The notes beneath the pieces are model-generated. The model did not search any database. It saw only the letters and a list, made by a program, of their open reading frames with translations, and had not been told where the DNA came from. Of a DNA stretch of 64,000 nt, positions 1 through 64,000 are shown one piece after another (within the stretch, counting starts at the first letter, position 1; the number at the start of each line of letters is the position of its first letter). The translations under genes were made by a program, and so were the position numbers. The DNA is taken from positions 1 to 64,000 of the forward strand of contig AP026130.1 in NCBI GenBank assembly GCA_030295235.1, in the 5' to 3' direction. Source of the DNA: Fistulifera solaris (Eukaryota).

Positions 1-1215
1 AAGTGGGCAAAAGCTTAAGTGAGAAAAAGCATAAGTGTGCAAAAGTGTAAGTGTGCAAAGCCCAAGTTTTTAATAGCGTAAGTGACAAAAGACACATTGA
101 ATTTGGGCTAATTAATGGCATCTTAACCACGATAATATTTGATGTGTTCCAGGGGAAATCCGGTATTGGCCACAACAGCCAACAGTTCCAAGATGTTCTT
201 CAGAAAGTGTAGTTTACAACATGGATATAGTACCTGTGTCTGATTTATTGTAATTTATGTACTCTAACGGCCCATACTGGGCCTTACAGCCATAGTGTGC
301 AAATGCGTAAGTGTGCAGTGTGCAAAAGTGTAAGTGTGCAAAAGCTTAAAGTGTGCAAAGGTGTAAGTGAGCAAAAGCATAAGTGTGCAAGAGTAAGTGG
401 GCAGTGTTCAAAAGCGTAAGTGCGCGAGTGTGCAAAAGTGTAAGTGTACAAGAGTGTAAGTGAGCAAAAGCATAAATGTGAAAAGAGCATTGGTGTGCAG
501 TGTGCAAAAGCGCAAGTGTGCAGTGTGAAAAGCGTAAGTGTGCAAAAGAGAAAGTGTGCAGTGTGCAAAAGCTTAAGTGTGCAACGTAAGGGTGGAGTGC
601 AAAGCAAAAGTGTGCAGTGTGCAAAATAGTGTGCACAAGTGTAAGTGTGCAAATGCGTTAATTTGCAAAAGCGTAAGTGTGCAAAAGTGTAAGTGTGCAG
701 TATGCAAAGCGTAAGTGTGCAAACGTGTAAGTGTGCAAAGGCGTAAGTGAGCGAAAGCATAAGTGTGCAAAAAAAATGTGAAAGAGCCGTAAGTGTGCAG
801 TGTGTTAAAGCCGTAAGTGTGCAAAAGTGTAAGTGTGCAAAAGCCGTAAGTGTGCAAAGGCATAAGTGTGCAGCACACAAAATCTCTGAGTAAGTGTGCA
901 GTGTGCAAAAGTGTGAGAGTAACAAGCATAAGCCGTCAATTGTGTAAGTGTGCAAAAGCAAAAGTGTGCAAAAGTGTAAGTGTGCAATAGTGTAAGTGTG
1001 AAATTGTGTTAATTTGTTATAGCGTAAGTGTGCAAAATTGTAAGTGTGCAAAAGCGTAAGTGAGCAAAAGCGTAAATGTGCAAAAGCGTAAGTGTGCAGT
1101 GTGGAAAAATGTAAGTGTGCAAAAGAGTAAGTGTCCAAAAGCGTAAGTGTGCACAAGTGTAATTGTGCAAAAGAGTAAGTGCAGTGTGCAAAAGCGTAAG
1201 TGTGCAAAAAGAGTA
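1..1215. repeat. Tandem satellite, ~16-bp unit (TAAGTGTGCAAAAG[C/T]G), possibly subtelomeric
   Basis: Dozens of degenerate copies of taagtgtgcaaaag(c/t)g, interrupted by a unique segment at ~85-290; at window edge. Confidence 0.9.
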
Positions 1216-1217
1216 AG

Positions 1218-1800
1218 TCACAAAATCTCTGAGTGACGACAACACCGGTTCCAGAATTTCTGGAACATTCACAGCATATCTGTGGGAGGTAAAAACACCG
1301 ATTTCAGCTTTTCTGGACGCCCGCAGAGTTGCTGTACGGCAAAGACGCCGATTCCAGATATACTGGAACTTTGACAGGATTTCTGTGTGACCGAAAACCA
1401 TCGATTCCAGAAATTCTGGAACGTGCACAAAATCGATGTGTAATGCAAAACAACAATACCAGATTATCTGAACGGCACACAGGACGCCTGATGGATGCAA
1501 AACACCGATTCATTCCAGAATTTCTAGGACATCAACACAACCTTTCTGTGGCCGAGAATAAAAATTCGAGAATTTCTGGAATGCACACAAAATCTCTGAG
1601 TGATGCACAACCCCGGTTCCAGAATTTCCGGAACATTCACAGCATATCTGTGGGAGGTAAAACACCGATATCAGCTTTTCTGGGACGCGCAGAGTTGCTG
1701 TACGGCCAAAAATACCGATTCCAGATATTCTGGAACATTGACAGGATTTCTGTGTGACCGAAAACCATCGATTCCAGAAATTCTGGAACGTGCACAAAAT
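1218..1800. repeat. ~52-bp minisatellite with palindromic core TTCCAGA(W)3TCTGGAA in a ~368-bp higher-order repeat
   Basis: Cores at ~1249,1301,1352,1405,1458,1513,1565,1617,1669,1719,1772; 1218-1437 is nearly duplicated at 1585-1800. Confidence 0.85.
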
Positions 1801-2407
1801 CTAGACCTATGTGTACCAACAAGTAAGGGCTGGTTACTTTTCAAGGGTCTCCTCGTTCAATTAGTACATGTTTCTACGTAGGTACATTATTATAATATAG
1901 TCAAATAATCTTTGGTCAAACGATTTCCGCCGCGATAAAAGCACGACGACCATGGCAAAATACCATTCATATGGCTATATCTTATGTTTTAGGTAGCTCT
2001 GCCCATTCAAAATTATACAGCACGATTACTTACATAAAGACGAACATAATATGTGGAAATGAATGGGCAGTGAGCTTCCACGGTCGAGATTTCCGCTTTC
2101 GAGTCAATTTTCTACGGTAAAAAAGCACGTGTAGTATCGAATTACGCCCTTTCGTCGCAACCCGGTCGACTCTGATAAAAAATAAAACATCAGAGCAAAC
2201 CGCATAATTAAAGTGATATGATAAGAAAAAGAAGAATGCCAATTAAGCATCATTTGATCGAATGAGACACCATCATGTTTACACTGGCCTTGTGCGGTAT
2301 TTATCATGGTGAGATTTTCATTCCGACTGCTTACTGTATCGCATAGTGTACTTTCACGGAGCTATCGCGGCAGGGCGTCCCTGCGTGTAACCAGCCCTTA
2401 AGGTACT

Positions 2408-2486
2408 GGAAACGACGTTAAATTCTGTCTCGCCGTAGGCTCCACGTAGAAACTTGTACTGAGAGGCAGAATTTTAACGTCCTTCC
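2408..2486. mobile_element. ~80-bp hairpin/MITE-like dispersed element (copy 1)
   Basis: Terminal inverted repeats GGAAACGACGTTAAATTCTG...CAGAATTTTAACGTCCTTCC; inverted copy at 27809-27899. Confidence 0.65.
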
Positions 2487-2741
2487 GTAATGCAAAAACA
2501 ACGATACCAGACTCACGACTGGATTTCTCCAAGTCGCATATCAAATATCAAACGAGACTGAAATTTACTTGGGTCGCCAGTCGCAACAGTCCTCGCGCCG
2601 TTCACTAAGTTCAAGACCTCTTGCGCCGTTCAACAAAAGCATTGAATTTAGTTAATTTCCATCGCTATGCTATAATTTATTTAATTTATTAAGGGATTGA
2701 AAAGGGAGTCGATACAATCCTGGTCTGACCCCAAATCCAAA

Positions 2742-3625
2742 ATGATCTGTTCTCTGTTGCTTTTTACTACATTATCGCTCAGTTGCGATGCTTTACTGCT
2801 ATCGAAACAATCAACAAAATGTCCGAAGAGCGCACTCGCCGCCGTAAACGATCACTCTCGGCGGAGAATGATTGCATGGTTGCCATCGGCTGCAATCATT
2901 GCGCCAAATGTCGTTTTTGCGGCAGAAGAGACCTCGCCGGTTCTCGATATGAAAGAGTTTGTTGATCCTATGGGTCTATTTTACATTCAGGTACCCAATT
3001 CCTTCTACACGTTGCGTCGATCTGCCAAGGGCGATTTACCAGACGGCAACGGACAAGGCCGTCGCGGTTCAAGTATATTCACTGCAGGTAACATGGCGAA
3101 AGCTGAAGTTATTGCTGTTGAACGGTAAGTGACTCAGGTGCACTCGTCGATCGGTTATTCATTCAAAGCAAAGCCTTACGGTTTGTTCAAAGATTTCCGA
3201 CAAAACAGCTGCTCGAGGAAAATGGTATTGAAGCGACCGGTGATTTGAGCACATTTCCTGGTCTCGGTGAATCGAGTGCTGTTGCTAGCCTCATTGTAGC
3301 TCGACGAGAAAAAGGATCTGCAACGACAAATACCCAAATTGTTCCGGATTCATTATTTTTAAGCGCCGACGGAAAGGAATTGCGTTTTCAATTGAGAACG
3401 GAAATTGAGGTTCAAAAACCGGAGCTTTTGATGGAACAGTACGGTGTTTCTGCATTGTATCGTATCACATCGGCAAAAGCGACCTTGCGCTCTAATGATG
3501 GTTATTTAGTGGCGGTCTTCGCTAGTGGCTTGGAACGAGACTACATGGGACCGGACGGAGTGGCCTTAGAACGCTCCGTGTCTAGTTTCGAAGTTGTTGA
3601 TAGAGCTGGGCTCGGGGCTATTTGA
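2742..3625 (+). CDS. PsbP-domain-like thylakoid lumen protein (intron 3125-3192)
   Basis: Signal peptide, then twin-Arg (RRR) Tat-like lumen signal ending VFA|AE; FVDPxGLFxIxVP PsbP-like start; GT..AG intron joins ORFs 2697 and 3245 in frame. Confidence 0.7.
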
Positions 3626-3729
3626 CAGCAATAAATAAAAGAATGCGTTAGCGCATGCTAAATATTAGTACTTTGATTCATTTACACAACCTAACATGAT
3701 TGATACTTCTGTCTTTTTTTGAGACGCGC

Positions 3730-4440
3730 TCACGCAAATGAGAGAACGAGAATCAACGTTAAGCAGCCAACAGTGCTCTCGAACGTTCGAAAGCACAGGG
3801 AGGCACCGGATGAACCGCCCTGAGAAGATACAGGGGCACTTCCGGGCGGGCGGTCAGCATCGGTGCAACCGAAAATCAATCCATCAACTCCTGCAGTTTG
3901 ATTATCGCATGTTAACTCTCCGCAGCCTCCACTGTAATCACATTCGCTGATAAAGACCCCGCCACAAAAGTTGTAGCAATCATGTTGCCGATTGGGGCTG
4001 ACCTTAGCCATGAGCTCCGCGCAGAATTCTTTGTTTTGAACTTCCGGACATACTTGCGGAACCGGAGCAGCGGTAGGTGTCGCAGTCGTCGGAGCCGCTG
4101 TTGTAGCCTGGGGACACGGAGTGCCGTCCGTTGCTGTACAGGTGCAGTTCGCCGTGCATGTTACCAAACAATCATCGGCGGTGCACGCTCCTAGAGACAT
4201 AGTGTCCGTCGTGACATCTAATGCCGCCCAAACGGTTCCTTCAACAGTAGATGTTGGCTGACCGCCTTCATAATCAAACGAAGCAAAGTTCTCTTCCCGG
4301 AAAAAGCACCGAGCTCCGTCGAAAATACATTCAAATGAGGCTCCATTGACGACGTCGAAATAATTGTTTCGTCCGAGAATAGTTTCGTCGGCCGTCGTCG
4401 CAGCGAACGAGAGAAAAAGCGCAAGGAAAATAGCTTTCAT
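3730..4440 (-). CDS. Secreted Cys-rich protein with Pro/Thr linker, probable GPI/membrane anchor
   Basis: 236 aa; signal peptide, two Cys-rich domains, TAAPT repeats, hydrophobic C-terminus after SSGAS. Confidence 0.75.
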   Translation of the reverse strand: MKAIFLALFLSFAATTADETILGRNNYFDVVNGASFECIFDGARCFFREENFASFDYEGGQPTSTVEGTVWAALDVTTDTMSLGACTADDCLVTCTANCTCTATDGTPCPQATTAAPTTATPTAAPVPQVCPEVQNKEFCAELMAKVSPNRQHDCYNFCGGVFISECDYSGGCGELTCDNQTAGVDGLIFGCTDADRPPGSAPVSSQGGSSGASLCFRTFESTVGCLTLILVLSFA

Positions 4441-4939
4441 TCTTAGTCAAGGTAGTGTTTAGTTGTTCAGAGTTGAAAGTAGCTTGTTGATTGCTGTTCG
4501 ATCCAAGTCATCAATCAACAATTGAACATTGATCGACGGTATCGTGCATTGTAAGTCGTCGATGCCTCATTATTTTCGCGGATAATGACCCTTTCAAAAG
4601 TCTTTCGTGGACTTCCGTCTTTCGTGTATCGTGTGTCGTGTGATGCGGGTCATTCACAATTGAACACAGACGTCTATAGTAAAAGACAACGGAGCCCACA
4701 TGAGACTTCAACGGAAAATTACATAGATATTTACAGTAAGCCTGAGAGTAGAAACACGTCGGAGCTAAGGTTAAAAGATTGAATTGAGATAATAAAACGC
4801 CATGCCTAGGTTGTTACTGCGTCAAACTAGAAAGAAAATACCAATTGTCTCCATGCAAAATTTACCGCATAACATAGTTTTCAAGGATTACATCTTCGAT
4901 ACCCTTCGCGTTACAAACACAAAAACCATGTTTTATTTA

Positions 4940-6956
4940 TTAGAGAATTAGGTCTCCATGATCCGTTCCATTTGCTGCAGGATGTCGAGCCAATCGTTCC
5001 GGTACTTTGTTCCCGGTGCTCTCCAAATATGCTTTCAAAGCAGCCATGATACCCGCGTCCTCTTCTGTTATAAGAGAAGTAGCCAAACCTTCTTTGCCAG
5101 CTCGACCTGTACGACCGATGCGATGCGTATAGTTTTCAATGCTTCGTGAGGGCAAATCGTAATTAATGACATGGGCAACATCTGGTACATCTAAACCACG
5201 TCCGGCAACGTCGGTTGCGACCATGACTACGCCTCCACGACGGAATGTCGCAAGACTCTCTTCTCGCTGCTCTTGCGTTTTGCCACCGTGAAGCACAACC
5301 ACTTGTCGTCCCGCGCGCTCAACAATTCGTCCAACATGCTCAGCGTGTTTCTTTTCGTTCACGAATACAATAACCTTTTCATACAAAAAAGCGAGGATTG
5401 CTGATTTGTTGCATCAAAGCCTTTTCTTTTAATGCAGGTGAAGCTAACCAGACTAGCTCTTGCACAATTCGAGAGTTTTTACCGGATTTTTGATCTCCTA
5501 TGCTTACCACAGCCGGATAGCGTAAGTAAGTTTGGGCAATCTTTTCAACTTCAGGTGGCATCGTAGCACTGAACATGGCTGTTATACGATAGCGAGCTAC
5601 AGCGTTCTGATTCTGCAAATCTTCTTGTTCTTGTTGATAAGCTCTTAGTTCATCATCCGCCGACTTAAGCATTCCTCCCATCGAGTCTAATATAGACTGA
5701 ACCTGAGGTAAAAATCCCATGTCTACCATTCGATCTGCTTCATCGAGCACGACATAACAGCACTGATTGAGCACCAAATACGCCATCTCGATGCAATCGT
5801 TGATTCTCCCGGGAGTTCCGACAACGATGTGCACCCCTTTGCGAACTTGCTGAGCCTGTTGTTGAATTGCTTGTCCGCCTACAATGGGACAGGTAATGAG
5901 ATTGGGCGTAAGACTCAGAAGTTTTCGAAACTCCCCATCGATTTGCAAAGCCAACTCTCGCGTCGGCGCGAGAACCAATGCCAAAGGTCCTTCCTCCGCT
6001 ACTCGCTGCAGCACAGTACATGGCAGTTGCATCAAATAGTGACAAAGTGGAACACCAAAGGCAACTGTCTTTCCACTTCCCGTCTCCGCAATACCGATCA
6101 TATCCCTTCTTTGTAATCCCACCGGAATTGCCTGTCGTTGAATCGGAGAAGGTTCTTTAAACTTCATGACGTCGTAAAGCGCCTTGATAAGAAGCGGATG
6201 GATGGAAGGGAGCCCTGGTGAAGCCTCTTCGAAAGATCGTAGTGGCGGGGGTGCTTGTCCTCCTCGTACGTGTATTTCGTAATTTTCCCGCAGAATTCTC
6301 CAATCTCGATTGGTCATTTGTGACAAGGGTTTCTGCATGGCCGATTCTCGATTTGTTACTTCTTTTCCAGTAATTTAACTTTTTGCTCTGGAATGACGGT
6401 GGCTTTACAAAGAAGGGAGTAGCGTACAGAGGATCATCGGCCTCAAAGGTGTCGTCCGTATCATCCCATTGAAATTTGAACATAGTTCTCTTTTTCGTCC
6501 CCCGCTGTTGCTTCTGTTTCGCTTCCATTTCTTGATTGACTGAAACATCCTTGACACCTAAATACGTTTCATTTATCACTGCGCGTTGTTTTTGCGTCAA
6601 ATTACTGCCGGCTGTTGTGGTTTTAGAGAGTAGGCTACTTTCCGCTGGCTCGGACTGTTTCTGTTTCTTAACGAGCTCAGAAGTTTCATCTTTGATTGCT
6701 GTCTGCTGTTTACGCTCTCGCTTCGGTACGTAAACTACTCTTCCGCTATTAATTGTATTATTCGAATGAGGTTTCTGCAATGGCTTTTCGAACTGCTGTC
6801 GTTCTAATTCTTTTGACGCAAGGCACGTTCAATAGCTCTTTGTTCGGCTCGTTCTTCTGCGCGTTTCGCCGCTTCTGCTGCTGCCAGCGCTTCCTTTCGT
6901 TCGGATTCAGATAACCCTTCTAATAAGGCAGGATCTATTAATGTTTCGGGTTGCAT
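4940..6956 (-). CDS. PRP28: DEAD-box RNA helicase PRP28/DDX23 (split by homopolymer frameshifts near 6810, 6370-6385, 5385)
   Basis: FKFQWDDTDDT, MTNRDWRILRENY, AETGSGKT, PTRELA, TPGR, DEAD, SAT, HRIGRTGRAG motifs across ORFs 6804/6157/5379/4940. Confidence 0.9.
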
Positions 6957-7568
6957 CTTGAACGTATCGCGTGTAATAAAGTCCAAAAATTCATTCATCA
7001 TCGTTGCTGCAGCAACGCCGTCGTCGCTCATAGAGAGTCGATTCATGACTGAAATACCGCAGTCGTGGTGAAAAGTCGTCTTCTCTTTGAGCCATAGTGA
7101 ATACAGAAAAACTATGCCTCCTCAACTTTTTGACATCATGAACCAGCGAGTGCCTTTCAAACGCATCGGAACGTCATTGAAATGTGAGTAGTGACAAATG
7201 TAAGATATTGTGCTGGAAAAAATAAGAAAGAGTAGTTCTCAAGGGTTAGATGCGCTCTCTGATTCTTCAATTCATGACTGAAATATGGGTCGTGGGTCGT
7301 GGGCAATCAGCGGTTTAAGTGCCGGTTTACTTAAAGAAAGGAGTACCGCACCGCCGCCATTGACACTGACGTCTTTCTGAATTTCTTGGACGAGAAAAGA
7401 GGTGATGCTTTTCTTTCGCAAACAAAAAATCTTGGTTGTCGTTCGTCGTAACATCAACTCGTTGACACTTATCACTTATCGTCTATCACTTTCAATCTTA
7501 CAGATTGACTTATTACTATCAAAGAAAATCAACCGACGAGACGTCGTTTTCACCGCAACACAGCCACG

Positions 7569-10500
7569 ATGCATTCGAAACGACGAATCAAACTTCTATC
7601 GATTCTTCTTCTTTCGATCGCTTCTGTAAGCGGTTTTACTTTGTCGAACCGACGACAATGGAGAGCTCCGCTTCTCTTCTCTGCTTCTCCAAACTATGAT
7701 AATACCGCTTCAAGCGAACGTCCTCCGCAGGTAGCTTTATTACTGCATCAAAGAGTCGACCCGATGGCGGCTCTGGGTTTGCTTTCGTCGAAAGGATATC
7801 AAGTTACTGCGTTTTATATTCAGCAAGATGCAAACATGCTGGATCAAAATGAGCTAGTTAATTTAGAACGACTTTGTGCACGCTACGGGGCTCCAATGCA
7901 AGTCATGGAGGCACCTCCGGTCGCAGGACCGCCCTCGGAATTCGTTTTGAGTGATGCGCGAGACAAAATCAAGCTTTTCCAGCAGAACGGATATGACTTT
8001 GATTTTGTAGCTACATGGTATCAAGTGTCGGTGCAACTAGGAGAAAGAGGTGATGGAATACAGTTATTGCAGCCGTCGGATGCAACTAATGGCGGCTCTT
8101 TTTTACTGTGTGTGCTAAACCGAGATCAATTGGATACCTTGGTGCCCAAGCAGAATGCCGCGTCGGTTTCAAAGCAAGAGAAGAATATATTCGGACAAAT
8201 TGTGGACTTCTTTGTACCCAAGGAAAAGAACGAATATTCAAGCTACGAGAAAACGAGCGTAGAAAATCGAGCCGCTCAGCAGCAAGCGTCAAATAGGAAT
8301 GATTACGAGGAACAAAAGGATCGTATGTCAAAAGATGCGATCACCGAGACGAATCCGATCAATACTCCTCAATCACCTGTCGGAAGGCCCTTGCAACCAT
8401 CGCCGTCTCCGCAGCAAACAGCAAATGCGGTGGCAGCTCATCGCAGACCAGCACCGCAAACTTTTTCAAAAGGTGTTTCGCCCTCTCCACGGACACAGGC
8501 TCTCGATCCCATTGTTGGAACTTCACGAGCCGACCCTAGTACCCGGTCGTCTTGGCGTGCGAGTCAAGGACCACCATCGGCGCTTGGCCCAGATTTTACG
8601 GGTTCAAACACATATCCTGGTGCAGATTCTGCAAGACGAGCACGTCCTTTAGATCCGTGGCGCACTGAACGGACGAGCAACCAGATGTTGCAAAGCGATA
8701 ACATGCAAAGCAGACCTTCGAGCAGTTGGGGAGCACGTAATGGACAATCCGCAACCGACGGGACCATTTCACTACAAAATGTTTATGGCAATAGCGGGAA
8801 TAGTGCTGTGTCTTCGTGGACGACGCGAAGTGAAGATCGCGGACAGGGTTTTTACGCGGACAAGCGTGTGGACGATGGTGGAGCTTCAATAACAGAAACG
8901 ACGAAGCCTCGCGACAATATACCACTATCCCGGCAGTACTCTACACCAAAGAAACGACCCGAACCGTTGATGCCCATTGATGCTCCACGAAGTGACGCAA
9001 TGTCAGCATGGACTGGATCAACAGTATCAAGTAGAAGCACCTCTAACTACCCAGAGCGCCCTCTGTCTGGTTCTTCGTCATGGGGCACAGATGCCAGGTC
9101 TAACAAAGACATTCGACCAGATCCTTTACAGCCCACAGATCCTCGTTCTACTGAGGCAGTATCAACGTGGACTGGGTCAACGTATTCGTCGTCAAGCAGA
9201 ATCAGCAATCAACAAAATCCTCTTCAACCGATCGATCCCCCACCAAGCGATGCAACATCTGTTTGGACTGGATCCACTCCTGGAAGGAGCAACGAAAGGA
9301 ATACAAATGACGACTTTTCAAGAATGCCAGTCAGTACAGAACTTCGAACGCGGGGAAAGTCTGACTACGTGTCCGATGTTAGTAGCCCATCCCAGAGGTC
9401 AATTAATGCCGATGTCTGACTAAACAAACAAAGGTAGAAGACTTTTACCAAGACCGTAGACCTCCCCAACCAGATAGTCGACAAGCGGAAACCTTGGAAC
9501 AAGACGATAGATGGGGACGGTCGGAATCTAATAATTTTTATGATTCTAACAATGTGGACGAACAACCCAATTGGAATGCCCCGCAACCGCAAGAAAAGCT
9601 TTACCAGGATCGCATTAACGGATCAGGACAAGATGTTACTGCTAAAAAATGGGAACCATTGGAAACCGAAGCATTATATGAGGCAGTGCAAGACGCTTTT
9701 GCGTATTTCTCTCAACTTGCACCGGAACAAGTTCGTAGCGATTTGAAACAACGGGGTGAATGGTACGAACTAGAACAGTTTCCTCCAGAAATTCTTGTTA
9801 CACCAAAGACTCCCGTAGAAGATTGTTCTTCGCGCGTTTATATTCAAACAGGGTTTTTTCAAGAGAATGGCGACTGGATTATGTACGGGTTCCAAGGCGA
9901 GACGGAATCCTTGGTCCTTCGTGGTTTGATTCAAATTCTTTCCGATATTACACAGGAAGTTTCTATTGACGCAGTGCTAGCTTTACCTCCCAACGAAATC
10001 GTAAAAGTCTTGGGTTTAGAACCAGCGTTACGGCAAAAAGAAAAGAGAGACATGATTGCAATCTGGAGCTCCCTGCAACAGCAAATTCAAGAAACACTCT
10101 TTGGATATACAAAAAATAAAAACGATTCGGAATACCAGCCGTCGATTATGAGAACCTCAATTCCGGGGGCCGAAAGCGCTAGGTCTGAAGCTCAGAAAGG
10201 ATGGGGTACAGAGTCGAGCACGAGCAATGATAAGAAGCAACAGAATACATCGGGATCATCTCCTCCTTTTGCTATCTGGGATTCGACCAGTTCAACAACT
10301 CCTTCGTCTTCGCCCTCGGATAGACTTTCCCGTCTTGACCGATTGTCGTCAACTTCCACCCCTAATTTTGCAGACGGTGCTCAAGTTGATGCTTCGGCAA
10401 ACAAAGCTCCATGGGATAACTGGACACCGCCGCCTACGCAGGACAAACAGTCAACATCACCGAATACTCCGTCTACAATGGGGACATCGATTCCAGGGGC

Positions 10501-11801
10501 AGGAAGTGGGAAGAAGGAGACCAAGAAAGGCTGGGGTCCGGGTTCCAGCACTAACAGCGATAAGAAACAATCGGATAGATCGGGCTCGACCCCGCCGTTT
10601 GCAATTTGGGATCCGACAAGTGCATCCGTTCAATCGTCTCCGTCGCCTAGTCCACCATCTTCTTCGTCCTCGGATAGACTTTCGCGTCTCGACAGATTGT
10701 CATCGCCGTCTACCCCTAAATTCGCTGACGGTGCTCAAGTTGATCCATCAGCAAACAAAGCTCCATGGGATAACTGGACACCGCCTTCTAAGCCAAATGG
10801 TCAATCGACATCGGGATCGTCCAGCTCAACAAGAAGTTCAATGTCTGGATCTAGAAATGCCGATTCCCAGATGCCGAAAAGTCAAAATGAATCGTACCGC
10901 GAGCGCAGCGCAACCTCTGACCAACAAAACGGTTGGAAAGGTCCAACCGATTTCGACCCGAATAGTCCCTCTGTGGCTACTTCAATTCCAGGAGCTGGCC
11001 AAGCAAAGCCAGAGGTAAAATCCGGTTGGAAGCCGAGTCGAGGACGATCTGAATCTGATGACAATAAAAGCGGTTCCAATAAAAGTGAGAACCAGCCTCC
11101 TTGGAACACATGGACACCGCCTGCGCAAGCGCCAGAAAAGACACAGCGTGACCAAAATCAACGAGCGCAACAGCAAAGCGGTTGGAGAGGCGACACAGAC
11201 TTCGATCCGTCGCAGCCATCTGTAGGAGCGTCAATTCCGGGAGCCGGTCAAGCGAAGCCGGAAGTAAAGTCCGGTTGGCAGCCAAGTCGCGGGAGATCTT
11301 CGTCCAGTAACAATAGCAACAATAATGACTTTGACAACAGTCAGACACAGCCTCCGTGGAATACATGGACACCACAAGCGCAAGGGCAACAAGATCCAAA
11401 AGGCGGCCAATATCGAAGAGCGCAACAGCAGAGTGATTGGACAGGCGATACCGACTTTGATCCATCACAACCATCAGTTGCTGCATCAATTCCGGGAGCC
11501 GGCCAAGCGATACCAGAGGTAAAATCCGGTTGGAAGCCGAGTCGAGGACGTTCCGAATCTGATGACAACAAAAGTGGCTCCAATAACAATGACAACCAGC
11601 CTCCCTGGAATACATGGTCTCCTCCATCAACACAGAACAGTGCGGGCGACGCTGGTACACTTGAAAACGACCCGGAAATGTACGGTATAGAGATTGATGA
11701 CTTTGACCCAACTTTGCCTTCAACTGGTAGTTCTATCCCAGGGAGCAGGAGGGAGCAAACCCACTGTGAAGAAGGGTTGGTCTCCCGGTGGACGTAAATA
11801 A
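7569..11801 (+). CDS. Large plastid-targeted protein: degenerate MnmA-like domain + SufE-like domain + Trp-motif repeat disordered regions (paralog A)
   Basis: Signal peptide ..VSG|F; MnmA-like at ~7725-8150; SufE-like (VEDCSSRV, LRGLIQIL) at ~9665-10095; ORFs 7569 and 9494 joined by a frameshift or an intron (e.g. 9330-9433); removing one G at ~11742 restores a C-terminus KKGWSPGGRK*. Confidence 0.7.
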
Positions 11802-11857
11802 GCATTTCGAACATTGCATTGCTTTGTCTTACTCTCTTGGTCTTTACAAGTAAGTTA

Positions 11858-14494
11858 TTAGTTCTGAGTAACATGCCGCATTTTCGGACTAAAATCTGGG
11901 TTCTTTAATCGAACGCTTCCAAAGATACGCTCCGGTAATGTTGATTCGTCATTACCCTCAAAGAGAAACCCCATGTCTACCACAAGCGTCTTCGCATATC
12001 CGAGAGCTAGTCGTACGACTCCCGTTGCAACCGGGTTACTCGCACAGTCTATGATGACCTCGAAAAACCGGTCACTTTGGACGTATAACTGGCGTAGCTT
12101 CTTCCCTAACACTGCAGGTGTTGAACCAACCGCTTTGCGCACTAAGAAATTACCCTGCACTATTTGCGGTACCAATTTGAAAGTTCGGTTGCGAAACTCG
12201 TCCGATGTGCCAAAAAAGAATTCGTTGCATAATTTGGACGAAGGCGTCCCATCTTCCCCGTTTATCAATCTCATGTCGTCGATTGCGTAGTAAAATACGC
12301 CGTGGTAATAAGGGGGTCCAGGAATGACAATGTTCACCACGAAAACAAACGGTGGCATATCACTCTTATGACCTTTTGATTTTACTTCTGCTTCCATGGC
12401 AAGCGCCAATTGCACACGTTCGCGTGGGTGGACACAAAAACCACTGTAAAGCGGTTGATCGACAGAAACTAGATCGACAGCAATCAAGCGACCAATGCTG
12501 GGGCCAGCATTAATTTTCTGGCCGTCGTCTTTATAATGTTTTCCACGCACGCGGAAAGAATTGGAATCGGGCTCAGCCCAACTATCCCTGGTCAGTGGCA
12601 TCGGCGTGCTTGCCAATCCAGCAAATTTCGATGCTGACGGATATTCATGAGTTGAAAAAGTGAAATCATAGTTCTGCAAGTCATCGTGAGCTTCATCTCC
12701 TTCATCGAGATCATCCGACCGTGCTTGGGCAATACCATGTTGAGAAGAAGGATGAAAACTAAGCATCGCAGCTGGCTCATCTCTGGCACAAGGTACAAAT
12801 CGGTCCGTGTCAATTGCATCACGGATATTTACAAGCTGCGACAGCACGGCGACCCCAAACGCTTCCGCATAACTTTGCCATGATAACATGGGGAGTGGTG
12901 TAGTCGGAACCCAGCCACGGGGGTCGACTTGAACAAAAGCTGTCACAAGGCATTCGTTCGGTCTTGGAACACTGCGACGGCTGGTAGAGGTTCTTTTGTG
13001 TGGTGCGATGGTAAAAACTTTGTGCATTTCCGCTCGCACAAAGAAGTCCTCGGGAGGACAATCAGAATGTTCGACAGACTCGTAACAAACAACGTAGCTT
13101 CCATCTTCCTCAAGCCGCCAGTATCGATAAAGGCAAAAGTCGCGCGGTGCAGTCCAAGACGGAAATAAGAATAGAGGCGAAAGTACCATATGGATAATGT
13201 CTGTGTTGTCGTCGACAGCTTCAACAATACGAAAAGTCAGCAAATACTCAGACTGGTTTTCAAGCAGCTGCTTGTGATCAAACGAAGCGACACAGCCTAC
13301 AGACATGAGGCACAGAAATGCGTCGACAGCTGACGTGCTTAAAACCTCATGGGATTTTATAGGTGCGCACGCTTTCCCATCTAACGAGATCGAACTCCGA
13401 AAGCAAGAACGAAACTTCTGTTCAACTTCAATGCGCTCTTCACGATATATTCGTAGAGCGGAAATGCCCGAGAATGTAGATGACCAGCCGCCGTGTAAAA
13501 GGCGCCACGCGTATTGATTTTGTTGTGACCAAGCCTGGTCTCTCCTAGACGGTGGTTTGGCTGTTTGCAACAAAGCATTTCTAGCCTTTCGACCGTCCGT
13601 TGCAAACAACTGTCCCCAAGTCGACTGCTGAACACAAAGAGACTCTTGAGATGCGATAATGCACTTCCTCCAAGTATTGGCCATCTCGTATTCCGAACTA
13701 GCAATCATAATTTCTTTTTTCTTTTCACCAGTCACGCTTTCTCCTAGTCCAACTGCAGCGCTCCCTCCACCAGCCGCAGCAGCTCCCACAAAAACTAATC
13801 CTGCCACTAAACCGAGACCAGCTGTAGCCACAGCTATAGCAGCAGTTCCGCCCGCGGCAGCTGCGATTTTCGTCCCTTGCCAGATTCGCTTACGGCTTCT
13901 CCGGATTCTCATCTTCTTATTTGTACGATAATCACGCAATAGTTCCTCCTCTTGTGCCTGTTGCTGAGGATCGATTCCTGTGGGGCCCTCCACACGGAAA
14001 CTGCGTTGTGATTTCGACCTATTGTGACCATCTTGGACGAACAGTTCGTTATCAAGCTTCGCTGATCTTCTACGACGGTTTCTGGGAGATTTGGGGGAAA
14101 GGTCGAAACTTCCTTCAAAGCTGGGAGTGAGCTCTAACTCGACAGAAGAGTCATCTCCACCATCATCTTCGACTTCAAATGATGTAATGCGTAAGCAGTA
14201 AATGAGATCCTTGTGCTTGCTTACAAAAGTTCCGAGACTTCGCAGTTCGATAGATCGATTATTCCTTTTAGTTTTCCATTTGTAATCGAATAGTATCGAA
14301 GCGAGTTGTCCGAATGCAAAACGAAACGTCGAGGAATGTATGGCTCAAGCCAGTTTCTACTTTTCTTGAGCATCTCTCCTGCGAAATTCGCATTGCAGTG
14401 TCAATAGGAATCCTTCATCAGCGCCGTCGCAATCATGGCAGTCCAGCTTACCTTCCAAAACAATATCGTCTTCTACATCGAGTAGCTCCGCCAT
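11858..14494 (-). CDS. EDR2-like PH-START-EDR2_C (DUF1336) lipid-binding protein (intron 14379-14451; frameshift ~14225)
   Basis: N-terminal LEGEMLKK..RRFVL..LRYY..LKGIIDL PH pattern; PRDFCLYRYWR..DGSY and QVDPRGW START motifs; FRVRGKHY, FKLVPQIV, ELPE-like LPERIFG C-terminal domain. Confidence 0.85.
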
Positions 14495-14809
14495 TTTATA
14501 AAACTATAATTTTAAGTGAAATTAAACGAAATTATGAAAAAGATAATGCTATTCAAAATTCAGAATGATACCTGGTGCGGAAAGCAAAATAATGACGCCG
14601 TCATGCGAGAAACGCAGCAACGCAAAGAACGCGACAAAAACGCGAAGCAAACGCGAAGTCTGCATTTTTGCGTTCTCGCCTCTTCACGTTGTAGGTAACT
14701 CGTGACTCGTCAGTCGGAAAGTACTGTTTTCTGCAGTCAACATCAAAAACAGATAAAGAAGCTAACATTCTATCGTACGGCTAATTTACTGCATTTACAT
14801 CACACGGCG

Positions 14810-17800
14810 TTAATTTCTTGGCGGCATCATGTCTCTTGGTCGCATGCGGTCGTCGTAAGGTCCATTATTAGGTCCCCTGCCTGGTCCAGGGGCGCGCCAT
14901 TCGTTATCGTCTCTGTAACGAAATCTCTCATCCTCGGGACGCCGTGGCCCCTCACGGCGATAATCATAATACTCTGACGGACCAGGTGGTGGTATTCGAC
15001 CTCCACGTTGTTGCCATCTGTCATTGTTCACTCTTCCATCCTCGTAGGGGGGAATAGGGCGGTCCCTCGTTATTGTACGGACGAGTTGGAATTATTCTAT
15101 CAACATACGGCTTTTGATCAGGTCGTCGAGGGGGACTCCTGTAACCTTCGGATCGCGACCTCGAAGAGTTTTCGTTGAAAGGTGATCGGCGTGTTTCGTA
15201 CCCTGGTTCGTTCGGGTCTCGAGCTCCCTGCCCTGCGCCGCCGAACGGCGGTCGACGTGATTCGTAACGTGGCTCGTTCAAGTCTCGAGCCCCCTGAGGT
15301 GTATTGCGAAAAGGAGGTCGTGGTCCATCCTCGGTTAAAGGAACTCGACGTGTTTCGTACCCCGGTTCATTCAAGTCTCGGGTTCCTTTTTCAGCACCAC
15401 GATATGGTGTTTTCGGCGTCGAAGTTCCTCGCGGCTCACTATTAAAACGGTCGGTTTCCTTTCCAGGTGCTGCCCGAGTTGTCGTCTTGGATGCCGGCCC
15501 TGAAGAACTTCCGTTAAAAGGTGGTCCTGAAAAATCCTTGTCTCCCTTTACTGGGTGATTGCGATTCTATAGTTGCTCTTTCGTAATTTCCCGTTACAAT
15601 ATCGAGGTACGTTCGGGGTCGAGAGGGACGATTCTTCTTTTGGAAGTTTGTCGAAGAAGCTTTATCATCAATACTTTCATCCGCCAGGGGATCAATTTTA
15701 GACTTCGCTTGCTTGAATTGCGATGACCGCCCAACATCTCGATCAGCGAACGGACCAGAAGCAGCACCACGACTTTCCGAAGCTGGCCCAGCTCGTGATC
15801 TTCTTTCGTTTCCTGTGTCTTTTAAAATTTCTGCATCAAATGACGTGTTTGCTTGGGTGAATTCCTTCGCTGTATACCCTTCTGGGCGTCCCCGAAAGGG
15901 CTCGCGTTCTCTAAAACCACTTTGTGGTCCGTCTCTTTGATCCACTGATCTGTAGCCTGATCCTCTGACAGATTGACCTCGAGGCTTGCGATTAACTTCT
16001 GTAGTAAAATCGCCTAATTTCGTTGGGAACGCGGAAGGCTCCCAGCTTGCACGGCCATTTTGGGGTCCCCAAGGAGTTTTGTCTTGGAAAGGTCCCACTG
16101 GAGACCCTCTAGATGGTGTCGAACCCGTCCATGAAGACATAGTGCCGCTAGCTGGAGAGAAATTTTGAGGTTGTAGAGTGACTCGCTCAGCGCCTGCTGT
16201 TGATGGCGTTGAACCAGTCCAAGGTGTTGATGAAAAAGTGTTTTGCGGTCCGACTCCAGCAGGGGAGAATGGGTTATTCACAGAAGAAACACCAGGTGTC
16301 TGTAAATTTTTAGGGGTAAAAGGAAACGGATCTATGCCATCGGAAGCTTTCCAAACACTGGACGTGCCGGGACTATTTGGATACAATGGATCGAGCCTTG
16401 CGCCACCAGCCGATGAGCCGGACGGCGTTCGCCACGGAGTACTCGGAACGGAGCGCGACGAGTCAGCAGGATTCTTTATTTTATAGCGATCTGACTCAAC
16501 AAAGTCCGGTCCGAGAGTCGAGCTTTTACTTGTGTCATTTTTGGGAATACTATCATACACCCTCCTCGAATTTCGGACGAAGTTCCCCGCTGATCCGGAG
16601 CTGGACGCTTTGAACGATGAAGAGATTACTTCTTGGGGCTGCAAAATATCCTTTTTCGCGGGAGATTCATTCCACCGCTGATCCGGTGCTTTACCAGAAA
16701 GTGGATTCAAAGAAGTTTGTGGGGATCGTGACGACCCGTTTTCCCAGGGCGGGCGTTCCGAGCTAGTAAGCGGCTTGAAATCACTTGTCGTTGGATCAGA
16801 TTTCCATGACGACTTGGGAGCAGTTTCAATCCCGAAAGCGGGACCGAGTGGTGGTTCGGTATCGGAGGAACCGACAGACTTGCCAGTAGTACTTGCAGCA
16901 TTTCGACGAGTGCTCTTGGCAAAAGAAGGTGTACTGGCAGCAGCGTCGAATTGTGCACCGTCAAGATTATTCGCAGTTGATGACGACAGTCGGTCAACAC
17001 GTAAGGGCCTCTCTGAGGACGACGAAGTCCCATTCGATCGGTCGTCACTCCTAGTGAAAGTGGATTGGGTACTGTCAGTCTTCTGCGGGGGAGGAGTCCA
17101 GTTGTCCCACGGTGCCTTATTTGCCGAAGCATCCACTTCTGCACCGTCCGCAAATTTAGGCGTAGACGCTGACGACAGTCGGTCGAGACGAGAAAGCCTA
17201 TCCGAGGGCGAAGTAGATGGCGGACTAGACGACGGAGACGATTGAACAGATGCACTCGTCGGATCCCAAATCGCAAACGGTGGAGCAGATTCCGATGTAC
17301 TCGATTGTTTATTTTCATTGTAAGAGCTGGTGCCCGAACCGGGCCCCCATCCTTTTTCACCGCAGGCTTTGCATTCCCGGCACCAGGAATTGAAGTGCCC
17401 ATTGTCGATGGCGCATCAGAGGAAGACGATTGAGTATTTTGCGGAGGTGGCGGTGTCCAATTATCCCAGGGAGCCTTATTTGCCGATGTATCCACTTCGG
17501 CACCGTCCGCAAATTTCGGCGTTGATGGCGAAGAAAGACGGTCGAGACGCGAAAGTCTATCCGAGGGCGAGGCGGACGGCGGACTAGTCGACGGAGACGA
17601 CTGAACTGATGCACTCGTAGGATCCCAAATCGCAAACGGCGGAGCTGAACCTGATGCATTCGACTGTTTATTGTCACTGGCAGTGCTCGACCCAGGACCC
17701 CACCCTTTCTTTGTGGCGGGCTTTGAGCTTCCTGCTCCCGGAATCGAAGTGCCCAAGGTAGAAGAACTATCAGACGATGTCGTCTGCGAGTTTTGCGGCG

Positions 17801-18704
17801 GCGGAGGTACCCAGTTATCCCATGGAGCTTTGTTTGCTGATGCATCTACTTCGGCACCATCAGCAAATTTAGGGTTGGACGGTGATGATAATCGGTCAAG
17901 ACGAGAAAGTCTATCCGAGGGCGAAGAAGATGGCGGACTAGACGACGGACTAGACGACGGAGATGCTTGCGCTGATGCACTTGTAGGATCCCAGATGGCA
18001 AACGGCGGAGCTGATCCCGACGTACTCGATTGGCTGTTACTACTGCTACCTGGACTCCATCCTTTCTTCACAGCCGGTTTTGAGCTTCCTGCCCCAGGAA
18101 TTGACGTCCCCATAGTCGAAGGCTCATAATCAGAGTCTTCATCGTTTCCATAAAGTGTCTCTTTGATTTGCTGCTGCAGCGCACTCCAAACAGAGCCCAT
18201 GTCGTTGCTGTCACTCTGACTCAAAGTAGATTGTAATCCTAACGCGTTTCCGATTTGGTAAGCTGGCAACGACATCACTTCATCAATAGGGACATCTTGC
18301 GTGATATCAGATAGAATTTGAATCAAACCACGAAGAACAGTGGCGTCAGTATCGCCCTGGAACCTAAAGATGATCCATTCTCCATTCTCTTGATAAAGAC
18401 CCGTTTGAATAGATACTTGCGAGGAACAACCCTTTACGGACGCTTGCGGTGTAACCAAGACTTCTGAAGGAAACTGTGCGAGCTCATACCATTCGCCTCG
18501 TTGCTTTAAATCGCTACGCACTTCTTCCGGTGGCAGTTGAGAGAAATATGCAAAAGCGTCCTGCACTGCATCTTGTAGTGCTTCGGCTTTCAAAGGCTGC
18601 CACTTTGCGAGAGAAATTAATGCATTATTACTCTTGATTATAAACGCACTCGAGAAACTGTGCGTTGCTGCTAAAAACAGCACGCAAAGCGGCGACGTCC
18701 TCAT
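14810..18704 (-). CDS. Large plastid-targeted protein: SufE-like domain + Trp-motif repeats + R/P/Y/G-rich tail (paralog B; frameshifts ~17355, ~15555, ~15050)
   Basis: Signal ..SSA|FII; SufE-like VKGCSSQV..DTDATVLRGLIQIL..LGLQSTLS at ~18587-18155; ORFs 16707, 15514, 15021 and 14810 chain through single-base homopolymer changes. Confidence 0.7.
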
Positions 18705-19259
18705 GTTCGGTCGTCAAATGTAGGAAGTAGAGTTGCAATGGCGATACGTACGCGTTGCGGCTGCCAAGTTGCACCTTGCACCCGCCACGAACTCATTCTT
18801 TTTCCAACTGCTGCCAGCGAGCCGGCTCGCGCTGGCGATGGTGTCAGTCAGTCATCCAACCGATGCGATCGTAGTAACCAAAATCCAACAGTCCATTTTC
18901 GTTCGCTACTTAGAGAAACGATGCCGTGAGTCGTCCAGTACGATTAAGAATGTAGTCGCGCGTCTCGGCATCGCTCGTCAGGAGAACAGTCAACCTGAGG
19001 GGCATAAGTAAATGTACTGGAGCTCGCGACCATCTCCCTAAAGTACACTGAATCTTATAGTCGACAAGTTATTATAGCGAAATATGTAGGATATAATACA
19101 TCATCAACTAGTTAAGCCCCTCGATTTCTATATTCATTATTCATTCACATGATCCGAGCCAAGGATCATTTATCACTTCTCAACGAAGAATAAATAGAGT
19201 GTATTTTCAAAAGCAAGGGAAACAGAGCGAGCCATTTCATGCTATAGATTAATGAAATA

Positions 19260-20900
19260 ATGAGCGGGACTTTCGACGGAGCAAGCACTAAGAAAAGGAC
19301 AAGTAAGCTCGGTGGAGGGTCGCAGAAATACTGGCAACTTTTCACCACGAGGTCGTCCCAAAACAGTAAAAATGATGCAAATGCAATCCATCCTTCTAAT
19401 TCAACGTTTAGCGAGCGCTTTCGAGATGACGAGTCCTTTCTAAATTTACTTTCAGACCTGCAGGATGGATCGTCTCGTTTGAACAAAGCAATTCACGTCA
19501 AACGTGACATGCACTCCAATCATTTTGACGATTTTTTCGACGAACTTGCAACCAAGCTTGCTCAAAAAAGACGAGCCAATGGTAGAATCGCGAGATTTGA
19601 CAATAAGGAAGTAGGACAAGTGGCAGCTGTATTGCCGCCTTGTCAAAGTTGTCTCGAATGGGAGGAGTCAAAATCCTCGCGTGACCTTGGAGCCAAACGA
19701 AAGGCACAAATCGTCACGGCCAAGTTACAAAAAGAGTTTCCGACGTTTCAAAACCCTATGACTCCGGCAAGCTCCGTTTCAGAGATGATGGAACCATCAG
19801 AATTTGATCCCTTGCACGATTATTTTATTGGAAATGTCACAAGAATTTCCTCTCGCCGGAAAAGTATTGCCCGAGCTCGGCGATCAAGTGCAGAGGAGGA
19901 TCGGAGCAGCCCAGACTCGTCCGAAAATAGCAACAGTACTACACGCCGCCCCAGTCGTGCGTGCACTCGAAAACAGACTTCAAGAACCAGAGCAACGAAA
20001 TCGTATCAAGAGGAACACCAAAAGACAAAACGTACCATCCCTCTCCAAGCACATCAGAGAGCATCAGTTTATCTTCCAAGGCCTCATCCCGCGATCACAG
20101 GGATTTCGACGTCGTGCGAGCTACAATCTCCTTCAAGGCTTGTTAAAGCGCCTGCGGCTCGTCGCATAAAAGACCCCGAGCTGGACCTGGCAGTCGATGC
20201 CGATCGTATCAGCTTTTCTAATTCAAAAAGCGGAATCCTTCTAAGTTAGCCACTGCGTTTCGACAGAACACAACACCAAAAAAGCCCCGACCACCTTCCA
20301 AAGAACCGGGGCAGTTTACAAGGAACCAGTCCCTGTCGTCGCAGAGCATCCGTTGTCAATGCATCATGCCACAATAGCTTGCAGCATTCAGAGCGTAATC
20401 TACCACTACCCCACCGTGCGAGAGTAAAGTCCGACCGCTTGTCGCAATCAGAGCACTTCCCATCTCCAGCAACCATGCGGGGCTCTTGTAGAAAGTTAAA
20501 ATGTCTCTTTCAAGAAATAGAAGCAAACGATCAGCCGCCACATGTCGCAACACACTCGGCCAAGTCCGAGAGCGCCATGCAAAGAAGTGCACCATTTGAA
20601 AAAATAACTTCTTTGTTTGCGAGTTTAGATAACAGCAATCCATTTTCGGATACAGCTATGTTATTCGATGAAGTATCGTTTGAGGACGTTCTTTTCGACA
20701 AACCCGATCTACAAGCAAATGGTTGTTTCAGGCTCCCCGAACCGCGGCAATCACCCGAGACTGGCCGTTTTGCACACTCCAAGGATACACAAGATGCCAC
20801 ATCAACTCACTCGAACGTTTCCCCATGCACTCCTGTGACCCGGCGACTGATGCGTCGAGCTCAGGCACTGTCTGCGATGCAACTTGCCTTGCACGTTTAA
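19260..20900 (+). CDS. Hypothetical low-complexity Ser/Arg-rich protein (probable frameshift ~20225)
   Basis: Consecutive ORFs 19260-20249 and 20379-20900 of similar composition; no recognised domain. Confidence 0.55.
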
Positions 20901-20988
20901 AAAATGCGATGTTTACTGTAATGATAAGTAAATCATTTACGACTTCTTTTCCGTTCACGTAGACCAGCGAAATAGACTATGTTGCAGC

Positions 20989-22098
20989 CTATGGAACCGC
21001 CAGACCATCGTCGTTGTACCATTCATGCGCACGAGGGATGTAAGGACCTCGCTTCCCCGCGAACGATACTTGTACCGTAGGAGCTGTAGGATGATCGGAA
21101 CGATACGCCGCAAAGTGCAGATGCGGTTCGGGTGAAAATCCGACACTTCCACTGGCCCCTATTACTTGTCCTGCTTGAACTTGGTCTCCAACTGAAACCG
21201 AAGCGGATTGAATATGCACGTATTCGACAAAAAGCGGTTTATCAGGAGGTGTATTCTTTACCTGAAGTAAAATGGAATTCCAGTGAAACAAATTCGTGAC
21301 AGCGATTCCGGTACACTCATGATGATCTTGTACTTGCACCACAACAGCGTCTGCAACGGCAAGCAATGGCGTACCCACAGGGCATTGAAAATCAATAGCA
21401 TGTAAATTTCCGGAAAAGAAATGAGTTAAATGGCCATGGATTCCTTGGGTACACAAAAACGACGGATTCGTCGAATCTGTTCGCAAAGGAAAAGCAAGAA
21501 TTAAATCATGATAGACATCGGAAGGATCGGGATGCTGATTCCAGGGTTGAACGTCGCTTTCCAGTCGCAGTTGTTCTAAGTCAATCTGAGAGGTCGGTTT
21601 GTCAGTCTCTTCTTGTGGTAGGAGAACACACAAATGAGCAAATGTTTCTGGCGGACAAAGTACAATAAGTGTAGTAACCTGATTCGTTTCACCCTCATCA
21701 TTCGTCGTTGAACCTTGCTCTAAGAGACGACCTTGAGCATCTCGTAATCGCGTTTCGTACACCGTAATATACGCAACAAGACTGTATTGATTGAGATTAC
21801 AGACCGTCAAAGTTCCGGATTCTGGATCGATCGCTATATCCGGAATGTCGGACAGCCCGTCCGCGTCAAAATCATCCGCGTTCACTGCTTCCCACTCTAA
21901 AATCCAGTCTGATGATTCCGGATGAGCTATATGACATCCTGGACCGGCGTCTGCAACGAAATTATCCGAACAGGGGGAAGAAACTTTTGGTTTTTCTTCA
22001 TTGCCGCCCGACGCGAGTTGTGATTCCTCCCGATATACATACGGCGCTTTGAACTTCTTTTGGCTTGACTTTTTCGACTTCGATTTTGGTTTCGGCAT
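20989..22098 (-). CDS. Peptidase M23 (LysM/lysostaphin-type metallo-endopeptidase fold) domain protein
   Basis: HAIDF (HxxxD), PVGTPLLAVADAVV, EYVH, VSVGDQVQAGQVIGASGSVGFSPEPHLHF (HxH). Confidence 0.85.
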   Translation of the reverse strand: MPKPKSKSKKSSQKKFKAPYVYREESQLASGGNEEKPKVSSPCSDNFVADAGPGCHIAHPESSDWILEWEAVNADDFDADGLSDIPDIAIDPESGTLTVCNLNQYSLVAYITVYETRLRDAQGRLLEQGSTTNDEGETNQVTTLIVLCPPETFAHLCVLLPQEETDKPTSQIDLEQLRLESDVQPWNQHPDPSDVYHDLILAFPLRTDSTNPSFLCTQGIHGHLTHFFSGNLHAIDFQCPVGTPLLAVADAVVVQVQDHHECTGIAVTNLFHWNSILLQVKNTPPDKPLFVEYVHIQSASVSVGDQVQAGQVIGASGSVGFSPEPHLHFAAYRSDHPTAPTVQVSFAGKRGPYIPRAHEWYNDDGLAVP

Positions 22099-22164
22099 AC
22101 TTAATAACAATCAAATGAAGAGCAAACATTTGCTTCGTACTTGTTTATAGAACAAGCAATGAAA

Positions 22165-22275
22165 GCTTGAAAACAGAACGTTGATGGAGCGAATGGTGCA
22201 ACGCCTTGAATGTCTACGTATTTTCACGTAGCTCTCGTAGAGAAATTTATCGACAGAAGGGAACCCGGATATTGT
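22165..22275 (-). repeat. Dispersed copy of the ~213-bp repeat family found at 50.6-51.4 kb
   Basis: Reverse complement matches atatccgggttcc..tctgtcgataaattt...tacgagagctacg...catcaacgtt. Confidence 0.85.
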
Positions 22276-22518
22276 GAAATTTTGATCACACCAATGTTTA
22301 GCGTCTTTGGGCTTGTCTTTGGGACACCTTTCGAACGAACACCTTTCGAACGAACTACAAGGTAGAGCATATTCTTCGAATAGTGTCTCAGTATCTAGTT
22401 TGTTAAGAAGAGGCGCGTTGGTCATTCATAGTCAATCATTTAGTTAGATTTTTACCCTTTCACATCTAGAATCCATCAATCACAGGTATACTATCAAGTT
22501 TGTCTTCGATCTCTCAGA

Positions 22519-23365
22519 CTAGACGATGGCAGGAGCATCGGGACGAAGACCAGTCATAGAGCAACAGTCGTAGCGGTGCACCTTCTCGTCGTGCGAGTGA
22601 CGACTCTGCTGAATGGTCGTGCAGCATCCGCACCAGAACGTGCAGCAGCAATCGTCCAAATATCCGTCTCCGAAGGTACTACCGGGAATTTGATACTTTT
22701 GACGCATATGGAATCGGGTGCAGGTTCCGACCACCACACGCCACACGACGAACAAGATCGAGACTGTCGATGAGCAGTGTAAGTCGTCTATTCATTCTGA
22801 AAGAGACTACAATTGAATTACAACACTTACCGATATATACTACAGCAGGAACTCGCACCGACATGAGAAGGACGTAAAGAACGAGCGAAGCAATGCTGTA
22901 AATCATGCAGACATGCTTCATCGGTTCAGGCCCTTTCATACCGAACAAGTTAAGATGAAAGCGTTCCAAGAGTTGACCCTGCAAGACGCAATTGAAACAC
23001 CAACCCATCCAGAAACGACCGGTAGCGATAGTCTCACAGCAATCGCACAAGCCATTGCGCCAGCGGCCTGTGGGAGCACTTTCAGCGCTACCCGAAGAGA
23101 TATCGACGGTCGACATGGCGCTCTCTGGATAAGGCACTTCGATCATTTGACCTTTCTTGACGCCGCCTTCGGGAACTGTCACTTTAAACTGTGAAAGAGT
23201 AACAACCGAGTTAAGATGGTTGAACGACCTTCAGCAGGAGGAATCAGGAAGAAGATGCAGACCTCGCAAATGAAAGATACTCACCGTTTTGCCATCGACA
23301 GTCGCGTCAAATACGTAACCGGCCTCCAAATCACCAGGGGCATCTACTTGAACGATCTTCGTCAT
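22519..23365 (-). CDS. PLAC8-family Cys-rich membrane protein (introns 23189-23284, 22764-22830)
   Basis: GRWRNGLCDCC, RQKYQIPG, DCCCTFWCGCCTTIQ; both GT-AG introns keep frame; start MTKIVQVDAP. Confidence 0.85.
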
Positions 23366-24039
23366 CTTGTTGAAGGGTATAGTTTTTTAGACGTATTAGA
23401 TAAAAAGGGAGAAGTTATGGAGGAAGATGCAAGATGCGTTGTGAAACAAAATGCAAAGCAATGCGCAATCCACACTCGGAAGTGACAACAACACGGAAGC
23501 TCAACGCGAAACGCGATGAACTCGGGAATTTGGATCCTTGGATCCTCCGACTCCAACCCCGTTCAAAACTGCAACCGCGACTCGAGATTTAGGCAGACGT
23601 GGACGAAGAACGATGATCAACGGAAACTATATCTAAGTAAATAAAATACCTCCTACACACTTCCAGGAAGTACGTTTTGATACTTATGTGTACTTATTCT
23701 GCAAATCATCATGTCACGTGCATTGTGCATTGTGCATTGTGCCTTCATTTATTTGCTCATCACCGTTGTGACAAGTGACAAGTCGTCATAGATCAAAAAG
23801 AAGTTTCAAACTGAGAATTTACGAAAGACCTTGCGCGTAGAGACGATAAGAACTCTCTAGAGTTTCATTGAGGTTGGCAGACTGTTAGCTCGAGGCGATA
23901 AAGAAGATCGCTGTCGTTGCTCGACTCATGATTCGTCGAATCTTTTCAACGCAATGCTGTTCGTCCTTTAAATGGCGAAAGTTTGTAGAATAAAACATTA
24001 AATATGCATGATTAGATTGCGCACTCGTTTTTGCAATAT

Positions 24040-24864
24040 TTAAGGGGTCTTTATTTCATAAAGCGGCGTCATGAGTTGCAAAGACCCTGGACTAAGATTC
24101 TGTCCAGTGAACAAACTGAGACCGATACATTTCGTCGTGATTTCCACAAATCCTTGCAAGAACACCGGCACAAACTTTTTAAAGACGTCGGGACAGTTGA
24201 GCTGAATATCTTGTCCCCTCGAGCCGCACATGCTACAGGGACAGTTGACACCGTCAACCTTCGCAGTACACGACGTCCACACCGCGACTCGACCCGGAGG
24301 ATGAACTCCATCAACACAAACCGTGGGAACATCGAACGTTACAGTGTCTCTATCCGAAAGAGATCTTCCGACTCTCTCTTCAATTTTTGTCACATTTAGT
24401 GTCAAATCGTCACTTCCACTGCAAAGGGTTGAAGTCAGTTGGTTTCCCGATGTACGGAGCTGCATTTTACCGGTGTACGATGGTTTCACACAATATTCAC
24501 CGACTGTAGGTAAAGTCATGGGAAGGTTCACGCCCGCTTTTGCCCTCAAATCGTCCATGCATACCACTGTATCACAGCCGAAATCTACGACACGAAGTAG
24601 AGGCCGTAACACACATCTGCACTGAAAAGGGAAGGGACTGTACTGATTGAGGGGGTTTTGAATAACACCGACAATCAAGTCACACAAAGGACCGGCTTCT
24701 CGTTCATCGTTTAACTCCAAAGAAGACACATCGAGTGTTCCTTTCGACAGGTCGGCCTTGGCGACAAAATCTTCTATTTCCTGCAATTTAAGCGCCCGTA
24801 ACGCAGCCGAAGCGCTATGCAGAAGAATTGCGCCTACGAATGCAACAAGACTGGTGGTTTTCAT
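24040..24864 (-). CDS. Hypothetical secreted Cys-containing protein
   Basis: MKTTSLVAFVGAILLHSASA signal peptide; ~274 aa uninterrupted ORF with multiple Cys. Confidence 0.7.
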   Translation of the reverse strand: MKTTSLVAFVGAILLHSASAALRALKLQEIEDFVAKADLSKGTLDVSSLELNDEREAGPLCDLIVGVIQNPLNQYSPFPFQCRCVLRPLLRVVDFGCDTVVCMDDLRAKAGVNLPMTLPTVGEYCVKPSYTGKMQLRTSGNQLTSTLCSGSDDLTLNVTKIEERVGRSLSDRDTVTFDVPTVCVDGVHPPGRVAVWTSCTAKVDGVNCPCSMCGSRGQDIQLNCPDVFKKFVPVFLQGFVEITTKCIGLSLFTGQNLSPGSLQLMTPLYEIKTP

Positions 24865-25604
24865 TGGAGATGTATATTTGAATTGATTGCTTTCTATTTT
24901 AATGAATGATGACAGGTGACGGGCGAAAAAAAAAAAAAACACAAACTAAAATGCCGCAAGCAATAGCGCGCATCGCAGGGGCGGAGAAAAAAGGTACAGT
25001 AATTTATTATTTACTACGTATCATGGAGTTTAGCCCGCATCGCACACAAAAGCACATACAGAAAGAAGAAAGGAGGGTCGAGTCTTGGATTCTTTGTCAC
25101 CCAACGTACAATCACACGGTCATTTTCGTTCTCCGGTCTACTGATTTGTATCGTACTTTGTAAATAATTAGCTCGTTAGGCCCAATTTTGTTCGTGTTAA
25201 CGGCTTCATCGCGCCGTGACCAATGATAAATTTGGCCATGTGCAATGTGCAATGCGCAATGCACTAAGGACTAAGGACTAAGGACTAAGAACTATTTACG
25301 CGGTCTCTAGCTAACCTTAGTCAGCTAGAGTTGATGTTTGATTTCTAAGACTTTCTAAGACTAGTTCCATTATTTATGTTATGATGTCGGCTTTTGTTCA
25401 AACATTGAACATAGTCTAATGCTTTGTCAAGGGTCTTTCTAGAGATTATTAGACTAGCTAGGGAGCGACTATTGATCCATTTCGAATGAATCGTCGGCTT
25501 GAGAAACCTAATCTTTGCAAGAGGGGCGTTCAGAAAATAGCAATGATTTCTTTCATTAAAACTTTTTCTTTACCCACATCACTTATTTTCTTTCTAAGTT
25601 AGCA

Positions 25605-26840
25605 TTACTCAGCTTTGCGCGGCTGATTTTTAGCTTGAAACATTTGCATGCATTTAGCCTGTTGATCGATCCACCCACCAGGAACAAGGGCCGCCCAGTT
25701 CTGGGTAGTAAAATGATCGCGTTCGTTGTGAATCACGTGATCGTACATGTGCTCGTTGACCTTGCTCAAGTTGTAAAAAGGCACCATCGGATAGCAATGG
25801 TGTTCGGCGTGAAAATTGGTGTCCCACAAAAAGAATCGAACGATCGGATTCGAGCGGACACTGCGAGTGTTACGCAAACAGTTGGGTTCTTCGGATACCT
25901 CACAGTCAGCGTGTTCGAGGTTGCGAAAGTAGTTGATCACAGGGTAACCAACAAACACCGGGACGATCCAGTAAAACAAGAGCGTTTCGTATCCTCGATC
26001 CACTTGACTCGCATAGTAGACAGCAGTCGCGTACCAAATAATTTGCGCCCAAGCATGGCGCTGCAGCTGCTTCATGATTCCGCTCTCATCACTGTAAGTC
26101 CAGTGACCCAAGGACCAGCTCCATCCACTGTAATCCACAGGAATTCCCGCGGCCGAGTTAACGATACGACCGACGCGGTGGTAAAAGGTGGCAAAGACGT
26201 TCAAAAACTGCAAGACGTAGTGTGTCTTGGACATGGGGACATTGCGAAACCCAGGATTCTCGAGCTGCTCGCGGGTATAAAAGCTGGTGAGCTCGGGATC
26301 TTTGTAGATGTTGTTCGTGTAGGTGTGGTGTTGCTTATGCATGACACGCTCGTGTACACCCAGCTCAAACGTGAAGCATCCGACGAGAAAGAGACAAAGA
26401 TCGTTGATCCACTTTGTCTTGAAAGCATTGCGATGCAAAAACTCGTGTTGTCCTGCGAATGCAAACGCTTGAAACTGAAAGCCGTAGAAGATGTACAAAG
26501 GCACAAAGATGAGAAGCGTCGGGATATCCAAGTCTTTCCCAAGCAAAGGAAAGACTTGAAGCTGTCGAATGGCGAAACTTGTCGCCACCAAACAACCGAT
26601 CAAGCTAAAAAGACGCTCATATCCTTTGCGATCAGACTTGCCCATGAGACCGATCAAGACACCGTCGTCGAGAATACGATCGCGTTTCTTGCGCTCGCTG
26701 TGCTTGACGTCGGTCCAGTCTTCGGCGTCAGCGCGGACGTTAGCGAGTCCGTCGGTATCAGCTTTACTGTCGAGCAAAGCGACAAGCGGATCGTACTGCT
26801 GCTCATCGAAATGAATGATGGGGCGTGCGTTCGGCGGCAT
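25605..26840 (-). CDS. Membrane fatty-acid-desaturase superfamily protein, MocD/rhizopine-oxygenase-like
   Basis: Three His boxes QHEFLH, HKQHH, FHAEHH; HxxxHxxAFKTxWxND and HHxYT...DPE context; TM segments. Confidence 0.85.
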   Translation of the reverse strand: MPPNARPIIHFDEQQYDPLVALLDSKADTDGLANVRADAEDWTDVKHSERKKRDRILDDGVLIGLMGKSDRKGYERLFSLIGCLVATSFAIRQLQVFPLLGKDLDIPTLLIFVPLYIFYGFQFQAFAFAGQHEFLHRNAFKTKWINDLCLFLVGCFTFELGVHERVMHKQHHTYTNNIYKDPELTSFYTREQLENPGFRNVPMSKTHYVLQFLNVFATFYHRVGRIVNSAAGIPVDYSGWSWSLGHWTYSDESGIMKQLQRHAWAQIIWYATAVYYASQVDRGYETLLFYWIVPVFVGYPVINYFRNLEHADCEVSEEPNCLRNTRSVRSNPIVRFFLWDTNFHAEHHCYPMVPFYNLSKVNEHMYDHVIHNERDHFTTQNWAALVPGGWIDQQAKCMQMFQAKNQPRKAE

Positions 26841-27808
26841 TATAAATCAAAGAAATGATGATGATGAGAAGAAGATGCTTCGACGGCGAGTGCAGCAAGG
26901 ATTAAAAAATATGAGAGGTGAGCGAGAGTTTCACGTTTGCGTGAAGTCGGAGGACGTCTCACATGCTTCCTATTGATGCCTGACATGATGTCAAAGATAC
27001 CCTCGAAGCGTGGGCTTTTCAAGGTAAAAGGGCATACTTTGGCTGTCACAATTTGACACCTGTTTTTTCGTCCACGAAAATGAACGAAGATAGCAAAGAT
27101 ACCGCTGCGTATCGCTGGCAATTCATTACCATCTTCCCATGTTGGTTGGGAGGAAGTTTCATGCATTTTCATAACCTTGGTGATGTCCATCGTGGAAAAT
27201 GCCGGATAAGAATGCGGTATTTTCCATCCCTTGAATTGAGACACGAGAAATACGAATGGTTATGATTGGCAGACAAGTTCACAGTGATACTTGGTGACTG
27301 GTGACTTGTGACTGACTGGCGACTTGCGTTCGGAGTACAGAGTACAGTACTTGTACCCGTACAGTATACAGTACAGTACCAGGGTAATGGTGGCGTGTGT
27401 GTGGCGTGGAAAGGGTGCAAAGTGCGAACTGGACACTGGACACTGGACTGACGACGGAAGACGGAAGACGTGCATGCTGACGCCATAAATGGTTATTGCT
27501 TTGCAGGCTGCAATAAGTAATCTTTCGAACTATGCTACTTTAAAGCAAAGAGTGATCAGACATAATGAATAAGTATCACCGAAATCACAGTTTTTGGGCA
27601 TAAGGCACAAGATTAAACAGTGCTGTCCACATTTTGACTCCTCTTCTTTACTACTGTAACACGACTCGGCAAACAAAAACGGAAACGGAGATTATGCAAT
27701 AACATTAGTTAAATCCAACAGCAACCAATAACCAACAGTGCTCTCTAGAGAAAGCGGAGAACCAAGACAGAGAAACTACTAGTAAACTTGAGAGCAAGAG
27801 TACGAGTG

Positions 27809-27899
27809 GGAAAGGACGTTTTAAAATTCTAAAATTCTGCCTCTCAGTACAAGCTTCTACGTAGAGCCTACGGCGACGCAGAATTTTAACGTCGTTTCC
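27809..27899. mobile_element. ~80-bp hairpin/MITE-like dispersed element (copy 2, inverted)
   Basis: Reverse complement of 2408-2486 with a small internal TAAAATTC duplication. Confidence 0.65.
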
Positions 27900-28572
27900 G
27901 AAGCAAATAAGTATTGAATGACTCAATCTTACTTTCTACGCTTAGAATCGTTCCTAGATTTCATGAAGCATGTATGAGATTTCAAGATGATTTCTCCTTA
28001 CTGGAAACTGGAAACATTTGCGATTGGAAATTCTCGATGATAGCGACTTACTCTGTAATTGTTACTGGAGTAATTGTTTATAGCCAAGTCGGGTGTTGCT
28101 GGTAACTTTATGTAGACCCCTAAATCTATGAAAAACTAAAAGTGGCTCCATTCGCCATTCGCCAGCAGCTTCTGTTCTTGGAAGACAACTTTAGGCTTTA
28201 GGCCGAGCCGTGGACTACTCACGCTAAGCCAAGTCGATGTTCAACGAACAGAACATGATCGTAGTTTATAGTGGAATTGTACGCCGGAATGTAGAATGAA
28301 GCAACGATTGGTGAACGGCTGACTCGATCTCGGACAATTTGATAACATATTCACCGAAGTAGAGAACAGATAATGAACGGGAAGATAAACCGTAATCGAC
28401 GCTCTACTAGAGCCTGATAAAGTACAGATAGTATTTACAAAATTGCAACGTTCAACATAGTCGTCGACAGTCCATGGGCCACGCATTGTGCAATACACAC
28501 ACAGCACAACCACACCAGTTCGGGGAAAGCATAGCAGCGGCGTGGACGACGAGTCGTTTCAAGTAAACAGGC

Positions 28573-29724
28573 ATGATGAACCATTCAACGCCGACAAACG
28601 ATGGGACCCGCAACGACGAAGGAAGCAAAGAGACCTCACGCATCGGCGCAACGGCGTCCGACCAGAGTGCCAGGCTGCCGTCCTCTCCCCCAAAGAAAGG
28701 GGCAGCAGCGAACAAAGTCCACCAAGGCGAAATCCACTGTAACAAAGAGCCCGAAAAAGCTTGCACCGTTGCCCCCGCGGGCATTGAATGCTTACAATAT
28801 TTTCTTTCGAGAAGAGAGAAAGAGGTGGATTGACCAACGAAGCGAACCTGGAAAACAAATGGAGTCGAAAGCAAAGACGGGCTCGACATTCCCCCCGTTC
28901 GCTCAGATGGGAAAAATCATTGGACAGAAATGGAGAGAACTACCGGCTATCGAAAAGGAAAAGTTCGAGAAGCTGGCGAAGGAGGACATGCAACGATATC
29001 GTAAAGCAATTGAGGACTACAAAAATAATTTAATACAGGAGACAGAAAAGAGTGCGGAAACTCTCGGAAAAGATACTGTCAGCTCAGCGTGGAATTATCG
29101 CTCATCTTCTTCTGAGGATGACATCGAGGAAGATACGAAACCAGAGGCAACGGACGAGTCGCATCATGCACAGCCGATCACAAACTGGCCATCCGATGCG
29201 CTACTGCCGACCATGCAAGGAACCGCTTCATCACAAGCTTATTACCCTTTAAGGAACGAAGTTCCAAATCTGACACAAATTTACTCACAGACACAGATGC
29301 ATAACATGCTAAATGAAGTCCTCCAGGTCTCGCACGATGCGAACATGCTTGTCTATTCACAACAACGGCAGCAGCAACAGCAGTTGCTGTCAATGCTTCT
29401 TCCGAGAGTGACTTTACAGCAACCACAAGTAAATCAACAGCTTCAGCGTAACCACCAGGATCTGCTGCTATTGCAGCTGACCAGAGAACATCAACAACAG
29501 GCTCACCCCCGTTGGGTCTGCTTCACGATGGATCCCCAATGACAAACCAACTTTTGCAGGCCCAGCAGTGGCAATCTGCAGCACAAACACCCTCACCGTT
29601 TCCAGCAGAACTCGACATGCAGCTACGTGCGTCAGCTCTTTTGAGTCAGTTATCACAGCAGCAACAGCAACAAAAAGAAAATGCAGAGACAAAAGCGCCC
29701 CCGCCTCCACCCTTTCCAAAATAG
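28573..29724 (+). CDS. HMG-box transcription factor with Gln-rich C-terminus (start uncertain; frameshift ~29505)
   Basis: PPRALNAYNIFFREER...FAQMGKIIGQKWRELPAIEKEKFEKLAKEDMQRY. Confidence 0.85.
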
Positions 29725-30185
29725 AGACAGAAAATCACCGTGTGAGTCGCTTAGAATTGAAAACCAACGTTTTCCACGCCCTCGACGTAAAGGGTCAAAA
29801 GTAACCCTTAGAAATAGATGATGTTAATTGGGCGATTTCTTTCCGTTCAATCTTCGTGAGGTCGATCAAGATGGGCTTCAAGGACCCAGACTAGAGGCAA
29901 TTTTGCCTATTATCTCGTTTAGCTTGCACAAAATGAGGTGCTGTGAAAAGTGATTATTAAAGCATTCTGGTATATCATGGCTTCGAAAACGTCTCACGAA
30001 ATGAGAGTCACATTTTGCCCTCCACCGGACTATTATGTTTTTCCGGTATGACTTTGATCGCTGATCGATTGCATCTATCGCAGTCGGACCGTAAAGCTAA
30101 GCTGAATTAAAAGTTTGACTATCTTCAGCAACGTCTGCAGATTTTGTCCATCAGGGCACGGCGTTAAAAATTCCCCGCGTTGCTG

Positions 30186-31693
30186 TCGCTGCTTGTTGGG
30201 AAAGATCTTTTCGATTAGGGTTTTTCATAATTCCATCGCACAGTCTCTCACCGAGCGGAATTTTGTAGCGGCTGTGTTACTACGTAAAAAAGACCTCGTA
30301 CTTCGTCTCCAAAAGGGGTTCTACTTAATAGGGATATACAAAGTGGTAAGGCGTTTCACATTATATCAGCTATTTGTTCTATAGATTTGAATGCAGTCGT
30401 AGGCACATCTAGTTCTATAGTCTCTACAGTTGGTGTTTCAACAGCTCGCCAACGGATTGCACCTGGTAATCGTTGACAAAAACGCTTTTTGCCCGTCGCA
30501 TCGCAAAAAACTATGTTTACGTGAATCTATCTCTCTGTAAATTACGTTTCGCTCAATCCCCAGATTCCGGGGAAAGATGGGGAAAGACGGGGAATGTTAG
30601 GGAAAGTTGGGGAATCCCCGGGATTCCCGGGGATTCTCGAGATTCCCCGAGAATCCCAAGGATTATCGGGGATTTTCGGGGAAGTATAAAAGAGATGTTA
30701 GGGCGTTTTTACCATCGTCCTATGCGAAAAAAGAGCTTTCTTTCAAAGTCGTAAATTTGAACAAAACGAAAAGATACAGACTACGTAGACTAGTAGTTGT
30801 ACATCGCGAACATACCTGGTATTTTGGACTTTGGAATGAATCAGCCGTGGAGCTCAGCTAGGGTGCAGGACTATCCGTAGGAGACGAGCTGGGCACTTCA
30901 CTCGGAGTCTTCCGCTATCGGAACAGCAGACGGACTGAGATTGGACTCGACGTCTGGCGCGCATTAGGAGCAACTGTTGGTGTAGCACGCGGTGAAGGGC
31001 TAGACATTCGAACGAGGTCGCGGAAGCAACGGAAGGCTATTGTAGGGCATCAGTTCTATTCATAAGAATTCTACTTACTTTAAATTCATTAATTGGCTCG
31101 GCTATCAATAAGTTTACTTGTCATTTTCAACGTTAAATAGTCCCCGATGCGCAATTCGTGATTGGTAATTCACGGATTTCTTCCGGAAATTCTGACCTTA
31201 CGCGAAAATCTGGGGAAGTACAGGGAACGGCGGGGAAAATTGGGGAATGACGGGGAAAGTTGGGGAATGGTGGGGAAAGTTGGGGAAGAGCGGGGAAAGA
31301 TGGGGAACAGTGGGGAAGTCGCACATGCTTGAGAGCCAAACGTAGTTTGCGTTATCGGGCCTTCAATAAACGTAGATTTTGAAAGGCCGCTAAAATGACG
31401 CATTAGCGAGTGCCACATGCAATCCGTTGGCGAGCCGTTGAAACACAACCAGGATTGACTATAGAACGAAATGTGGCATAAGGTACATTCAAAGCCATAG
31501 AGCAAATAGCTGATATAATGTGAAACGCCTTACCACTTTATATATCCCTATTAAGTAGAACCCCTTTTGGAGACGAAGTACGAGGTCTTTTTTACGTAGT
31601 AACACAGCCGCTACAAAATTCCGCATGGTGAGAGACTGTGCGATGGAATTATGAAAAACCCTAATCGAAAAGATCTTTCCCAACAAGCAGCGA
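30186..31693. mobile_element. Nested long-TIR (foldback-like) element, ~1.5 kb
   Basis: ~200-bp near-identical inverted arms (30183-30393 vs 31486-31696), decaying similarity inward to ~300 bp; interrupts the outer element's left terminus. Confidence 0.75.
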
Positions 31694-31865
31694 CAGGAAG
31701 GGTGTCGGAATGGCATCTTTCGTACAGATAAGCTATAGAGTGATGACTCACAGTTTAACCTATAGTGAAAAAGCGCTACACTACTTTTTATATCAACTAC
31801 ACAAAATGAGTACCGTTTATGATTAGAGTAAGTAAATGTGTAGCTAAATTTTTATAAAACTATGT

Positions 31866-32090
31866 TCTTTCCGAAAGAAGTTTTTCTTCTTTCCGAAAGA
31901 AGCTTTCTTCTTTCGGAAAGAAGCTTTTCTTCTTTCGGAAAGAAGGATTCTTCTTCCAAAAGAAAAATCTTTCTTTCTGAAACGTCTTACCTCTTTCTTG
32001 GTACGAATTCAACGCACTACAGAAAGAAGAAAGCTTCTTTCCGAAAGAACAATTCTTCTTTCCGAAAGAAGAAAACTTCTTTCGGAATTT
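31866..32090. repeat. Array of palindromic CTTTC[C/G]GAAAG units inside the outer transposon
   Basis: Repeated ttctttccgaaagaag / ttctttcggaaagaag. Confidence 0.8.
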
Positions 32091-32644
32091 GTATTACCAT
32101 CGAGTCGTGGTTATGAGAGGAGACAGGCTTTATATGTACTTCATTTACTTAATGTACAATTTTAATTCCTGTAGTAACTCAGAAACACTGATGATGTCGT
32201 TGCACTACTTATTCTACTCATACATTTACCTTGGGTACACAAAAGATGTATAGTCGACACCCTCCCAGCAACGCGGGGAATTTTTAACGCCGTGCCCAGC
32301 ATCTCGCGGCCGTCGCGAACATCAAAATCGCCATTTTCGTTTGTTTTTCGTTGACAACAAACGCACAAAAAAATCCTTCCGTTGACATTCAGTAGGGCAG
32401 CTCATGACTATATGCTTTTATGCGAAACAGTCATTTACGAGTAGAATCTATAGATATTTTAGTACTCTCTAGAAGTCCCAACGCAAAGGATAAAATTGGC
32501 GGGACGCGCCGCACGCGAGGAGTCTCGCATCTCGCATCGTCGTCTCGCTCTCATTTTGATGGTGCAAGAACAACTTTCATACACTGAAGAAGCAATTTAT
32601 TAAATAGGAGTCCATTTTGTCGTTTATTCCTTTTAGCATTTAGC

Positions 32645-32992
32645 ATGATAAGCATCCCGCAAGCCCCAGCTAGTTTCAAAATAAGCGGAAACCCGACCGC
32701 ATTGGTTCAGCGCTTCATTCGGAGGACGCCTTCCACCGACAGTTCCTCCGGTCTGCTTTATCTTCGGTCCGGAAGCTGCGATGAGGATTCTCTTTCTCCG
32801 CCGAACTCAAGTGCTCGCAGTGAAGAAGATTTGATTTTAATGGAAGGAGGCCTTCTGGGGATATCACAAAGCGCAGAGACATCCCAGCCCGCCATCGCCC
32901 AACCCCCGCAAAATACCGCTAGTGTTCCCCAAGCGCCATCGACCGCTTCCGATGTAGATACTATCCTGTGGGCCAGCTCAATAGTGCAGTAA
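32645..32992 (+). CDS. Small hypothetical protein
   Basis: 115-aa ATG ORF flanked by AT-rich sequence; no motif recognised. Confidence 0.3.
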   Translation: MISIPQAPASFKISGNPTALVQRFIRRTPSTDSSSGLLYLRSGSCDEDSLSPPNSSARSEEDLILMEGGLLGISQSAETSQPAIAQPPQNTASVPQAPSTASDVDTILWASSIVQ

Positions 32993-33860
32993 TAAAAGAG
33001 CTTGCTGCGCGAAATCTTCTGCATAGCCTCGCCTATTTCCCGGCGCTCATCACGATCTTCAATCTGCCTTTGAATACTTGCGTCAATGGAACGCCTCTTT
33101 CTCTATACTCAGCTCTTCTACTAAGTAAAAAATAACGCTTCTTGTTGTTTTTTGGCGTTTTTATCTCTGTTGTGGCGAAAGCATTTGAAAAACATTAATC
33201 GTTCGTTCAAGGACGAACCCTGCAAAGAGTGACTACCGGTCACGAATTATGAGTCATTCACGCATTTCCTACGCTATAATTCCGTCAGCATTGATCTTGT
33301 TAGCGAACTGAGCTTTGCAATTGCTTGTTAGGCGACAGATTTAGAGAGTGGTGTCAGCAAAGACGGAAGATGTGATAGTAGGAAGACTTATCCTTATTTC
33401 CGTCTCGGTATACTTTGAACATAATTCAAGTAAGTGGTACATGCAAGCACATCACAGAAATAGCTGGTCACACTTGATTGGTTCCAGTAACGTTGATTTA
33501 CTAAATAGCTTTGACAATGCATTATGCATTCACAAAAAAACTGTGCTAGTTTCGGGACTGATTTTAGTCATGGTGCCTCGTCGGTTATTTGCTTACGTCA
33601 TTTCTTGTGCCGGTCTGCCGCTCTCACTTTTTTCTCGCGTGCCTCGAAAATCACGTCATTCATTTACATCGTCGCGAAAACAGTTGCCCCAAGCCCCAAC
33701 AGCGCTATAGAATCGACTACTGTATCACAAGCAAAGCAAGCAAAAATAATACTTGCATCTTGTTTAACCCACAAGTAGACCTAGTTGTGTGCCAGCAGGT
33801 TCTATTTTCTGAATTCGAATTGAGGGAGGACTTTTACGTTACCGACACAAACTAGCAATT

Positions 33861-34868
33861 ATGCGATTCTCTCGTATCATCACTGCAACTCTAAGTGTTG
33901 CCTCTTCACGAGCATTTACAATTCCTCGTAACACCTTCTCTTCGTCGACGCGCTTGTTTCAAAGCGTTCCTAAACTGACCGATCCTACATTGCTCATGGA
34001 TCAAGTTGATGTCTTTATTTTCGATTGCGATGGAGTCATCTGGAGAGGAGATTCTCTAATTGACGGTATCCCTGACACGCTCGAGAAATTGCGAGCCGCC
34101 GGCAAGCGCTTGTTCTTTGTTACCAACAACTCGACCAAATCACGTAAAGGATACAAAAAGAAGTTTGATTCGCTCGGTTTGTCAAATGTTCCTGCGGAAG
34201 AGATTTTCTCGAGTTCATTCGCAGCGGCGGCGTACTTGGAAAAAACGCAATTCGCAGCCACGAACAAGAAAGTCTATGTCATTGGAGAGGTTGGTATCTG
34301 CGAAGAACTAGATTTGATTGGTGTTCCGTATTTGGGAGGTCCTGCCGACAAGGATTCGGTGGCCGATATGGGACCGGGAGGCATGTTGCATGTCGATGAA
34401 TCGGTGGGTGCCGTGGTAGTCGGTTTTGATCGCCACGTCAACTATTACAAAATTCAATACGCGCAATTATGCATCAATGAATTGGGGGCGGAGTTCATTG
34501 CGACGAATCTCGATGCTGTGACGCACTTGACCGACGCTCAAGAATGGGCTGGAAATGGCAGTATGGTCGGTGCGATCAAAGGATGCACTGGAAAAGAACC
34601 AACGGTAGTTGGCAAACCGAGTCCGCTTATGATCGATTACATGGAGCAAAAGTTTGGGTTTGACCGCTCACGAATCTGCATGGTGGGTGATCGCTTGGAT
34701 ACGGATGTTTTGTTTGGAAAAGACAACGGCTTGAAGAGCTTGCTCGTTTTGAGCGGCGTTACATCGGAAGAAAAACTTTTGTCTCCCGACAACAAGATCA
34801 AACCGGACTATTACGCTGAAACTATCAATGATTTCTTTTCGCCGGTTCCAGCTGAATCGAAGGCATAA
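33861..34868 (+). CDS. PGP: 2-phosphoglycolate phosphatase (HAD class IIA), organelle-targeted
   Basis: FDCDGVIWRG, FVTNNSTKSR, IATNLDAVTH, GKPSP, MVGDRLDTD, LVLSGVT. Confidence 0.92.
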   Translation: MRFSRIITATLSVASSRAFTIPRNTFSSSTRLFQSVPKLTDPTLLMDQVDVFIFDCDGVIWRGDSLIDGIPDTLEKLRAAGKRLFFVTNNSTKSRKGYKKKFDSLGLSNVPAEEIFSSSFAAAAYLEKTQFAATNKKVYVIGEVGICEELDLIGVPYLGGPADKDSVADMGPGGMLHVDESVGAVVVGFDRHVNYYKIQYAQLCINELGAEFIATNLDAVTHLTDAQEWAGNGSMVGAIKGCTGKEPTVVGKPSPLMIDYMEQKFGFDRSRICMVGDRLDTDVLFGKDNGLKSLLVLSGVTSEEKLLSPDNKIKPDYYAETINDFFSPVPAESKA

Positions 34869-35493
34869 ATTAACCATGCGTTAATCAAATGTATGTGCTG
34901 TCAGTGCCTATGAATGTGTTTAATACCTTCATGTGCTAGAGTTCTAATGAAGCTGTTACTCCGTTTTATCCATTACTTTGCAACTTGCACCGTAGCCATG
35001 AAGTTCCATGGACTTGGCTTTTGTCCCAATTTTATTTTCCATTTTTTAATTATAAAAAATTCATGCCATAACTCACGACTCACCTAACACGAGTGTGTCT
35101 GTGCTTCGTCAGAAAATTGTCGCTCTTATGAATTCCGGAAGAAAAACGCCATCTGGCAGAAGTCGGACTCTACAGCAAAATGTCGTACGTTTCTGCCGGA
35201 CTAATGAACATCGACGAATGGTTTTGATGCATGACGACACAGTCTGTCCAGTGTAGACCGCACTGTAGTTTGACTGTAAAAACGGCAGCTGCCCGATGAC
35301 GATGCCGTTTTGCAAATTCTCCTTTCGGCCAATCGCAGATGGTCGCGCAAGTTCCGACCCGCAAAAGTATCTTCTGCGCGCAGATGATTTTGATGGGATC
35401 CATCGTCGAAATCGACGCCCTTGTTTTTATTTATTCCCCATTTTCATTGCTTTGCTTGCCTCACTTGCAAGCAATAGACTTATTTCAATCACC

Positions 35494-36324
35494 ATGATAG
35501 ACGAAAACGACGCAGTAGTTCCCTATATCGATCATTCGAGGGATACGCCGAAACCAGGGCTTCGCGATCGTGCAAAGACTTGGTTTTTGAATCGTTTGTA
35601 CGGAATGCTCGAAGATGCCGACGCTCACAACATTGTTCATATTATTTCATGGCAAAAACACAGTCGCAGTTTCGTTATTCACGACAACAAGAAACTACAG
35701 GCGATTCTTCCTAATTATTTTAATATCACCAAAACTTCGAGCTTTCTGAGGCAGCTCAATATTTACGGCTTCTCTCGCATCGTTCACGGACCGGATGCTG
35801 GAGGGTACTATCACGAACGCTTTCTGCGGGGTATGAGATGGCTGGCCCAAACGATTACGCCCTTCAAGGTAAAAGGAACAGGAATTCGTCAAAAATCAAA
35901 GCCCCATCCTGATTTTAGCATCATGGCACCGATCATTCTTCCGTCTTCCAAGCAGCATGAGGCACAGTCTCACTTGACTCAAGAAGTAGCGCCTCAGGGG
36001 TCGTCACTACCGCGCTCGCTTTCGGTTGTTTCAAACGAGGAAGATCACTGGATGGTTCCGGCTTTCAACATGCCTATGCTCGGATCAGTCCAAGGCAGTC
36101 TGAGTCATCTGGTGGACACCACGCCGCTGATGGAAGAGTTGATCTCCGGAGAACCACAAACTGTTGATCATGTCGACTATTCCAAAACGACAGAAGAACT
36201 TGACTGGCATTGGGAAGAAGATGATGTGCAATCTGCCATGTATGACTTAGTTCATAAGCCTGCTGGCATCAGTTTTGACCGATTTCTACAAGATCTGGCT
36301 TTTGAAGAAAGGAATCAGAATTAG
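35494..36324 (+). CDS. Heat-shock-factor (HSF) DNA-binding domain transcription factor
   Basis: FLNRLYGML..IISW..SFVIHD..LPNYF..SSFLRQLNIYGFSR..YYHERFLRG. Confidence 0.9.
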   Translation: MIDENDAVVPYIDHSRDTPKPGLRDRAKTWFLNRLYGMLEDADAHNIVHIISWQKHSRSFVIHDNKKLQAILPNYFNITKTSSFLRQLNIYGFSRIVHGPDAGGYYHERFLRGMRWLAQTITPFKVKGTGIRQKSKPHPDFSIMAPIILPSSKQHEAQSHLTQEVAPQGSSLPRSLSVVSNEEDHWMVPAFNMPMLGSVQGSLSHLVDTTPLMEELISGEPQTVDHVDYSKTTEELDWHWEEDDVQSAMYDLVHKPAGISFDRFLQDLAFEERNQN

Positions 36325-36549
36325 GTTATTTGTAGAATGATAATAATGTACATGAAACGATTTTTGGTATGTAAAAATGACCTTTTGAATCTTAGTTAAG
36401 CTGGTAAATGAAACTTGCGCCTCTATGTGCAGTTGGTGACGCATCGAGTAATTACAATATATACAGCAGGCGTTCCAGCCCACTAATCCCTGTGGACCGA
36501 TTAAAATAGGGAAACGATGCTTCGACTACGACATCTTTTGATGGAAGAG

Positions 36550-37000
36550 CTAGTCAGTCATAACGATGTCTCCTCTGCGAACATCGACATCATTGTTGAC
36601 AGAAAAGTCTTCATCTCGAGCCGTTTCGGACAAATCCGAGGCAAAATATAAGCATCTTACGAGACCACTGTGGTGGCCATGTGGATAGTTTGCCTGACGA
36701 TTGTGAGGGGCGTAATGCACGTTTAACTGCTCACGCACGTGCCTCCAACAATCGTTTCTTGATAGAGTGTTGCTGTGACTGACGATCATTTGTTTGCCAT
36801 CCAATACAAGGGAACCCGCAAAGAGCCGAATCGACCGAGCTCGAATCAAAACTATCAGAGAGCCATGTTTGAGTACAAACACCCATGTTCTTCCGTTCAT
36901 TCGCTTCGAACTCTTCCATGTTTTCTTTTGCTGATTCCAGAGCCTTCGTGGCTGGGCCCAGATGTAGCCTTGCTTCAATGTTGCTCCGCTTTCTAGCCAT
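36550..37000 (-). CDS. Small hypothetical protein, possibly frameshifted
   Basis: ATG ORF 37000-36731 overlapping ORF 36978-36550; no motif. Confidence 0.3.
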
Positions 37001-37764
37001 CGATTGCTGCTATTCGATTTGTAATTACAATGTGTTCAAACTTTTTGTTGATGTTGGAAGTCGTTGTTGCAATAAATAGGCTTCAAGAGCAGATTAGTCG
37101 CCATTATCATGCATAGCTTATTGGCCCTTGTGATGAAGGGCAGCTGACAAATACGGAAGTTTTACCAAAGAACCTCAACCGGTGCTCAAATTCATTGGCA
37201 ATTCAAACGAGGAACACTGCTCGCCTTCTGCACTTTCCGAGCGTTTGTTCCGTCACGCGTATCATTTCGTTCTTCGAAAGAAACAATTCTTTTTTCTTCC
37301 GCGAGTTTCGATACGTTCGGTCCTGTTTCTCGCGGTAAAAAATTGTACACTGAACGGAAATAGGAGTGAGTCAGCAGTCAGCAATCGTCAGGTTTGACAT
37401 ACAACGCATGACTGGAAGCCAAGTACCGGTACCAGGTACCAGGGACCGGAACAGTCCCGGAAACTGGTAAGGATTGTGCTTGATTATCTAGAACCTGGTC
37501 CTCTAGTCACGAGCTGTGTGCATCAAAAGGCGAAAGCAACACAAATGACAAAGTTAGCCATCCTATAGGAGTGCGCCGCCAACTAACAATCGGGCCTTTT
37601 ATTGTCTGGAGCGATTTGAGCGCGCAGTTCGAACCGAACACACATTCGATTGGCGATACAATGTTTTCAGTGCAAAGCAAGCTGGGGTTAAACACATCAA
37701 GCTCCAGATGTAGAAGATCGGGTTTGTTTTCGACTTGACTGCCGAATGTTGATTAGAAGCGGCG

Positions 37765-38661
37765 TTATCCGAGCACACCGCTCTGCAAACACAGTTCGTA
37801 TACGTTCGGGCGGAAATGATACAAGTAATACTCCAGTTTTCCCTTCGCTACCGCCTGTTCAACTGTGTCAGCAGCTGGATCTTGTAGTTTTGCCACCCAT
37901 TCTCGAACTTGTGTGCGAGCTGCCTCGACACGAGTTTCATCTTCGACGACCATTTCAACTTCACCCACTGCATGACCAAAGTCAGTCTCGTCCAAATCGA
38001 CTGCGACGTCTAAAAAGGTCCATGACGTTCGTCGAGTATAGATTCTGGCAAAAGGTAGAAGCTGCGAGGATAGCATATTGTTTGGGATTTTTGGTATTGT
38101 GTGATTGCGAAACATCTCTGAATTGTCGTCGATGAAGCATCCCTCGCCATGAGCCGCAATATCTGGCGGTGAGAGACAAGACGCAGCCTTTTCCAATGCA
38201 GATATGCCTTCAAGCTCTACGTAAACAGTCATCAAAGGGGTCCCCAAATCATTACGCGAATTCCTTTTGCTTTGTTGTCCTATTTTGATTTGCCACTGAC
38301 TGATGTCATCGGCATCGCCGTGAATTTCCGGCTGACGGCAACGAAGCCACATGTTTTTCTGCAATAATTGCAGTGAAGAGGTATCGAAGTACCAATCGGT
38401 CATCTCCACGCACTGTTGTCTTTCAAATCCCCATTGCATTAGACGTTTTTCGATGTCATGCGGCACGACAAACTTCTCCTCTATTTCAATAGTAGACGAC
38501 GTGGTTGCAGGAATCGCTTCTGATTTCATTGTAACAAGATATTTGGAAAGATTATGCCGATATTTTTGGGATTTGCGCCCGAAAGATGCGCTGCGAAAAG
38601 CTCGCACCGATAGAGTTGTCGTGGCGATGCAAATGCTCGCGGATGCTGAAAAGGCCTTCAT
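37765..38661 (-). CDS. CYTH-domain protein, thiamine-triphosphatase-like
   Basis: EIEEKF (ExExK), DWYFDT, WLRCR, DLDETDFGHAVGEVEMVV, GKLEYYL. Confidence 0.85.
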   Translation of the reverse strand: MKAFSASASICIATTTLSVRAFRSASFGRKSQKYRHNLSKYLVTMKSEAIPATTSSTIEIEEKFVVPHDIEKRLMQWGFERQQCVEMTDWYFDTSSLQLLQKNMWLRCRQPEIHGDADDISQWQIKIGQQSKRNSRNDLGTPLMTVYVELEGISALEKAASCLSPPDIAAHGEGCFIDDNSEMFRNHTIPKIPNNMLSSQLLPFARIYTRRTSWTFLDVAVDLDETDFGHAVGEVEMVVEDETRVEAARTQVREWVAKLQDPAADTVEQAVAKGKLEYYLYHFRPNVYELCLQSGVLG

Positions 38662-38999
38662 GAAATACCCTACACACTCTCGGACCTCTCTTGATGCTTA
38701 TGTGATAAGTCTGAAAGTGTAGATGAATGATGAACGTCGAATTACCAACGATGATGTTTCTAATTAATTACCTGGTATGTAGTCTACTCACTCGCCGTCG
38801 ATGCAATGAGACGCAGAAACCGCAAGATGAAAACGGCGGGTACCGCTGCGTCGAAAACATATACTTCTTGTCCTTGAACGAAAAACAATCAAGATACCTT
38901 TCGACCTTGCTTTCGACAAGATAAACACATGTAGTTGATGTGTATCATTATTTAAACATAGCTTGCATAGTTTCATAAAGAGAGAAGGAACCGTATTGC

Positions 39000-39614
39000 T
39001 CAAGGCTTTGGAATGTCCTGCACTTTTAAACGCTCCGATTGATCAGGCGATCGGATTATTCGAGGAGGCAGACGATGCTTCAGAGGTGACACATTATCGA
39101 CTCCATCGATCCAACGATTGCGGGGAGCGATCATATCTTGTATATCTGGGTCAGAGGGCTTTCGCGTAATTTGTTTCCGCGGAGAAACGTCCCGGTCGTC
39201 GCCGGATTCCCAGCGATTATGGGAAGGCACGATCTTCATTTGCACAACTTGCTCCAAGAAAGCCATGTCGACGCTATCGATAGAGCTGTCGTCATCATCG
39301 CTCCCACCACAATCACTTTCCGATATGTCACTGATTGACGTTGAATCTACCATGTCGTCCGGAACTTCAAGAGAAAAGATTCTCCGAGGAGATTCGTCGA
39401 TTGATAACTCATCGCAAATTTGAATCGATACACCCGACGGTCTGTTGCGACGTCTGGACGAGGCCATGTCGTGCCAGTTTCTGCAAATGGAGACATCCGT
39501 AGAACAAGGAGGAATATCGACGACATGTCCTCGATTAGACTTGATGAAAACTTGTTGAAGAGATGACGGTATTCTCGTACAGATAATCGGAGGAGGATGA
39601 TTGCCTCTGGGCAT
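39000..39614 (-). CDS. Uncharacterised family member 1 (TRIP..LQ..F..SNRG..CRNW)
   Basis: Shared N-terminal motif with 40499 and 43474 genes. Confidence 0.75.
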   Translation of the reverse strand: MPRGNHPPPIICTRIPSSLQQVFIKSNRGHVVDIPPCSTDVSICRNWHDMASSRRRNRPSGVSIQICDELSIDESPRRIFSLEVPDDMVDSTSISDISESDCGGSDDDDSSIDSVDMAFLEQVVQMKIVPSHNRWESGDDRDVSPRKQITRKPSDPDIQDMIAPRNRWIDGVDNVSPLKHRLPPRIIRSPDQSERLKVQDIPKP

Positions 39615-40498
39615 CCTGTCGTATCCCCACTATCCCTCTGAGTTTCTTTGAAGTCTAAGCTGATAATAAAGAGATTTGTTTACTTTGAAAAAAAGTGGAT
39701 TGAATGGAGAGGTGGCGGAGAGCCGAAGTTGCTGGTTGTCACTTTTTGTTGTTGGTTTTCTACTCTCACAATGTTTGATCGAGACAACGACAACCTATAA
39801 TGTACGATTTATGCCACGTCGTCGAAGAACATGCATCAGGGCAATTAGGAAACAGTGAACGAGAACGAGTGTCGTTCGCTTCTAATTAGTTGGTACCGCT
39901 CTCAGTTGCTCTAAGATTTAGCGTACAAGGATCTTTCCGTTCAATCCTTTCCATATGCCCACAATTCTTCTTCTTTCAAAGTATTTCAGGCAGTCGAAAA
40001 GCCCGAAACCCAAAACCCAAAACCCAAGACCCAAGACTCTTTGTATGTTGTACCCCGTAGTCCGTAGTAGTTGTAGCAGGCACGGAGTATGTTCTTTCTA
40101 TTTCGAATTGGAAATAATCTAAAACTCTAACTCGAGTCTCTCTTTGCCTCTTGAGTTTTGAGATTTCCTCTCTTCACAGTCTAAAGTGAGAGTGACGACT
40201 TTAAGCTCTTAAACTTTAGGTCAGAGAGAATTTATATTCTAAGGTCCCTAATAGTTTCGTTAAAAACGAGACTCTAGAGAGTGCTCTGATTTATCAGACA
40301 AACAATCGAATAACTAATGAGGTTGTTCACAAAAGGAAATGATAAGCTGTTGACTCGAATTTACGATCGCCTTTATTCTTCTTCAAGTCCTATTAGTATT
40401 ATGCGTCGACAGAGAACATAGAAAATTACGGGGTGATTTGACTAAGCATTTTGATTATGAATTCGTTCGAGTCGTCGATGTGAAGACTCTTCTTTAAC

Positions 40499-41098
40499 TT
40501 ATGATGTAACGGTTTCGGTCGGGAATACTCGGGGACTTTTGAGTGGGGATAGCAAGCGAGAAGATGGCATGCATTGTGGAGGTGAGTCGTTGCTGGCGTT
40601 TCTCCAGCGACTAGTGGTTCGTCGTGTTTTGATCCGGGGTAAAGAGCTTGGAGTAGCTTCCCATCTGCTAAGTAGAGGTACGGCGGTTCTAGATGGTTCG
40701 GATTGTGTTCCACAGTACGCTTTCAGCTCATCCAGCAAGATCAAATCACAGGAGTCGACCGAACTGTTCAAAAAGTCACTCGATGAATTGCACAAACAGT
40801 CGTCGCGAAGAGAATCCACGAATTCGATGCTGGAAAGTGAGTCCAATCCATCGGAAGGAACATCAAAGCATGCAGATCGTTTCAATTTGGATCGCGTAGA
40901 TACTTCTTTCCAGTTTCGGCATATTGAAGCTACAGCAGATGGAGGTGGGACATTTACCGTCTCGCCACGGTTGGATGCTAAGAATACCAACTGCAAGCCG
41001 GGAGGGATACGAGTTTTAATGATCGGAGCAAGTTTCCCGCTGTATTCATTTTTCAGAGCGGATTTCACGGATTGCTGCACCAAGGTGAGAGAATTCAT
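40499..41098 (-). CDS. Uncharacterised family member 2
   Basis: PIIKTRIPPGLQLVFLASNRGETVNVPP..ICRNWKE. Confidence 0.75.
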   Translation of the reverse strand: MNSLTLVQQSVKSALKNEYSGKLAPIIKTRIPPGLQLVFLASNRGETVNVPPPSAVASICRNWKEVSTRSKLKRSACFDVPSDGLDSLSSIEFVDSLRDDCLCNSSSDFLNSSVDSCDLILLDELKAYCGTQSEPSRTAVPLLSRWEATPSSLPRIKTRRTTSRWRNASNDSPPQCMPSSRLLSPLKSPRVFPTETVTS

Positions 41099-43473
41099 TG
41101 TCAACAATAACAAGTGGTGGACACTATATGAGCAGATCAATGTTTTGAGTTTTGAATTGATCTTGCAGCTTTGGATTTCTACGCTTGTCGGATGATGTGG
41201 CTGGAAAATCATCATCATTCAATCGGAACATTTATGACGTGTGAAGTGTCCGGTGTCCGACAATTCCGAAATGACTGCTTTTAATCCGGTTAATCCTCAC
41301 CATTTTGAATACCGGATAGTCCGTCCTCCCCACCGAAATAGTTCGTCCGTCACCCGTATATCAGAAGCTGAAATCGCGCGAGCAAGCTCCAACGTTTGTT
41401 TGTCGTTGATGTCTAAGTAAACTTTTTTACTTAGACAAATTTAAAACGGTCGTTCGACGTTTCATTTTTCACCCGATCAGCAACAACAGCAACACAAAAT
41501 CAAGCGTCGTCATAAAAAACAATCGTCGTCGTTTAATTATCAATTATCAAACATTTTTTGGAAACCACAGGCAAATGGAAGAAAGAAAGAGAGATACTGA
41601 CGGCAAAAGGAGTAAGTTAGCATCCATCGCCCCGTGTCTCTTCTAATGTCCTCAGACTCACACACCTTTGTTTCTGAATGCAGGCTATAGACCGTTCGGC
41701 CATCTTGATCTACCGGGACGGAAAATGAGAACGCGTTTGATGCATGATGCGGCATGGATTGTGACGGGAGACGGGAGAAGCACTAAGGATGTTTTCGTCA
41801 CTAGTCACTACTCGAGCGGAGGTCTGCATGTTTGTTTCCAGAAAGGCGTTATTGTTCTCTCTGAAAGTCGTTCAAGCCTTGTTCATTGCTAAATCGCTCA
41901 ATGGTTTGGCAGATCAGTCAAATATGATCTTGATGCGTTGAGAAAGTCCGCCATTTTCAGTATTTTGTTTGCGTTGATTGCCAGAGCTTGACTGTCGTGT
42001 GCCTTCAATGATCAGCAGTCGACTTTCAATACTTTCCTCAGTAGTACCAGGTAGACTTCATCGCTTTTGTAGCTTAAAACTGTAGAAATAGTAAAGTTTT
42101 TAAACAATCAGTCTCGAACATCATAATAGGCTTATCTTGTTTTTCTAATCAACGATTGATTTAACATACAGAATTTCTGTTTGATGAATATAAACCAGAC
42201 AGAATTTCCGTGTATCCGCAATGACAAAATCAGAAGTTCAGTAGCCTTATACGCAACGACGCAACATACAGAGTTTGCATTATGACAACTACTCTGTTTT
42301 CTAAAAAATAGCTATTATATGTCAGTTATCCATTTGATTAATCAATTTTGGTGAGAGTGAGGCGTGAAAGGAATAGAGTAACCGCAAGACTGCGATATGC
42401 TTTCGAGCACAAATGACCTCTACTCGACGGCACATCAACCGATGAAAAGCGATCTCAATAATCGTTATGTTGGCGATTGACGCATAACTGATGGGCGATA
42501 CACCATCAACCATCAATAACCGGGTGATTCAACACGGACATCAAACAGAAAACGAGAGCTTCGAAAGACTTGCAATCAAACGGCCGAGTGATACGCCTAT
42601 TCAACTTTACCAAACAAACAAACAAGCAAGGAAGCCACGAGCCAGTGATGAGAAATTCATCATCTATCGTCCGCCATTTAGAGCGTGGGCCCAAGCGATA
42701 TGAACAATATGTTTCGACGTGGCCACTGCTGAAAACAGAGAAATCGACTTCCATGGTGAGTGCTTTGCAATGCAAATGCCATTGCACGAAACAAAACTGT
42801 ACGCGAACCGCTGAATAACTGTGAACGTTTTGTGGTTTACCTGGTACGGAGTATAATTATTTAGACTATGATCCTCGAACGGAGACGAAAAAATGAGAGT
42901 GAGAGGTGTGAGGTGTGACGATTTTTGCAACAAACAAAAGCTGATGTTGGAGCGCCCGTCGGCTCTTTCATTCGAAAAACAAACGGTGGTAGCGAGCGGG
43001 CCGGGCCAAAAGGCTTCAAACAAAATACATCTGAAAAGTTACACGTGGCAAAATTTGTTAACATCAATCAATGTCGTAGTGACATGTCTTACGGTACTAA
43101 ACTGGTGAGGATTAACCGGATTAGGGGAAAATGGAAAATGCCACTCTAAAAAACCGTGTTGTCTCTGGACTATGGACCACCCCTGTCCTATGACCGGACG
43201 GTGACCGCAGACCGCAGACCAAGGAACGATGTCCCGATTATGGCGCATACAGTAGTTTTATCAGAAAACCAGACTTCGGCTTTTGGCTACCAATTCTGTT
43301 TCGGTTCCAAATGCCAACTAGCCTACAGTACCAGTACAAGTATCAACGATCAGCGATCAGCGTCAAAATAAACACAAAATAAACATAATTCGAACGAATA
43401 TCAATTGAAAATAGGCCGTTGGCGTCGCACGCAAGAAAAGGAACAACAGGCTTGCTCTAGAAAAAATTAAAAT

Positions 43474-44166
43474 CTAGCATAATCTCTTTAAAAGATTGGT
43501 TGTTTCTTGTTTCATCAAGAGGACGGCTTCAACCCCATTTGGTTTTGAAGACTTAATCGGAGATTCATATCTTTGAGGCATGGAATTGTCATTTTCGCCT
43601 TTGGTTTCAATAACATTCCAACGGTCAGCAGACTCTTGCTGGCGGTAAATAACATTGCTTTGTAAACTGGCAATCTCTTGCAAGAAACACATATCGGAGC
43701 TATCAATCGTACTATCTCCCAACGACCATTCAGAGTTTGAATAGTCTTCATCCGATTCGTCCGACCATTCGGTTTCGGAGAGTTCAGATATTATTGTTGC
43801 CGTGGTATTTGCTGTCTGTTCATGTTGGCTGTGCGCTTGTTGTATCGAAGCTATTGTATCAGAGTGTCTCGTGTTGGTGCAGCTTTCGCCATCATCGAGG
43901 TCCGCTAAAATGTCGTCACCACAAGCTCCAAATGAATCATTATGGCTTGAGATCGAGTGATCGTCCGTAAGATCGAATGAGGCACATGTGGGTAGAACTT
44001 TACTCTTGTGAGCAACCCTTTCTTCGTGCCAGTTGCGGCATAGATGGGAAATGGAAGCATCCGGAGGAACATCTACGGATTCACCCCGGTTTGCTGCAAG
44101 AAATATTTGTTGCAAAGCAGCTGGAATTCTTGTGTGGATTATAGGAGGAGGCAGTGTCTTGTTCAT
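43474..44166 (-). CDS. Uncharacterised family member 3
   Basis: PPIIHTRIPAALQQIFLAANRGESVDVPP..LCRNWHE. Confidence 0.75.
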   Translation of the reverse strand: MNKTLPPPIIHTRIPAALQQIFLAANRGESVDVPPDASISHLCRNWHEERVAHKSKVLPTCASFDLTDDHSISSHNDSFGACGDDILADLDDGESCTNTRHSDTIASIQQAHSQHEQTANTTATIISELSETEWSDESDEDYSNSEWSLGDSTIDSSDMCFLQEIASLQSNVIYRQQESADRWNVIETKGENDNSMPQRYESPIKSSKPNGVEAVLLMKQETTNLLKRLC

Positions 44167-44864
44167 TGTTTATGTGTAGATGGGTAAATTGTTCCAGTGC
44201 AAATTTTTGTGAATTGTGAAGACTGCGCAGCAGTTCTTATGGACTAAAAAGTGAACGCAATCAACGGCCTGACGTGTGACGTGGTGCGAAGAATCACCGA
44301 GTAAAAGAGTTTGTGTACAACAAACTCTGCGGAACATTATGGTGTGCTCTCACGGCGAGTACAACCCAGAGAATGACGTAAATAGCGTTCCTTATCGACT
44401 ATCGACCCGTTGGTTGTTAGGTTCGCATTTCGCATTTTAGCTTTATTATAGCATTCGGAGGACAACGAGAGAAGATTGAAGATAATAACAAAGCGCTTCG
44501 CGAAGAATGATGGGAAAGTCCGTCCGAAAACCTAGCTCTAAGTATCATCGTCAGGAAGGAACTTATGAAAAGGAACACAAAATAATGAAGCCAATGCCCT
44601 GTCGTTTTAATAAAAAAAATATGTCAGCTCGACCAAGAGGTATATTGGCTCGACGACGCATTATAGTTAGCATCCAAGACTTGCGCAAATCGAATGCAGT
44701 CTCAATGGGTCTATAGCGACGCCAAATTAGGTAGCGAACAGAATGCGTGGCTGTCGATTTCAAAACTATTCTCCTTTAAAAGCAAAAGAGAGTTCGTGAA
44801 AAAGCATCTCAATCAAAAGTATTTTGGCGCGTTTGACCTGATTTGATTCGACTCCAGCTCCACG

Positions 44865-45776
44865 CTACGATAAGTCCTTTCGCAGATACAACAGCGCAAC
44901 GCCATCCACAAAATAGATACTATCTTTCCAGGCCATACCACCATCAAATGTAAAGGGAGTGTCTTCTTTGGGGACGATGCGATAGCCCATGGACTGATAT
45001 AAACGTTGCGCTACCGAATATTGCGCATCGCAATGCAAGTGAAGGCTGGTGCAACCCGTTCGCTGCGCGGCGATTCCTTCGGTCGCGGAAACTAATACCT
45101 TGGCCAGGCCGCGACGTCGGAAGGAGGGTTCGATTAGCAGGTTACCGATCCACGCTTCCATAGGTGTCCCAGTAACCTGACAATACATCCTTTTGAGTGG
45201 TAACGGAATCGGGACGGCAGGAGGAATGCGGTCGGGTAGCACTGGCTGCCAACTCACTTCAATCATTCCTATGACACGCGGTGTTGATTGTTGACACGTG
45301 TGCTGAGTCGCCACAAGTATCGTATGATCTTTTTCAAGTACGGACGAGTCGAGAACTAATTTCATACGCATCGTACTGTCAATCAACCGTTGCAACCACC
45401 ATTGATCGAGCTGATCGGCAAAATTGGTCCGATTCTTCTTTCCGTATTCTTCCATACAAAGGTCAACAATATCATTCAAGTCTTGAATATCCATTTTCTT
45501 TAAAGTGATTGTCGAGTCGTTACTGGCGTTGATGACAAACGGAAGCTGTAAACTAGAAGACGTCAATTGCTTTATTCGCTCCGGTGTAGCGTAGCTGTTC
45601 GATATTCTTTGACGCTGTTCTTCTCGTGCTCGAAAGAAAAGGCAGCGTTGCGTCGTTTCCTTCCGCTTTTCTCGATTGAAAGAAACAAAAGAGGAGGGTT
45701 GTTGCGGTAGCAGAAAAGCATCATGAAGAATGCACTGACTCAAGAGAACGAACAGTATTCTCAGAAGAGGAGTCAT
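44865..45776 (-). CDS. GNAT-family acetyltransferase, plastid-type presequence (paralog 1)
   Basis: Signal ..HDA|F; IGNLLIEPSFRRRGLAKVL acetyl-CoA motif A; AQRLYQSMGY. Confidence 0.85.
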   Translation of the reverse strand: MTPLLRILFVLLSQCILHDAFLLPQQPSSFVSFNREKRKETTQRCLFFRAREEQRQRISNSYATPERIKQLTSSSLQLPFVINASNDSTITLKKMDIQDLNDIVDLCMEEYGKKNRTNFADQLDQWWLQRLIDSTMRMKLVLDSSVLEKDHTILVATQHTCQQSTPRVIGMIEVSWQPVLPDRIPPAVPIPLPLKRMYCQVTGTPMEAWIGNLLIEPSFRRRGLAKVLVSATEGIAAQRTGCTSLHLHCDAQYSVAQRLYQSMGYRIVPKEDTPFTFDGGMAWKDSIYFVDGVALLYLRKDLS

Positions 45777-46199
45777 GATTGTTTTATTTTTTGTTTCTTC
45801 CTTCGCGGGGGCCGACAGGTGGATTTCAGTACAGCGACCACGAATAGTACCGTTGATAATTATCGATGAATCGATTGGGAATGTTATAAGCAATAAGCAA
45901 CAACGAAAGAGGATTTTGACGGTTGTGTATTACTGAGTAATTGCATCGATCGCACGCGTTTCCATACAACGCGCATAAGAAACAATGCGAGCTACAGTGT
46001 GTCCCGTAACAAGAATTAATGGCTATGTTTCAAAAAGTAGACTACTGACTGCAAGATTGCAAATTAGTTAGTCACGAGTTGTGACTTTCCCGACTCAAAC
46101 TTTAGGGCGAATAGGAAATACCTAGTTTACAAACGGTGATAGAAATAGATTTCGTAATTTGTTTTTGCAGTGCATTGCTGCATTTAGCACGCTCTACAA

Positions 46200-46720
46200 A
46201 AAGAAGCCGTTCGAGGGAGTACTTTGCTGAGCGCAACTTGTGCCAGTGAGTTTTAAGTGCCCCAGTCGCGACATCCTTCCACGCGCAAAGATGTTGATCG
46301 AAAGTCGGCGCATTAAAGAACATGTAAGTCATGGAATTGGCTGAAGCCGTGTCCCAATCAGCAATGTCTTGGTTGAAGGCCAAGGCGTTCGTAAACATGG
46401 CCGACATGCTGGTAACCTTTTCCGTATCCCAATCGCTTATATCCTGATTGACCAAAAACATGGTTTCCATAGTGGTGACTGCATTTGTGTTCCAATCACC
46501 AATGTCTTGTTTGAAGGCCGAAGCTTCGGAAATCATGCTACGCATGTTGGTGAACTTTCCCGTATCCCATCCGCCAATGTCTTGATTAAATGCTACCGCA
46601 CCATCGAACATCCCAGCCATATCCGTGACTTTTGGCGGTGTTCCATTTACTGATATCTTGGTCAAAAGCGGCTGCGTCGTGAAACATCGAAGCCATCGTC
46701 AGCACGGACGACGTATCAAC
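46200..46720 (-). pseudogene. DUF285/BspA-like (PARCEL) 25-aa repeat fragment
   Basis: Repeats WDTxKVTxMxxMFxxAxxFNQDIxx; frameshift ~46640, truncated unit, no proper N-terminus. Confidence 0.7.
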
Positions 46721-46855
46721 TGAAAAGCGTGGCTCTTGATTCCGAATCTTCTCTGCTTTAGAAACAAAAAGACTTCCTGGAGCTGACTTCTGTCGTAATG
46801 ACTTCACGGAAGACAGTGTTGACCAAAAGTATATCGGTGCTTCTGGTATGATTAT

Positions 46856-47797
46856 TTAATACTTCGACTCAATAGTCCCACGCCACGAAAAGTCTTTTCG
46901 TAAATGCAAAAGCGCAATTCCGTCAATAAAGTAAATACAATCTTCCCAGGCAATATCGCCATCAAATGTAAGCGGAGTGTTTTCTTTGGAAACAATGCGA
47001 AATTCCATGGATTGATACAACCGTTTCGCTGCCGGATACAGAAAATCGCAATGCAAGTGAAGGCTGGTGCAACCAGTACGCTGTGTGGCTATACCTTCTG
47101 TGGCGGCAACTAATAATTTAGCCAAACCGCGACGTCGAAAGGAGGGCTCGATCCACAGATTGCTGACCCATACTTCCATGGGTGTTCCAGTAAACTGACA
47201 ATAGATCCTTTTCAGCAATAACGGGATCGGCACAGCGGAAGGAAGGCGGTGGGGCAGCACTGGTTGCCAACTCAATTCAATCCTTCCAATGACACGCGAA
47301 GTTGATTGTTGAAAAGTGTGCTGAGTTACCACAAAAACGGTGTAATCTTTTTCGAGTGGAGAAGCGTCAAGCGCTAACTTCATGCGCATCGTGCTTTTTA
47401 AGACTAATTGCCACCACCATTGATAGAGATGTTCGGCCAACTTTGTACCATCTTTCATTCCGTAGTCTCTCATACGTAGGTCAACGATAGCATTCAAGTC
47501 TTGAGGCTCCATTTTCCGTACAGTTATTGTCGAGTTGTCATTGGCGTCGATGACGAATGGAAGCTGCAATTGAGAAGATGCCAATTGCTGAATTCGCTCC
47601 GGTGTGGCGTAGCTGTTCGATATTTGTTGTCGCTGTTCTTCTCTCGCTCGAAAGAAAAGTGAGCATTGTGTTTTTGCGGTTAGATTTCCGTGAAAAACAG
47701 ATTGATAAGAGAATTCGCGTGGCACTTGGAAAGCGTCGTGACGAATGCACTGAACCAACAAAATAAACAAAATATTCCGAAGAGGAGGAGGAGTCAT
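46856..47797 (-). CDS. GNAT-family acetyltransferase (paralog 2)
   Basis: Closely similar to 44865-45776; VSNLWIEPSFRRRGLAKLL. Confidence 0.85.
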   Translation of the reverse strand: MTPPPLRNILFILLVQCIRHDAFQVPREFSYQSVFHGNLTAKTQCSLFFRAREEQRQQISNSYATPERIQQLASSQLQLPFVIDANDNSTITVRKMEPQDLNAIVDLRMRDYGMKDGTKLAEHLYQWWWQLVLKSTMRMKLALDASPLEKDYTVFVVTQHTFQQSTSRVIGRIELSWQPVLPHRLPSAVPIPLLLKRIYCQFTGTPMEVWVSNLWIEPSFRRRGLAKLLVAATEGIATQRTGCTSLHLHCDFLYPAAKRLYQSMEFRIVSKENTPLTFDGDIAWEDCIYFIDGIALLHLRKDFSWRGTIESKY

Positions 47798-48435
47798 GTT
47801 CTTCTTGTTTCTCGCGAAGCCGACCAGTTGCTCTTTAGAAGTAGAGCGTGAGATAGCCTTATCGATTATCAAATGGGTCAATTGATTGATTGCTATTGTT
47901 ATTGCAATCCAATCTAAATAAGGTCGCAGCACCGCCTCAAATATGAATACGCATGAAAACCGTAGCTGTTTCGTTGCAGTGGTTGACTGCAGCCTCTCTA
48001 AAAAGTGAGCAGAATTCGAGTCATGAATTGCGCTCAAAGCGCGATGCTCACACAATTTCACCCTGCCTGGTACCGACCCCGACTTTTCAGCGGATGATGT
48101 ACAAAACGGACCTCTATTAGTCTAATGAGCTTGCGAGAATCATTCACGATAAAACTTAGCTTCACGGATCAATAAAATAACAAAAGAAAGAATGAGCGAC
48201 TTCAAAAGCAAGGCTCGTTTAGCAAGACACTGCTGACCGTACCGGGTATTGGTGTATCGTGAGACTGTCGGCCGGATTAGGGACACCTGCGTGCCAAGAC
48301 ATCGACCAAGACGATTTTTGAAAGTAAGCTGTGAGCTGTAAATGCCGCAGAAGCTAATTGCATACTTATAAAGACTAATGATACCTCGAAGGGAGCATGA
48401 ATGTGTTTTCTGCTTTGAAAACACGACACCTTGGA

Positions 48436-50229
48436 TTATTCCGAGAAGAGAGTAGCAAGACTCGGAATGGTTTGCGTTCGCACCAACAGAAAGAAGATCA
48501 AACATCCCATCAAGGAAGTTCCTGCCATGGTGCCTGTTACAATATCTCGGAACGCCGTGCCATTCTCTTCCATATGATTCGGCACATTCATTCCGACAAA
48601 ACTACCCACCAATGCAGCGCACGTAATACACAGTGTAAACACGCTAATCACCATGTTGGCAAACAGGAGTCGGTTTCGAACGGAATCTTGTTTCTGATTG
48701 ACGAGTTCGGCTGCCGAATCAATCTGTCCTTGAATCAAATGAAGCGAGTTAGTTAAACTCAACGCCGTTTGCAAATAAGATTCCAAGATAAGTTCGGGCT
48801 CGTCGGATTCTTCGTCTAACACTTCTTGTGATACGGGATATAGGAATCGCTCTGGGTGTGTAATCAATCGGCTGAGATTCATCAACGCCATGTCTTCATC
48901 TTCATCCAAGACGCGATCCAGCGACTGCACAAATCCTTTGACACGGGAGGACATTTCTCGAACCGCATCCTTGACGGCACGAATAATTGTGAGAGGATCA
49001 TCGGAGTAAGAGTTCTTTGGATGCAACAATCGATGAATGTAGTTCATGGAAGCCTCTTGCAATTCAAACGTATCCGATGCTAACAAATTGCTGATAACAT
49101 TCAAGACGGCATCAACGCATTGCAGTTCAAAAGGCAAATCGACCCATTTGTTGTCCTTGATGTCCATCCATTCGCTGGCTTCCAATGTCGGATGGATATC
49201 ATGATCATCGCTGTTGGTGTCTAGTAGATCACTGTCTTTTGAATGCAAACTACCACTTAGTGTCGTGGCTGTAGGAGCACCAGTGTCTTCCGTCATCCCT
49301 CCCGACGGCATGTATTTATTCAACAGGTTGGACTTGTTGTTGCCGTGACCGCTAACGCTGACGGGATCCATGGAAGGGGGATTGCCATGCGAAATAGCAT
49401 TGTTCTCGTTGTCACTTTCGGCGTCATTCCAGAAACTACTGTGCATGGCATCACCTCCACCGTGCAGACGTGTTTCCAATTGCACCAAGACCGAGTCGGC
49501 GCCATCGGGCACAATGACCAACAATCGGTCTCGCAAAACGATTGCTCGAAGCGGATCGAAATTCAGTAACATGACATGGCGTCGCACGATGAGCTCGGGC
49601 TCATTCGATGCACTGAAGGGTGTCACCAATCGACGCATATCACGGGGATGCAAATATCCTCCGAGACGTTCGCGATAAGTGGGGTTGGAAGTGCGTTCGG
49701 TACCCGAACTGACACGAGGATTCTCGTTGGTGGATGCCGCACGACGTCGTTGGGGCAATTTCTTCGGTTTCGCGGCCGGTGGCAAAAGTCCGAGAGGGAC
49801 AGGTGTCACCAAGGCATCGCCCAAGTTGATAGATGGCTCAATATTGCTACTATCGGAAGCAACCCGCATGACCGATTTTTGCGGAGACATCGAGCGTGCT
49901 ACCGGTGCATCGTTGCCTTCGTCTTGTGCGGACGATGTCTGTGTAATACATTTTAAAACATGCTTATACAAAGTCCTGACACTCCAGGCAAAATATTGTC
50001 GACTTCCATTTTGATGCAATTCGAGAACCAATAACTCTTCTAAGCGCTCATTTAGTCCTTCTACAGCAGAAGAAGTCTGTCGAGCCGGAGGAGGTTGTGA
50101 CCAAGCTAAACTGCGTTTTAAATGATGTAAATTGTGCAAGGTATCCCAGGGTCGCGGAGGTGCCGCGTGGTGATCGCCATCATTTTGATGATGCTTCGAA
50201 AAAAGAGTGCGTCGCTTCAATGCTTGCAT
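48436..50229 (-). CDS. MRS2: MRS2/CorA-family magnesium transporter
   Basis: LHPRDMRRL, LPFELQCVDAVL, DEDMALMNLS, ELILESY, two C-terminal TMs with GMN signature (VGMN). Confidence 0.9.
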   Translation of the reverse strand: MQALKRRTLFSKHHQNDGDHHAAPPRPWDTLHNLHHLKRSLAWSQPPPARQTSSAVEGLNERLEELLVLELHQNGSRQYFAWSVRTLYKHVLKCITQTSSAQDEGNDAPVARSMSPQKSVMRVASDSSNIEPSINLGDALVTPVPLGLLPPAAKPKKLPQRRRAASTNENPRVSSGTERTSNPTYRERLGGYLHPRDMRRLVTPFSASNEPELIVRRHVMLLNFDPLRAIVLRDRLLVIVPDGADSVLVQLETRLHGGGDAMHSSFWNDAESDNENNAISHGNPPSMDPVSVSGHGNNKSNLLNKYMPSGGMTEDTGAPTATTLSGSLHSKDSDLLDTNSDDHDIHPTLEASEWMDIKDNKWVDLPFELQCVDAVLNVISNLLASDTFELQEASMNYIHRLLHPKNSYSDDPLTIIRAVKDAVREMSSRVKGFVQSLDRVLDEDEDMALMNLSRLITHPERFLYPVSQEVLDEESDEPELILESYLQTALSLTNSLHLIQGQIDSAAELVNQKQDSVRNRLLFANMVISVFTLCITCAALVGSFVGMNVPNHMEENGTAFRDIVTGTMAGTSLMGCLIFFLLVRTQTIPSLATLFSE

Positions 50230-50599
50230 TTTGAGTCGTTGCTATTTAGAGAGCTTTCATCAACATCTAGAAGTAACGCGCGTTTATTTGTTTGTCATGA
50301 CAAGCACCAAGATTCATTATCGCGCTCGCTTTGTTTTTGTTGTTGTTGTCTTTGCTGCTGCGCATCGCGTGGTGCTTGCTGCTGACTATAACGAAAACTG
50401 TAGTCAGTTATCAAAATTGATAAAATTCCTAGGAGGCCAACGTGAAACACACGTAGACTTACGATGCAATGCATCTTTCTTCATTTTCGGGTTTGCGGTC
50501 CATCGTTTCAGTCAAATGAATGTCGCATACCTTAAAGTACCAGGTACGTTGGTGAAGAAGATGAAGGTCTTCTTTGCGGTAATGAGACTTGAGAATTAA

Positions 50600-51425
50600 C
50601 ATCAAAATATCCGGGTTCCCCTCTGTCGATAAATTTCGCTACGAGAGCTACGGGAATTTACGTAGATATTCGAAGCGTTGCAACATCCGCTTCATCAACG
50701 TTTTGTTTCCAAACAGCAGGCTTTCATTACTTCCTCAGTCGAGGCCAATACGGTGGACAAGGAAACGTTGACGTCTGTGCACTGTAGATTCAAGAATTGG
50801 ATGATGTCGAATTGTTCAATGTCCGGGTCTCCCTGCAGAGATAAATTTCCTACGGCGGCTACGTATAATACGCGTAGGCGCTGGAACCGTTGTATCTTTC
50901 TTATATTCCATGTTTCAGTGATAAATCAAAGTCGATTTTTGTTTCTTGGCTCGCATGAACAATGATGGGCAAAGTATTGTTGACATTGGTGTCGAAAAGA
51001 TGCGAAAAATGGCGTGATCGAAATTGCGCAGTGTCCTGGTATCCCCTCTGTCGATAAATTTCGGTACGAGAGCTACGTGAAATTACGTAGACATTCGAAG
51101 CGTTGCAACATCCGCTTCATCAACGTTTTGTTTCTAAACAGCAGGCTTTCATTACTTCCTGAATCGAGGCCAATACGGGTGACCAAGAAACGTAGGCATC
51201 TGTGTACTAAAGATCTAGTAAATGGATGATGTCGAATTGTTCAATATCCGGGTTCCAGTGCAGAGATAAATTTCCTACGGCGGCTACGTATAATACGCGT
51301 AGACACTGGAACCGTTGTATCTTTCTAATGCCTCATCTTTTATTGTGAAATTTTAGCTCATTGTTGCTTCGTGGTTCGCATAAGCGATGATGTCAATGCT
51401 GTCATTGGTGTCCAAAAGACGCGAA
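50600..51425 (+). repeat. Tandem ~213-bp repeat in A-B-A'-B' (~425-bp dimer) organisation
   Basis: Units start ~50608, 50820, 51033, 51246 with shared tccgggt..gataaatttc..tacg..gctacg. Confidence 0.85.
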
Positions 51426-51612
51426 ACAAGGTGTCTTGGCTAGCAATTTTGATTAAGGACTTAATGGAATCTCAGTCCCGTATAATGAATCGACCGCATT
51501 ATTTTCGATGATGACGAAGACGACGAACGGATGATGATGAAGAACGTTTGATTCAAGATGACATGATCCTTCCATCGCGGTGACTTGTATTATATAAAAA
51601 ACCATCTTATCA

Positions 51613-53282
51613 ATGAGGATGTACCCGCGCCCTTTTCAATTTACGGTTGCAATCACACGGCGTTTTCTCGCGTCAAAATCCCACAAAAAGAAACCTCCAT
51701 CCGTACACCCCCCAAACAAGAAAGCGTCGCCTTCATTGATTATATCTTCTGAACCCAAACTGATCAAACCTCCTTCACTCTCTTACATCAATGTACAATT
51801 ATCGTCGGATCAGACGATTCGAGATTCACAATTCAATCTGCATAACACGAATGATTCCTTGTATTCATTAGAAGAAGCCAGAGATTTGTTCCGTCCTGAT
51901 TTGCATTTACCATCAGCGCCACATTCTTGGGAAGGTTACGAACCGGCAACACCGCTCAGTGATGTTATCACCGCGCTGATTGGTGTCACAGGACGACCTA
52001 TATCGGTCGCAGAGTTCATGCGCATGGCGTTGACACATCCCGAATATGGCTATTACACGCAAGGCAAAACGATGGCGGAAGGAGATGAATTTGATCGAGA
52101 TGATCATGATGATACAAAAGAAGCCGACTATGTGATTGGCGGCGATTTCATTACAGCACCGGAAATATCTCAAATTTTTGGAGAATGTTTGGGGGTTTGG
52201 TATTATACGCAATGGGTTCAACAAGGTAAACCAGACGAATGGCAATGGCTCGAGTGCGGTCCGGGGAAAGGTACTTTGACGGCGGATTTTCTACAATTTG
52301 CGCGTTTGGATGAAGCCTTTCGAAAGTCGTGTCGGGCGGTGCATTTGATCGAAGCCAGTCCGGTTTTGCGTCAAAAGCAACAAGAAACACTGCAAGCGTG
52401 TCAACCGAACATCTCGTTTGTTTTCCATCAATCAACGGAGCAAACAACTGAATCTAAAAATGATATTCATGTCTACTGGCATAATACATGGCAAGAATTT
52501 CGGGAAAGCACCTCATCGCGGTTTACGTTTGCAGTGTGTCAAGAATTTTTAGACGCTCTGCCGGTGTATGCTTTTGAAAAAACTAAGCACGGTTACTGGC
52601 GAGAAAGACTAGTCGATGTTGCTGTGCGTGATGAATTTCTCCAAGATGACGATGATTCGCCTCAACTAGCTGCTATAGAGGCACCTCATGGAGCCAAAAG
52701 ACTCGCTTTCGATTGGTCCTCGCTCCAGAAGCCACTCCTGCACTGAAAACTTTTTTGAAGACTGATGAGCAGGGATACCGTCGTTCTAGTGACACCGCGA
52801 ATATTTCATCAGAAGCCGACAACGATATACCGAGTGGGAGTGTCGTGGAAGTCAGTCCTGAGAGTATTTTCATGGCCAAAGACTTGGCACAAACTATTCA
52901 ATCCATGGGCGGAGCCGCCCTTATCATCGATTACGGACAAGTTGGAACGACTGACACAATTCGCGGGTTCACGCAGCATCGTCAAGTACCTTTCTTATCG
53001 CAACCAGGCCAGGTCGATGTGACAGCCGATGTAGATTTTGGTGCTCTTCGCCACGCCATTCCTGATCAAGCTCACGGACCCGTCGGACAGGGAGAGTTTT
53101 TGATGCGTATGGGTTTGCAAGAGCGGGTTGTGCAATTGCTGGAACGAGATGATGTAACAGACGAACAAGCGGAGGATATCTATCAATCTATGGTCCGATT
53201 GGCGTCTCCGGAAGAAATGGGGACGAAATACAAAGTGATGGGCATTGTCCCAAAAGGGGACGAAACCCCGCCCGGCTTTTGA
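51613..53282 (+). CDS. NDUFAF7: NDUFAF7/MidA SAM-dependent arginine methyltransferase (frameshift ~52697)
   Basis: MRMALTHPEYGYY, GDFITAPEISQIFGE, ECGPGKGTL, QEFLDALP, ALIIDYG, PGQVDVTADVDF, MGTKYK. Confidence 0.9.
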
Positions 53283-53583
53283 GACGGAAATCAGCATTAC
53301 TCTAGTACTATGCGTTAATACCGGTTGGGTGCGATTTTGCGAACCGTGGCGCTGACGTGCGCCTTTTTTTGACACCTTTCTCATTATCGTCACAATTTTG
53401 TACATCGGTTTCGCCCATTTGCTCGGCTCGTCGATAGCCGATTGACTCCGCAAAAACTTTTCTCGTTGATAGATAGATAAGCGGCTCGTCACGCCGATCG
53501 ACGAAAGATATCGTGTTGAACAATTTCATCCCCGACGCAATAGTCAATTAGAACATAAAGAAGACGATAATATAAATTCAAAA

Positions 53584-54255
53584 ATGAAGCGTCCCAATTC
53601 CAATATCTTCCCTATCCTGTCGGTGTTTCTGTCGTGCTCGGTTTCAAGTGCATTTGTTTTTCCGTCGAAACAGAGACAATCATTATCCACTCTTCAAGTT
53701 GTTTACGACGGTTCAGTCATTAACTTGAGCGATGAAAACTACGTCGAGATTCTTCGCGAAAACAAACCAGTTCTCGTCGAGTAAGTCGCTGTTGTCTGCG
53801 GTCTCATGTCCACCTTCCTATACTATTCTAACAGCCCACCGGTTTCTTACAACTGCAGCATTTTTGCGCCTTGGTGTGGCCCCTGTCGATTGATCGAGCC
53901 AGTGATATCTAGTATTGCTGAAAAATACCAAGATCGCTTGCTCGTTGCTCGGTACGATGTGGAATCCAACAATCCCAACTTTAAAGTGGAACTTGTCATG
54001 CAGCAACATTTGCCACGTAAATTGCCGAGTTTGCTTTTATTCAGGAATGGAAAAGTGACTTGGTCAAGAAGCGGTTTGATTACAGAAGAGAAGCTTGAAT
54101 TGCTGTTGCTCGAACAGCTCGATGCAGCTTCAAGCACAGCAGGTTTCCTCCATTTAGCTAGGCAAGAGAACGACTCTTACATGCTATCCGAATATCAGCG
54201 AATCGAAGAGCCCACATCGCGAAAGCTGCAAGTCGCCATACGGTGGCTCAACTAG
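53584..54255 (+). CDS. Plastid-targeted thioredoxin (intron 53781-53858)
   Basis: Signal ..SSA|F; spliced VLVDIFAPWCGPC active site. Confidence 0.9.
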
Positions 54256-55024
54256 CTTACATATCATTCTGTGCATGTATCTTTTCATTGCAGTTTAACT
54301 AATAGGAGTTTCGCAGCTATCCGATTCTCACGCCAAAATATAAAAAACATGCAACTTTGATTATGTTTATCAACAATTGGAGAAGAAACCCTACCTTCCA
54401 TGGCGTTTATAGGCTAGTTGAAGCTCATGCTAGGTCAAGTGCGCCCTAAACCTAGCTACTCCTATTCATTCACGAGACTCGATCCCTAATCCATGAAAAA
54501 TCAAATGAAATTTTAGTCCCATGTGAACAAAAACAGCAGTCAACGGACCAGGCCCATATGATATGTGTCTTAAGCCCTACATAAAAATTTAGAGTTCAAG
54601 TTCTTTGTTTCACGAGTAGACCATAAATGTAGAAAATGCGACACAAGAAGCTAAGTCGGCAATAAGGTGTAGCTTGACTTTTGACGTTTTAACGCTTGTT
54701 TGTAATAGAATGGTAATAGGGCGTTATTATCTTCTTTTCCGTATATAGTCATAATTGAGTCTTAAATAATAAGTAGAACAATTCAAGCCCAAGTACTGAA
54801 TTTTTGTCATGAAAATGTCGGAGTCGCACTGATGACACTAAGATCCCAATTGAAAAACGCTTTCTTTCCACTCCCACCGCTATTAACTCCCGGTCGGTGA
54901 CTGTACAACTCCGTGATGGTTTTTGAATGACACGGTGAAATGCACACAAATCCTCGATCGGCAAAAGATTCGACAGGCATAGAAAGGAGTCTAAATGTTT
55001 GGTGATGATTCTCAAACAATCATC

Positions 55025-55579
55025 ATGAGCACTCCGTTGGTTCATAATCTTCCCATTGCTGTTCGATTTACTCAAAAATGTCTCACCATGCAGTCTTCAC
55101 CATGCAAAGCCGCGGCGTCGATCACCGTATCGCCACAGAAGCGCGTTCGATTCTCCGCACAACAAGATGTCAACATTCCTTCCCCCGCGCCTTTAGAGAA
55201 CGCTACCCAGTCGGAGCTGTGGTATTCCGCCGATGAAATGGCGGCTTTTGAATTTGAAGCTAGACAGCTGTCTATTCTTGTGTATAGGAGTCTCCTGCAA
55301 CAACATTTAGAGGATTCACCCGCGTTAGCTTTGGGCCCGCACACACGAGGACTCGAAACGAGAGGATGCATTCAACGTCAATTGTTACGACGACAAGCCC
55401 GGGCTTATATTCGTCAATTTCAACAGGGGCGCACTGCGGATGAGCTAGCCGAAGTGGCTCGCGAAATGAATGCTTGGGCGAAACATCTTGCCTACGAAGA
55501 AGCGGCTCGAGACTTTGATCGGGCGTATGCCGATGAATCGAACAAACGAAAATTTGACGCTATGCAGGAACACAGCTGA
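55025..55579 (+). CDS. Diatom-type hypothetical protein (KRVRF...LWYS...RGLE family); start uncertain
   Basis: KRVRFS, ELWYSADEM, RGLETR, LAEVAREMNAWA motifs. Confidence 0.7.
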   Translation: MSTPLVHNLPIAVRFTQKCLTMQSSPCKAAASITVSPQKRVRFSAQQDVNIPSPAPLENATQSELWYSADEMAAFEFEARQLSILVYRSLLQQHLEDSPALALGPHTRGLETRGCIQRQLLRRQARAYIRQFQQGRTADELAEVAREMNAWAKHLAYEEAARDFDRAYADESNKRKFDAMQEHS

Positions 55580-56297
55580 CACGCATTGCGTTCTTGATAA
55601 TTTGTCCTCGTGACTTTTTATAAAGCGCAAAAGGGGTTGCAGAAAGTTGATCGGGCAACAAAGAAGTTCATAAACGAATACAATTTTGATAGAGGTAACA
55701 AATATATAAAGTTCCTAGAATACAATCTACTTGATCTTCATGTAAAGGCTCTTTCTTCAATTGATAGACGATTGAAGATCCACTTCTCGACGGCAATGGA
55801 CCTCTCTAGCTAGAAAGGCGACAAACTCGCCATCAGCAGAATTTTAGTTTTCTCAACCCCCGATCGATGAAAGACCGCGCCATCTGTCGTTGTTTTTGGC
55901 ACGTGCTTGGAATAAAGAATAAATAAATACGAAACGGAGTCGCCCTTGTCGTCGTCACTCCGACTCGCCCACTCTGACTGATTTGAGGGCAATAATCTTT
56001 TGCTGATTTTTGGTACTGGTGACTGGTGAGTGACACTGTACATTCTTGTTATGGGATTTCGACATGGGTCAGAAAGAACGTTGTTGGGACTTGAATCTTG
56101 AAGCCGAATACTTTTCAGAACCACTCCGATGAGAGGTAAAATCATTGTGTGTCTGTTCGCCCATCAGTGAATGATGGGCATCATTCATTCGCATCGTCAT
56201 CCGCATCATCCAAATGATGGAAGAAGTCGTCCCCTTGGTCGTCGTTCTTATTATCTCATTTGTTGATACAACGAAACATCCCTGTCCTACTCTTCCA

Positions 56298-58165
56298 ATG
56301 ACAACAATAAAAACACTCCTCGTATCACTTATTTTAGTTCCTTTCGCACAAGCTTGGATTTCAATACCGGCAGCGCATCATCGACATTCTTTCTGCGTTT
56401 CGACCGAATTATCTCTCGCACGTTATCGACCCGATACAAACCAACGGAATGACGATGCCAGCAATGAGTCAACGGACGATGGTGTCACGGGACAGGGCTC
56501 CAACTGGTTAGAAAGGTCGTTTCCGATTCCGCAAGAAAAAATAGACGCGAAAACGGTCATGGATTACAATCTCGGATTGTCGGGTGTGAGTTTTGGGACG
56601 GGGCCCTTATCGGGAAGGATGTACGCTGCCATGACAAAACGCTCTTCGGCTTTACAGCAAGCGCCGCGAGAAATGAAAGACGAGATACTGGGAACGCTGC
56701 GTATTTATGCAATGGATTTTACCGCCAAAGAAGCCACAAAAGTGGCCTTGAATCAAAATGGACTCGAAATGGTACTACAAGACGATGAGCAAGATGAAGG
56801 AATGTGGGGAGTTGTTGATTCGATTCAGCTGTTAGATGAAAATGATCAGCCTATCGGTCCTATGTACGACGATTGGGAAGATGCCGCTAAAAACTGGACA
56901 CCAGGGCAAGCGTTTGATTTTGTAGTAAGACAAGTTCCTGCCAAAGTACGAGAGCTTTCTCTGGAAGAACTGTTGCAAGCTCTAGACCCGGATGGATCAC
57001 TTCGAGAAGAAGGAAAGGCGATGAATATGAATCTCATTCCGACAACCGATGATTTGCAATCTTTGGAGGATATGGCGGGCGAGAATCGACGAAGAGTAGA
57101 ACTGTCGCCACAAGACACGGAAAGTGTATTTACAGGATACCCCGAAAAGAGAGGTTATCGAGTCATTACTGCGGATGCCTTGAGAGACTGCTGGCAACAA
57201 CCTGATCGTGAGAGCTTTCTCGACAATCCTACGGTACTGCATGTAATGGATGCACTCGTGTCACACGGTTGCTTGGTAGTCGATTTGCAAAATACAAATC
57301 CTCTTGAGGGATTGTGGAAGACAGTGGAAGAAGTTTTGCCTCAAAAGATACATTTTCACCGTTACGGACCGCCACAGAGACCGGTTCTTCGTACGCGAAA
57401 GTGGGCTACATCGAATATGACACCATGGCGTTTTTAGAAACCAGGAGAACCAGTGATGGTGCTATGTTACCCGATGAATTGAGTTCCGAGCAACAGCAAT
57501 CTCTACAAGACGCTTTTGCAAGTATTTGGGATGTATCTCGTAATGTCATTCGTATCGCCATGGCAGCCAGTGCATTGGAAGACGAAGCGAATAACGATGA
57601 TATGAGGGAGGACGACATAAATTTTGATCCGTTCCAAGCCGCCGACTGGGCTGTAGAAGAACTTGTCGATCATGGCGGATCTCGTGGAAGCGTCAGCATG
57701 AGCCCGCATCGTTTGTGTCGTTACTTTTCGCCTTCTATCGACGCGGAAAGCAAAGATGATCAGAAATACAAGGAAGTGTTTGGAGCTCATACCGATTCGA
57801 CCTTTATCACGGCCGTCCCAGTAGCCACCGTTCCCGGACTGGAAGTGTACGATGAAGCGGCCGAACGATGGTATCGACCCGAAGCTTTACTCACATCCTC
57901 GCATTGCCGCTATGTGGTTCTGGTACCGGGTGAATTTTTGCAGCTGTTGACACGTCAAGAAATCTTGGCCGGCGTCCATCGTGTGGTCGTCGGGGCCGAA
58001 CAACGATTTAGTGCACCCTTATTACTTCGCGGTCGACCCGAGGCTGTCTGGAACGTGCGACGTTATTTTGGGCCGTCGGCGTTGTCATCCAATTCATTAT
58101 TGCAAGAATGTGACGGACGGACAATGGAAGAAATTCATGCCTCCATGCAAAACTCATTTCAATAA
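56298..58165 (+). CDS. 2-oxoglutarate/Fe(II) oxygenase-domain protein with presequence (frameshift ~57335)
   Basis: Signal ..AQA|W; HTDSTFIT (HxD), GLEV, HRVV, RFSAP. Confidence 0.8.
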
Positions 58166-58297
58166 CACTAACAAGAAAATTTGAAGAGCAACGCAGTTAT
58201 TGATATTATTTTAAGAGGACTCGGTCTGTATGCCATTACTACTTCGTTTACGACGTTCACCGGGAAGGATCTAGTACTTTCTTCGCTTGGCATTTCT

Positions 58298-58780
58298 TAC
58301 AAGCGAGTACATTTGTAGCATGTATTTCCCTCAATGCCGTCTCCCCCTGACGGGTGCTCCCGTTCCGTCTCTTGTAGACAAAGTCGAATCTGCATCCGGG
58401 CACGCCGCGGTCAGTTGCGCTTTGGTGGAGCCATTCTGTAGATAAGCATAACACTTTTGCGTCGCACTATCGTACGTAACGCCGACCACTTGCGCCAGCC
58501 GCTCCGCACTGCGTTGACAATCTTTGAGAGAAATCTTTGTCAAAACGATGCCACAGAAGTCGTACAATCGATTCTGGGAGTCCATGCATCGACCCCCTCC
58601 GACCGATTGTTCGCAACGATGTTGCGCCGGTTGGTTGGTGCCAAAGGCATCGGTATTGGCGGGAGAAAGTCGGCCATCGCAAAGTCGATCCAAAAAGAGA
58701 GAACGACTCTCGGAAGATGCTTCGTCGAACCAAATGGCTGTTGAGAAGGATAAACGGAGTGCGAGAAACAGAATTAAGAT
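58298..58780 (-). pseudogene. Cys-rich secreted-type protein, degenerate or frameshifted
   Basis: ORF 58331-58864 has a hydrophobic stretch then Cys-rich region but no clean ATG; the end appears frameshifted. Confidence 0.35.
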
Positions 58781-59346
58781 AGCTGGATGGATGGAAGGAG
58801 GGGCAATTGCGTGAGCATCCAAGAAACGGAGAGAAAGAAGCGGTGAGCAGAAATGACCACTCACCTTTCATCATTTTTTATCGACGCTCTAATTGCAAGC
58901 CTGATGACTACCTGGTATCTTCTGTAAAGGAGTTGTGCTGTTGCCCAACTTCTTTTTTGACCAGCTGTCAAAAACGCCGATGTTGCAATAGCTCATCGGG
59001 AAAATGCATGGAGAAAATGGAGGGAGAAATTTTACAACACATGCAATACACGTAGTTACAAAACGTGAAATACGCCAGGCGCGCAAAAACATGTCCGTTC
59101 AAAATGGCGCGAAGATTGACCCGCTGTCGACTGAAATGTAGGAAAGCAGTTTAGCTTCGTACAATAAAAAATGGCTCATTTTTGTTCTCGGTGAACCCAA
59201 GGATTCTTTCAACTTCCGTCAAATGAATAATGCATGCACGTTTGAGCTTCGACCCCCAAGATGGTGGAAACATATGTTCTCATGTTTGCATTGTCGCGAA
59301 GTAAGCAGCCTTTTCCCTCCGCTCATCCCTCGCAGCAACGATCGAT

Positions 59347-60477
59347 ATGATCCGACACTCTCCGTTCGCTCTGCCTCGTGGTGTTTTTGTTTGTTGTGAC
59401 TCTTCTTTCGGTTCATAAAGCAGCTTTTGTACAGGCCCAGTTCTCCTGCACTGCTCCGCTAAACATTACGGCACCGTTTTCGTACACGCCCTCATCGGTC
59501 GAACCTGTGAATGACAATGAAATTTCGTTCAACATCTGCAGTGACGCTCGGGCGGAAGGCGCTTCGGGCTTACCACCAGGCGTATGGTTCCGTTACGTTC
59601 CCTCCAAAACCACAATAGTCCGCGTGTACGAAGAAACCGTCGAGCCATCTCTCTTTTCCGTGGATACTCTTGTTTTAACGGGTTCGTGCGACGAGTCTCT
59701 GGAATGTGAAGATTATTCCATGTCAGTCAGCGATGATTTAGTGTTTCAAGCAGATGCGAGTGTCGAGTATTTGATCTTTGCATTGAGTGACGCCAACATC
59801 ACCGATCCTTTTACACTGTTCCTCGAAGAACTGGAGTTTCCCGTAAACGACGAACTGGATAATGCCGCGGTGTTAACTCAGGATGATCTTCCCTTCCAAG
59901 GAGAGTTTACCACAGTCGGTGCATTGTCGGACGCTGCACTAGACGCTTGTGGATTGGATGGTGAATACGGGGTGTGGTTCAATTACAGCACCACTCATTT
60001 TCAGCAAACACTGGCACTCCGAGCAAACACCGGCATTGCCCGGGATGTGTTGGGTATTCAAGCTCGGATAGATGATCATATTTTTGCATTACTTCTGGCA
60101 ATACGTGGGACTCTACTATTGAATGGACAGCTGAGGCTGGTGTGGAATATTCTATTTTGGTAGCTGAGCCCCCAAACACCTACGGGCAAAGCTTCACACT
60201 GACTCTGGAGTCACAAAGCATTGTCGATGCCCAACCAACGGCGGCTGTTGTCGAACCTATTACATCGGCTCCGGTGATTGTGGTGGATGATAGACCTACT
60301 TTGGCAGCAACTTCCAAGCCTACGATAAGCATTACAGATGATCTGGGAACAATTCCACCGTCGATTGTGCAAAGCAATTCGCTTGTCCCAGAGCCCACAA
60401 TGACGTCTTCCAATGCGCGTCAATGGAAAAAGGGTATCACCCTGGCGTGGGGGCTAGTTTTTGCGATCATTTATTAA
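59347..60477 (+). CDS. Acidic surface protein with duplicated (ND..NA..L/GVWFxY) beta-domain, Pro/Thr stalk and C-terminal anchor (frameshifts ~59375, ~60085)
   Basis: Signal peptide; GVWFRY and GVWFNY repeats; ORF 60142 gives stalk and hydrophobic tail. Confidence 0.65.
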
Positions 60478-60579
60478 AAATAGCTGCCTAGCCGCTGCTA
60501 CTTAGTATCAGTCTCAAAATATTTGCGGTTTCCTTTCGTAAATTCTACGCATTATGCACTGACCTCTACAGTACCTGTT

Positions 60580-60670
60580 AAAGGTTCCAGAAATTCTTGA
60601 AACAATGCTTTGGTCAAACAGAGATTCTATGTCGTTCCATAAATTCTGGAACCGCTGTTGTGGGTCATAC
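60580..60670 (-). repeat. Dispersed two-unit fragment of the 52-bp palindromic minisatellite
   Basis: gttccataaattctggaaccgctgttgt matches reverse complement of ~1238-1266; second core 50 bp upstream. Confidence 0.7.
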
Positions 60671-61247
60671 GGTAATACGTCATACTTTTCGACCTAAACT
60701 TTAATCACTTGCAATGCAAAAGCTGGTAAAGCCTATTTCATTGCAACCACTACAAAATGGAGCTTATCACATTCGCTGAAAGAACGCATTGTAGGCAGGA
60801 TAGTCGCTCGAAAGAATTTGGATCCATGACTGAAGTTAGGCAGACAAAAATTCTGCCATTCTGTGTTTTTTTTGAATTGACGACTCTTCTTTTTTACACT
60901 AGCCGCCTTAGCCCCTGCGGGGATCTTTTCGTTCTGGCCCTTTTTAATATAGTGACAGACACTGACACATTAGAGCGCAAAATTAAATACAGTACGGGAT
61001 TGGATTAATTTTAAGTCGCGGAGGTTTTAAACTAACTCTTTGTGCCATAGTGCTTATCTATTGTTCGTTCGACCCTCATCCGTCTCTTTTTTTACACTCG
61101 GGCCTACAGTGAACTCTGAGCCGTTAAAATTTCGCTTTACTGTACGTGCCCGTTTCCTTTCGACGTCATTTTCCCTTTTTCGCCTCTCATCATTCTCACA
61201 TTCGTTCATCTTTCATTGCTGCTATTCATTGTTGAGAATACACTATC

Positions 61248-62093
61248 ATGATTCCCATTTCCGAATTATTGTTAGAATACATTTGCCCGATTGCTGGAGG
61301 CATGACGGCGACGGTCATGTTTGCCGCGCCGTTGCCAGACGCCTATCGTGCCGTTCGCGATCAGGGACATTTGGGCTCTCTCAATCCTTTGCCGTGGGCG
61401 TTTATGCTCGGGAATTGTTACGGCTGGGTCTTGTATGGTGTTATTCAACGGAATTTCTTTGTGTATTGTGCGAATGTGCCCGGTTTGCTCTTTGCAATTT
61501 GGTTGAATCTACAAGCCGTCAAATTGCAATACAAAAGTTATCCTTGTCAGAAGTATTCTCCCATAAGCCATGCCGAGAATGAAAAGTCATCACCGCAAAT
61601 AGAAGACGGAGAGGCGATGGCTTCTGTGGAAACGAAAAGAGAAGCCTCACCCGCTCCTTTGCGCATGACACAAGACATATGGATATTATTCATGGTCCTC
61701 GTATGGCTATTACTGACTTCCGTTCTCGGCTTCCAAGAAGAAACGATTTCTCCTGACACTCAACAATTACTGATTGGCAGTATTGTCAATCTCAATTTAG
61801 TCATTTTCTACGCCGCGCCCTTATCCACCATTTATACCGTATTGCACACGCAATCCTCGGCTTCGATTCATGTGCCGACGATGTTAACGAACACGGCAAA
61901 TGGAGTCTTTTGGTTTGCGTACGGATTGGCCGTACAAGATTGGTTCATTGCGATACCGAACGGCTTGGGAGCGGCATTGGGAGCGACCCAGATGGTGCTG
62001 AGGGTGCTGTTTCCGGCACAAAAGGTTCAAGCGAATGAGGAAGTGAGTGGTGTTGCCGATGCGAACGTACAAAATCAGGATGATCATTTGTAA
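61248..62093 (+). CDS. SWEET: SWEET (MtN3/saliva) sugar transporter
   Basis: MFAAPL..LGSLNPLPW..NCYGWVLYG; FYAAPLSTI..T..SASI; WFAYGL..D..IAIPNGLG. Confidence 0.92.
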   Translation: MIPISELLLEYICPIAGGMTATVMFAAPLPDAYRAVRDQGHLGSLNPLPWAFMLGNCYGWVLYGVIQRNFFVYCANVPGLLFAIWLNLQAVKLQYKSYPCQKYSPISHAENEKSSPQIEDGEAMASVETKREASPAPLRMTQDIWILFMVLVWLLLTSVLGFQEETISPDTQQLLIGSIVNLNLVIFYAAPLSTIYTVLHTQSSASIHVPTMLTNTANGVFWFAYGLAVQDWFIAIPNGLGAALGATQMVLRVLFPAQKVQANEEVSGVADANVQNQDDHL

Positions 62094-62360
62094 TATATAG
62101 TACGTTAAGAACAGAGAGACATAAAATAGATTTTCATAAAAATGAATAATAATAGAAAAATATTTTTGTCGACTTGCACCATAATGATGCAGTCCATTAT
62201 GACGAAAAGAGAGTCGGCTCTTGATAGAATGAATCACTCAATTGATCGCCGAGAAAACTGAACTTTGATACTACGATTCTCTTTAGCATGTAGTATAAAT
62301 GATCAAAAAATTTACAATAGCCTTATTTAACGCTGTAATGATCTTTCTCTAGTGACTTCA

Positions 62361-64000
62361 CTAGTCGTCGCTTTCCTCGGGCCCGTGGTAAAAATTCCAC
62401 GGCCGAGGACTCAAAACACGGACGCGACCCTGTTTGGTGCCGTACACAAAGCCGTGTCCCGAATCAGGATGGAAGCGAGCAATGTTGACATCATCCATGT
62501 CCGAAAGCATGGTGGATACATGCTGCATGCCACCGCGGATGCGGTACAAGGCACTCACCGGATGATGTGTTCCTTCGGGTTCACGAACACCATATCCTAT
62601 CAAACAAAAATCCGTGGAAGGAGAGTATTTCACGCATGTGACGGCGGAAGCTTTGGCGGGGTCCAATGGACAAGCTTCCAACAGTTGACCCAAACGGGGT
62701 GAATAACCACACGCCACGGCACCGGGATGTTTGCCACGAAGACTGCCGCCCAATTCAACACTTTCGGGAAAAGGGGTTGTATCCAAACTGATTTTTACCA
62801 CGTGAGGGACATAACGGCCAATACCGCGTTGCAAAACTTCTTGAACTCCCGATACACCTGCCGCGACAACCGACAAGGGATGAGGCGGCCGAGCACCACC
62901 CGGTGCCGGCGGCGGCGGAGGAGGGGGTGGCGGCGGAGGTGTTGACATGGTTCGATCCATAGTATCAACCAACACTTCCCGACCCTCCGATTGATGCAAG
63001 CCACCGGCGAAACGACGCCCTGGAGGACTCGGAGGAGATAATTGTTGGGGTTGATCTCGTAAAACTGGAGGCGTCCGCGGTGCAAAATCAGCTGTTTCCG
63101 GTGGTGGCAAGGGAAAAGCAGGGACGGTAGCAACAGATAGAGTTGGTGCCGATGGTGTGCTCAAAACCATCTCGTCACGAAAGGAAGGTGAACGATTGGG
63201 GGATTGTCGCTGAACGGATGAGGAATGGCTTATTAACAAATCGCTCACCCGCACACGCTCACCCATCGCCATGGAAGAAGCATCGGCATCACCGAACGGC
63301 ATGTCTTCATCCGCTTCTTCTTGTACCAACAGATCCATGGCATTGTCGACTCCTTCCGGCAACCAATACTCGGCACATGCACACAACGTCTTTCCATCGG
63401 GCGATACGTCAAATCCTCCATCATTGTACAACAAGGCTCGCGGCACAAACGTTCGAGGCTGCGAAATGCAAGAATGAGTGACGCACACACAACTTCATAT
63501 CGATCTCAACTCGTACGTACATTGGAAATGGCCCGCCGCAACGCTTGCGCTTCCAACGCGACAGTTATATCAAAATCCCACAATCGCAAATAAAAACTCA
63601 TCGTCCCACCACTGCTCAATGCCCGCGCCCGTCGTCGAGGATCTTCATTGGAAGGATTGACTCCACCCACGATAATGGTACGGCCATCCGGTGGGAAGTG
63701 GACGCATCGTAACATGTGTCGCTGATCCATTTCCGTCAATCGATTCGAAGAAGAAGTTGTTTCCTGTGCTTCATTACTAGTACTGTCTTCCTCAAAAGGA
63801 TCCAATCCCCAAAAATGCAATCGCGTCCCGTTCGCAATCGCCAACAACTGTCCCGTGGGATGAAAACTGATACTAATGATGGCATAATCGAGTCGCACCA
63901 TTTGGAGACAAACATGTTTGCGCCAATCCCACAATCGTACTTGATGCCCCAAACAGCCACTGGCGACAATATTCGCGTGTCGGGGATGATATTTGACGGT
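62361..64000 (-). CDS. AMBRA1-like WD40 protein, 5' end outside window (intron 63459-63520)
   Basis: FHPTGQLLAIANG, LRCVHFPPDG, LRLWDFD, YNDGGFDVSPDG, VNIARFHP..GFVYGTKQGRVRV. Confidence 0.8.

Follow-up and report, generated by a model that had tools for sequence, protein, structure and literature searches.

Paralogous genes of Fistulifera solaris with a SufE domain and arrays of tryptophan-centred modules

Two long, neighbouring genes of the oil-producing pennate diatom Fistulifera solaris each place a domain of the SufE family beside extensive tryptophan-containing repeats, which raises the question of what such proteins would do. The window considered here is the whole stretch of DNA analysed (64,000 nucleotides), in which the genes occupy the following positions:

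7569..11801, + strand: gene A, a single continuous ORF of about 1405 codons, allowing for window indels at 9414 and 11741
14810..18704, - strand: gene B, a single continuous ORF of 1297 codons, allowing for window indels at 17352, 15544 and 15047

Gene integrity, lineage and presequences

Gene A runs from an ATG at 7569 to a TAA at 11799-11801 on the plus strand; and gene B, which is GenBank GAX20532.1, from an ATG at 18704 to a TAA at 14812-14810 on the minus strand, the limits that the first-pass annotation had proposed. As given, the window splits gene A over frames into two pieces and a shifted tail, and gene B into four pieces. The frame breaks number five, and each corresponds to a one-base indel. 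Those at 9414 (+C), 11741 (-1), 15047 (-1) and 15544 (-1) are missing from the Logan contigs of all four public runs, and that at 17352 (+1) is missing in two of the four, the Logan contigs of the other two including none that carries the 17352 indel there. The public protein models P0031 (gene A, 1348 aa, N-truncated) and P0032 (gene B, 1297 aa) cross all of the breaks uninterrupted, and the gene A model ends in ...KKGWSPGGRK, as had been anticipated after frameshift correction. Both are intact genes of the nuclear genome of Fistulifera solaris, probably transcribed, and are annotated as hypothetical proteins in its public records; the paralogy recognized earlier is reflected in 61% identity over 488 aa.

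A 73-nt GT..AG intron of a neighbouring gene (14378-14450, minus strand) is spliced in contigs of runs X3 and X4, which therefore contain RNA. The same runs also cover portions of genes A and B (Logan contigs); the RNA label of the runs is a guess of the tool and DNA carry-over is possible, so this coverage may be partly DNA. It includes contigs about 93-95% identical to gene A, which probably represent its homoeolog.

A search of 1.84 billion protein representatives returned only P0001 and P0002 at E 1e-10. The remaining 28 matches (E 5e-8 to 1e-3) cover query residues 35-196, which is the SufE domain only, and just three long proteins (709-2258 aa) match the SufE part, all of them being genes A/B. 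Outside this domain no sequence similarity was found in the 1.84 billion representatives or in PDB sequences (E up to 10), and the tryptophan modules are, as far as these searches indicate, restricted to the lineage of A and B. The first-pass annotation knew of no description of such an architecture, and literature listings and an identifier search returned no published description of SufE joined to tryptophan repeats.

The N-termini were read from the sequence:

7569..7634, + strand: gene A predicted signal peptide (aa 1-22, ending ...ASVSG), then Phe at +1 and a basic, Ser/Thr-rich, acid-free stretch
18645..18704, - strand: gene B predicted signal peptide (aa 1-20, ending ...SFSSA), then Phe at +1

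In diatoms, the plastid signature consists of a Phe at +1 of the signal cleavage site and a basic, acid-free stretch. Read by eye, the N-terminus is MHSKRRIKLLSILLLSIASVSG in gene A and MRTSPLCVLFLAATHSFSSA in gene B, each followed by F at the predicted cleavage site, as the first-pass annotation had claimed, and the 20 positions after the Phe include zero acidic residues in either protein. In B the transit-like stretch is only about 14 residues long, and then the SufE domain starts. Both presequences read as plastid type, and the products are probably directed to the chloroplast.

Folded domains and ancestry

The folded parts of the two proteins are:

9650..10099, + strand: gene A SufE domain (VEDCSSRV); Cys kept; Gly72->Asp, Asp100->Glu, Arg145->Glu and Gly148->Asp in the numbering of alignment A1
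18153..18602, - strand: gene B SufE domain (VKGCSSQV); Cys aligned with E. coli SufE Cys51; GDTDA kept; Arg145->Asp and Gly148->Asp
7728..8150, + strand: dead MnmA PP-loop (HUP) remnant of gene A, by BLASTP and alignment A2; SGGVDS->HQRVDP, catalytic Cys->Ser, two internal deletions, C-terminal domains absent

The SufE-like domain, proposed from the sequence, is assigned to this family by Pfam PF02657 in gene A (E 7.1e-10, 39.2 bits) and in gene B (E 1.1e-14, 54.7 bits; cut-off 27). The AF2 model of the gene B domain has pLDDT >90 over most of its length, and its top Foldseek matches are SufE 1MZG (TM 0.73), 3G0M and CsdE. The likeness to E. coli SufE/CsdE (1MZG, 5EEP) comprises the fold (TM 0.67-0.77, target-normalised), the family score and the equivalent of Cys51, and both motifs reported to retain the Cys are present. 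However, identity to the solved chains is only 20-24% in the Foldseek alignments, the domain sits inside a protein of 1300-1400 aa predicted to be mostly disordered, and the equivalent of R119 is acidic. Identity to any homolog in alignment A1 is at most 33%. In the RSNG loop, 25 of 25 other SufE sequences conserve the Arg and the Gly, for which B has Asp/Asp and A has Glu/Asp; A is altered at two more near-invariant positions.

By alignment, the replaced Arg is the equivalent of that required by E. coli SufE for turnover; according to PMC11408855, the R119A variant binds SufS more tightly (0.30 vs 5.2 uM) and accepts persulfide, with no turnover, and it fails in vivo. The domains of A and B thus appear decayed, with the persulfide Cys kept and the turnover Arg replaced. 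The earlier notion of a recruited sulfur-carrier domain has to be qualified accordingly. Between A and B, the SufE domain has a dN/dS of 0.16.

Residues 54-190 of gene A align to the MnmA domain of two SufE-MnmA fusions (BLASTP E 2e-8), and score 15.2 bits against Pfam PF03054, under its cut-off of 20.6. The AF2 model is an alpha/beta fold with pLDDT 68; MnmA 2DER, 2DET and 2HMA are among its weak Foldseek matches (E ~5e-4, TM 0.43-0.47), mixed with other Rossmann-like folds. Gene B has no MnmA part. Neither this remnant nor a SufE-MnmA ancestry was mentioned in the first-pass annotation.

The SufE-MnmA fusion, a plastid tRNA 2-thiouridylase of diatoms and apicomplexans with an N-terminal SufE-like domain, is common in diatoms: PF02657 and PF03054 occur together in 118 of the best 120 listed relatives of one fusion, and those named are diatoms. 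A and B share with it the Cys loop and the presequence, since P0013, P0025 and their relatives also have a Phe directly after an N-terminal signal peptide, and the N-terminal domain of A aligns to its PP-loop domain. Unlike the fusion, A has the reverse domain order, with the remnant preceding SufE, and has lost the PP-loop motif, the catalytic Cys and the C-terminal domains, while B is without MnmA. Both lack the RSNG-loop Arg and Gly, which the fusions keep (GRNDG), and have gained about 1100 residues of predicted disorder with tryptophan motifs. In the SufE tree, the A/B clade (SH-aLRT 100) has a very long branch, of 2.24 changes per site, and adjoins the fusion clade with weak support (77). 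A and B probably descend from a diatom plastid SufE-MnmA fusion, because gene A holds the dead PP-loop remnant; given the long branch and the SH-aLRT of 77, it is mainly this remnant that argues for the descent.

Tryptophan modules and tails

The remaining parts of the proteins are organized as follows:

8151..9649, + strand: gene A predicted disordered region 1, with three S/T-W-T-G-S-T motifs (9006-9023, 9165-9182, 9261-9278) and window indel 9414
10142..10786, + strand: gene A long Trp modules A1 (10142-10432) and A2 (10472-10786)
10922..11626, + strand: gene A three short modules, GW[KRT]G.TDFDP ... SIPGAGQAKPEVKSGW[KQ]PSRG ... PPWNTW[TS]P
11726..11801, + strand: gene A terminal half-module and stop, SIPG then AGGSKPTVKKGWSPGGRK, with window indel 11741
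17089..18119, - strand: gene B three long Trp modules, B1 (18119-17802), B2 (17762-17448) and B3 (17408-17089), with indel 17352 inside B3
15400..17088, - strand: gene B predicted disordered region 2, basic and Phe/Trp-rich, with an SWTGST motif (16134-16117)
14810..15399, - strand: gene B Arg/Tyr/Pro-rich C-terminal region, with three EP[GR]YE[ST]RR repeats (15368-15345, 15275-15252, 15209-15186)

The shared long modules (two in A, three in B) and the three further modules of A with GW[KQ]PSRG/PWNTW had been correctly recognized, and A ends in an additional stub. The modules hold three different Trp motifs each and a 45-residue near-invariant block, and 56 of 112 aligned columns are invariant in seven copies of the long module (three from B, two from A and two from the A homoeolog). 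Modules recur with a spacing of ~118 aa or ~85 aa; in gene B, Tandem Repeats Finder reported a period of 359 with 2.4 copies and a score of 1013. The module motif is K[KS]GW[SGKQ]P, and K[KS/Q]GW occurs six times in A and three times in B. The likening of this motif to the KWSP type did not hold in its exact form, KWSP having 0 occurrences in either protein, as has GYNP. Of the 2176 residues outside the domains, 54 (2.5%) are tryptophan, vs 1.26% in the window's 24 other long ORFs (binomial p 3.7e-6, the repeat copies not being independent).

For ten pairs of modules, dS is 0.68-1.60, dN 0.07-0.19 and dN/dS 0.08-0.25, values that are rough because dS is near saturation; they point to strong purifying selection on the modules. 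In the two homoeologs of A, 36 of 36 tryptophans are conserved, and the disordered parts are 84-90% identical. The module regions have pLDDT <50 (AF2), and the repeat regions of both proteins are predicted to be disordered, a prediction made on a shallow alignment.

Candidate functions

The reading that we tentatively prefer, at somewhat less than even weight, is that A and B are decayed SufE-MnmA duplicates that now work in the plastid stroma as multivalent scaffolds or adaptors. The gene for the diatom plastid SufE-MnmA tRNA thiouridylase would have been duplicated and decayed, with loss of the enzyme half, of which a PP-loop stump, catalytically dead, is all that survives in A and nothing survives in B. 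The SufE domain would have been retained, through fast divergence and then purifying selection, and the proteins would have gained long stretches of disorder in which conserved Trp-centred modules stand in arrays; each array would offer a series of binding sites ("stickers") to a multimeric partner or to another such array. With its Cys present and its release Arg gone, the SufE domain would have ceased to shuttle sulfur with turnover, and could instead dock a partner, possibly the plastid cysteine desulfurase SufS, or sense redox state. The location in the plastid, the role as a scaffold and the docking of SufS are what we infer from these features. Against this reading, the missing Arg might just as well signify that SufS is no longer contacted at all, targeting was judged by eye from the presequences, B having only the short transit-like stretch, and the modules are neutral and A acidic, unlike the characterised Rubisco linker PYCO1.

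Fistulifera solaris and Phaeodactylum tricornutum, the source of PYCO1, are fairly close relatives. A and/or B could be pyrenoid proteins whose modules bind and condense form ID Rubisco in the manner of PYCO1, with SufE as an anchored client or docking domain, which we consider unlikely. The sole basis of this idea is the loose likeness of K-K-G-W-[SG]-P-G-S-[SG] to the PYCO1 sticker for the Rubisco small subunit, KWSPRGGS, whose Trp is indispensable and lies packed against the GGS of the sticker next to it (PMC10288592). PYCO1 shares with A and B a pennate diatom origin, tandem repeats, predominant disorder and plastid direction (both predicted for A and B), lineage specificity and repeats of a Lys-Trp-Ser/Gly-Pro-Gly/Ser-rich motif whose Trp is invariant. 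The multivalent array, its predicted disorder, the constrained Trp and the plastid-type presequences would suit a linker, and known linkers differ by lineage, so that one from Fistulifera would be expected to look novel. On the other hand, a likeness of 4-5 residues may be due to chance, and the exact KWSP is absent, as is GTGYNP, GYNP being the self-association motif of PYCO1 (PMC10288592). The modules are net neutral (pI ~6.2) and gene A protein acidic overall (pI 5.1), vs a pI of 10.03 given for PYCO1 in the same source; they are also longer, with their several Trp motifs and near-invariant block, and are accompanied by folded domains. The searches of PDB chains and of the 1.84 billion representatives detected no homology to PYCO1, which these collections may not contain, and "SufE" has 0 occurrences in two diatom pyrenoid papers. 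It is more doubtful that A and B are still working sulfur carriers, passing persulfide from plastid SufS to specific acceptors, with disordered tails that tether or regulate them. Neither protein has lost the Cys or its loop, V-x-G-C-x-S-x-V and GDTDA are unchanged in B, the SufE domain is under purifying selection, and SufE-client fusions exist in plants and algae, namely SUFE1 (SufE-BolA) and SUFE3 (SufE-NadA), plastid proteins in which SufE is joined to a second module (PMC8003979), as does a SufE-like domain on apicoplast MnmA (PMC10219651). Those fusions, however, pair a canonical SufE with a folded client or regulator, whereas in A and B a degenerate SufE is joined to disordered repeats; the Arg without which E. 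coli SufE shows no turnover is acidic in both, A has only a dead client enzyme and B has none, and the constrained Trp repeats would be left unexplained.

A slight chance is given to secreted or cell-surface proteins (mucilage, adhesion or frustule-associated) in which SufE was co-opted as a structural module. Both proteins have a predicted signal peptide, Ser/Thr/Pro/Gly/Asn/Gln make up 52% of each, with SPSSSP-type runs resembling glycosylated extracellular proteins, and W-x-x-W motifs occur; diatom wall proteins can be Trp-rich. The Phe and the basic acid-free stretch speak against secretion, as does the origin of the folded domains in plastid-type proteins with the same presequence signature, and no pentalysine or RXL-type motif was noticed in a by-eye reading of both sequences. 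Slighter still is the chance that A and B seed another plastid condensate, for example RNA- or nucleoid-associated, through the tail of B, whose final 297 residues have a pI of 9.7, 44 Arg and 16 Tyr, with the EPGYETRR-type repeats; ancestry in a tRNA-modifying enzyme would favour it. Nevertheless, the tRNA-binding C-terminal domains of MnmA are absent, A is acidic and without such a tail, and Pfam gave no RNA-binding domain (E up to 0.1). Returning to the scaffold or adaptor reading, we know of no sequence or fold relation between A/B and CcmM of beta-carboxysomes, in which the repeats are folded small-subunit-like domains and the N-domain a gamma-carbonic anhydrase; the layout is analogous, with an N-terminal (pseudo)enzyme domain followed by repeated partner-binding modules.

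Structure and transcription of the locus

Three genes occupy positions 7569–18704 of the window:

7569–11801, plus strand: gene A, ORF
11858–14344, minus strand: ORF of an EDR2-like gene with START and EDR2_C domains (Pfam, E = 1.3e-15 and 2.3e-57)
18704–14810, minus strand: gene B, ORF

The window copies of A and B are split across several frames, and the break junctions lie within short homopolymer runs. Logan contigs of four public sequencing runs were compared with positions 7300–19000, and one-base differences from the window were found at exactly the five break points of the two genes. Those at 9414 (+C), 11741 (-1), 15047 (-1) and 15544 (-1) occur in all four runs; that at 17352 (+1) occurs in two of the four, the other two having no contig that shows it there. 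Every break is also read through by the public protein models of A (P0031, 1348 aa, with an internal Met start) and B (P0032, 1297 aa). Since these one-base indels are corrected in both contigs and public models, A and B are intact intron-less ORFs, and their frameshifts are errors of this assembly. Introns, considered as another source of the frame breaks, are excluded by these same one-base corrections, which independent contigs and the protein models share. The coordinates assigned to A and B in the first-pass annotation agree with the ORFs, the contigs and the public models, and its frameshift-corrected end of A was also right, as the public model ends in KKGWSPGGRK.

Single-base indels between the window and the short-read contigs lie at 7413, 9414, 11741, 14224/14225, 14664, 15047, 15544 and 17352; five of them break A and B, and one (14224/14225) is inside the EDR2-like ORF. 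This pattern is that of an unpolished long-read assembly, so that gene calls made on the window will be fragmented. The public models of A (P0031 and P0002, the latter being GAX10400.1 from the A homoeolog) begin at internal Met codons and consequently miss both the signal peptide and the first part of the PP-loop remnant described below. The window ORF of A is open from an ATG at 7569, and an RNA-derived contig extends to 7458.

Contigs of runs X3 and X4 join position 14377 to 14451 and leave out a 73-base stretch that is bounded by GT..AG when read on the minus strand; this spliced intron (14378–14450) sits just upstream of the EDR2-like ORF. Its removal indicates that these two runs contain spliced RNA; the RNA label of runs X2–X5 is otherwise a guess, and no RNA run is on record for this stretch. 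The X3 and X4 contigs cover parts of A (e.g. 8760–9235, 9338–10780 and 11017–11542) and of B (15228–15966 and 16846–17211). A and B are present in RNA-derived assemblies, a presence that implies no expression level and in which DNA carry-over is possible. Further contigs over 7458–9367 carry 43–63 differences from the window and are most simply the other homoeolog of A. In run X3 these differences fall within contigs of about 870–890 bases, together with a 3-base deletion at 7603 within the signal-peptide codons; the contigs look like transcripts of the A homoeolog, which would mean that the gene is expressed from both subgenomes and that each copy stays in frame. For the EDR2-like gene, the upstream intron and the indel at 14224 suggest that the true N-terminus lies further upstream.

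Cluster look-ups identified gene B as GAX20532.1 (FisN_3Hh619) of Fistulifera solaris, and GAX10400.1 (FisN_3Lh623) as a 1329-aa protein of the same species, about 90% identical to A. Both entries carry the label 'hypothetical protein / Fe-S metabolism associated domain-containing protein'. The species has been described as allodiploid or allopolyploid (PMC13276009, PMC5935921), and the H and L of the locus tags would fit homoeologs. A second homoeolog of B was not found among the SufE matches of 709–2258 aa.

The SufE domain and the MnmA remnant

The SufE profile (PF02657) scores 39.2 bits in A and 54.7 bits in B, with a Pfam gathering cut-off of 27. An AlphaFold2 model was made of B residues 21–320, and its SufE part (model residues ~20–165) has pLDDT above 90 over most of its length. 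The top Foldseek matches of this model are E. coli SufE (1MZG), Salmonella SufE (3G0M) and CsdE (5EEP), with E-values of 1e-6 to 1e-5 and TM to target of 0.72–0.77. The B model has the SufE/CsdE fold, as the first-pass annotation had expected, and the SufE domain of A is 68% identical to that of B over 136 aligned columns. The cysteine that the same annotation had described as retained proved invariant: the persulfide-accepting Cys of the V-x-G-C-x-S-x-V loop is present in 27/27 alignment rows, and that of B aligns with Cys51 of E. coli SufE. In A, the Gly directly before this Cys is changed to Asp, and the Asp of the GDSDA motif to Glu.

The residues associated with turnover are lost. The Arg and Gly of the RSNG loop, each kept in the 25 other sequences of the 27-row alignment, are replaced by Asp/Asp in B and by Glu/Asp in A. 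From its alignment position, and by extrapolation from the Cys51 alignment, the Arg corresponds to R119 of E. coli SufE. A 2024 study reports that the R119A variant of E. coli SufE binds SufS more tightly (0.30 vs 5.2 uM), can still take up persulfide, supports no desulfurase turnover and does not function in vivo, and that R119K restores activity (PMC11408855). A and B would thus carry a natural change at a position whose Ala variant traps the SufS complex in E. coli. As the loss of the Arg is common to both paralogs, it is older than the A/B duplication.

An exhaustive HMMER search returned several SufE-MnmA fusion proteins among the weak SufE matches, and one stretch of A, residues 54–190, can be aligned with the PP-loop domain of MnmA in two of these fusions (E = 2e-8). 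In the multiple alignment, the PP-loop motif VALLLSGGVDSS is replaced in A by VALLLHQRVDPM, so that HQRVDP stands at the place of the ATP-binding SGGxDS motif of MnmA. The first catalytic Cys (PDxLCN) is now Ser, two deletions of ~12 and ~15 residues are present, and FDFVATWYQV is found where the fusions have FDFVATGHYA. Nothing is retained beyond the QSYFLC..L.Q.QL block; the region of the second catalytic Cys and both C-terminal tRNA-binding domains of MnmA are absent from A. The Pfam profile PF03054 is sub-threshold in A (15.2 vs a cut-off of 20.6 bits, E = 0.018, aa 140–192 only). The AlphaFold2 model of the remnant is an alpha/beta domain of moderate confidence (pLDDT 68, pTM 0.68), and Foldseek lists MnmA structures (2DER, 2DET, 2HMA, 2DEU) among weak matches mixed with other Rossmann-like folds; the identification of the remnant therefore rests on the sequence alignment.

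PF02657 and PF03054 occur together in 118 of the 120 best-listed relatives of the fusion P0009, a proportion by which the SufE-MnmA fusion appears to be the rule in diatoms. The domain make-up of the fusions (P0009, P0012, P0013, P0022, P0025 and P0037–P0155) is PF02657, PF03054 and PF20259/PF20258, and the hosts named among the matches listed include Pseudo-nitzschia, Nitzschia, Cylindrotheca, Seminavis, Thalassiosira, Cyclotella and Chaetoceros. Several fusions have an N-terminal signal peptide with a Phe directly after it. No intact SufE-MnmA of F. solaris is among the 120 best-listed relatives of P0009. A SufE-like N-terminal domain on apicoplast MnmA has been noted earlier (PMC10219651), and the fusions suggest that in diatoms the plastid tRNA 2-thiouridylase carries its own SufE sulfur acceptor, as has been proposed for the apicoplast enzyme.

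A maximum-likelihood tree of 57 SufE domains was built from 31 fusion, 23 stand-alone and 3 query rows, the fusion rows being every fourth of P0037–P0155 plus 5 fusions, of which those with both motifs found were retained. The two homoeologs of A (A-H and A-L) and B form one group (SH-aLRT 100), whose branch is 2.24 changes per site long. Their clade adjoins the fusion clade with a support of only 77%, and the long branch and this weak support make the tree a consistency check only. Thus A and B likely descend from a plastid SufE-MnmA gene, a proposal based mainly on the remnant in A and consistent with the tree.

Tryptophan modules and distribution of the architecture

Gene B encodes three long modules of ~105–106 residues at a spacing of ~119 residues, and gene A two long modules, three short modules and one terminal stub. 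The module counts of the first-pass annotation, three in B and two plus three further ones in A, are the same. The long module follows the pattern S.MGTSIPG, 9 residues, KGW[SG]P, ~20 residues, PPFAIWD.TS, a Ser/Pro spacer and then SDRLSRLDRLSS.S.P.FADGA.VD.SANKAPWDNW.PP, and 56 of its 112 columns are invariant in seven copies (three of B, two of A-H and two of A-L). Between module copies, dS is 0.68–1.60, with synonymous sites near saturation, and dN is 0.07–0.19. The resulting dN/dS of 0.08–0.25 (10 pairs) is about equal to the 0.16 obtained for the SufE domain when A is compared with B. Such high dS with low dN indicates that the copies are old and have been kept by protein-level selection, not homogenised by recent conversion.

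All 36 Trp residues are kept between the A homoeologs (36/36), whose disordered regions are 84–90% identical. Outside the folded domains, the proportion of Trp is double that of 24 other long ORFs of the window. Most of the module region in the model of B residues 21–320 has pLDDT below 50, and disorder is predicted for about 1100 residues per protein. In this one respect, as repeat proteins of predicted disorder with regularly spaced conserved motifs, A and B resemble the functional class of pyrenoid Rubisco linkers. S/T-W-T-G-S-T motifs are common to both proteins, and the C-terminal end of B is an Arg/Tyr/Pro-rich region with three EPGYETRR repeats. The long modules have a net charge of 0 and a pI of 6.2; the pI is 5.1 for A overall, 8.9 for mature B and 9.7 for the B tail. 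A four-copy complex prediction of one long module, run with the alignment unused and without controls, gave a score of 0.00 and a mark of 0.32 and counts neither way.

B residues 1–451 were searched against 1.84 billion representative proteins, and no match had an E below 1e-10 apart from B itself (P0001) and the homoeolog of A (P0002). The other 28 matches (E = 5e-8 to 1e-3) are confined to query residues 35–196, which are the SufE domain. Only three proteins of 709–2258 aa match the SufE part of B, all of them these genes. The module arrays had no match among PDB sequences at E up to 10, and the ESM Atlas gave no usable match to the B modules or the A short modules. A word-based homolog search with B 1–451 at lengths of 365–1164 returned nothing, probably swamped by low-complexity words. 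By these searches, the architecture is known only from F. solaris. Of the words sampled from 9000–18800, 89% are present in run X1, which has a wetland-metagenome label, pointing to a near-identical organism in that sample.

No mention of the four locus tags and accessions of A and B was found in published papers, nor any occurrence of their identifiers in one supplementary file of PMC5935921. Literature joining SufE and pyrenoid, screened by title or abstract start, included nothing relevant among the papers listed. The sequences are public but unannotated, and no printed description was found in a search that went mostly by title and abstract start; the first-pass annotation likewise knew of none. 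SufE fusions as such are already known; what is new here is the fusion of a degenerate SufE to constrained disordered repeat arrays.

Candidate functions and other ORFs of the window

The diatom plastid signal consists of a signal peptide, a Phe at +1 and, after it, a basic segment that has no acidic residue. Read by eye, the N-termini of A and B have a signal peptide, an aromatic +1 residue and a segment resembling a transit peptide; these presequences seem to fit the plastid signal, and the related fusions share the feature. The best-supported reading, to which we give somewhat less than an even chance, is that A and B are multivalent scaffolds or adaptors of the plastid stroma. It draws together plastid-type presequences, a SufE that keeps its Cys without the release Arg, a dead enzyme stump, predicted disorder and constrained aromatic arrays; gene structure, domain assignments and constraint are observations, to which we add location, partner and mechanism by inference. 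The modules would be the binding valencies of the scaffold, and the SufE domain would serve as its docking or redox/persulfide-sensing end, possibly for SufS.

The first-pass annotation had proposed A and B as multivalent phase-separating proteins of the pyrenoid or another plastid condensate, with PYCO1, the Rubisco linker of the Phaeodactylum tricornutum pyrenoid, as its point of comparison; we regard it as unlikely that they are Rubisco linkers. PYCO1, whose pI is 10.03, contains six repeats, of which five are ~80 residues long; in its small-subunit sticker KWSPRGGS the Trp is essential, packing against the GGS of the sticker that follows, and self-association is driven by another motif, GTGYNP (PMC10288592). 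The KKGW[SG]PGS[SG] of A and B is reminiscent of that sticker, and their WTGST faintly recalls the PYCO1 large-subunit motif (A/S)EW(G/A)SMN. However, KWSP and GYNP occur 0 times in A and B, which have neither the KWSPR/Q sticker nor GTGYNP but the related K[KS]GW[SGKQ]P (5 in A, 3 in B), and their charge, which is not strongly basic, is wrong for a PYCO1-like coacervate. Homology to PYCO1 was not detected in the 1.84-billion search or the PDB, libraries that may not contain PYCO1. PYCO1 has no BLAST homologs in other algae, and no further diatom linker is named in passages of a review from 2026 (PMC13655443), so that a Fistulifera linker would be expected to look novel; this leaves room for the pyrenoid idea, but is no evidence for it. 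Less probable still is a more specific proposal, in which an enzyme of tRNA thiolation was the source of linkers that F. solaris now uses to assemble the matrix of its pyrenoid or some other condensate that holds Rubisco. On this view the Trp modules would be Rubisco or self stickers arisen independently of PYCO1, and the release-defective, Cys-bearing SufE would hold the plastid cysteine desulfurase or sense redox/persulfide, coupling sulfur/redox status to the assembly of the condensate. If true, a eukaryotic alga would have a design like that of CcmM, a 'pseudo-enzyme plus repeat array'.

That A and B are still functional sulfur carriers is improbable, being weakened by the lost Arg and by the dead or absent client in spite of the kept Cys. 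We see rather little chance that they are secreted or wall proteins, against which the Phe at +1 and the plastid ancestry speak, and the least that they seed an RNA- or nucleoid-linked condensate, for which the B tail is the sole point in favour.

In the literature found, no Rubisco linker of a diatom has been characterised apart from PYCO1, which has no homologs beyond Phaeodactylum. A and B are concrete, testable linker candidates in an editable diatom, as Cas9 editing has been reported for F. solaris (PMC13276009). Independently of the pyrenoid idea, the scaffold candidates would clearly illustrate how the gene of an enzyme (SufE-MnmA) can come to encode a very large disordered protein, with disordered modules as constrained as its folded domain.

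The other ORFs of the window with Pfam domains are:

5379–6374: DEAD helicase
20989–22110: M23 peptidase
28580–29542: HMG box
33813–34868: HAD hydrolase
35269–36324: HSF DNA-binding
37765–38697: CYTH
48436–50241: MRS2-like Mg transporter
51598–52746: Methyltransf_28
61236–62093: MtN3/SWEET
44865–45929, minus strand: GNAT acetyltransferase domain (Pfam, E = 6e-11)
46856–48121, minus strand: GNAT acetyltransferase domain (Pfam, E = 1e-8)

The nine ORFs from the DEAD helicase to MtN3/SWEET have no evident link to A and B. The two neighbouring GNAT ORFs are possibly a tandem duplicate.

What the first reader, a model, noticed from the sequence alone, without database searches (positions are those of the whole stretch)
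7725..8150. Catalytically dead MnmA (tRNA 2-thiouridylase)-like domain in the same polypeptide as SufE
Seen: QVALLLHQRVDPMAALGLL..GYQVTAFYI, PSEFVLSDARDKIKLF, FDFVATWYQVSV and LLQPSDATNGGSFLLCVLNRDQL..LVP. By eye these line up in order with MnmA N-domain motifs (VAVLLSGGVDSSVAL, PNPDVLCNxxIKF, DYVATGHYA, D..KDQSYFL..L.Q.QL..L.FP). The SGGxDS PP-loop and the catalytic Cys are replaced. Known: MnmA gets sulfur from cysteine desulfurase systems. Inference: the gene descends from a SufE-MnmA sulfur-relay fusion that lost catalysis and was repurposed as a pseudoenzyme.
Basis: partly seen in the sequence, partly recalled or inferred. Interest (0 to 1): 0.75.

Follow-up and report, generated by a model that had tools for sequence, protein, structure and literature searches.

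The report
Dead tRNA-enzyme domain on diatom scaffold
A diatom duplicated its chloroplast enzyme for putting sulfur on tRNA, reversed the order of the two halves, lost the catalytic parts of one half, and keeps both halves in a large floppy repeat protein whose job, perhaps organising something in the chloroplast, is untested.

Summary
Confirmed. Window 7725-8147 is a degenerate MnmA catalytic domain: profile-profile match to bacterial MnmA 93.6%, E 2e-7 over 138 columns; nearest relative is the genome's own intact SufE-MnmA fusion (29%, E 1e-14). It cannot thiolate tRNA: PP-loop, DxxC, ATGHY and KDQ motifs are replaced, and 222 C-terminal residues with the second cysteine and the tRNA-binding domains are absent. 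The window's stop before SufE is an assembly error: homoeolog, database proteins and two runs give one ORF of about 1,415 aa. Its SufE-like domain groups with the fusion's SufE (99/99), but domain order is reversed, and the protein is a plastid-addressed, mostly low-complexity repeat protein with a sister gene nearby. The dead domain is under purifying selection (dN/dS 0.19), though not significantly more than the linker. No named relative outside Fistulifera solaris. Best reading: a lineage-restricted pseudoenzyme module on a plastid scaffold; repeats loosely resemble the Rubisco linker PYCO1 (unproven).

The parts
7569..11801 (+). Gene A, one intronless ORF of about 1,415 aa once two one-base assembly errors are allowed for (FisN_3Hh623; homoeolog FisN_3Lh623 on G000:C12)
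7569..7724 (+). Hydrophobic signal peptide ending at SG/F followed by a basic, acid-poor transit-like stretch (bipartite plastid address; judged by eye, no predictor run). Missing from both NCBI gene models
   Evidence: the Phe-after-cleavage rule for diatom plastid proteins is recalled
7725..8147 (+). Degenerate, truncated MnmA HUP domain (aa 53-193)
7746..7763 (+). Remnant of the PP-loop: SGGVDS of the intact paralogue reads HQRVDP; only V and D kept
7938..7955 (+). Remnant of the DxxC catalytic motif: Asp to Phe, Cys to Ser
8013..8102 (+). Remnants of ATGHY (now ATWYQ) and KDQSYF (now NGGSFL)
8148..9649 (+). About 500-aa low-complexity linker with short Trp motifs (WTGS four times in the homoeolog list as three exact copies plus variants)
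9414..9419 (+). Assembly error: one base missing after 9414 and a wrong base at 9417 create a false stop
9650..10108 (+). SufE-like domain of the fusion type; keeps the conserved Cys (codon 9824-9826), loses the PGRNxG/PGRND motif near its end
10109..11801 (+). Repeat region, six units each with SIPG followed 15 residues later by a GW motif (SIPG at 10157, 10487, 10982, 11231, 11486, 11732); protein ends in GWSPGGRK
11741..11741 (+). Assembly error: one extra G in a G run shifts the last 19 codons
14810..18704 (-). Gene B (FisN_3Hh619, 1297 aa): plastid-type leader, SufE-like domain 66% identical to gene A's, three of the same repeats, long low-complexity tail, no MnmA trace; three frame breaks in the window against the database protein

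Best explanation
Origin (shown, short of a starred tree for the MnmA half): the plastid SufE-MnmA gene was duplicated in the Fistulifera lineage. The copy acquired repeats behind SufE and was duplicated again, giving gene B (SufE-repeats-tail) and gene A, in which the N-terminal lobe of MnmA now stands in front of SufE. The parent gene stays intact and does the tRNA thiolation. Chemistry (follows from sequence plus the known mechanism): the MnmA remnant cannot bind ATP through a PP-loop, adenylate U34, carry sulfur or grip tRNA. Function (inferred): gene A is imported into the plastid and works as a multivalent scaffold. Its Trp-containing repeats act as stickers, and the two borrowed folds serve as globular docking or spacing modules. 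The dead domain is a fold kept for a protein-binding or structural job, acidic (pI 4.4) and so unlikely to bind RNA. The SufE-like domain keeps its cysteine and may still be loaded with sulfur by SufS, but has lost a motif that all ten active-type SufE sequences from diatoms here keep. The partner most worth testing is Rubisco.
For: Homology and loss: (26 of 63 near-invariant MnmA positions kept; those lost include the PP-loop, DxxC, GHY and KDQ residues, those kept are mostly hydrophobic or Gly/Pro). Needed residues per PMC7025502 and PMC10219651 passages. One ORF. Parent intact. Trees. Selection between homoeologs: dead domain dN/dS 0.19 (10 non-synonymous, 15 synonymous changes in 141 codons, p 8e-5 against neutrality), SufE-like 0.12, repeats 0.27. 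Single-sequence model gives alternating strands and helices in the HUP order. Further sequence types 12% and 20% divergent cover the domain in two environmental runs. Composition and repeats.
Against: No experiment ties the protein to any place or partner. dN/dS of the dead domain is not significantly below that of the low-complexity linker (0.19 against 0.43, Fisher p 0.17), so it may be carried along by selection on the whole protein. Structure models are weak (pLDDT 48 and 62) and fold searches single out nothing. The MnmA tree has a very long branch; grouping with the mitochondrial-type copy is not rejected (p 0.098). Gene B lacks the domain altogether. Plastid targeting was judged by eye. 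Expression is not shown.
Confidence: 0.55

Rival explanations
1. Specific form of the best reading: genes A and B are the Fistulifera counterparts of the pyrenoid Rubisco linker PYCO1. The GW[S/G/K]P motifs bind the small subunits round Rubisco's central channel, and the folded remnants are cargo or anchors in the pyrenoid.
For: PYCO1 repeats hold S[M/L]PG, then KWSP[R/Q]GG 20 residues on, and GTGYNP (PMC10288592 passages and Table S1); A and B repeats hold SIPG, then GW[S/G/K/Q]P 15 residues on, and FDP or WDP, at 83-120 residue spacing. F. solaris has no GTGYNP-coding match and no clustered KWSP[R/Q] array. Its RbcS keeps N105, N133 and G137, the PYCO1 contact residues.
Against: The likeness is by eye, post hoc, in Ser/Pro/Gly-rich sequence; only 2 of the 9 A and B repeats of the window-type proteins read WSP, and none has the full KWSP[R/Q]GGS sticker. 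RbcS contact residues are probably common to diatoms. Earlier unchecked notes list at least four other linker-like candidates in this genome. No SufE hit in the PYCO1 paper's supplements or main texts of two diatom pyrenoid proteomics preprints.
Confidence: 0.2
2. Passenger: only SufE plus repeats matter (as in gene B); the MnmA remnant is a decaying left-over that happens to carry the targeting peptide and is kept merely soluble and in frame.
For: Gene B lacks it; branch length about 10 changes per column; 37 of 63 near-invariant positions lost with two internal deletions; constraint not separable from the linker's.
Against: No indels between homoeologs in the domain, dN/dS 0.19; losses fall on catalytic motifs while core strand and helix residues stay; the domain is still present in sequence types 12% and 20% divergent.
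Confidence: 0.2
3. Sulfur-traffic regulator: the SufE-like domain takes sulfur from SufS and the dead MnmA lobe docks on SufS or on the intact MnmA, steering sulfur between Fe-S assembly and tRNA thiolation.
For: Cys kept in all three A and B SufE-like domains aligned, dN/dS 0.08-0.12; in Plasmodium one SufS feeds both pathways and MnmA has a SufE-like N-terminus (PMC10219651 passages).
Against: The PGR-N motif of the fusion and stand-alone diatom SufE rows is gone; the genome has three stand-alone SufE loci per subgenome and the intact fusion; about 1,070 residues of linker and repeats stay unexplained.
Confidence: 0.15
4. Two separate genes or a pseudogene, as the window's frames read literally.
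For: Stop at 9417-9419 and change of frame.
Against: Homoeolog is one 1452-codon frame; three database proteins read through; in runs X1 and X2 all depth at 9414 carries the missing base.
Confidence: 0.02
5. Chance likeness of an unrelated alpha/beta domain to MnmA.
For: Fold searches do not single out MnmA; best phmmer hit in the PDB is an unrelated hydrolase at E 0.001.
Against: Colinear match over 138 columns, E 1e-14 to the paralogue, 0 of 1000 shuffles near the score, and the second domain traces to the same parent gene.
Confidence: 0.01

Closest known systems
Plastid SufE-MnmA fusion (intact paralogue at G000:C28/C29; Plasmodium falciparum apicoplast MnmA with SufE-like N-terminus, PMC10219651)
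   Same: Both folded domains descend from it; plastid-type leader; SufE cysteine kept.
   Different: Order reversed (MnmA remnant first); MnmA catalytic motifs replaced; 222 C-terminal residues gone; about 1,070 residues of linker and repeats added; found only in F. solaris and unnamed near relatives.
MnmA/TRMU tRNA 2-thiouridylase, D-type (PF03054, NF001138)
   Same: HUP-domain sequence colinear over about 140 residues.
   Different: No SGGxDS, no DxxC, no second Cys, no central or C-terminal tRNA-binding domains.
SufE/CsdE sulfur acceptors (PF02657)
   Same: Over the Pfam cut-off (43.5 against 27 bits); conserved Cys aligns with CsdE.
   Different: Far below NCBIfam equivalog cut-offs (15.5 against 160); C-terminal Arg motif lost; embedded in a repeat protein.
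PYCO1, Rubisco linker of Phaeodactylum tricornutum (PMC10288592)
   Same: Plastid-type leader, six tandem low-complexity repeats, S[I/M]PG followed by a Trp sticker-like motif, basic repeat region (pI 9.2).
   Different: No exact sticker, no GTGYNP, shorter motif spacing, more than twice as long, two folded domains; homology not testable here.

Membership tests
MnmA tRNA 2-thiouridylase | HUP catalytic domain homology (PF03054) | tested here: met
MnmA tRNA 2-thiouridylase | PP-loop SGGxDS | tested here: not met
   reads HQRVDP in both homoeologs
MnmA tRNA 2-thiouridylase | DxxC (or CxxC) motif plus second Cys in the flexible loop | tested here: not met
   D348 to F, C351 to S; segment with C452 absent (definition from PMC7025502)
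MnmA tRNA 2-thiouridylase | Central and C-terminal tRNA-recognition domains | tested here: not met
   no PF20258/PF20259 hit in the full-length protein; homology ends at the LFP motif
MnmA tratement fold (HUP superfamily) | Three-dimensional HUP fold | tested here: inconclusive
   low-confidence models; MnmA 2der Z 4.2 (rmsd 4.5, 105 aligned, rank 10) and Z 5.4 (rmsd 3.5, 106 aligned, rank 4, model built with MnmA rows), tied with unrelated folds
SufE-MnmA fusion lineage | SufE half groups with fusion SufE rather than stand-alone SufE | tested here: met
   99/99 starred; grouping with stand-alone SufE rejected p 0.042; without outgroup not rejected, p 0.30; long-branch warning applies
SufE-MnmA fusion lineage | MnmA half groups with fusion MnmA | tested here: inconclusive
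   92/86 unstarred; alternative with mitochondrial-type exon p 0.098; pairwise scores favour the fusion
SufE-MnmA fusion lineage | Order SufE then full MnmA | tested here: not met
   order reversed and MnmA truncated
SufE sulfur acceptor | PF02657 domain with conserved Cys | tested here: met
SufE sulfur acceptor | Conserved C-terminal PxRxNG-type motif (role of its Arg recalled, from no call) | tested here: not met
   replaced in A and B, present in 4 fusion and 6 stand-alone rows
SufE sulfur acceptor | Persulfide transfer from SufS | not testable with these tools
   needs biochemistry
PYCO1-type Rubisco linker | Disordered tandem-repeat protein with plastid leader | tested here: met
   composition and repeats, leader by eye; no disorder or targeting predictor run
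PYCO1-type Rubisco linker | KWSP[R/Q]GGS and GTGYNP stickers | tested here: not met
   only related motifs
PYCO1-type Rubisco linker | Pyrenoid location, Rubisco binding, phase separation | not testable with these tools

The most novel reading that the evidence does not exclude
A diatom built a pyrenoid scaffold out of a duplicated tRNA-thiolation enzyme: PYCO1-like Rubisco stickers grafted onto a permuted SufE-MnmA, with the dead MnmA lobe as an anchor and a cysteine-bearing SufE domain carried into the Rubisco condensate, linking sulfur or redox traffic to CO2 fixation.
Probability: 0.15. Interest if true: 0.8.

Novelty: new variant of a known kind. Interest (0 to 1): 0.48.

Why it matters
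It is a clean, recent case of pseudoenzyme birth with the parent gene still beside it for comparison: duplication, change of domain order, loss of every catalytic motif, continued selection. I found no description of a catalytically dead MnmA paralogue in the searches made (mostly listings seen). Public gene models hide it: both NCBI models start inside the domain and lose the targeting peptide, and Pfam calls only SufE. If the repeats prove to bind Rubisco, it would show where fast-evolving diatom linkers come from, an open question since PYCO1 is reported as not widely conserved. Against that, it is confined to one small lineage and no function is shown.

Tried and rejected
Relatives of the dead domain: word-index search of proteins of 294-2000 aa gave 2 hits among 501 candidates, both F. 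solaris; phmmer over 1.84 billion representatives gave 1, the homoeolog; metagenome contigs 0 of 243 pattern matches; ESM Atlas no usable hit. SufE-plus-repeat region: 3 hits among 8000 scored candidates, all genes A and B; metagenome contigs 1 of 78, a chance match on inspection. These blanks do not prove absence. Fold searches with both models gave no match at E 0.001 and no Z of 8 or more. The phmmer hit to NtdB was rejected as local and non-colinear with motifs. An intron as explanation of the frame break was dropped: runs X1 and X2 show a one-base insertion and no joint there. No run on record as RNA was listed, so expression is untested; X2-X5 are only guessed to be RNA. A circular-permutation history (gene A linker homologous to gene B tail) got weak support only: 21 of 500 local shuffles reached the score. 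No MnmA trace in gene B. A pattern for KWSP alone was too loose (740 matches against 491 in the control). The search for PYCO family papers returned unrelated chemistry papers. A bacterial SufE scan by the diatom stand-alone SufE found none of 217; outgroups came from 4 of 5 genomes. The first SufE tree lacked the stand-alone rows through a script slip (redone). Prediction of RbcS with the last repeat was not available, so there is no verdict on binding. Trees used 20 and 12 of the 80 bacterial MnmA rows, picked at random, and only the first exon of the mitochondrial-type MnmA.

Full report
1. What is in the sequence. The stretch 7725-8147 lies in an ORF that opens at ATG 7569. The host is a diatom: the nearest named proteins are FisN_3Hh623 and FisN_3Lh623 of Fistulifera solaris, and the genes examined occur in homoeologous pairs.

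2. The MnmA likeness is real. Pfam PF03054 matches at E 4.2e-4, 20.5 bits against a cut-off of 20.6; the homoeolog passes the cut-off with 23.1 bits. Profile-profile comparison of the two homoeologs with 15 bacterial MnmA sequences gives 93.6%, E 2e-7, over 138 of 143 columns; an unrelated control gives 0.1%. An HMM from 80 bacterial MnmA scores the domain 19.2 bits and one from 5 fusion proteins 44.0 bits; the best of 1000 shuffles reach 3.5 and 4.5. Structure adds little: a single-sequence model has pLDDT 48 with strands and helices alternating as in a HUP domain, a model helped by MnmA rows pLDDT 62, and four fold searches list MnmA or other HUP proteins only among tied weak rows.

3. It is dead as an enzyme. 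MnmA needs the SGGxDS PP-loop, Asp99, Cys102 and Cys199, and central and C-terminal domains for tRNA (PMC7025502, passages; PMC10219651, passages). Of 63 positions conserved in at least 95% of 85 intact sequences, 26 are kept and 37 lost. SGGVDSS reads HQRVDPM, the DxxC Asp and Cys are Phe and Ser, ATGHY reads ATWYQ, KDQSYF reads NGGSFL, and two internal segments are deleted. Homology stops at the LFP motif; 222 residues of the parent, with the second catalytic Cys, are absent. The PP-loop Asp itself is kept. The domain is acidic (pI 4.4).

4. One polypeptide with SufE. In the window the first ORF stops at 9417-9419 and the SufE match (9788-10081, E 3e-11) is in another frame. The homoeolog on G000:C12 is a single 1452-codon frame holding both and differs from the window by one missing base after 9414 and one extra base near 11740. 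Three database proteins of the window's type read through, one of them with the full N-terminus (P0013, 1413 aa). In 2 of the 4 runs laid (X1, X2) all depth at 9414 carries the missing base, and the extra base at 11741 is left out in all of X2's depth and 23.4 of 42 of X1's; the other two runs give no row at these places. So both breaks are assembly errors. Both NCBI models start inside the dead domain and lack the leader.

5. Where it came from. The genome holds an intact plastid-type SufE-MnmA fusion on C28 and C29, a second MnmA without SufE on C15 and C16, and six stand-alone SufE matches. The dead domain is closest to the fusion (E 1e-14, 29%; 57-59 bits for the three closest fusion rows, 49-54 for two others, at most 39.7 for 69 bacterial rows that aligned of 80, no hit to the first exon of the other MnmA). 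In trees it joins the fusions at 92/86 on a very long branch, and the alternative is not rejected (p 0.098). The SufE-like domain joins the fusions' SufE at 99/99 and a grouping with stand-alone SufE is rejected at p 0.042 (without bacterial outgroup p 0.30). The intact fusion is not new: a SufE-like N-terminal domain is described for Plasmodium and other apicomplexan MnmA (PMC10219651), and earlier notes of this scan record it in this genome and a red alga. What differs here is the reversed order: leader, dead MnmA lobe, 500-aa linker, SufE-like domain, 570 aa of repeats. Gene B, on the other strand at 18704-14810 with one unrelated gene between, has leader, SufE-like domain (66% identical), three of the same repeats and a long tail, but no MnmA trace. 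A tandem duplication followed by trimming would explain the order; support is weak (21 of 500 shuffles).

6. Selection and spread. Between homoeologs the dead domain has 10 non-synonymous and 15 synonymous changes in 141 codons (dN/dS 0.19, p 8e-5), against 0.12 for the SufE-like domain, 0.43 and 0.30 for the two linker parts, 0.27 for the repeats and 0.06 for the intact HUP domain. The contrasts with linker (p 0.17) and intact domain (p 0.10) are not significant. No protein relative outside F. solaris was found. Two environmental runs hold further types: 117 differences in 957 bases over 7781-8737 in X1 where the homoeolog has 78, and 44 in 221 over 7944-8164 in X6 (one contig, depth 2.5) where the homoeolog has 11. 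I could not translate these. The domain thus looks confined to a small clade.

7. How it most likely works. Shown: no thiouridylase chemistry; parent intact; continued selection. Inferred: import into the plastid (hydrophobic leader ending SG/F; rule recalled), and a scaffold role. About three quarters of the chain is rich in Ser, Pro, Gly, Thr, Asn and Gln (52-61%) with regularly spaced Trp motifs. The repeat unit occurs only in genes A and B (16 of 16 matches; 11 of 26 pattern matches, the rest scattered). I take the dead domain to be a folded docking or spacing module (overall confidence 0.55). PYCO1 repeats carry S[M/L]PG, then KWSP[R/Q]GG, and GTGYNP (PMC10288592, passages and Table S1); the repeats here carry SIPG, a GW[S/G/K/Q]P motif 15 residues on, and FDP or WDP. 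F. solaris lacks exact PYCO1 sticker arrays and its RbcS keeps the three contact residues. But the likeness is by eye in low-complexity sequence, the exact sticker is absent, and unchecked notes name several other candidates in this genome, so I give this 0.2. The SufE-like domain keeps its Cys but has lost the C-terminal motif kept in all 10 fusion and stand-alone diatom rows, so sulfur transfer is open.

8. Literature seen. PMC10219651: passages. PMC7025502: passages. PMC10288592: passages, supplement list, two supplement searches and part 5 of 6 of supplement 1. PMC13655443: passages. bioRxiv 10.1101/2023.10.26.564148 and 10.1101/2023.10.25.564039: passages; their supplementary protein lists were closed and may bear on the pyrenoid question. 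All other papers: search listings only. None of these listings or passages describes a dead MnmA paralogue or this gene; the library lacks most subscription papers.

9. Verdict. Observation confirmed; interpretation supported with corrections. It is not a member of MnmA (three defining features fail) but a new, lineage-restricted derivative of the known SufE-MnmA fusion. Interest 0.48; the bold reading (a Rubisco-organising scaffold built from a tRNA-thiolation enzyme) has probability about 0.15 and would merit 0.8.

Noticed in passing
window 14810-18704 (-): Gene B, sister of gene A without the MnmA remnant; C-terminal tail has Arg/Pro/Tyr-rich repeats (EPGYETRR-type). Three frame breaks in the window against NCBI GAX20532.
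   Followed up: partly
window 4940-6828 (-): DEAD-box helicase gene is broken into three frames in the window but is one 629-codon frame on G000:C12: this assembly has frequent one-base errors, so apparent pseudogenes here need checking.
   Followed up: partly
L007 (G000:C28:150244-150510): A further MnmA-like fragment with four stops, about 62 kb from the intact fusion (E 2e-6); possibly another decayed copy.
   Followed up: no
L008-L013 (G000:C34 580-588 kb, C35 600-608 kb): Three stand-alone SufE genes in tandem per subgenome; one carries a C-terminal extension that looks like BolA (recalled, not tested), two are shortened.
   Followed up: partly
window 11858-14344 (-): START plus EDR2_C domain gene lies between genes A and B.
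   Followed up: no
G000:C60:97003 and 210866 (L106, L107): Plastid contig holds two rbcS copies in opposite orientation; may be an over-assembled circle.
   Followed up: no
window 7781-8737 and 9248-9733, run X1: The wetland run holds one type nearly identical to the window and a second type more divergent than the C12 homoeolog (117 against 78 and 76 against 38 differences): a second strain or a hybrid with another partner genome.
   Followed up: no
L108-L111: Diatom-like rbcS (82-88% identical) lies in contigs binned as bacterial MAGs; probably plastid contamination of those bins.
   Followed up: no
window 44865-48121 (-): Two tandem acetyltransferase-like paralogues with plastid-type leaders (family judged by eye).
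   Followed up: no
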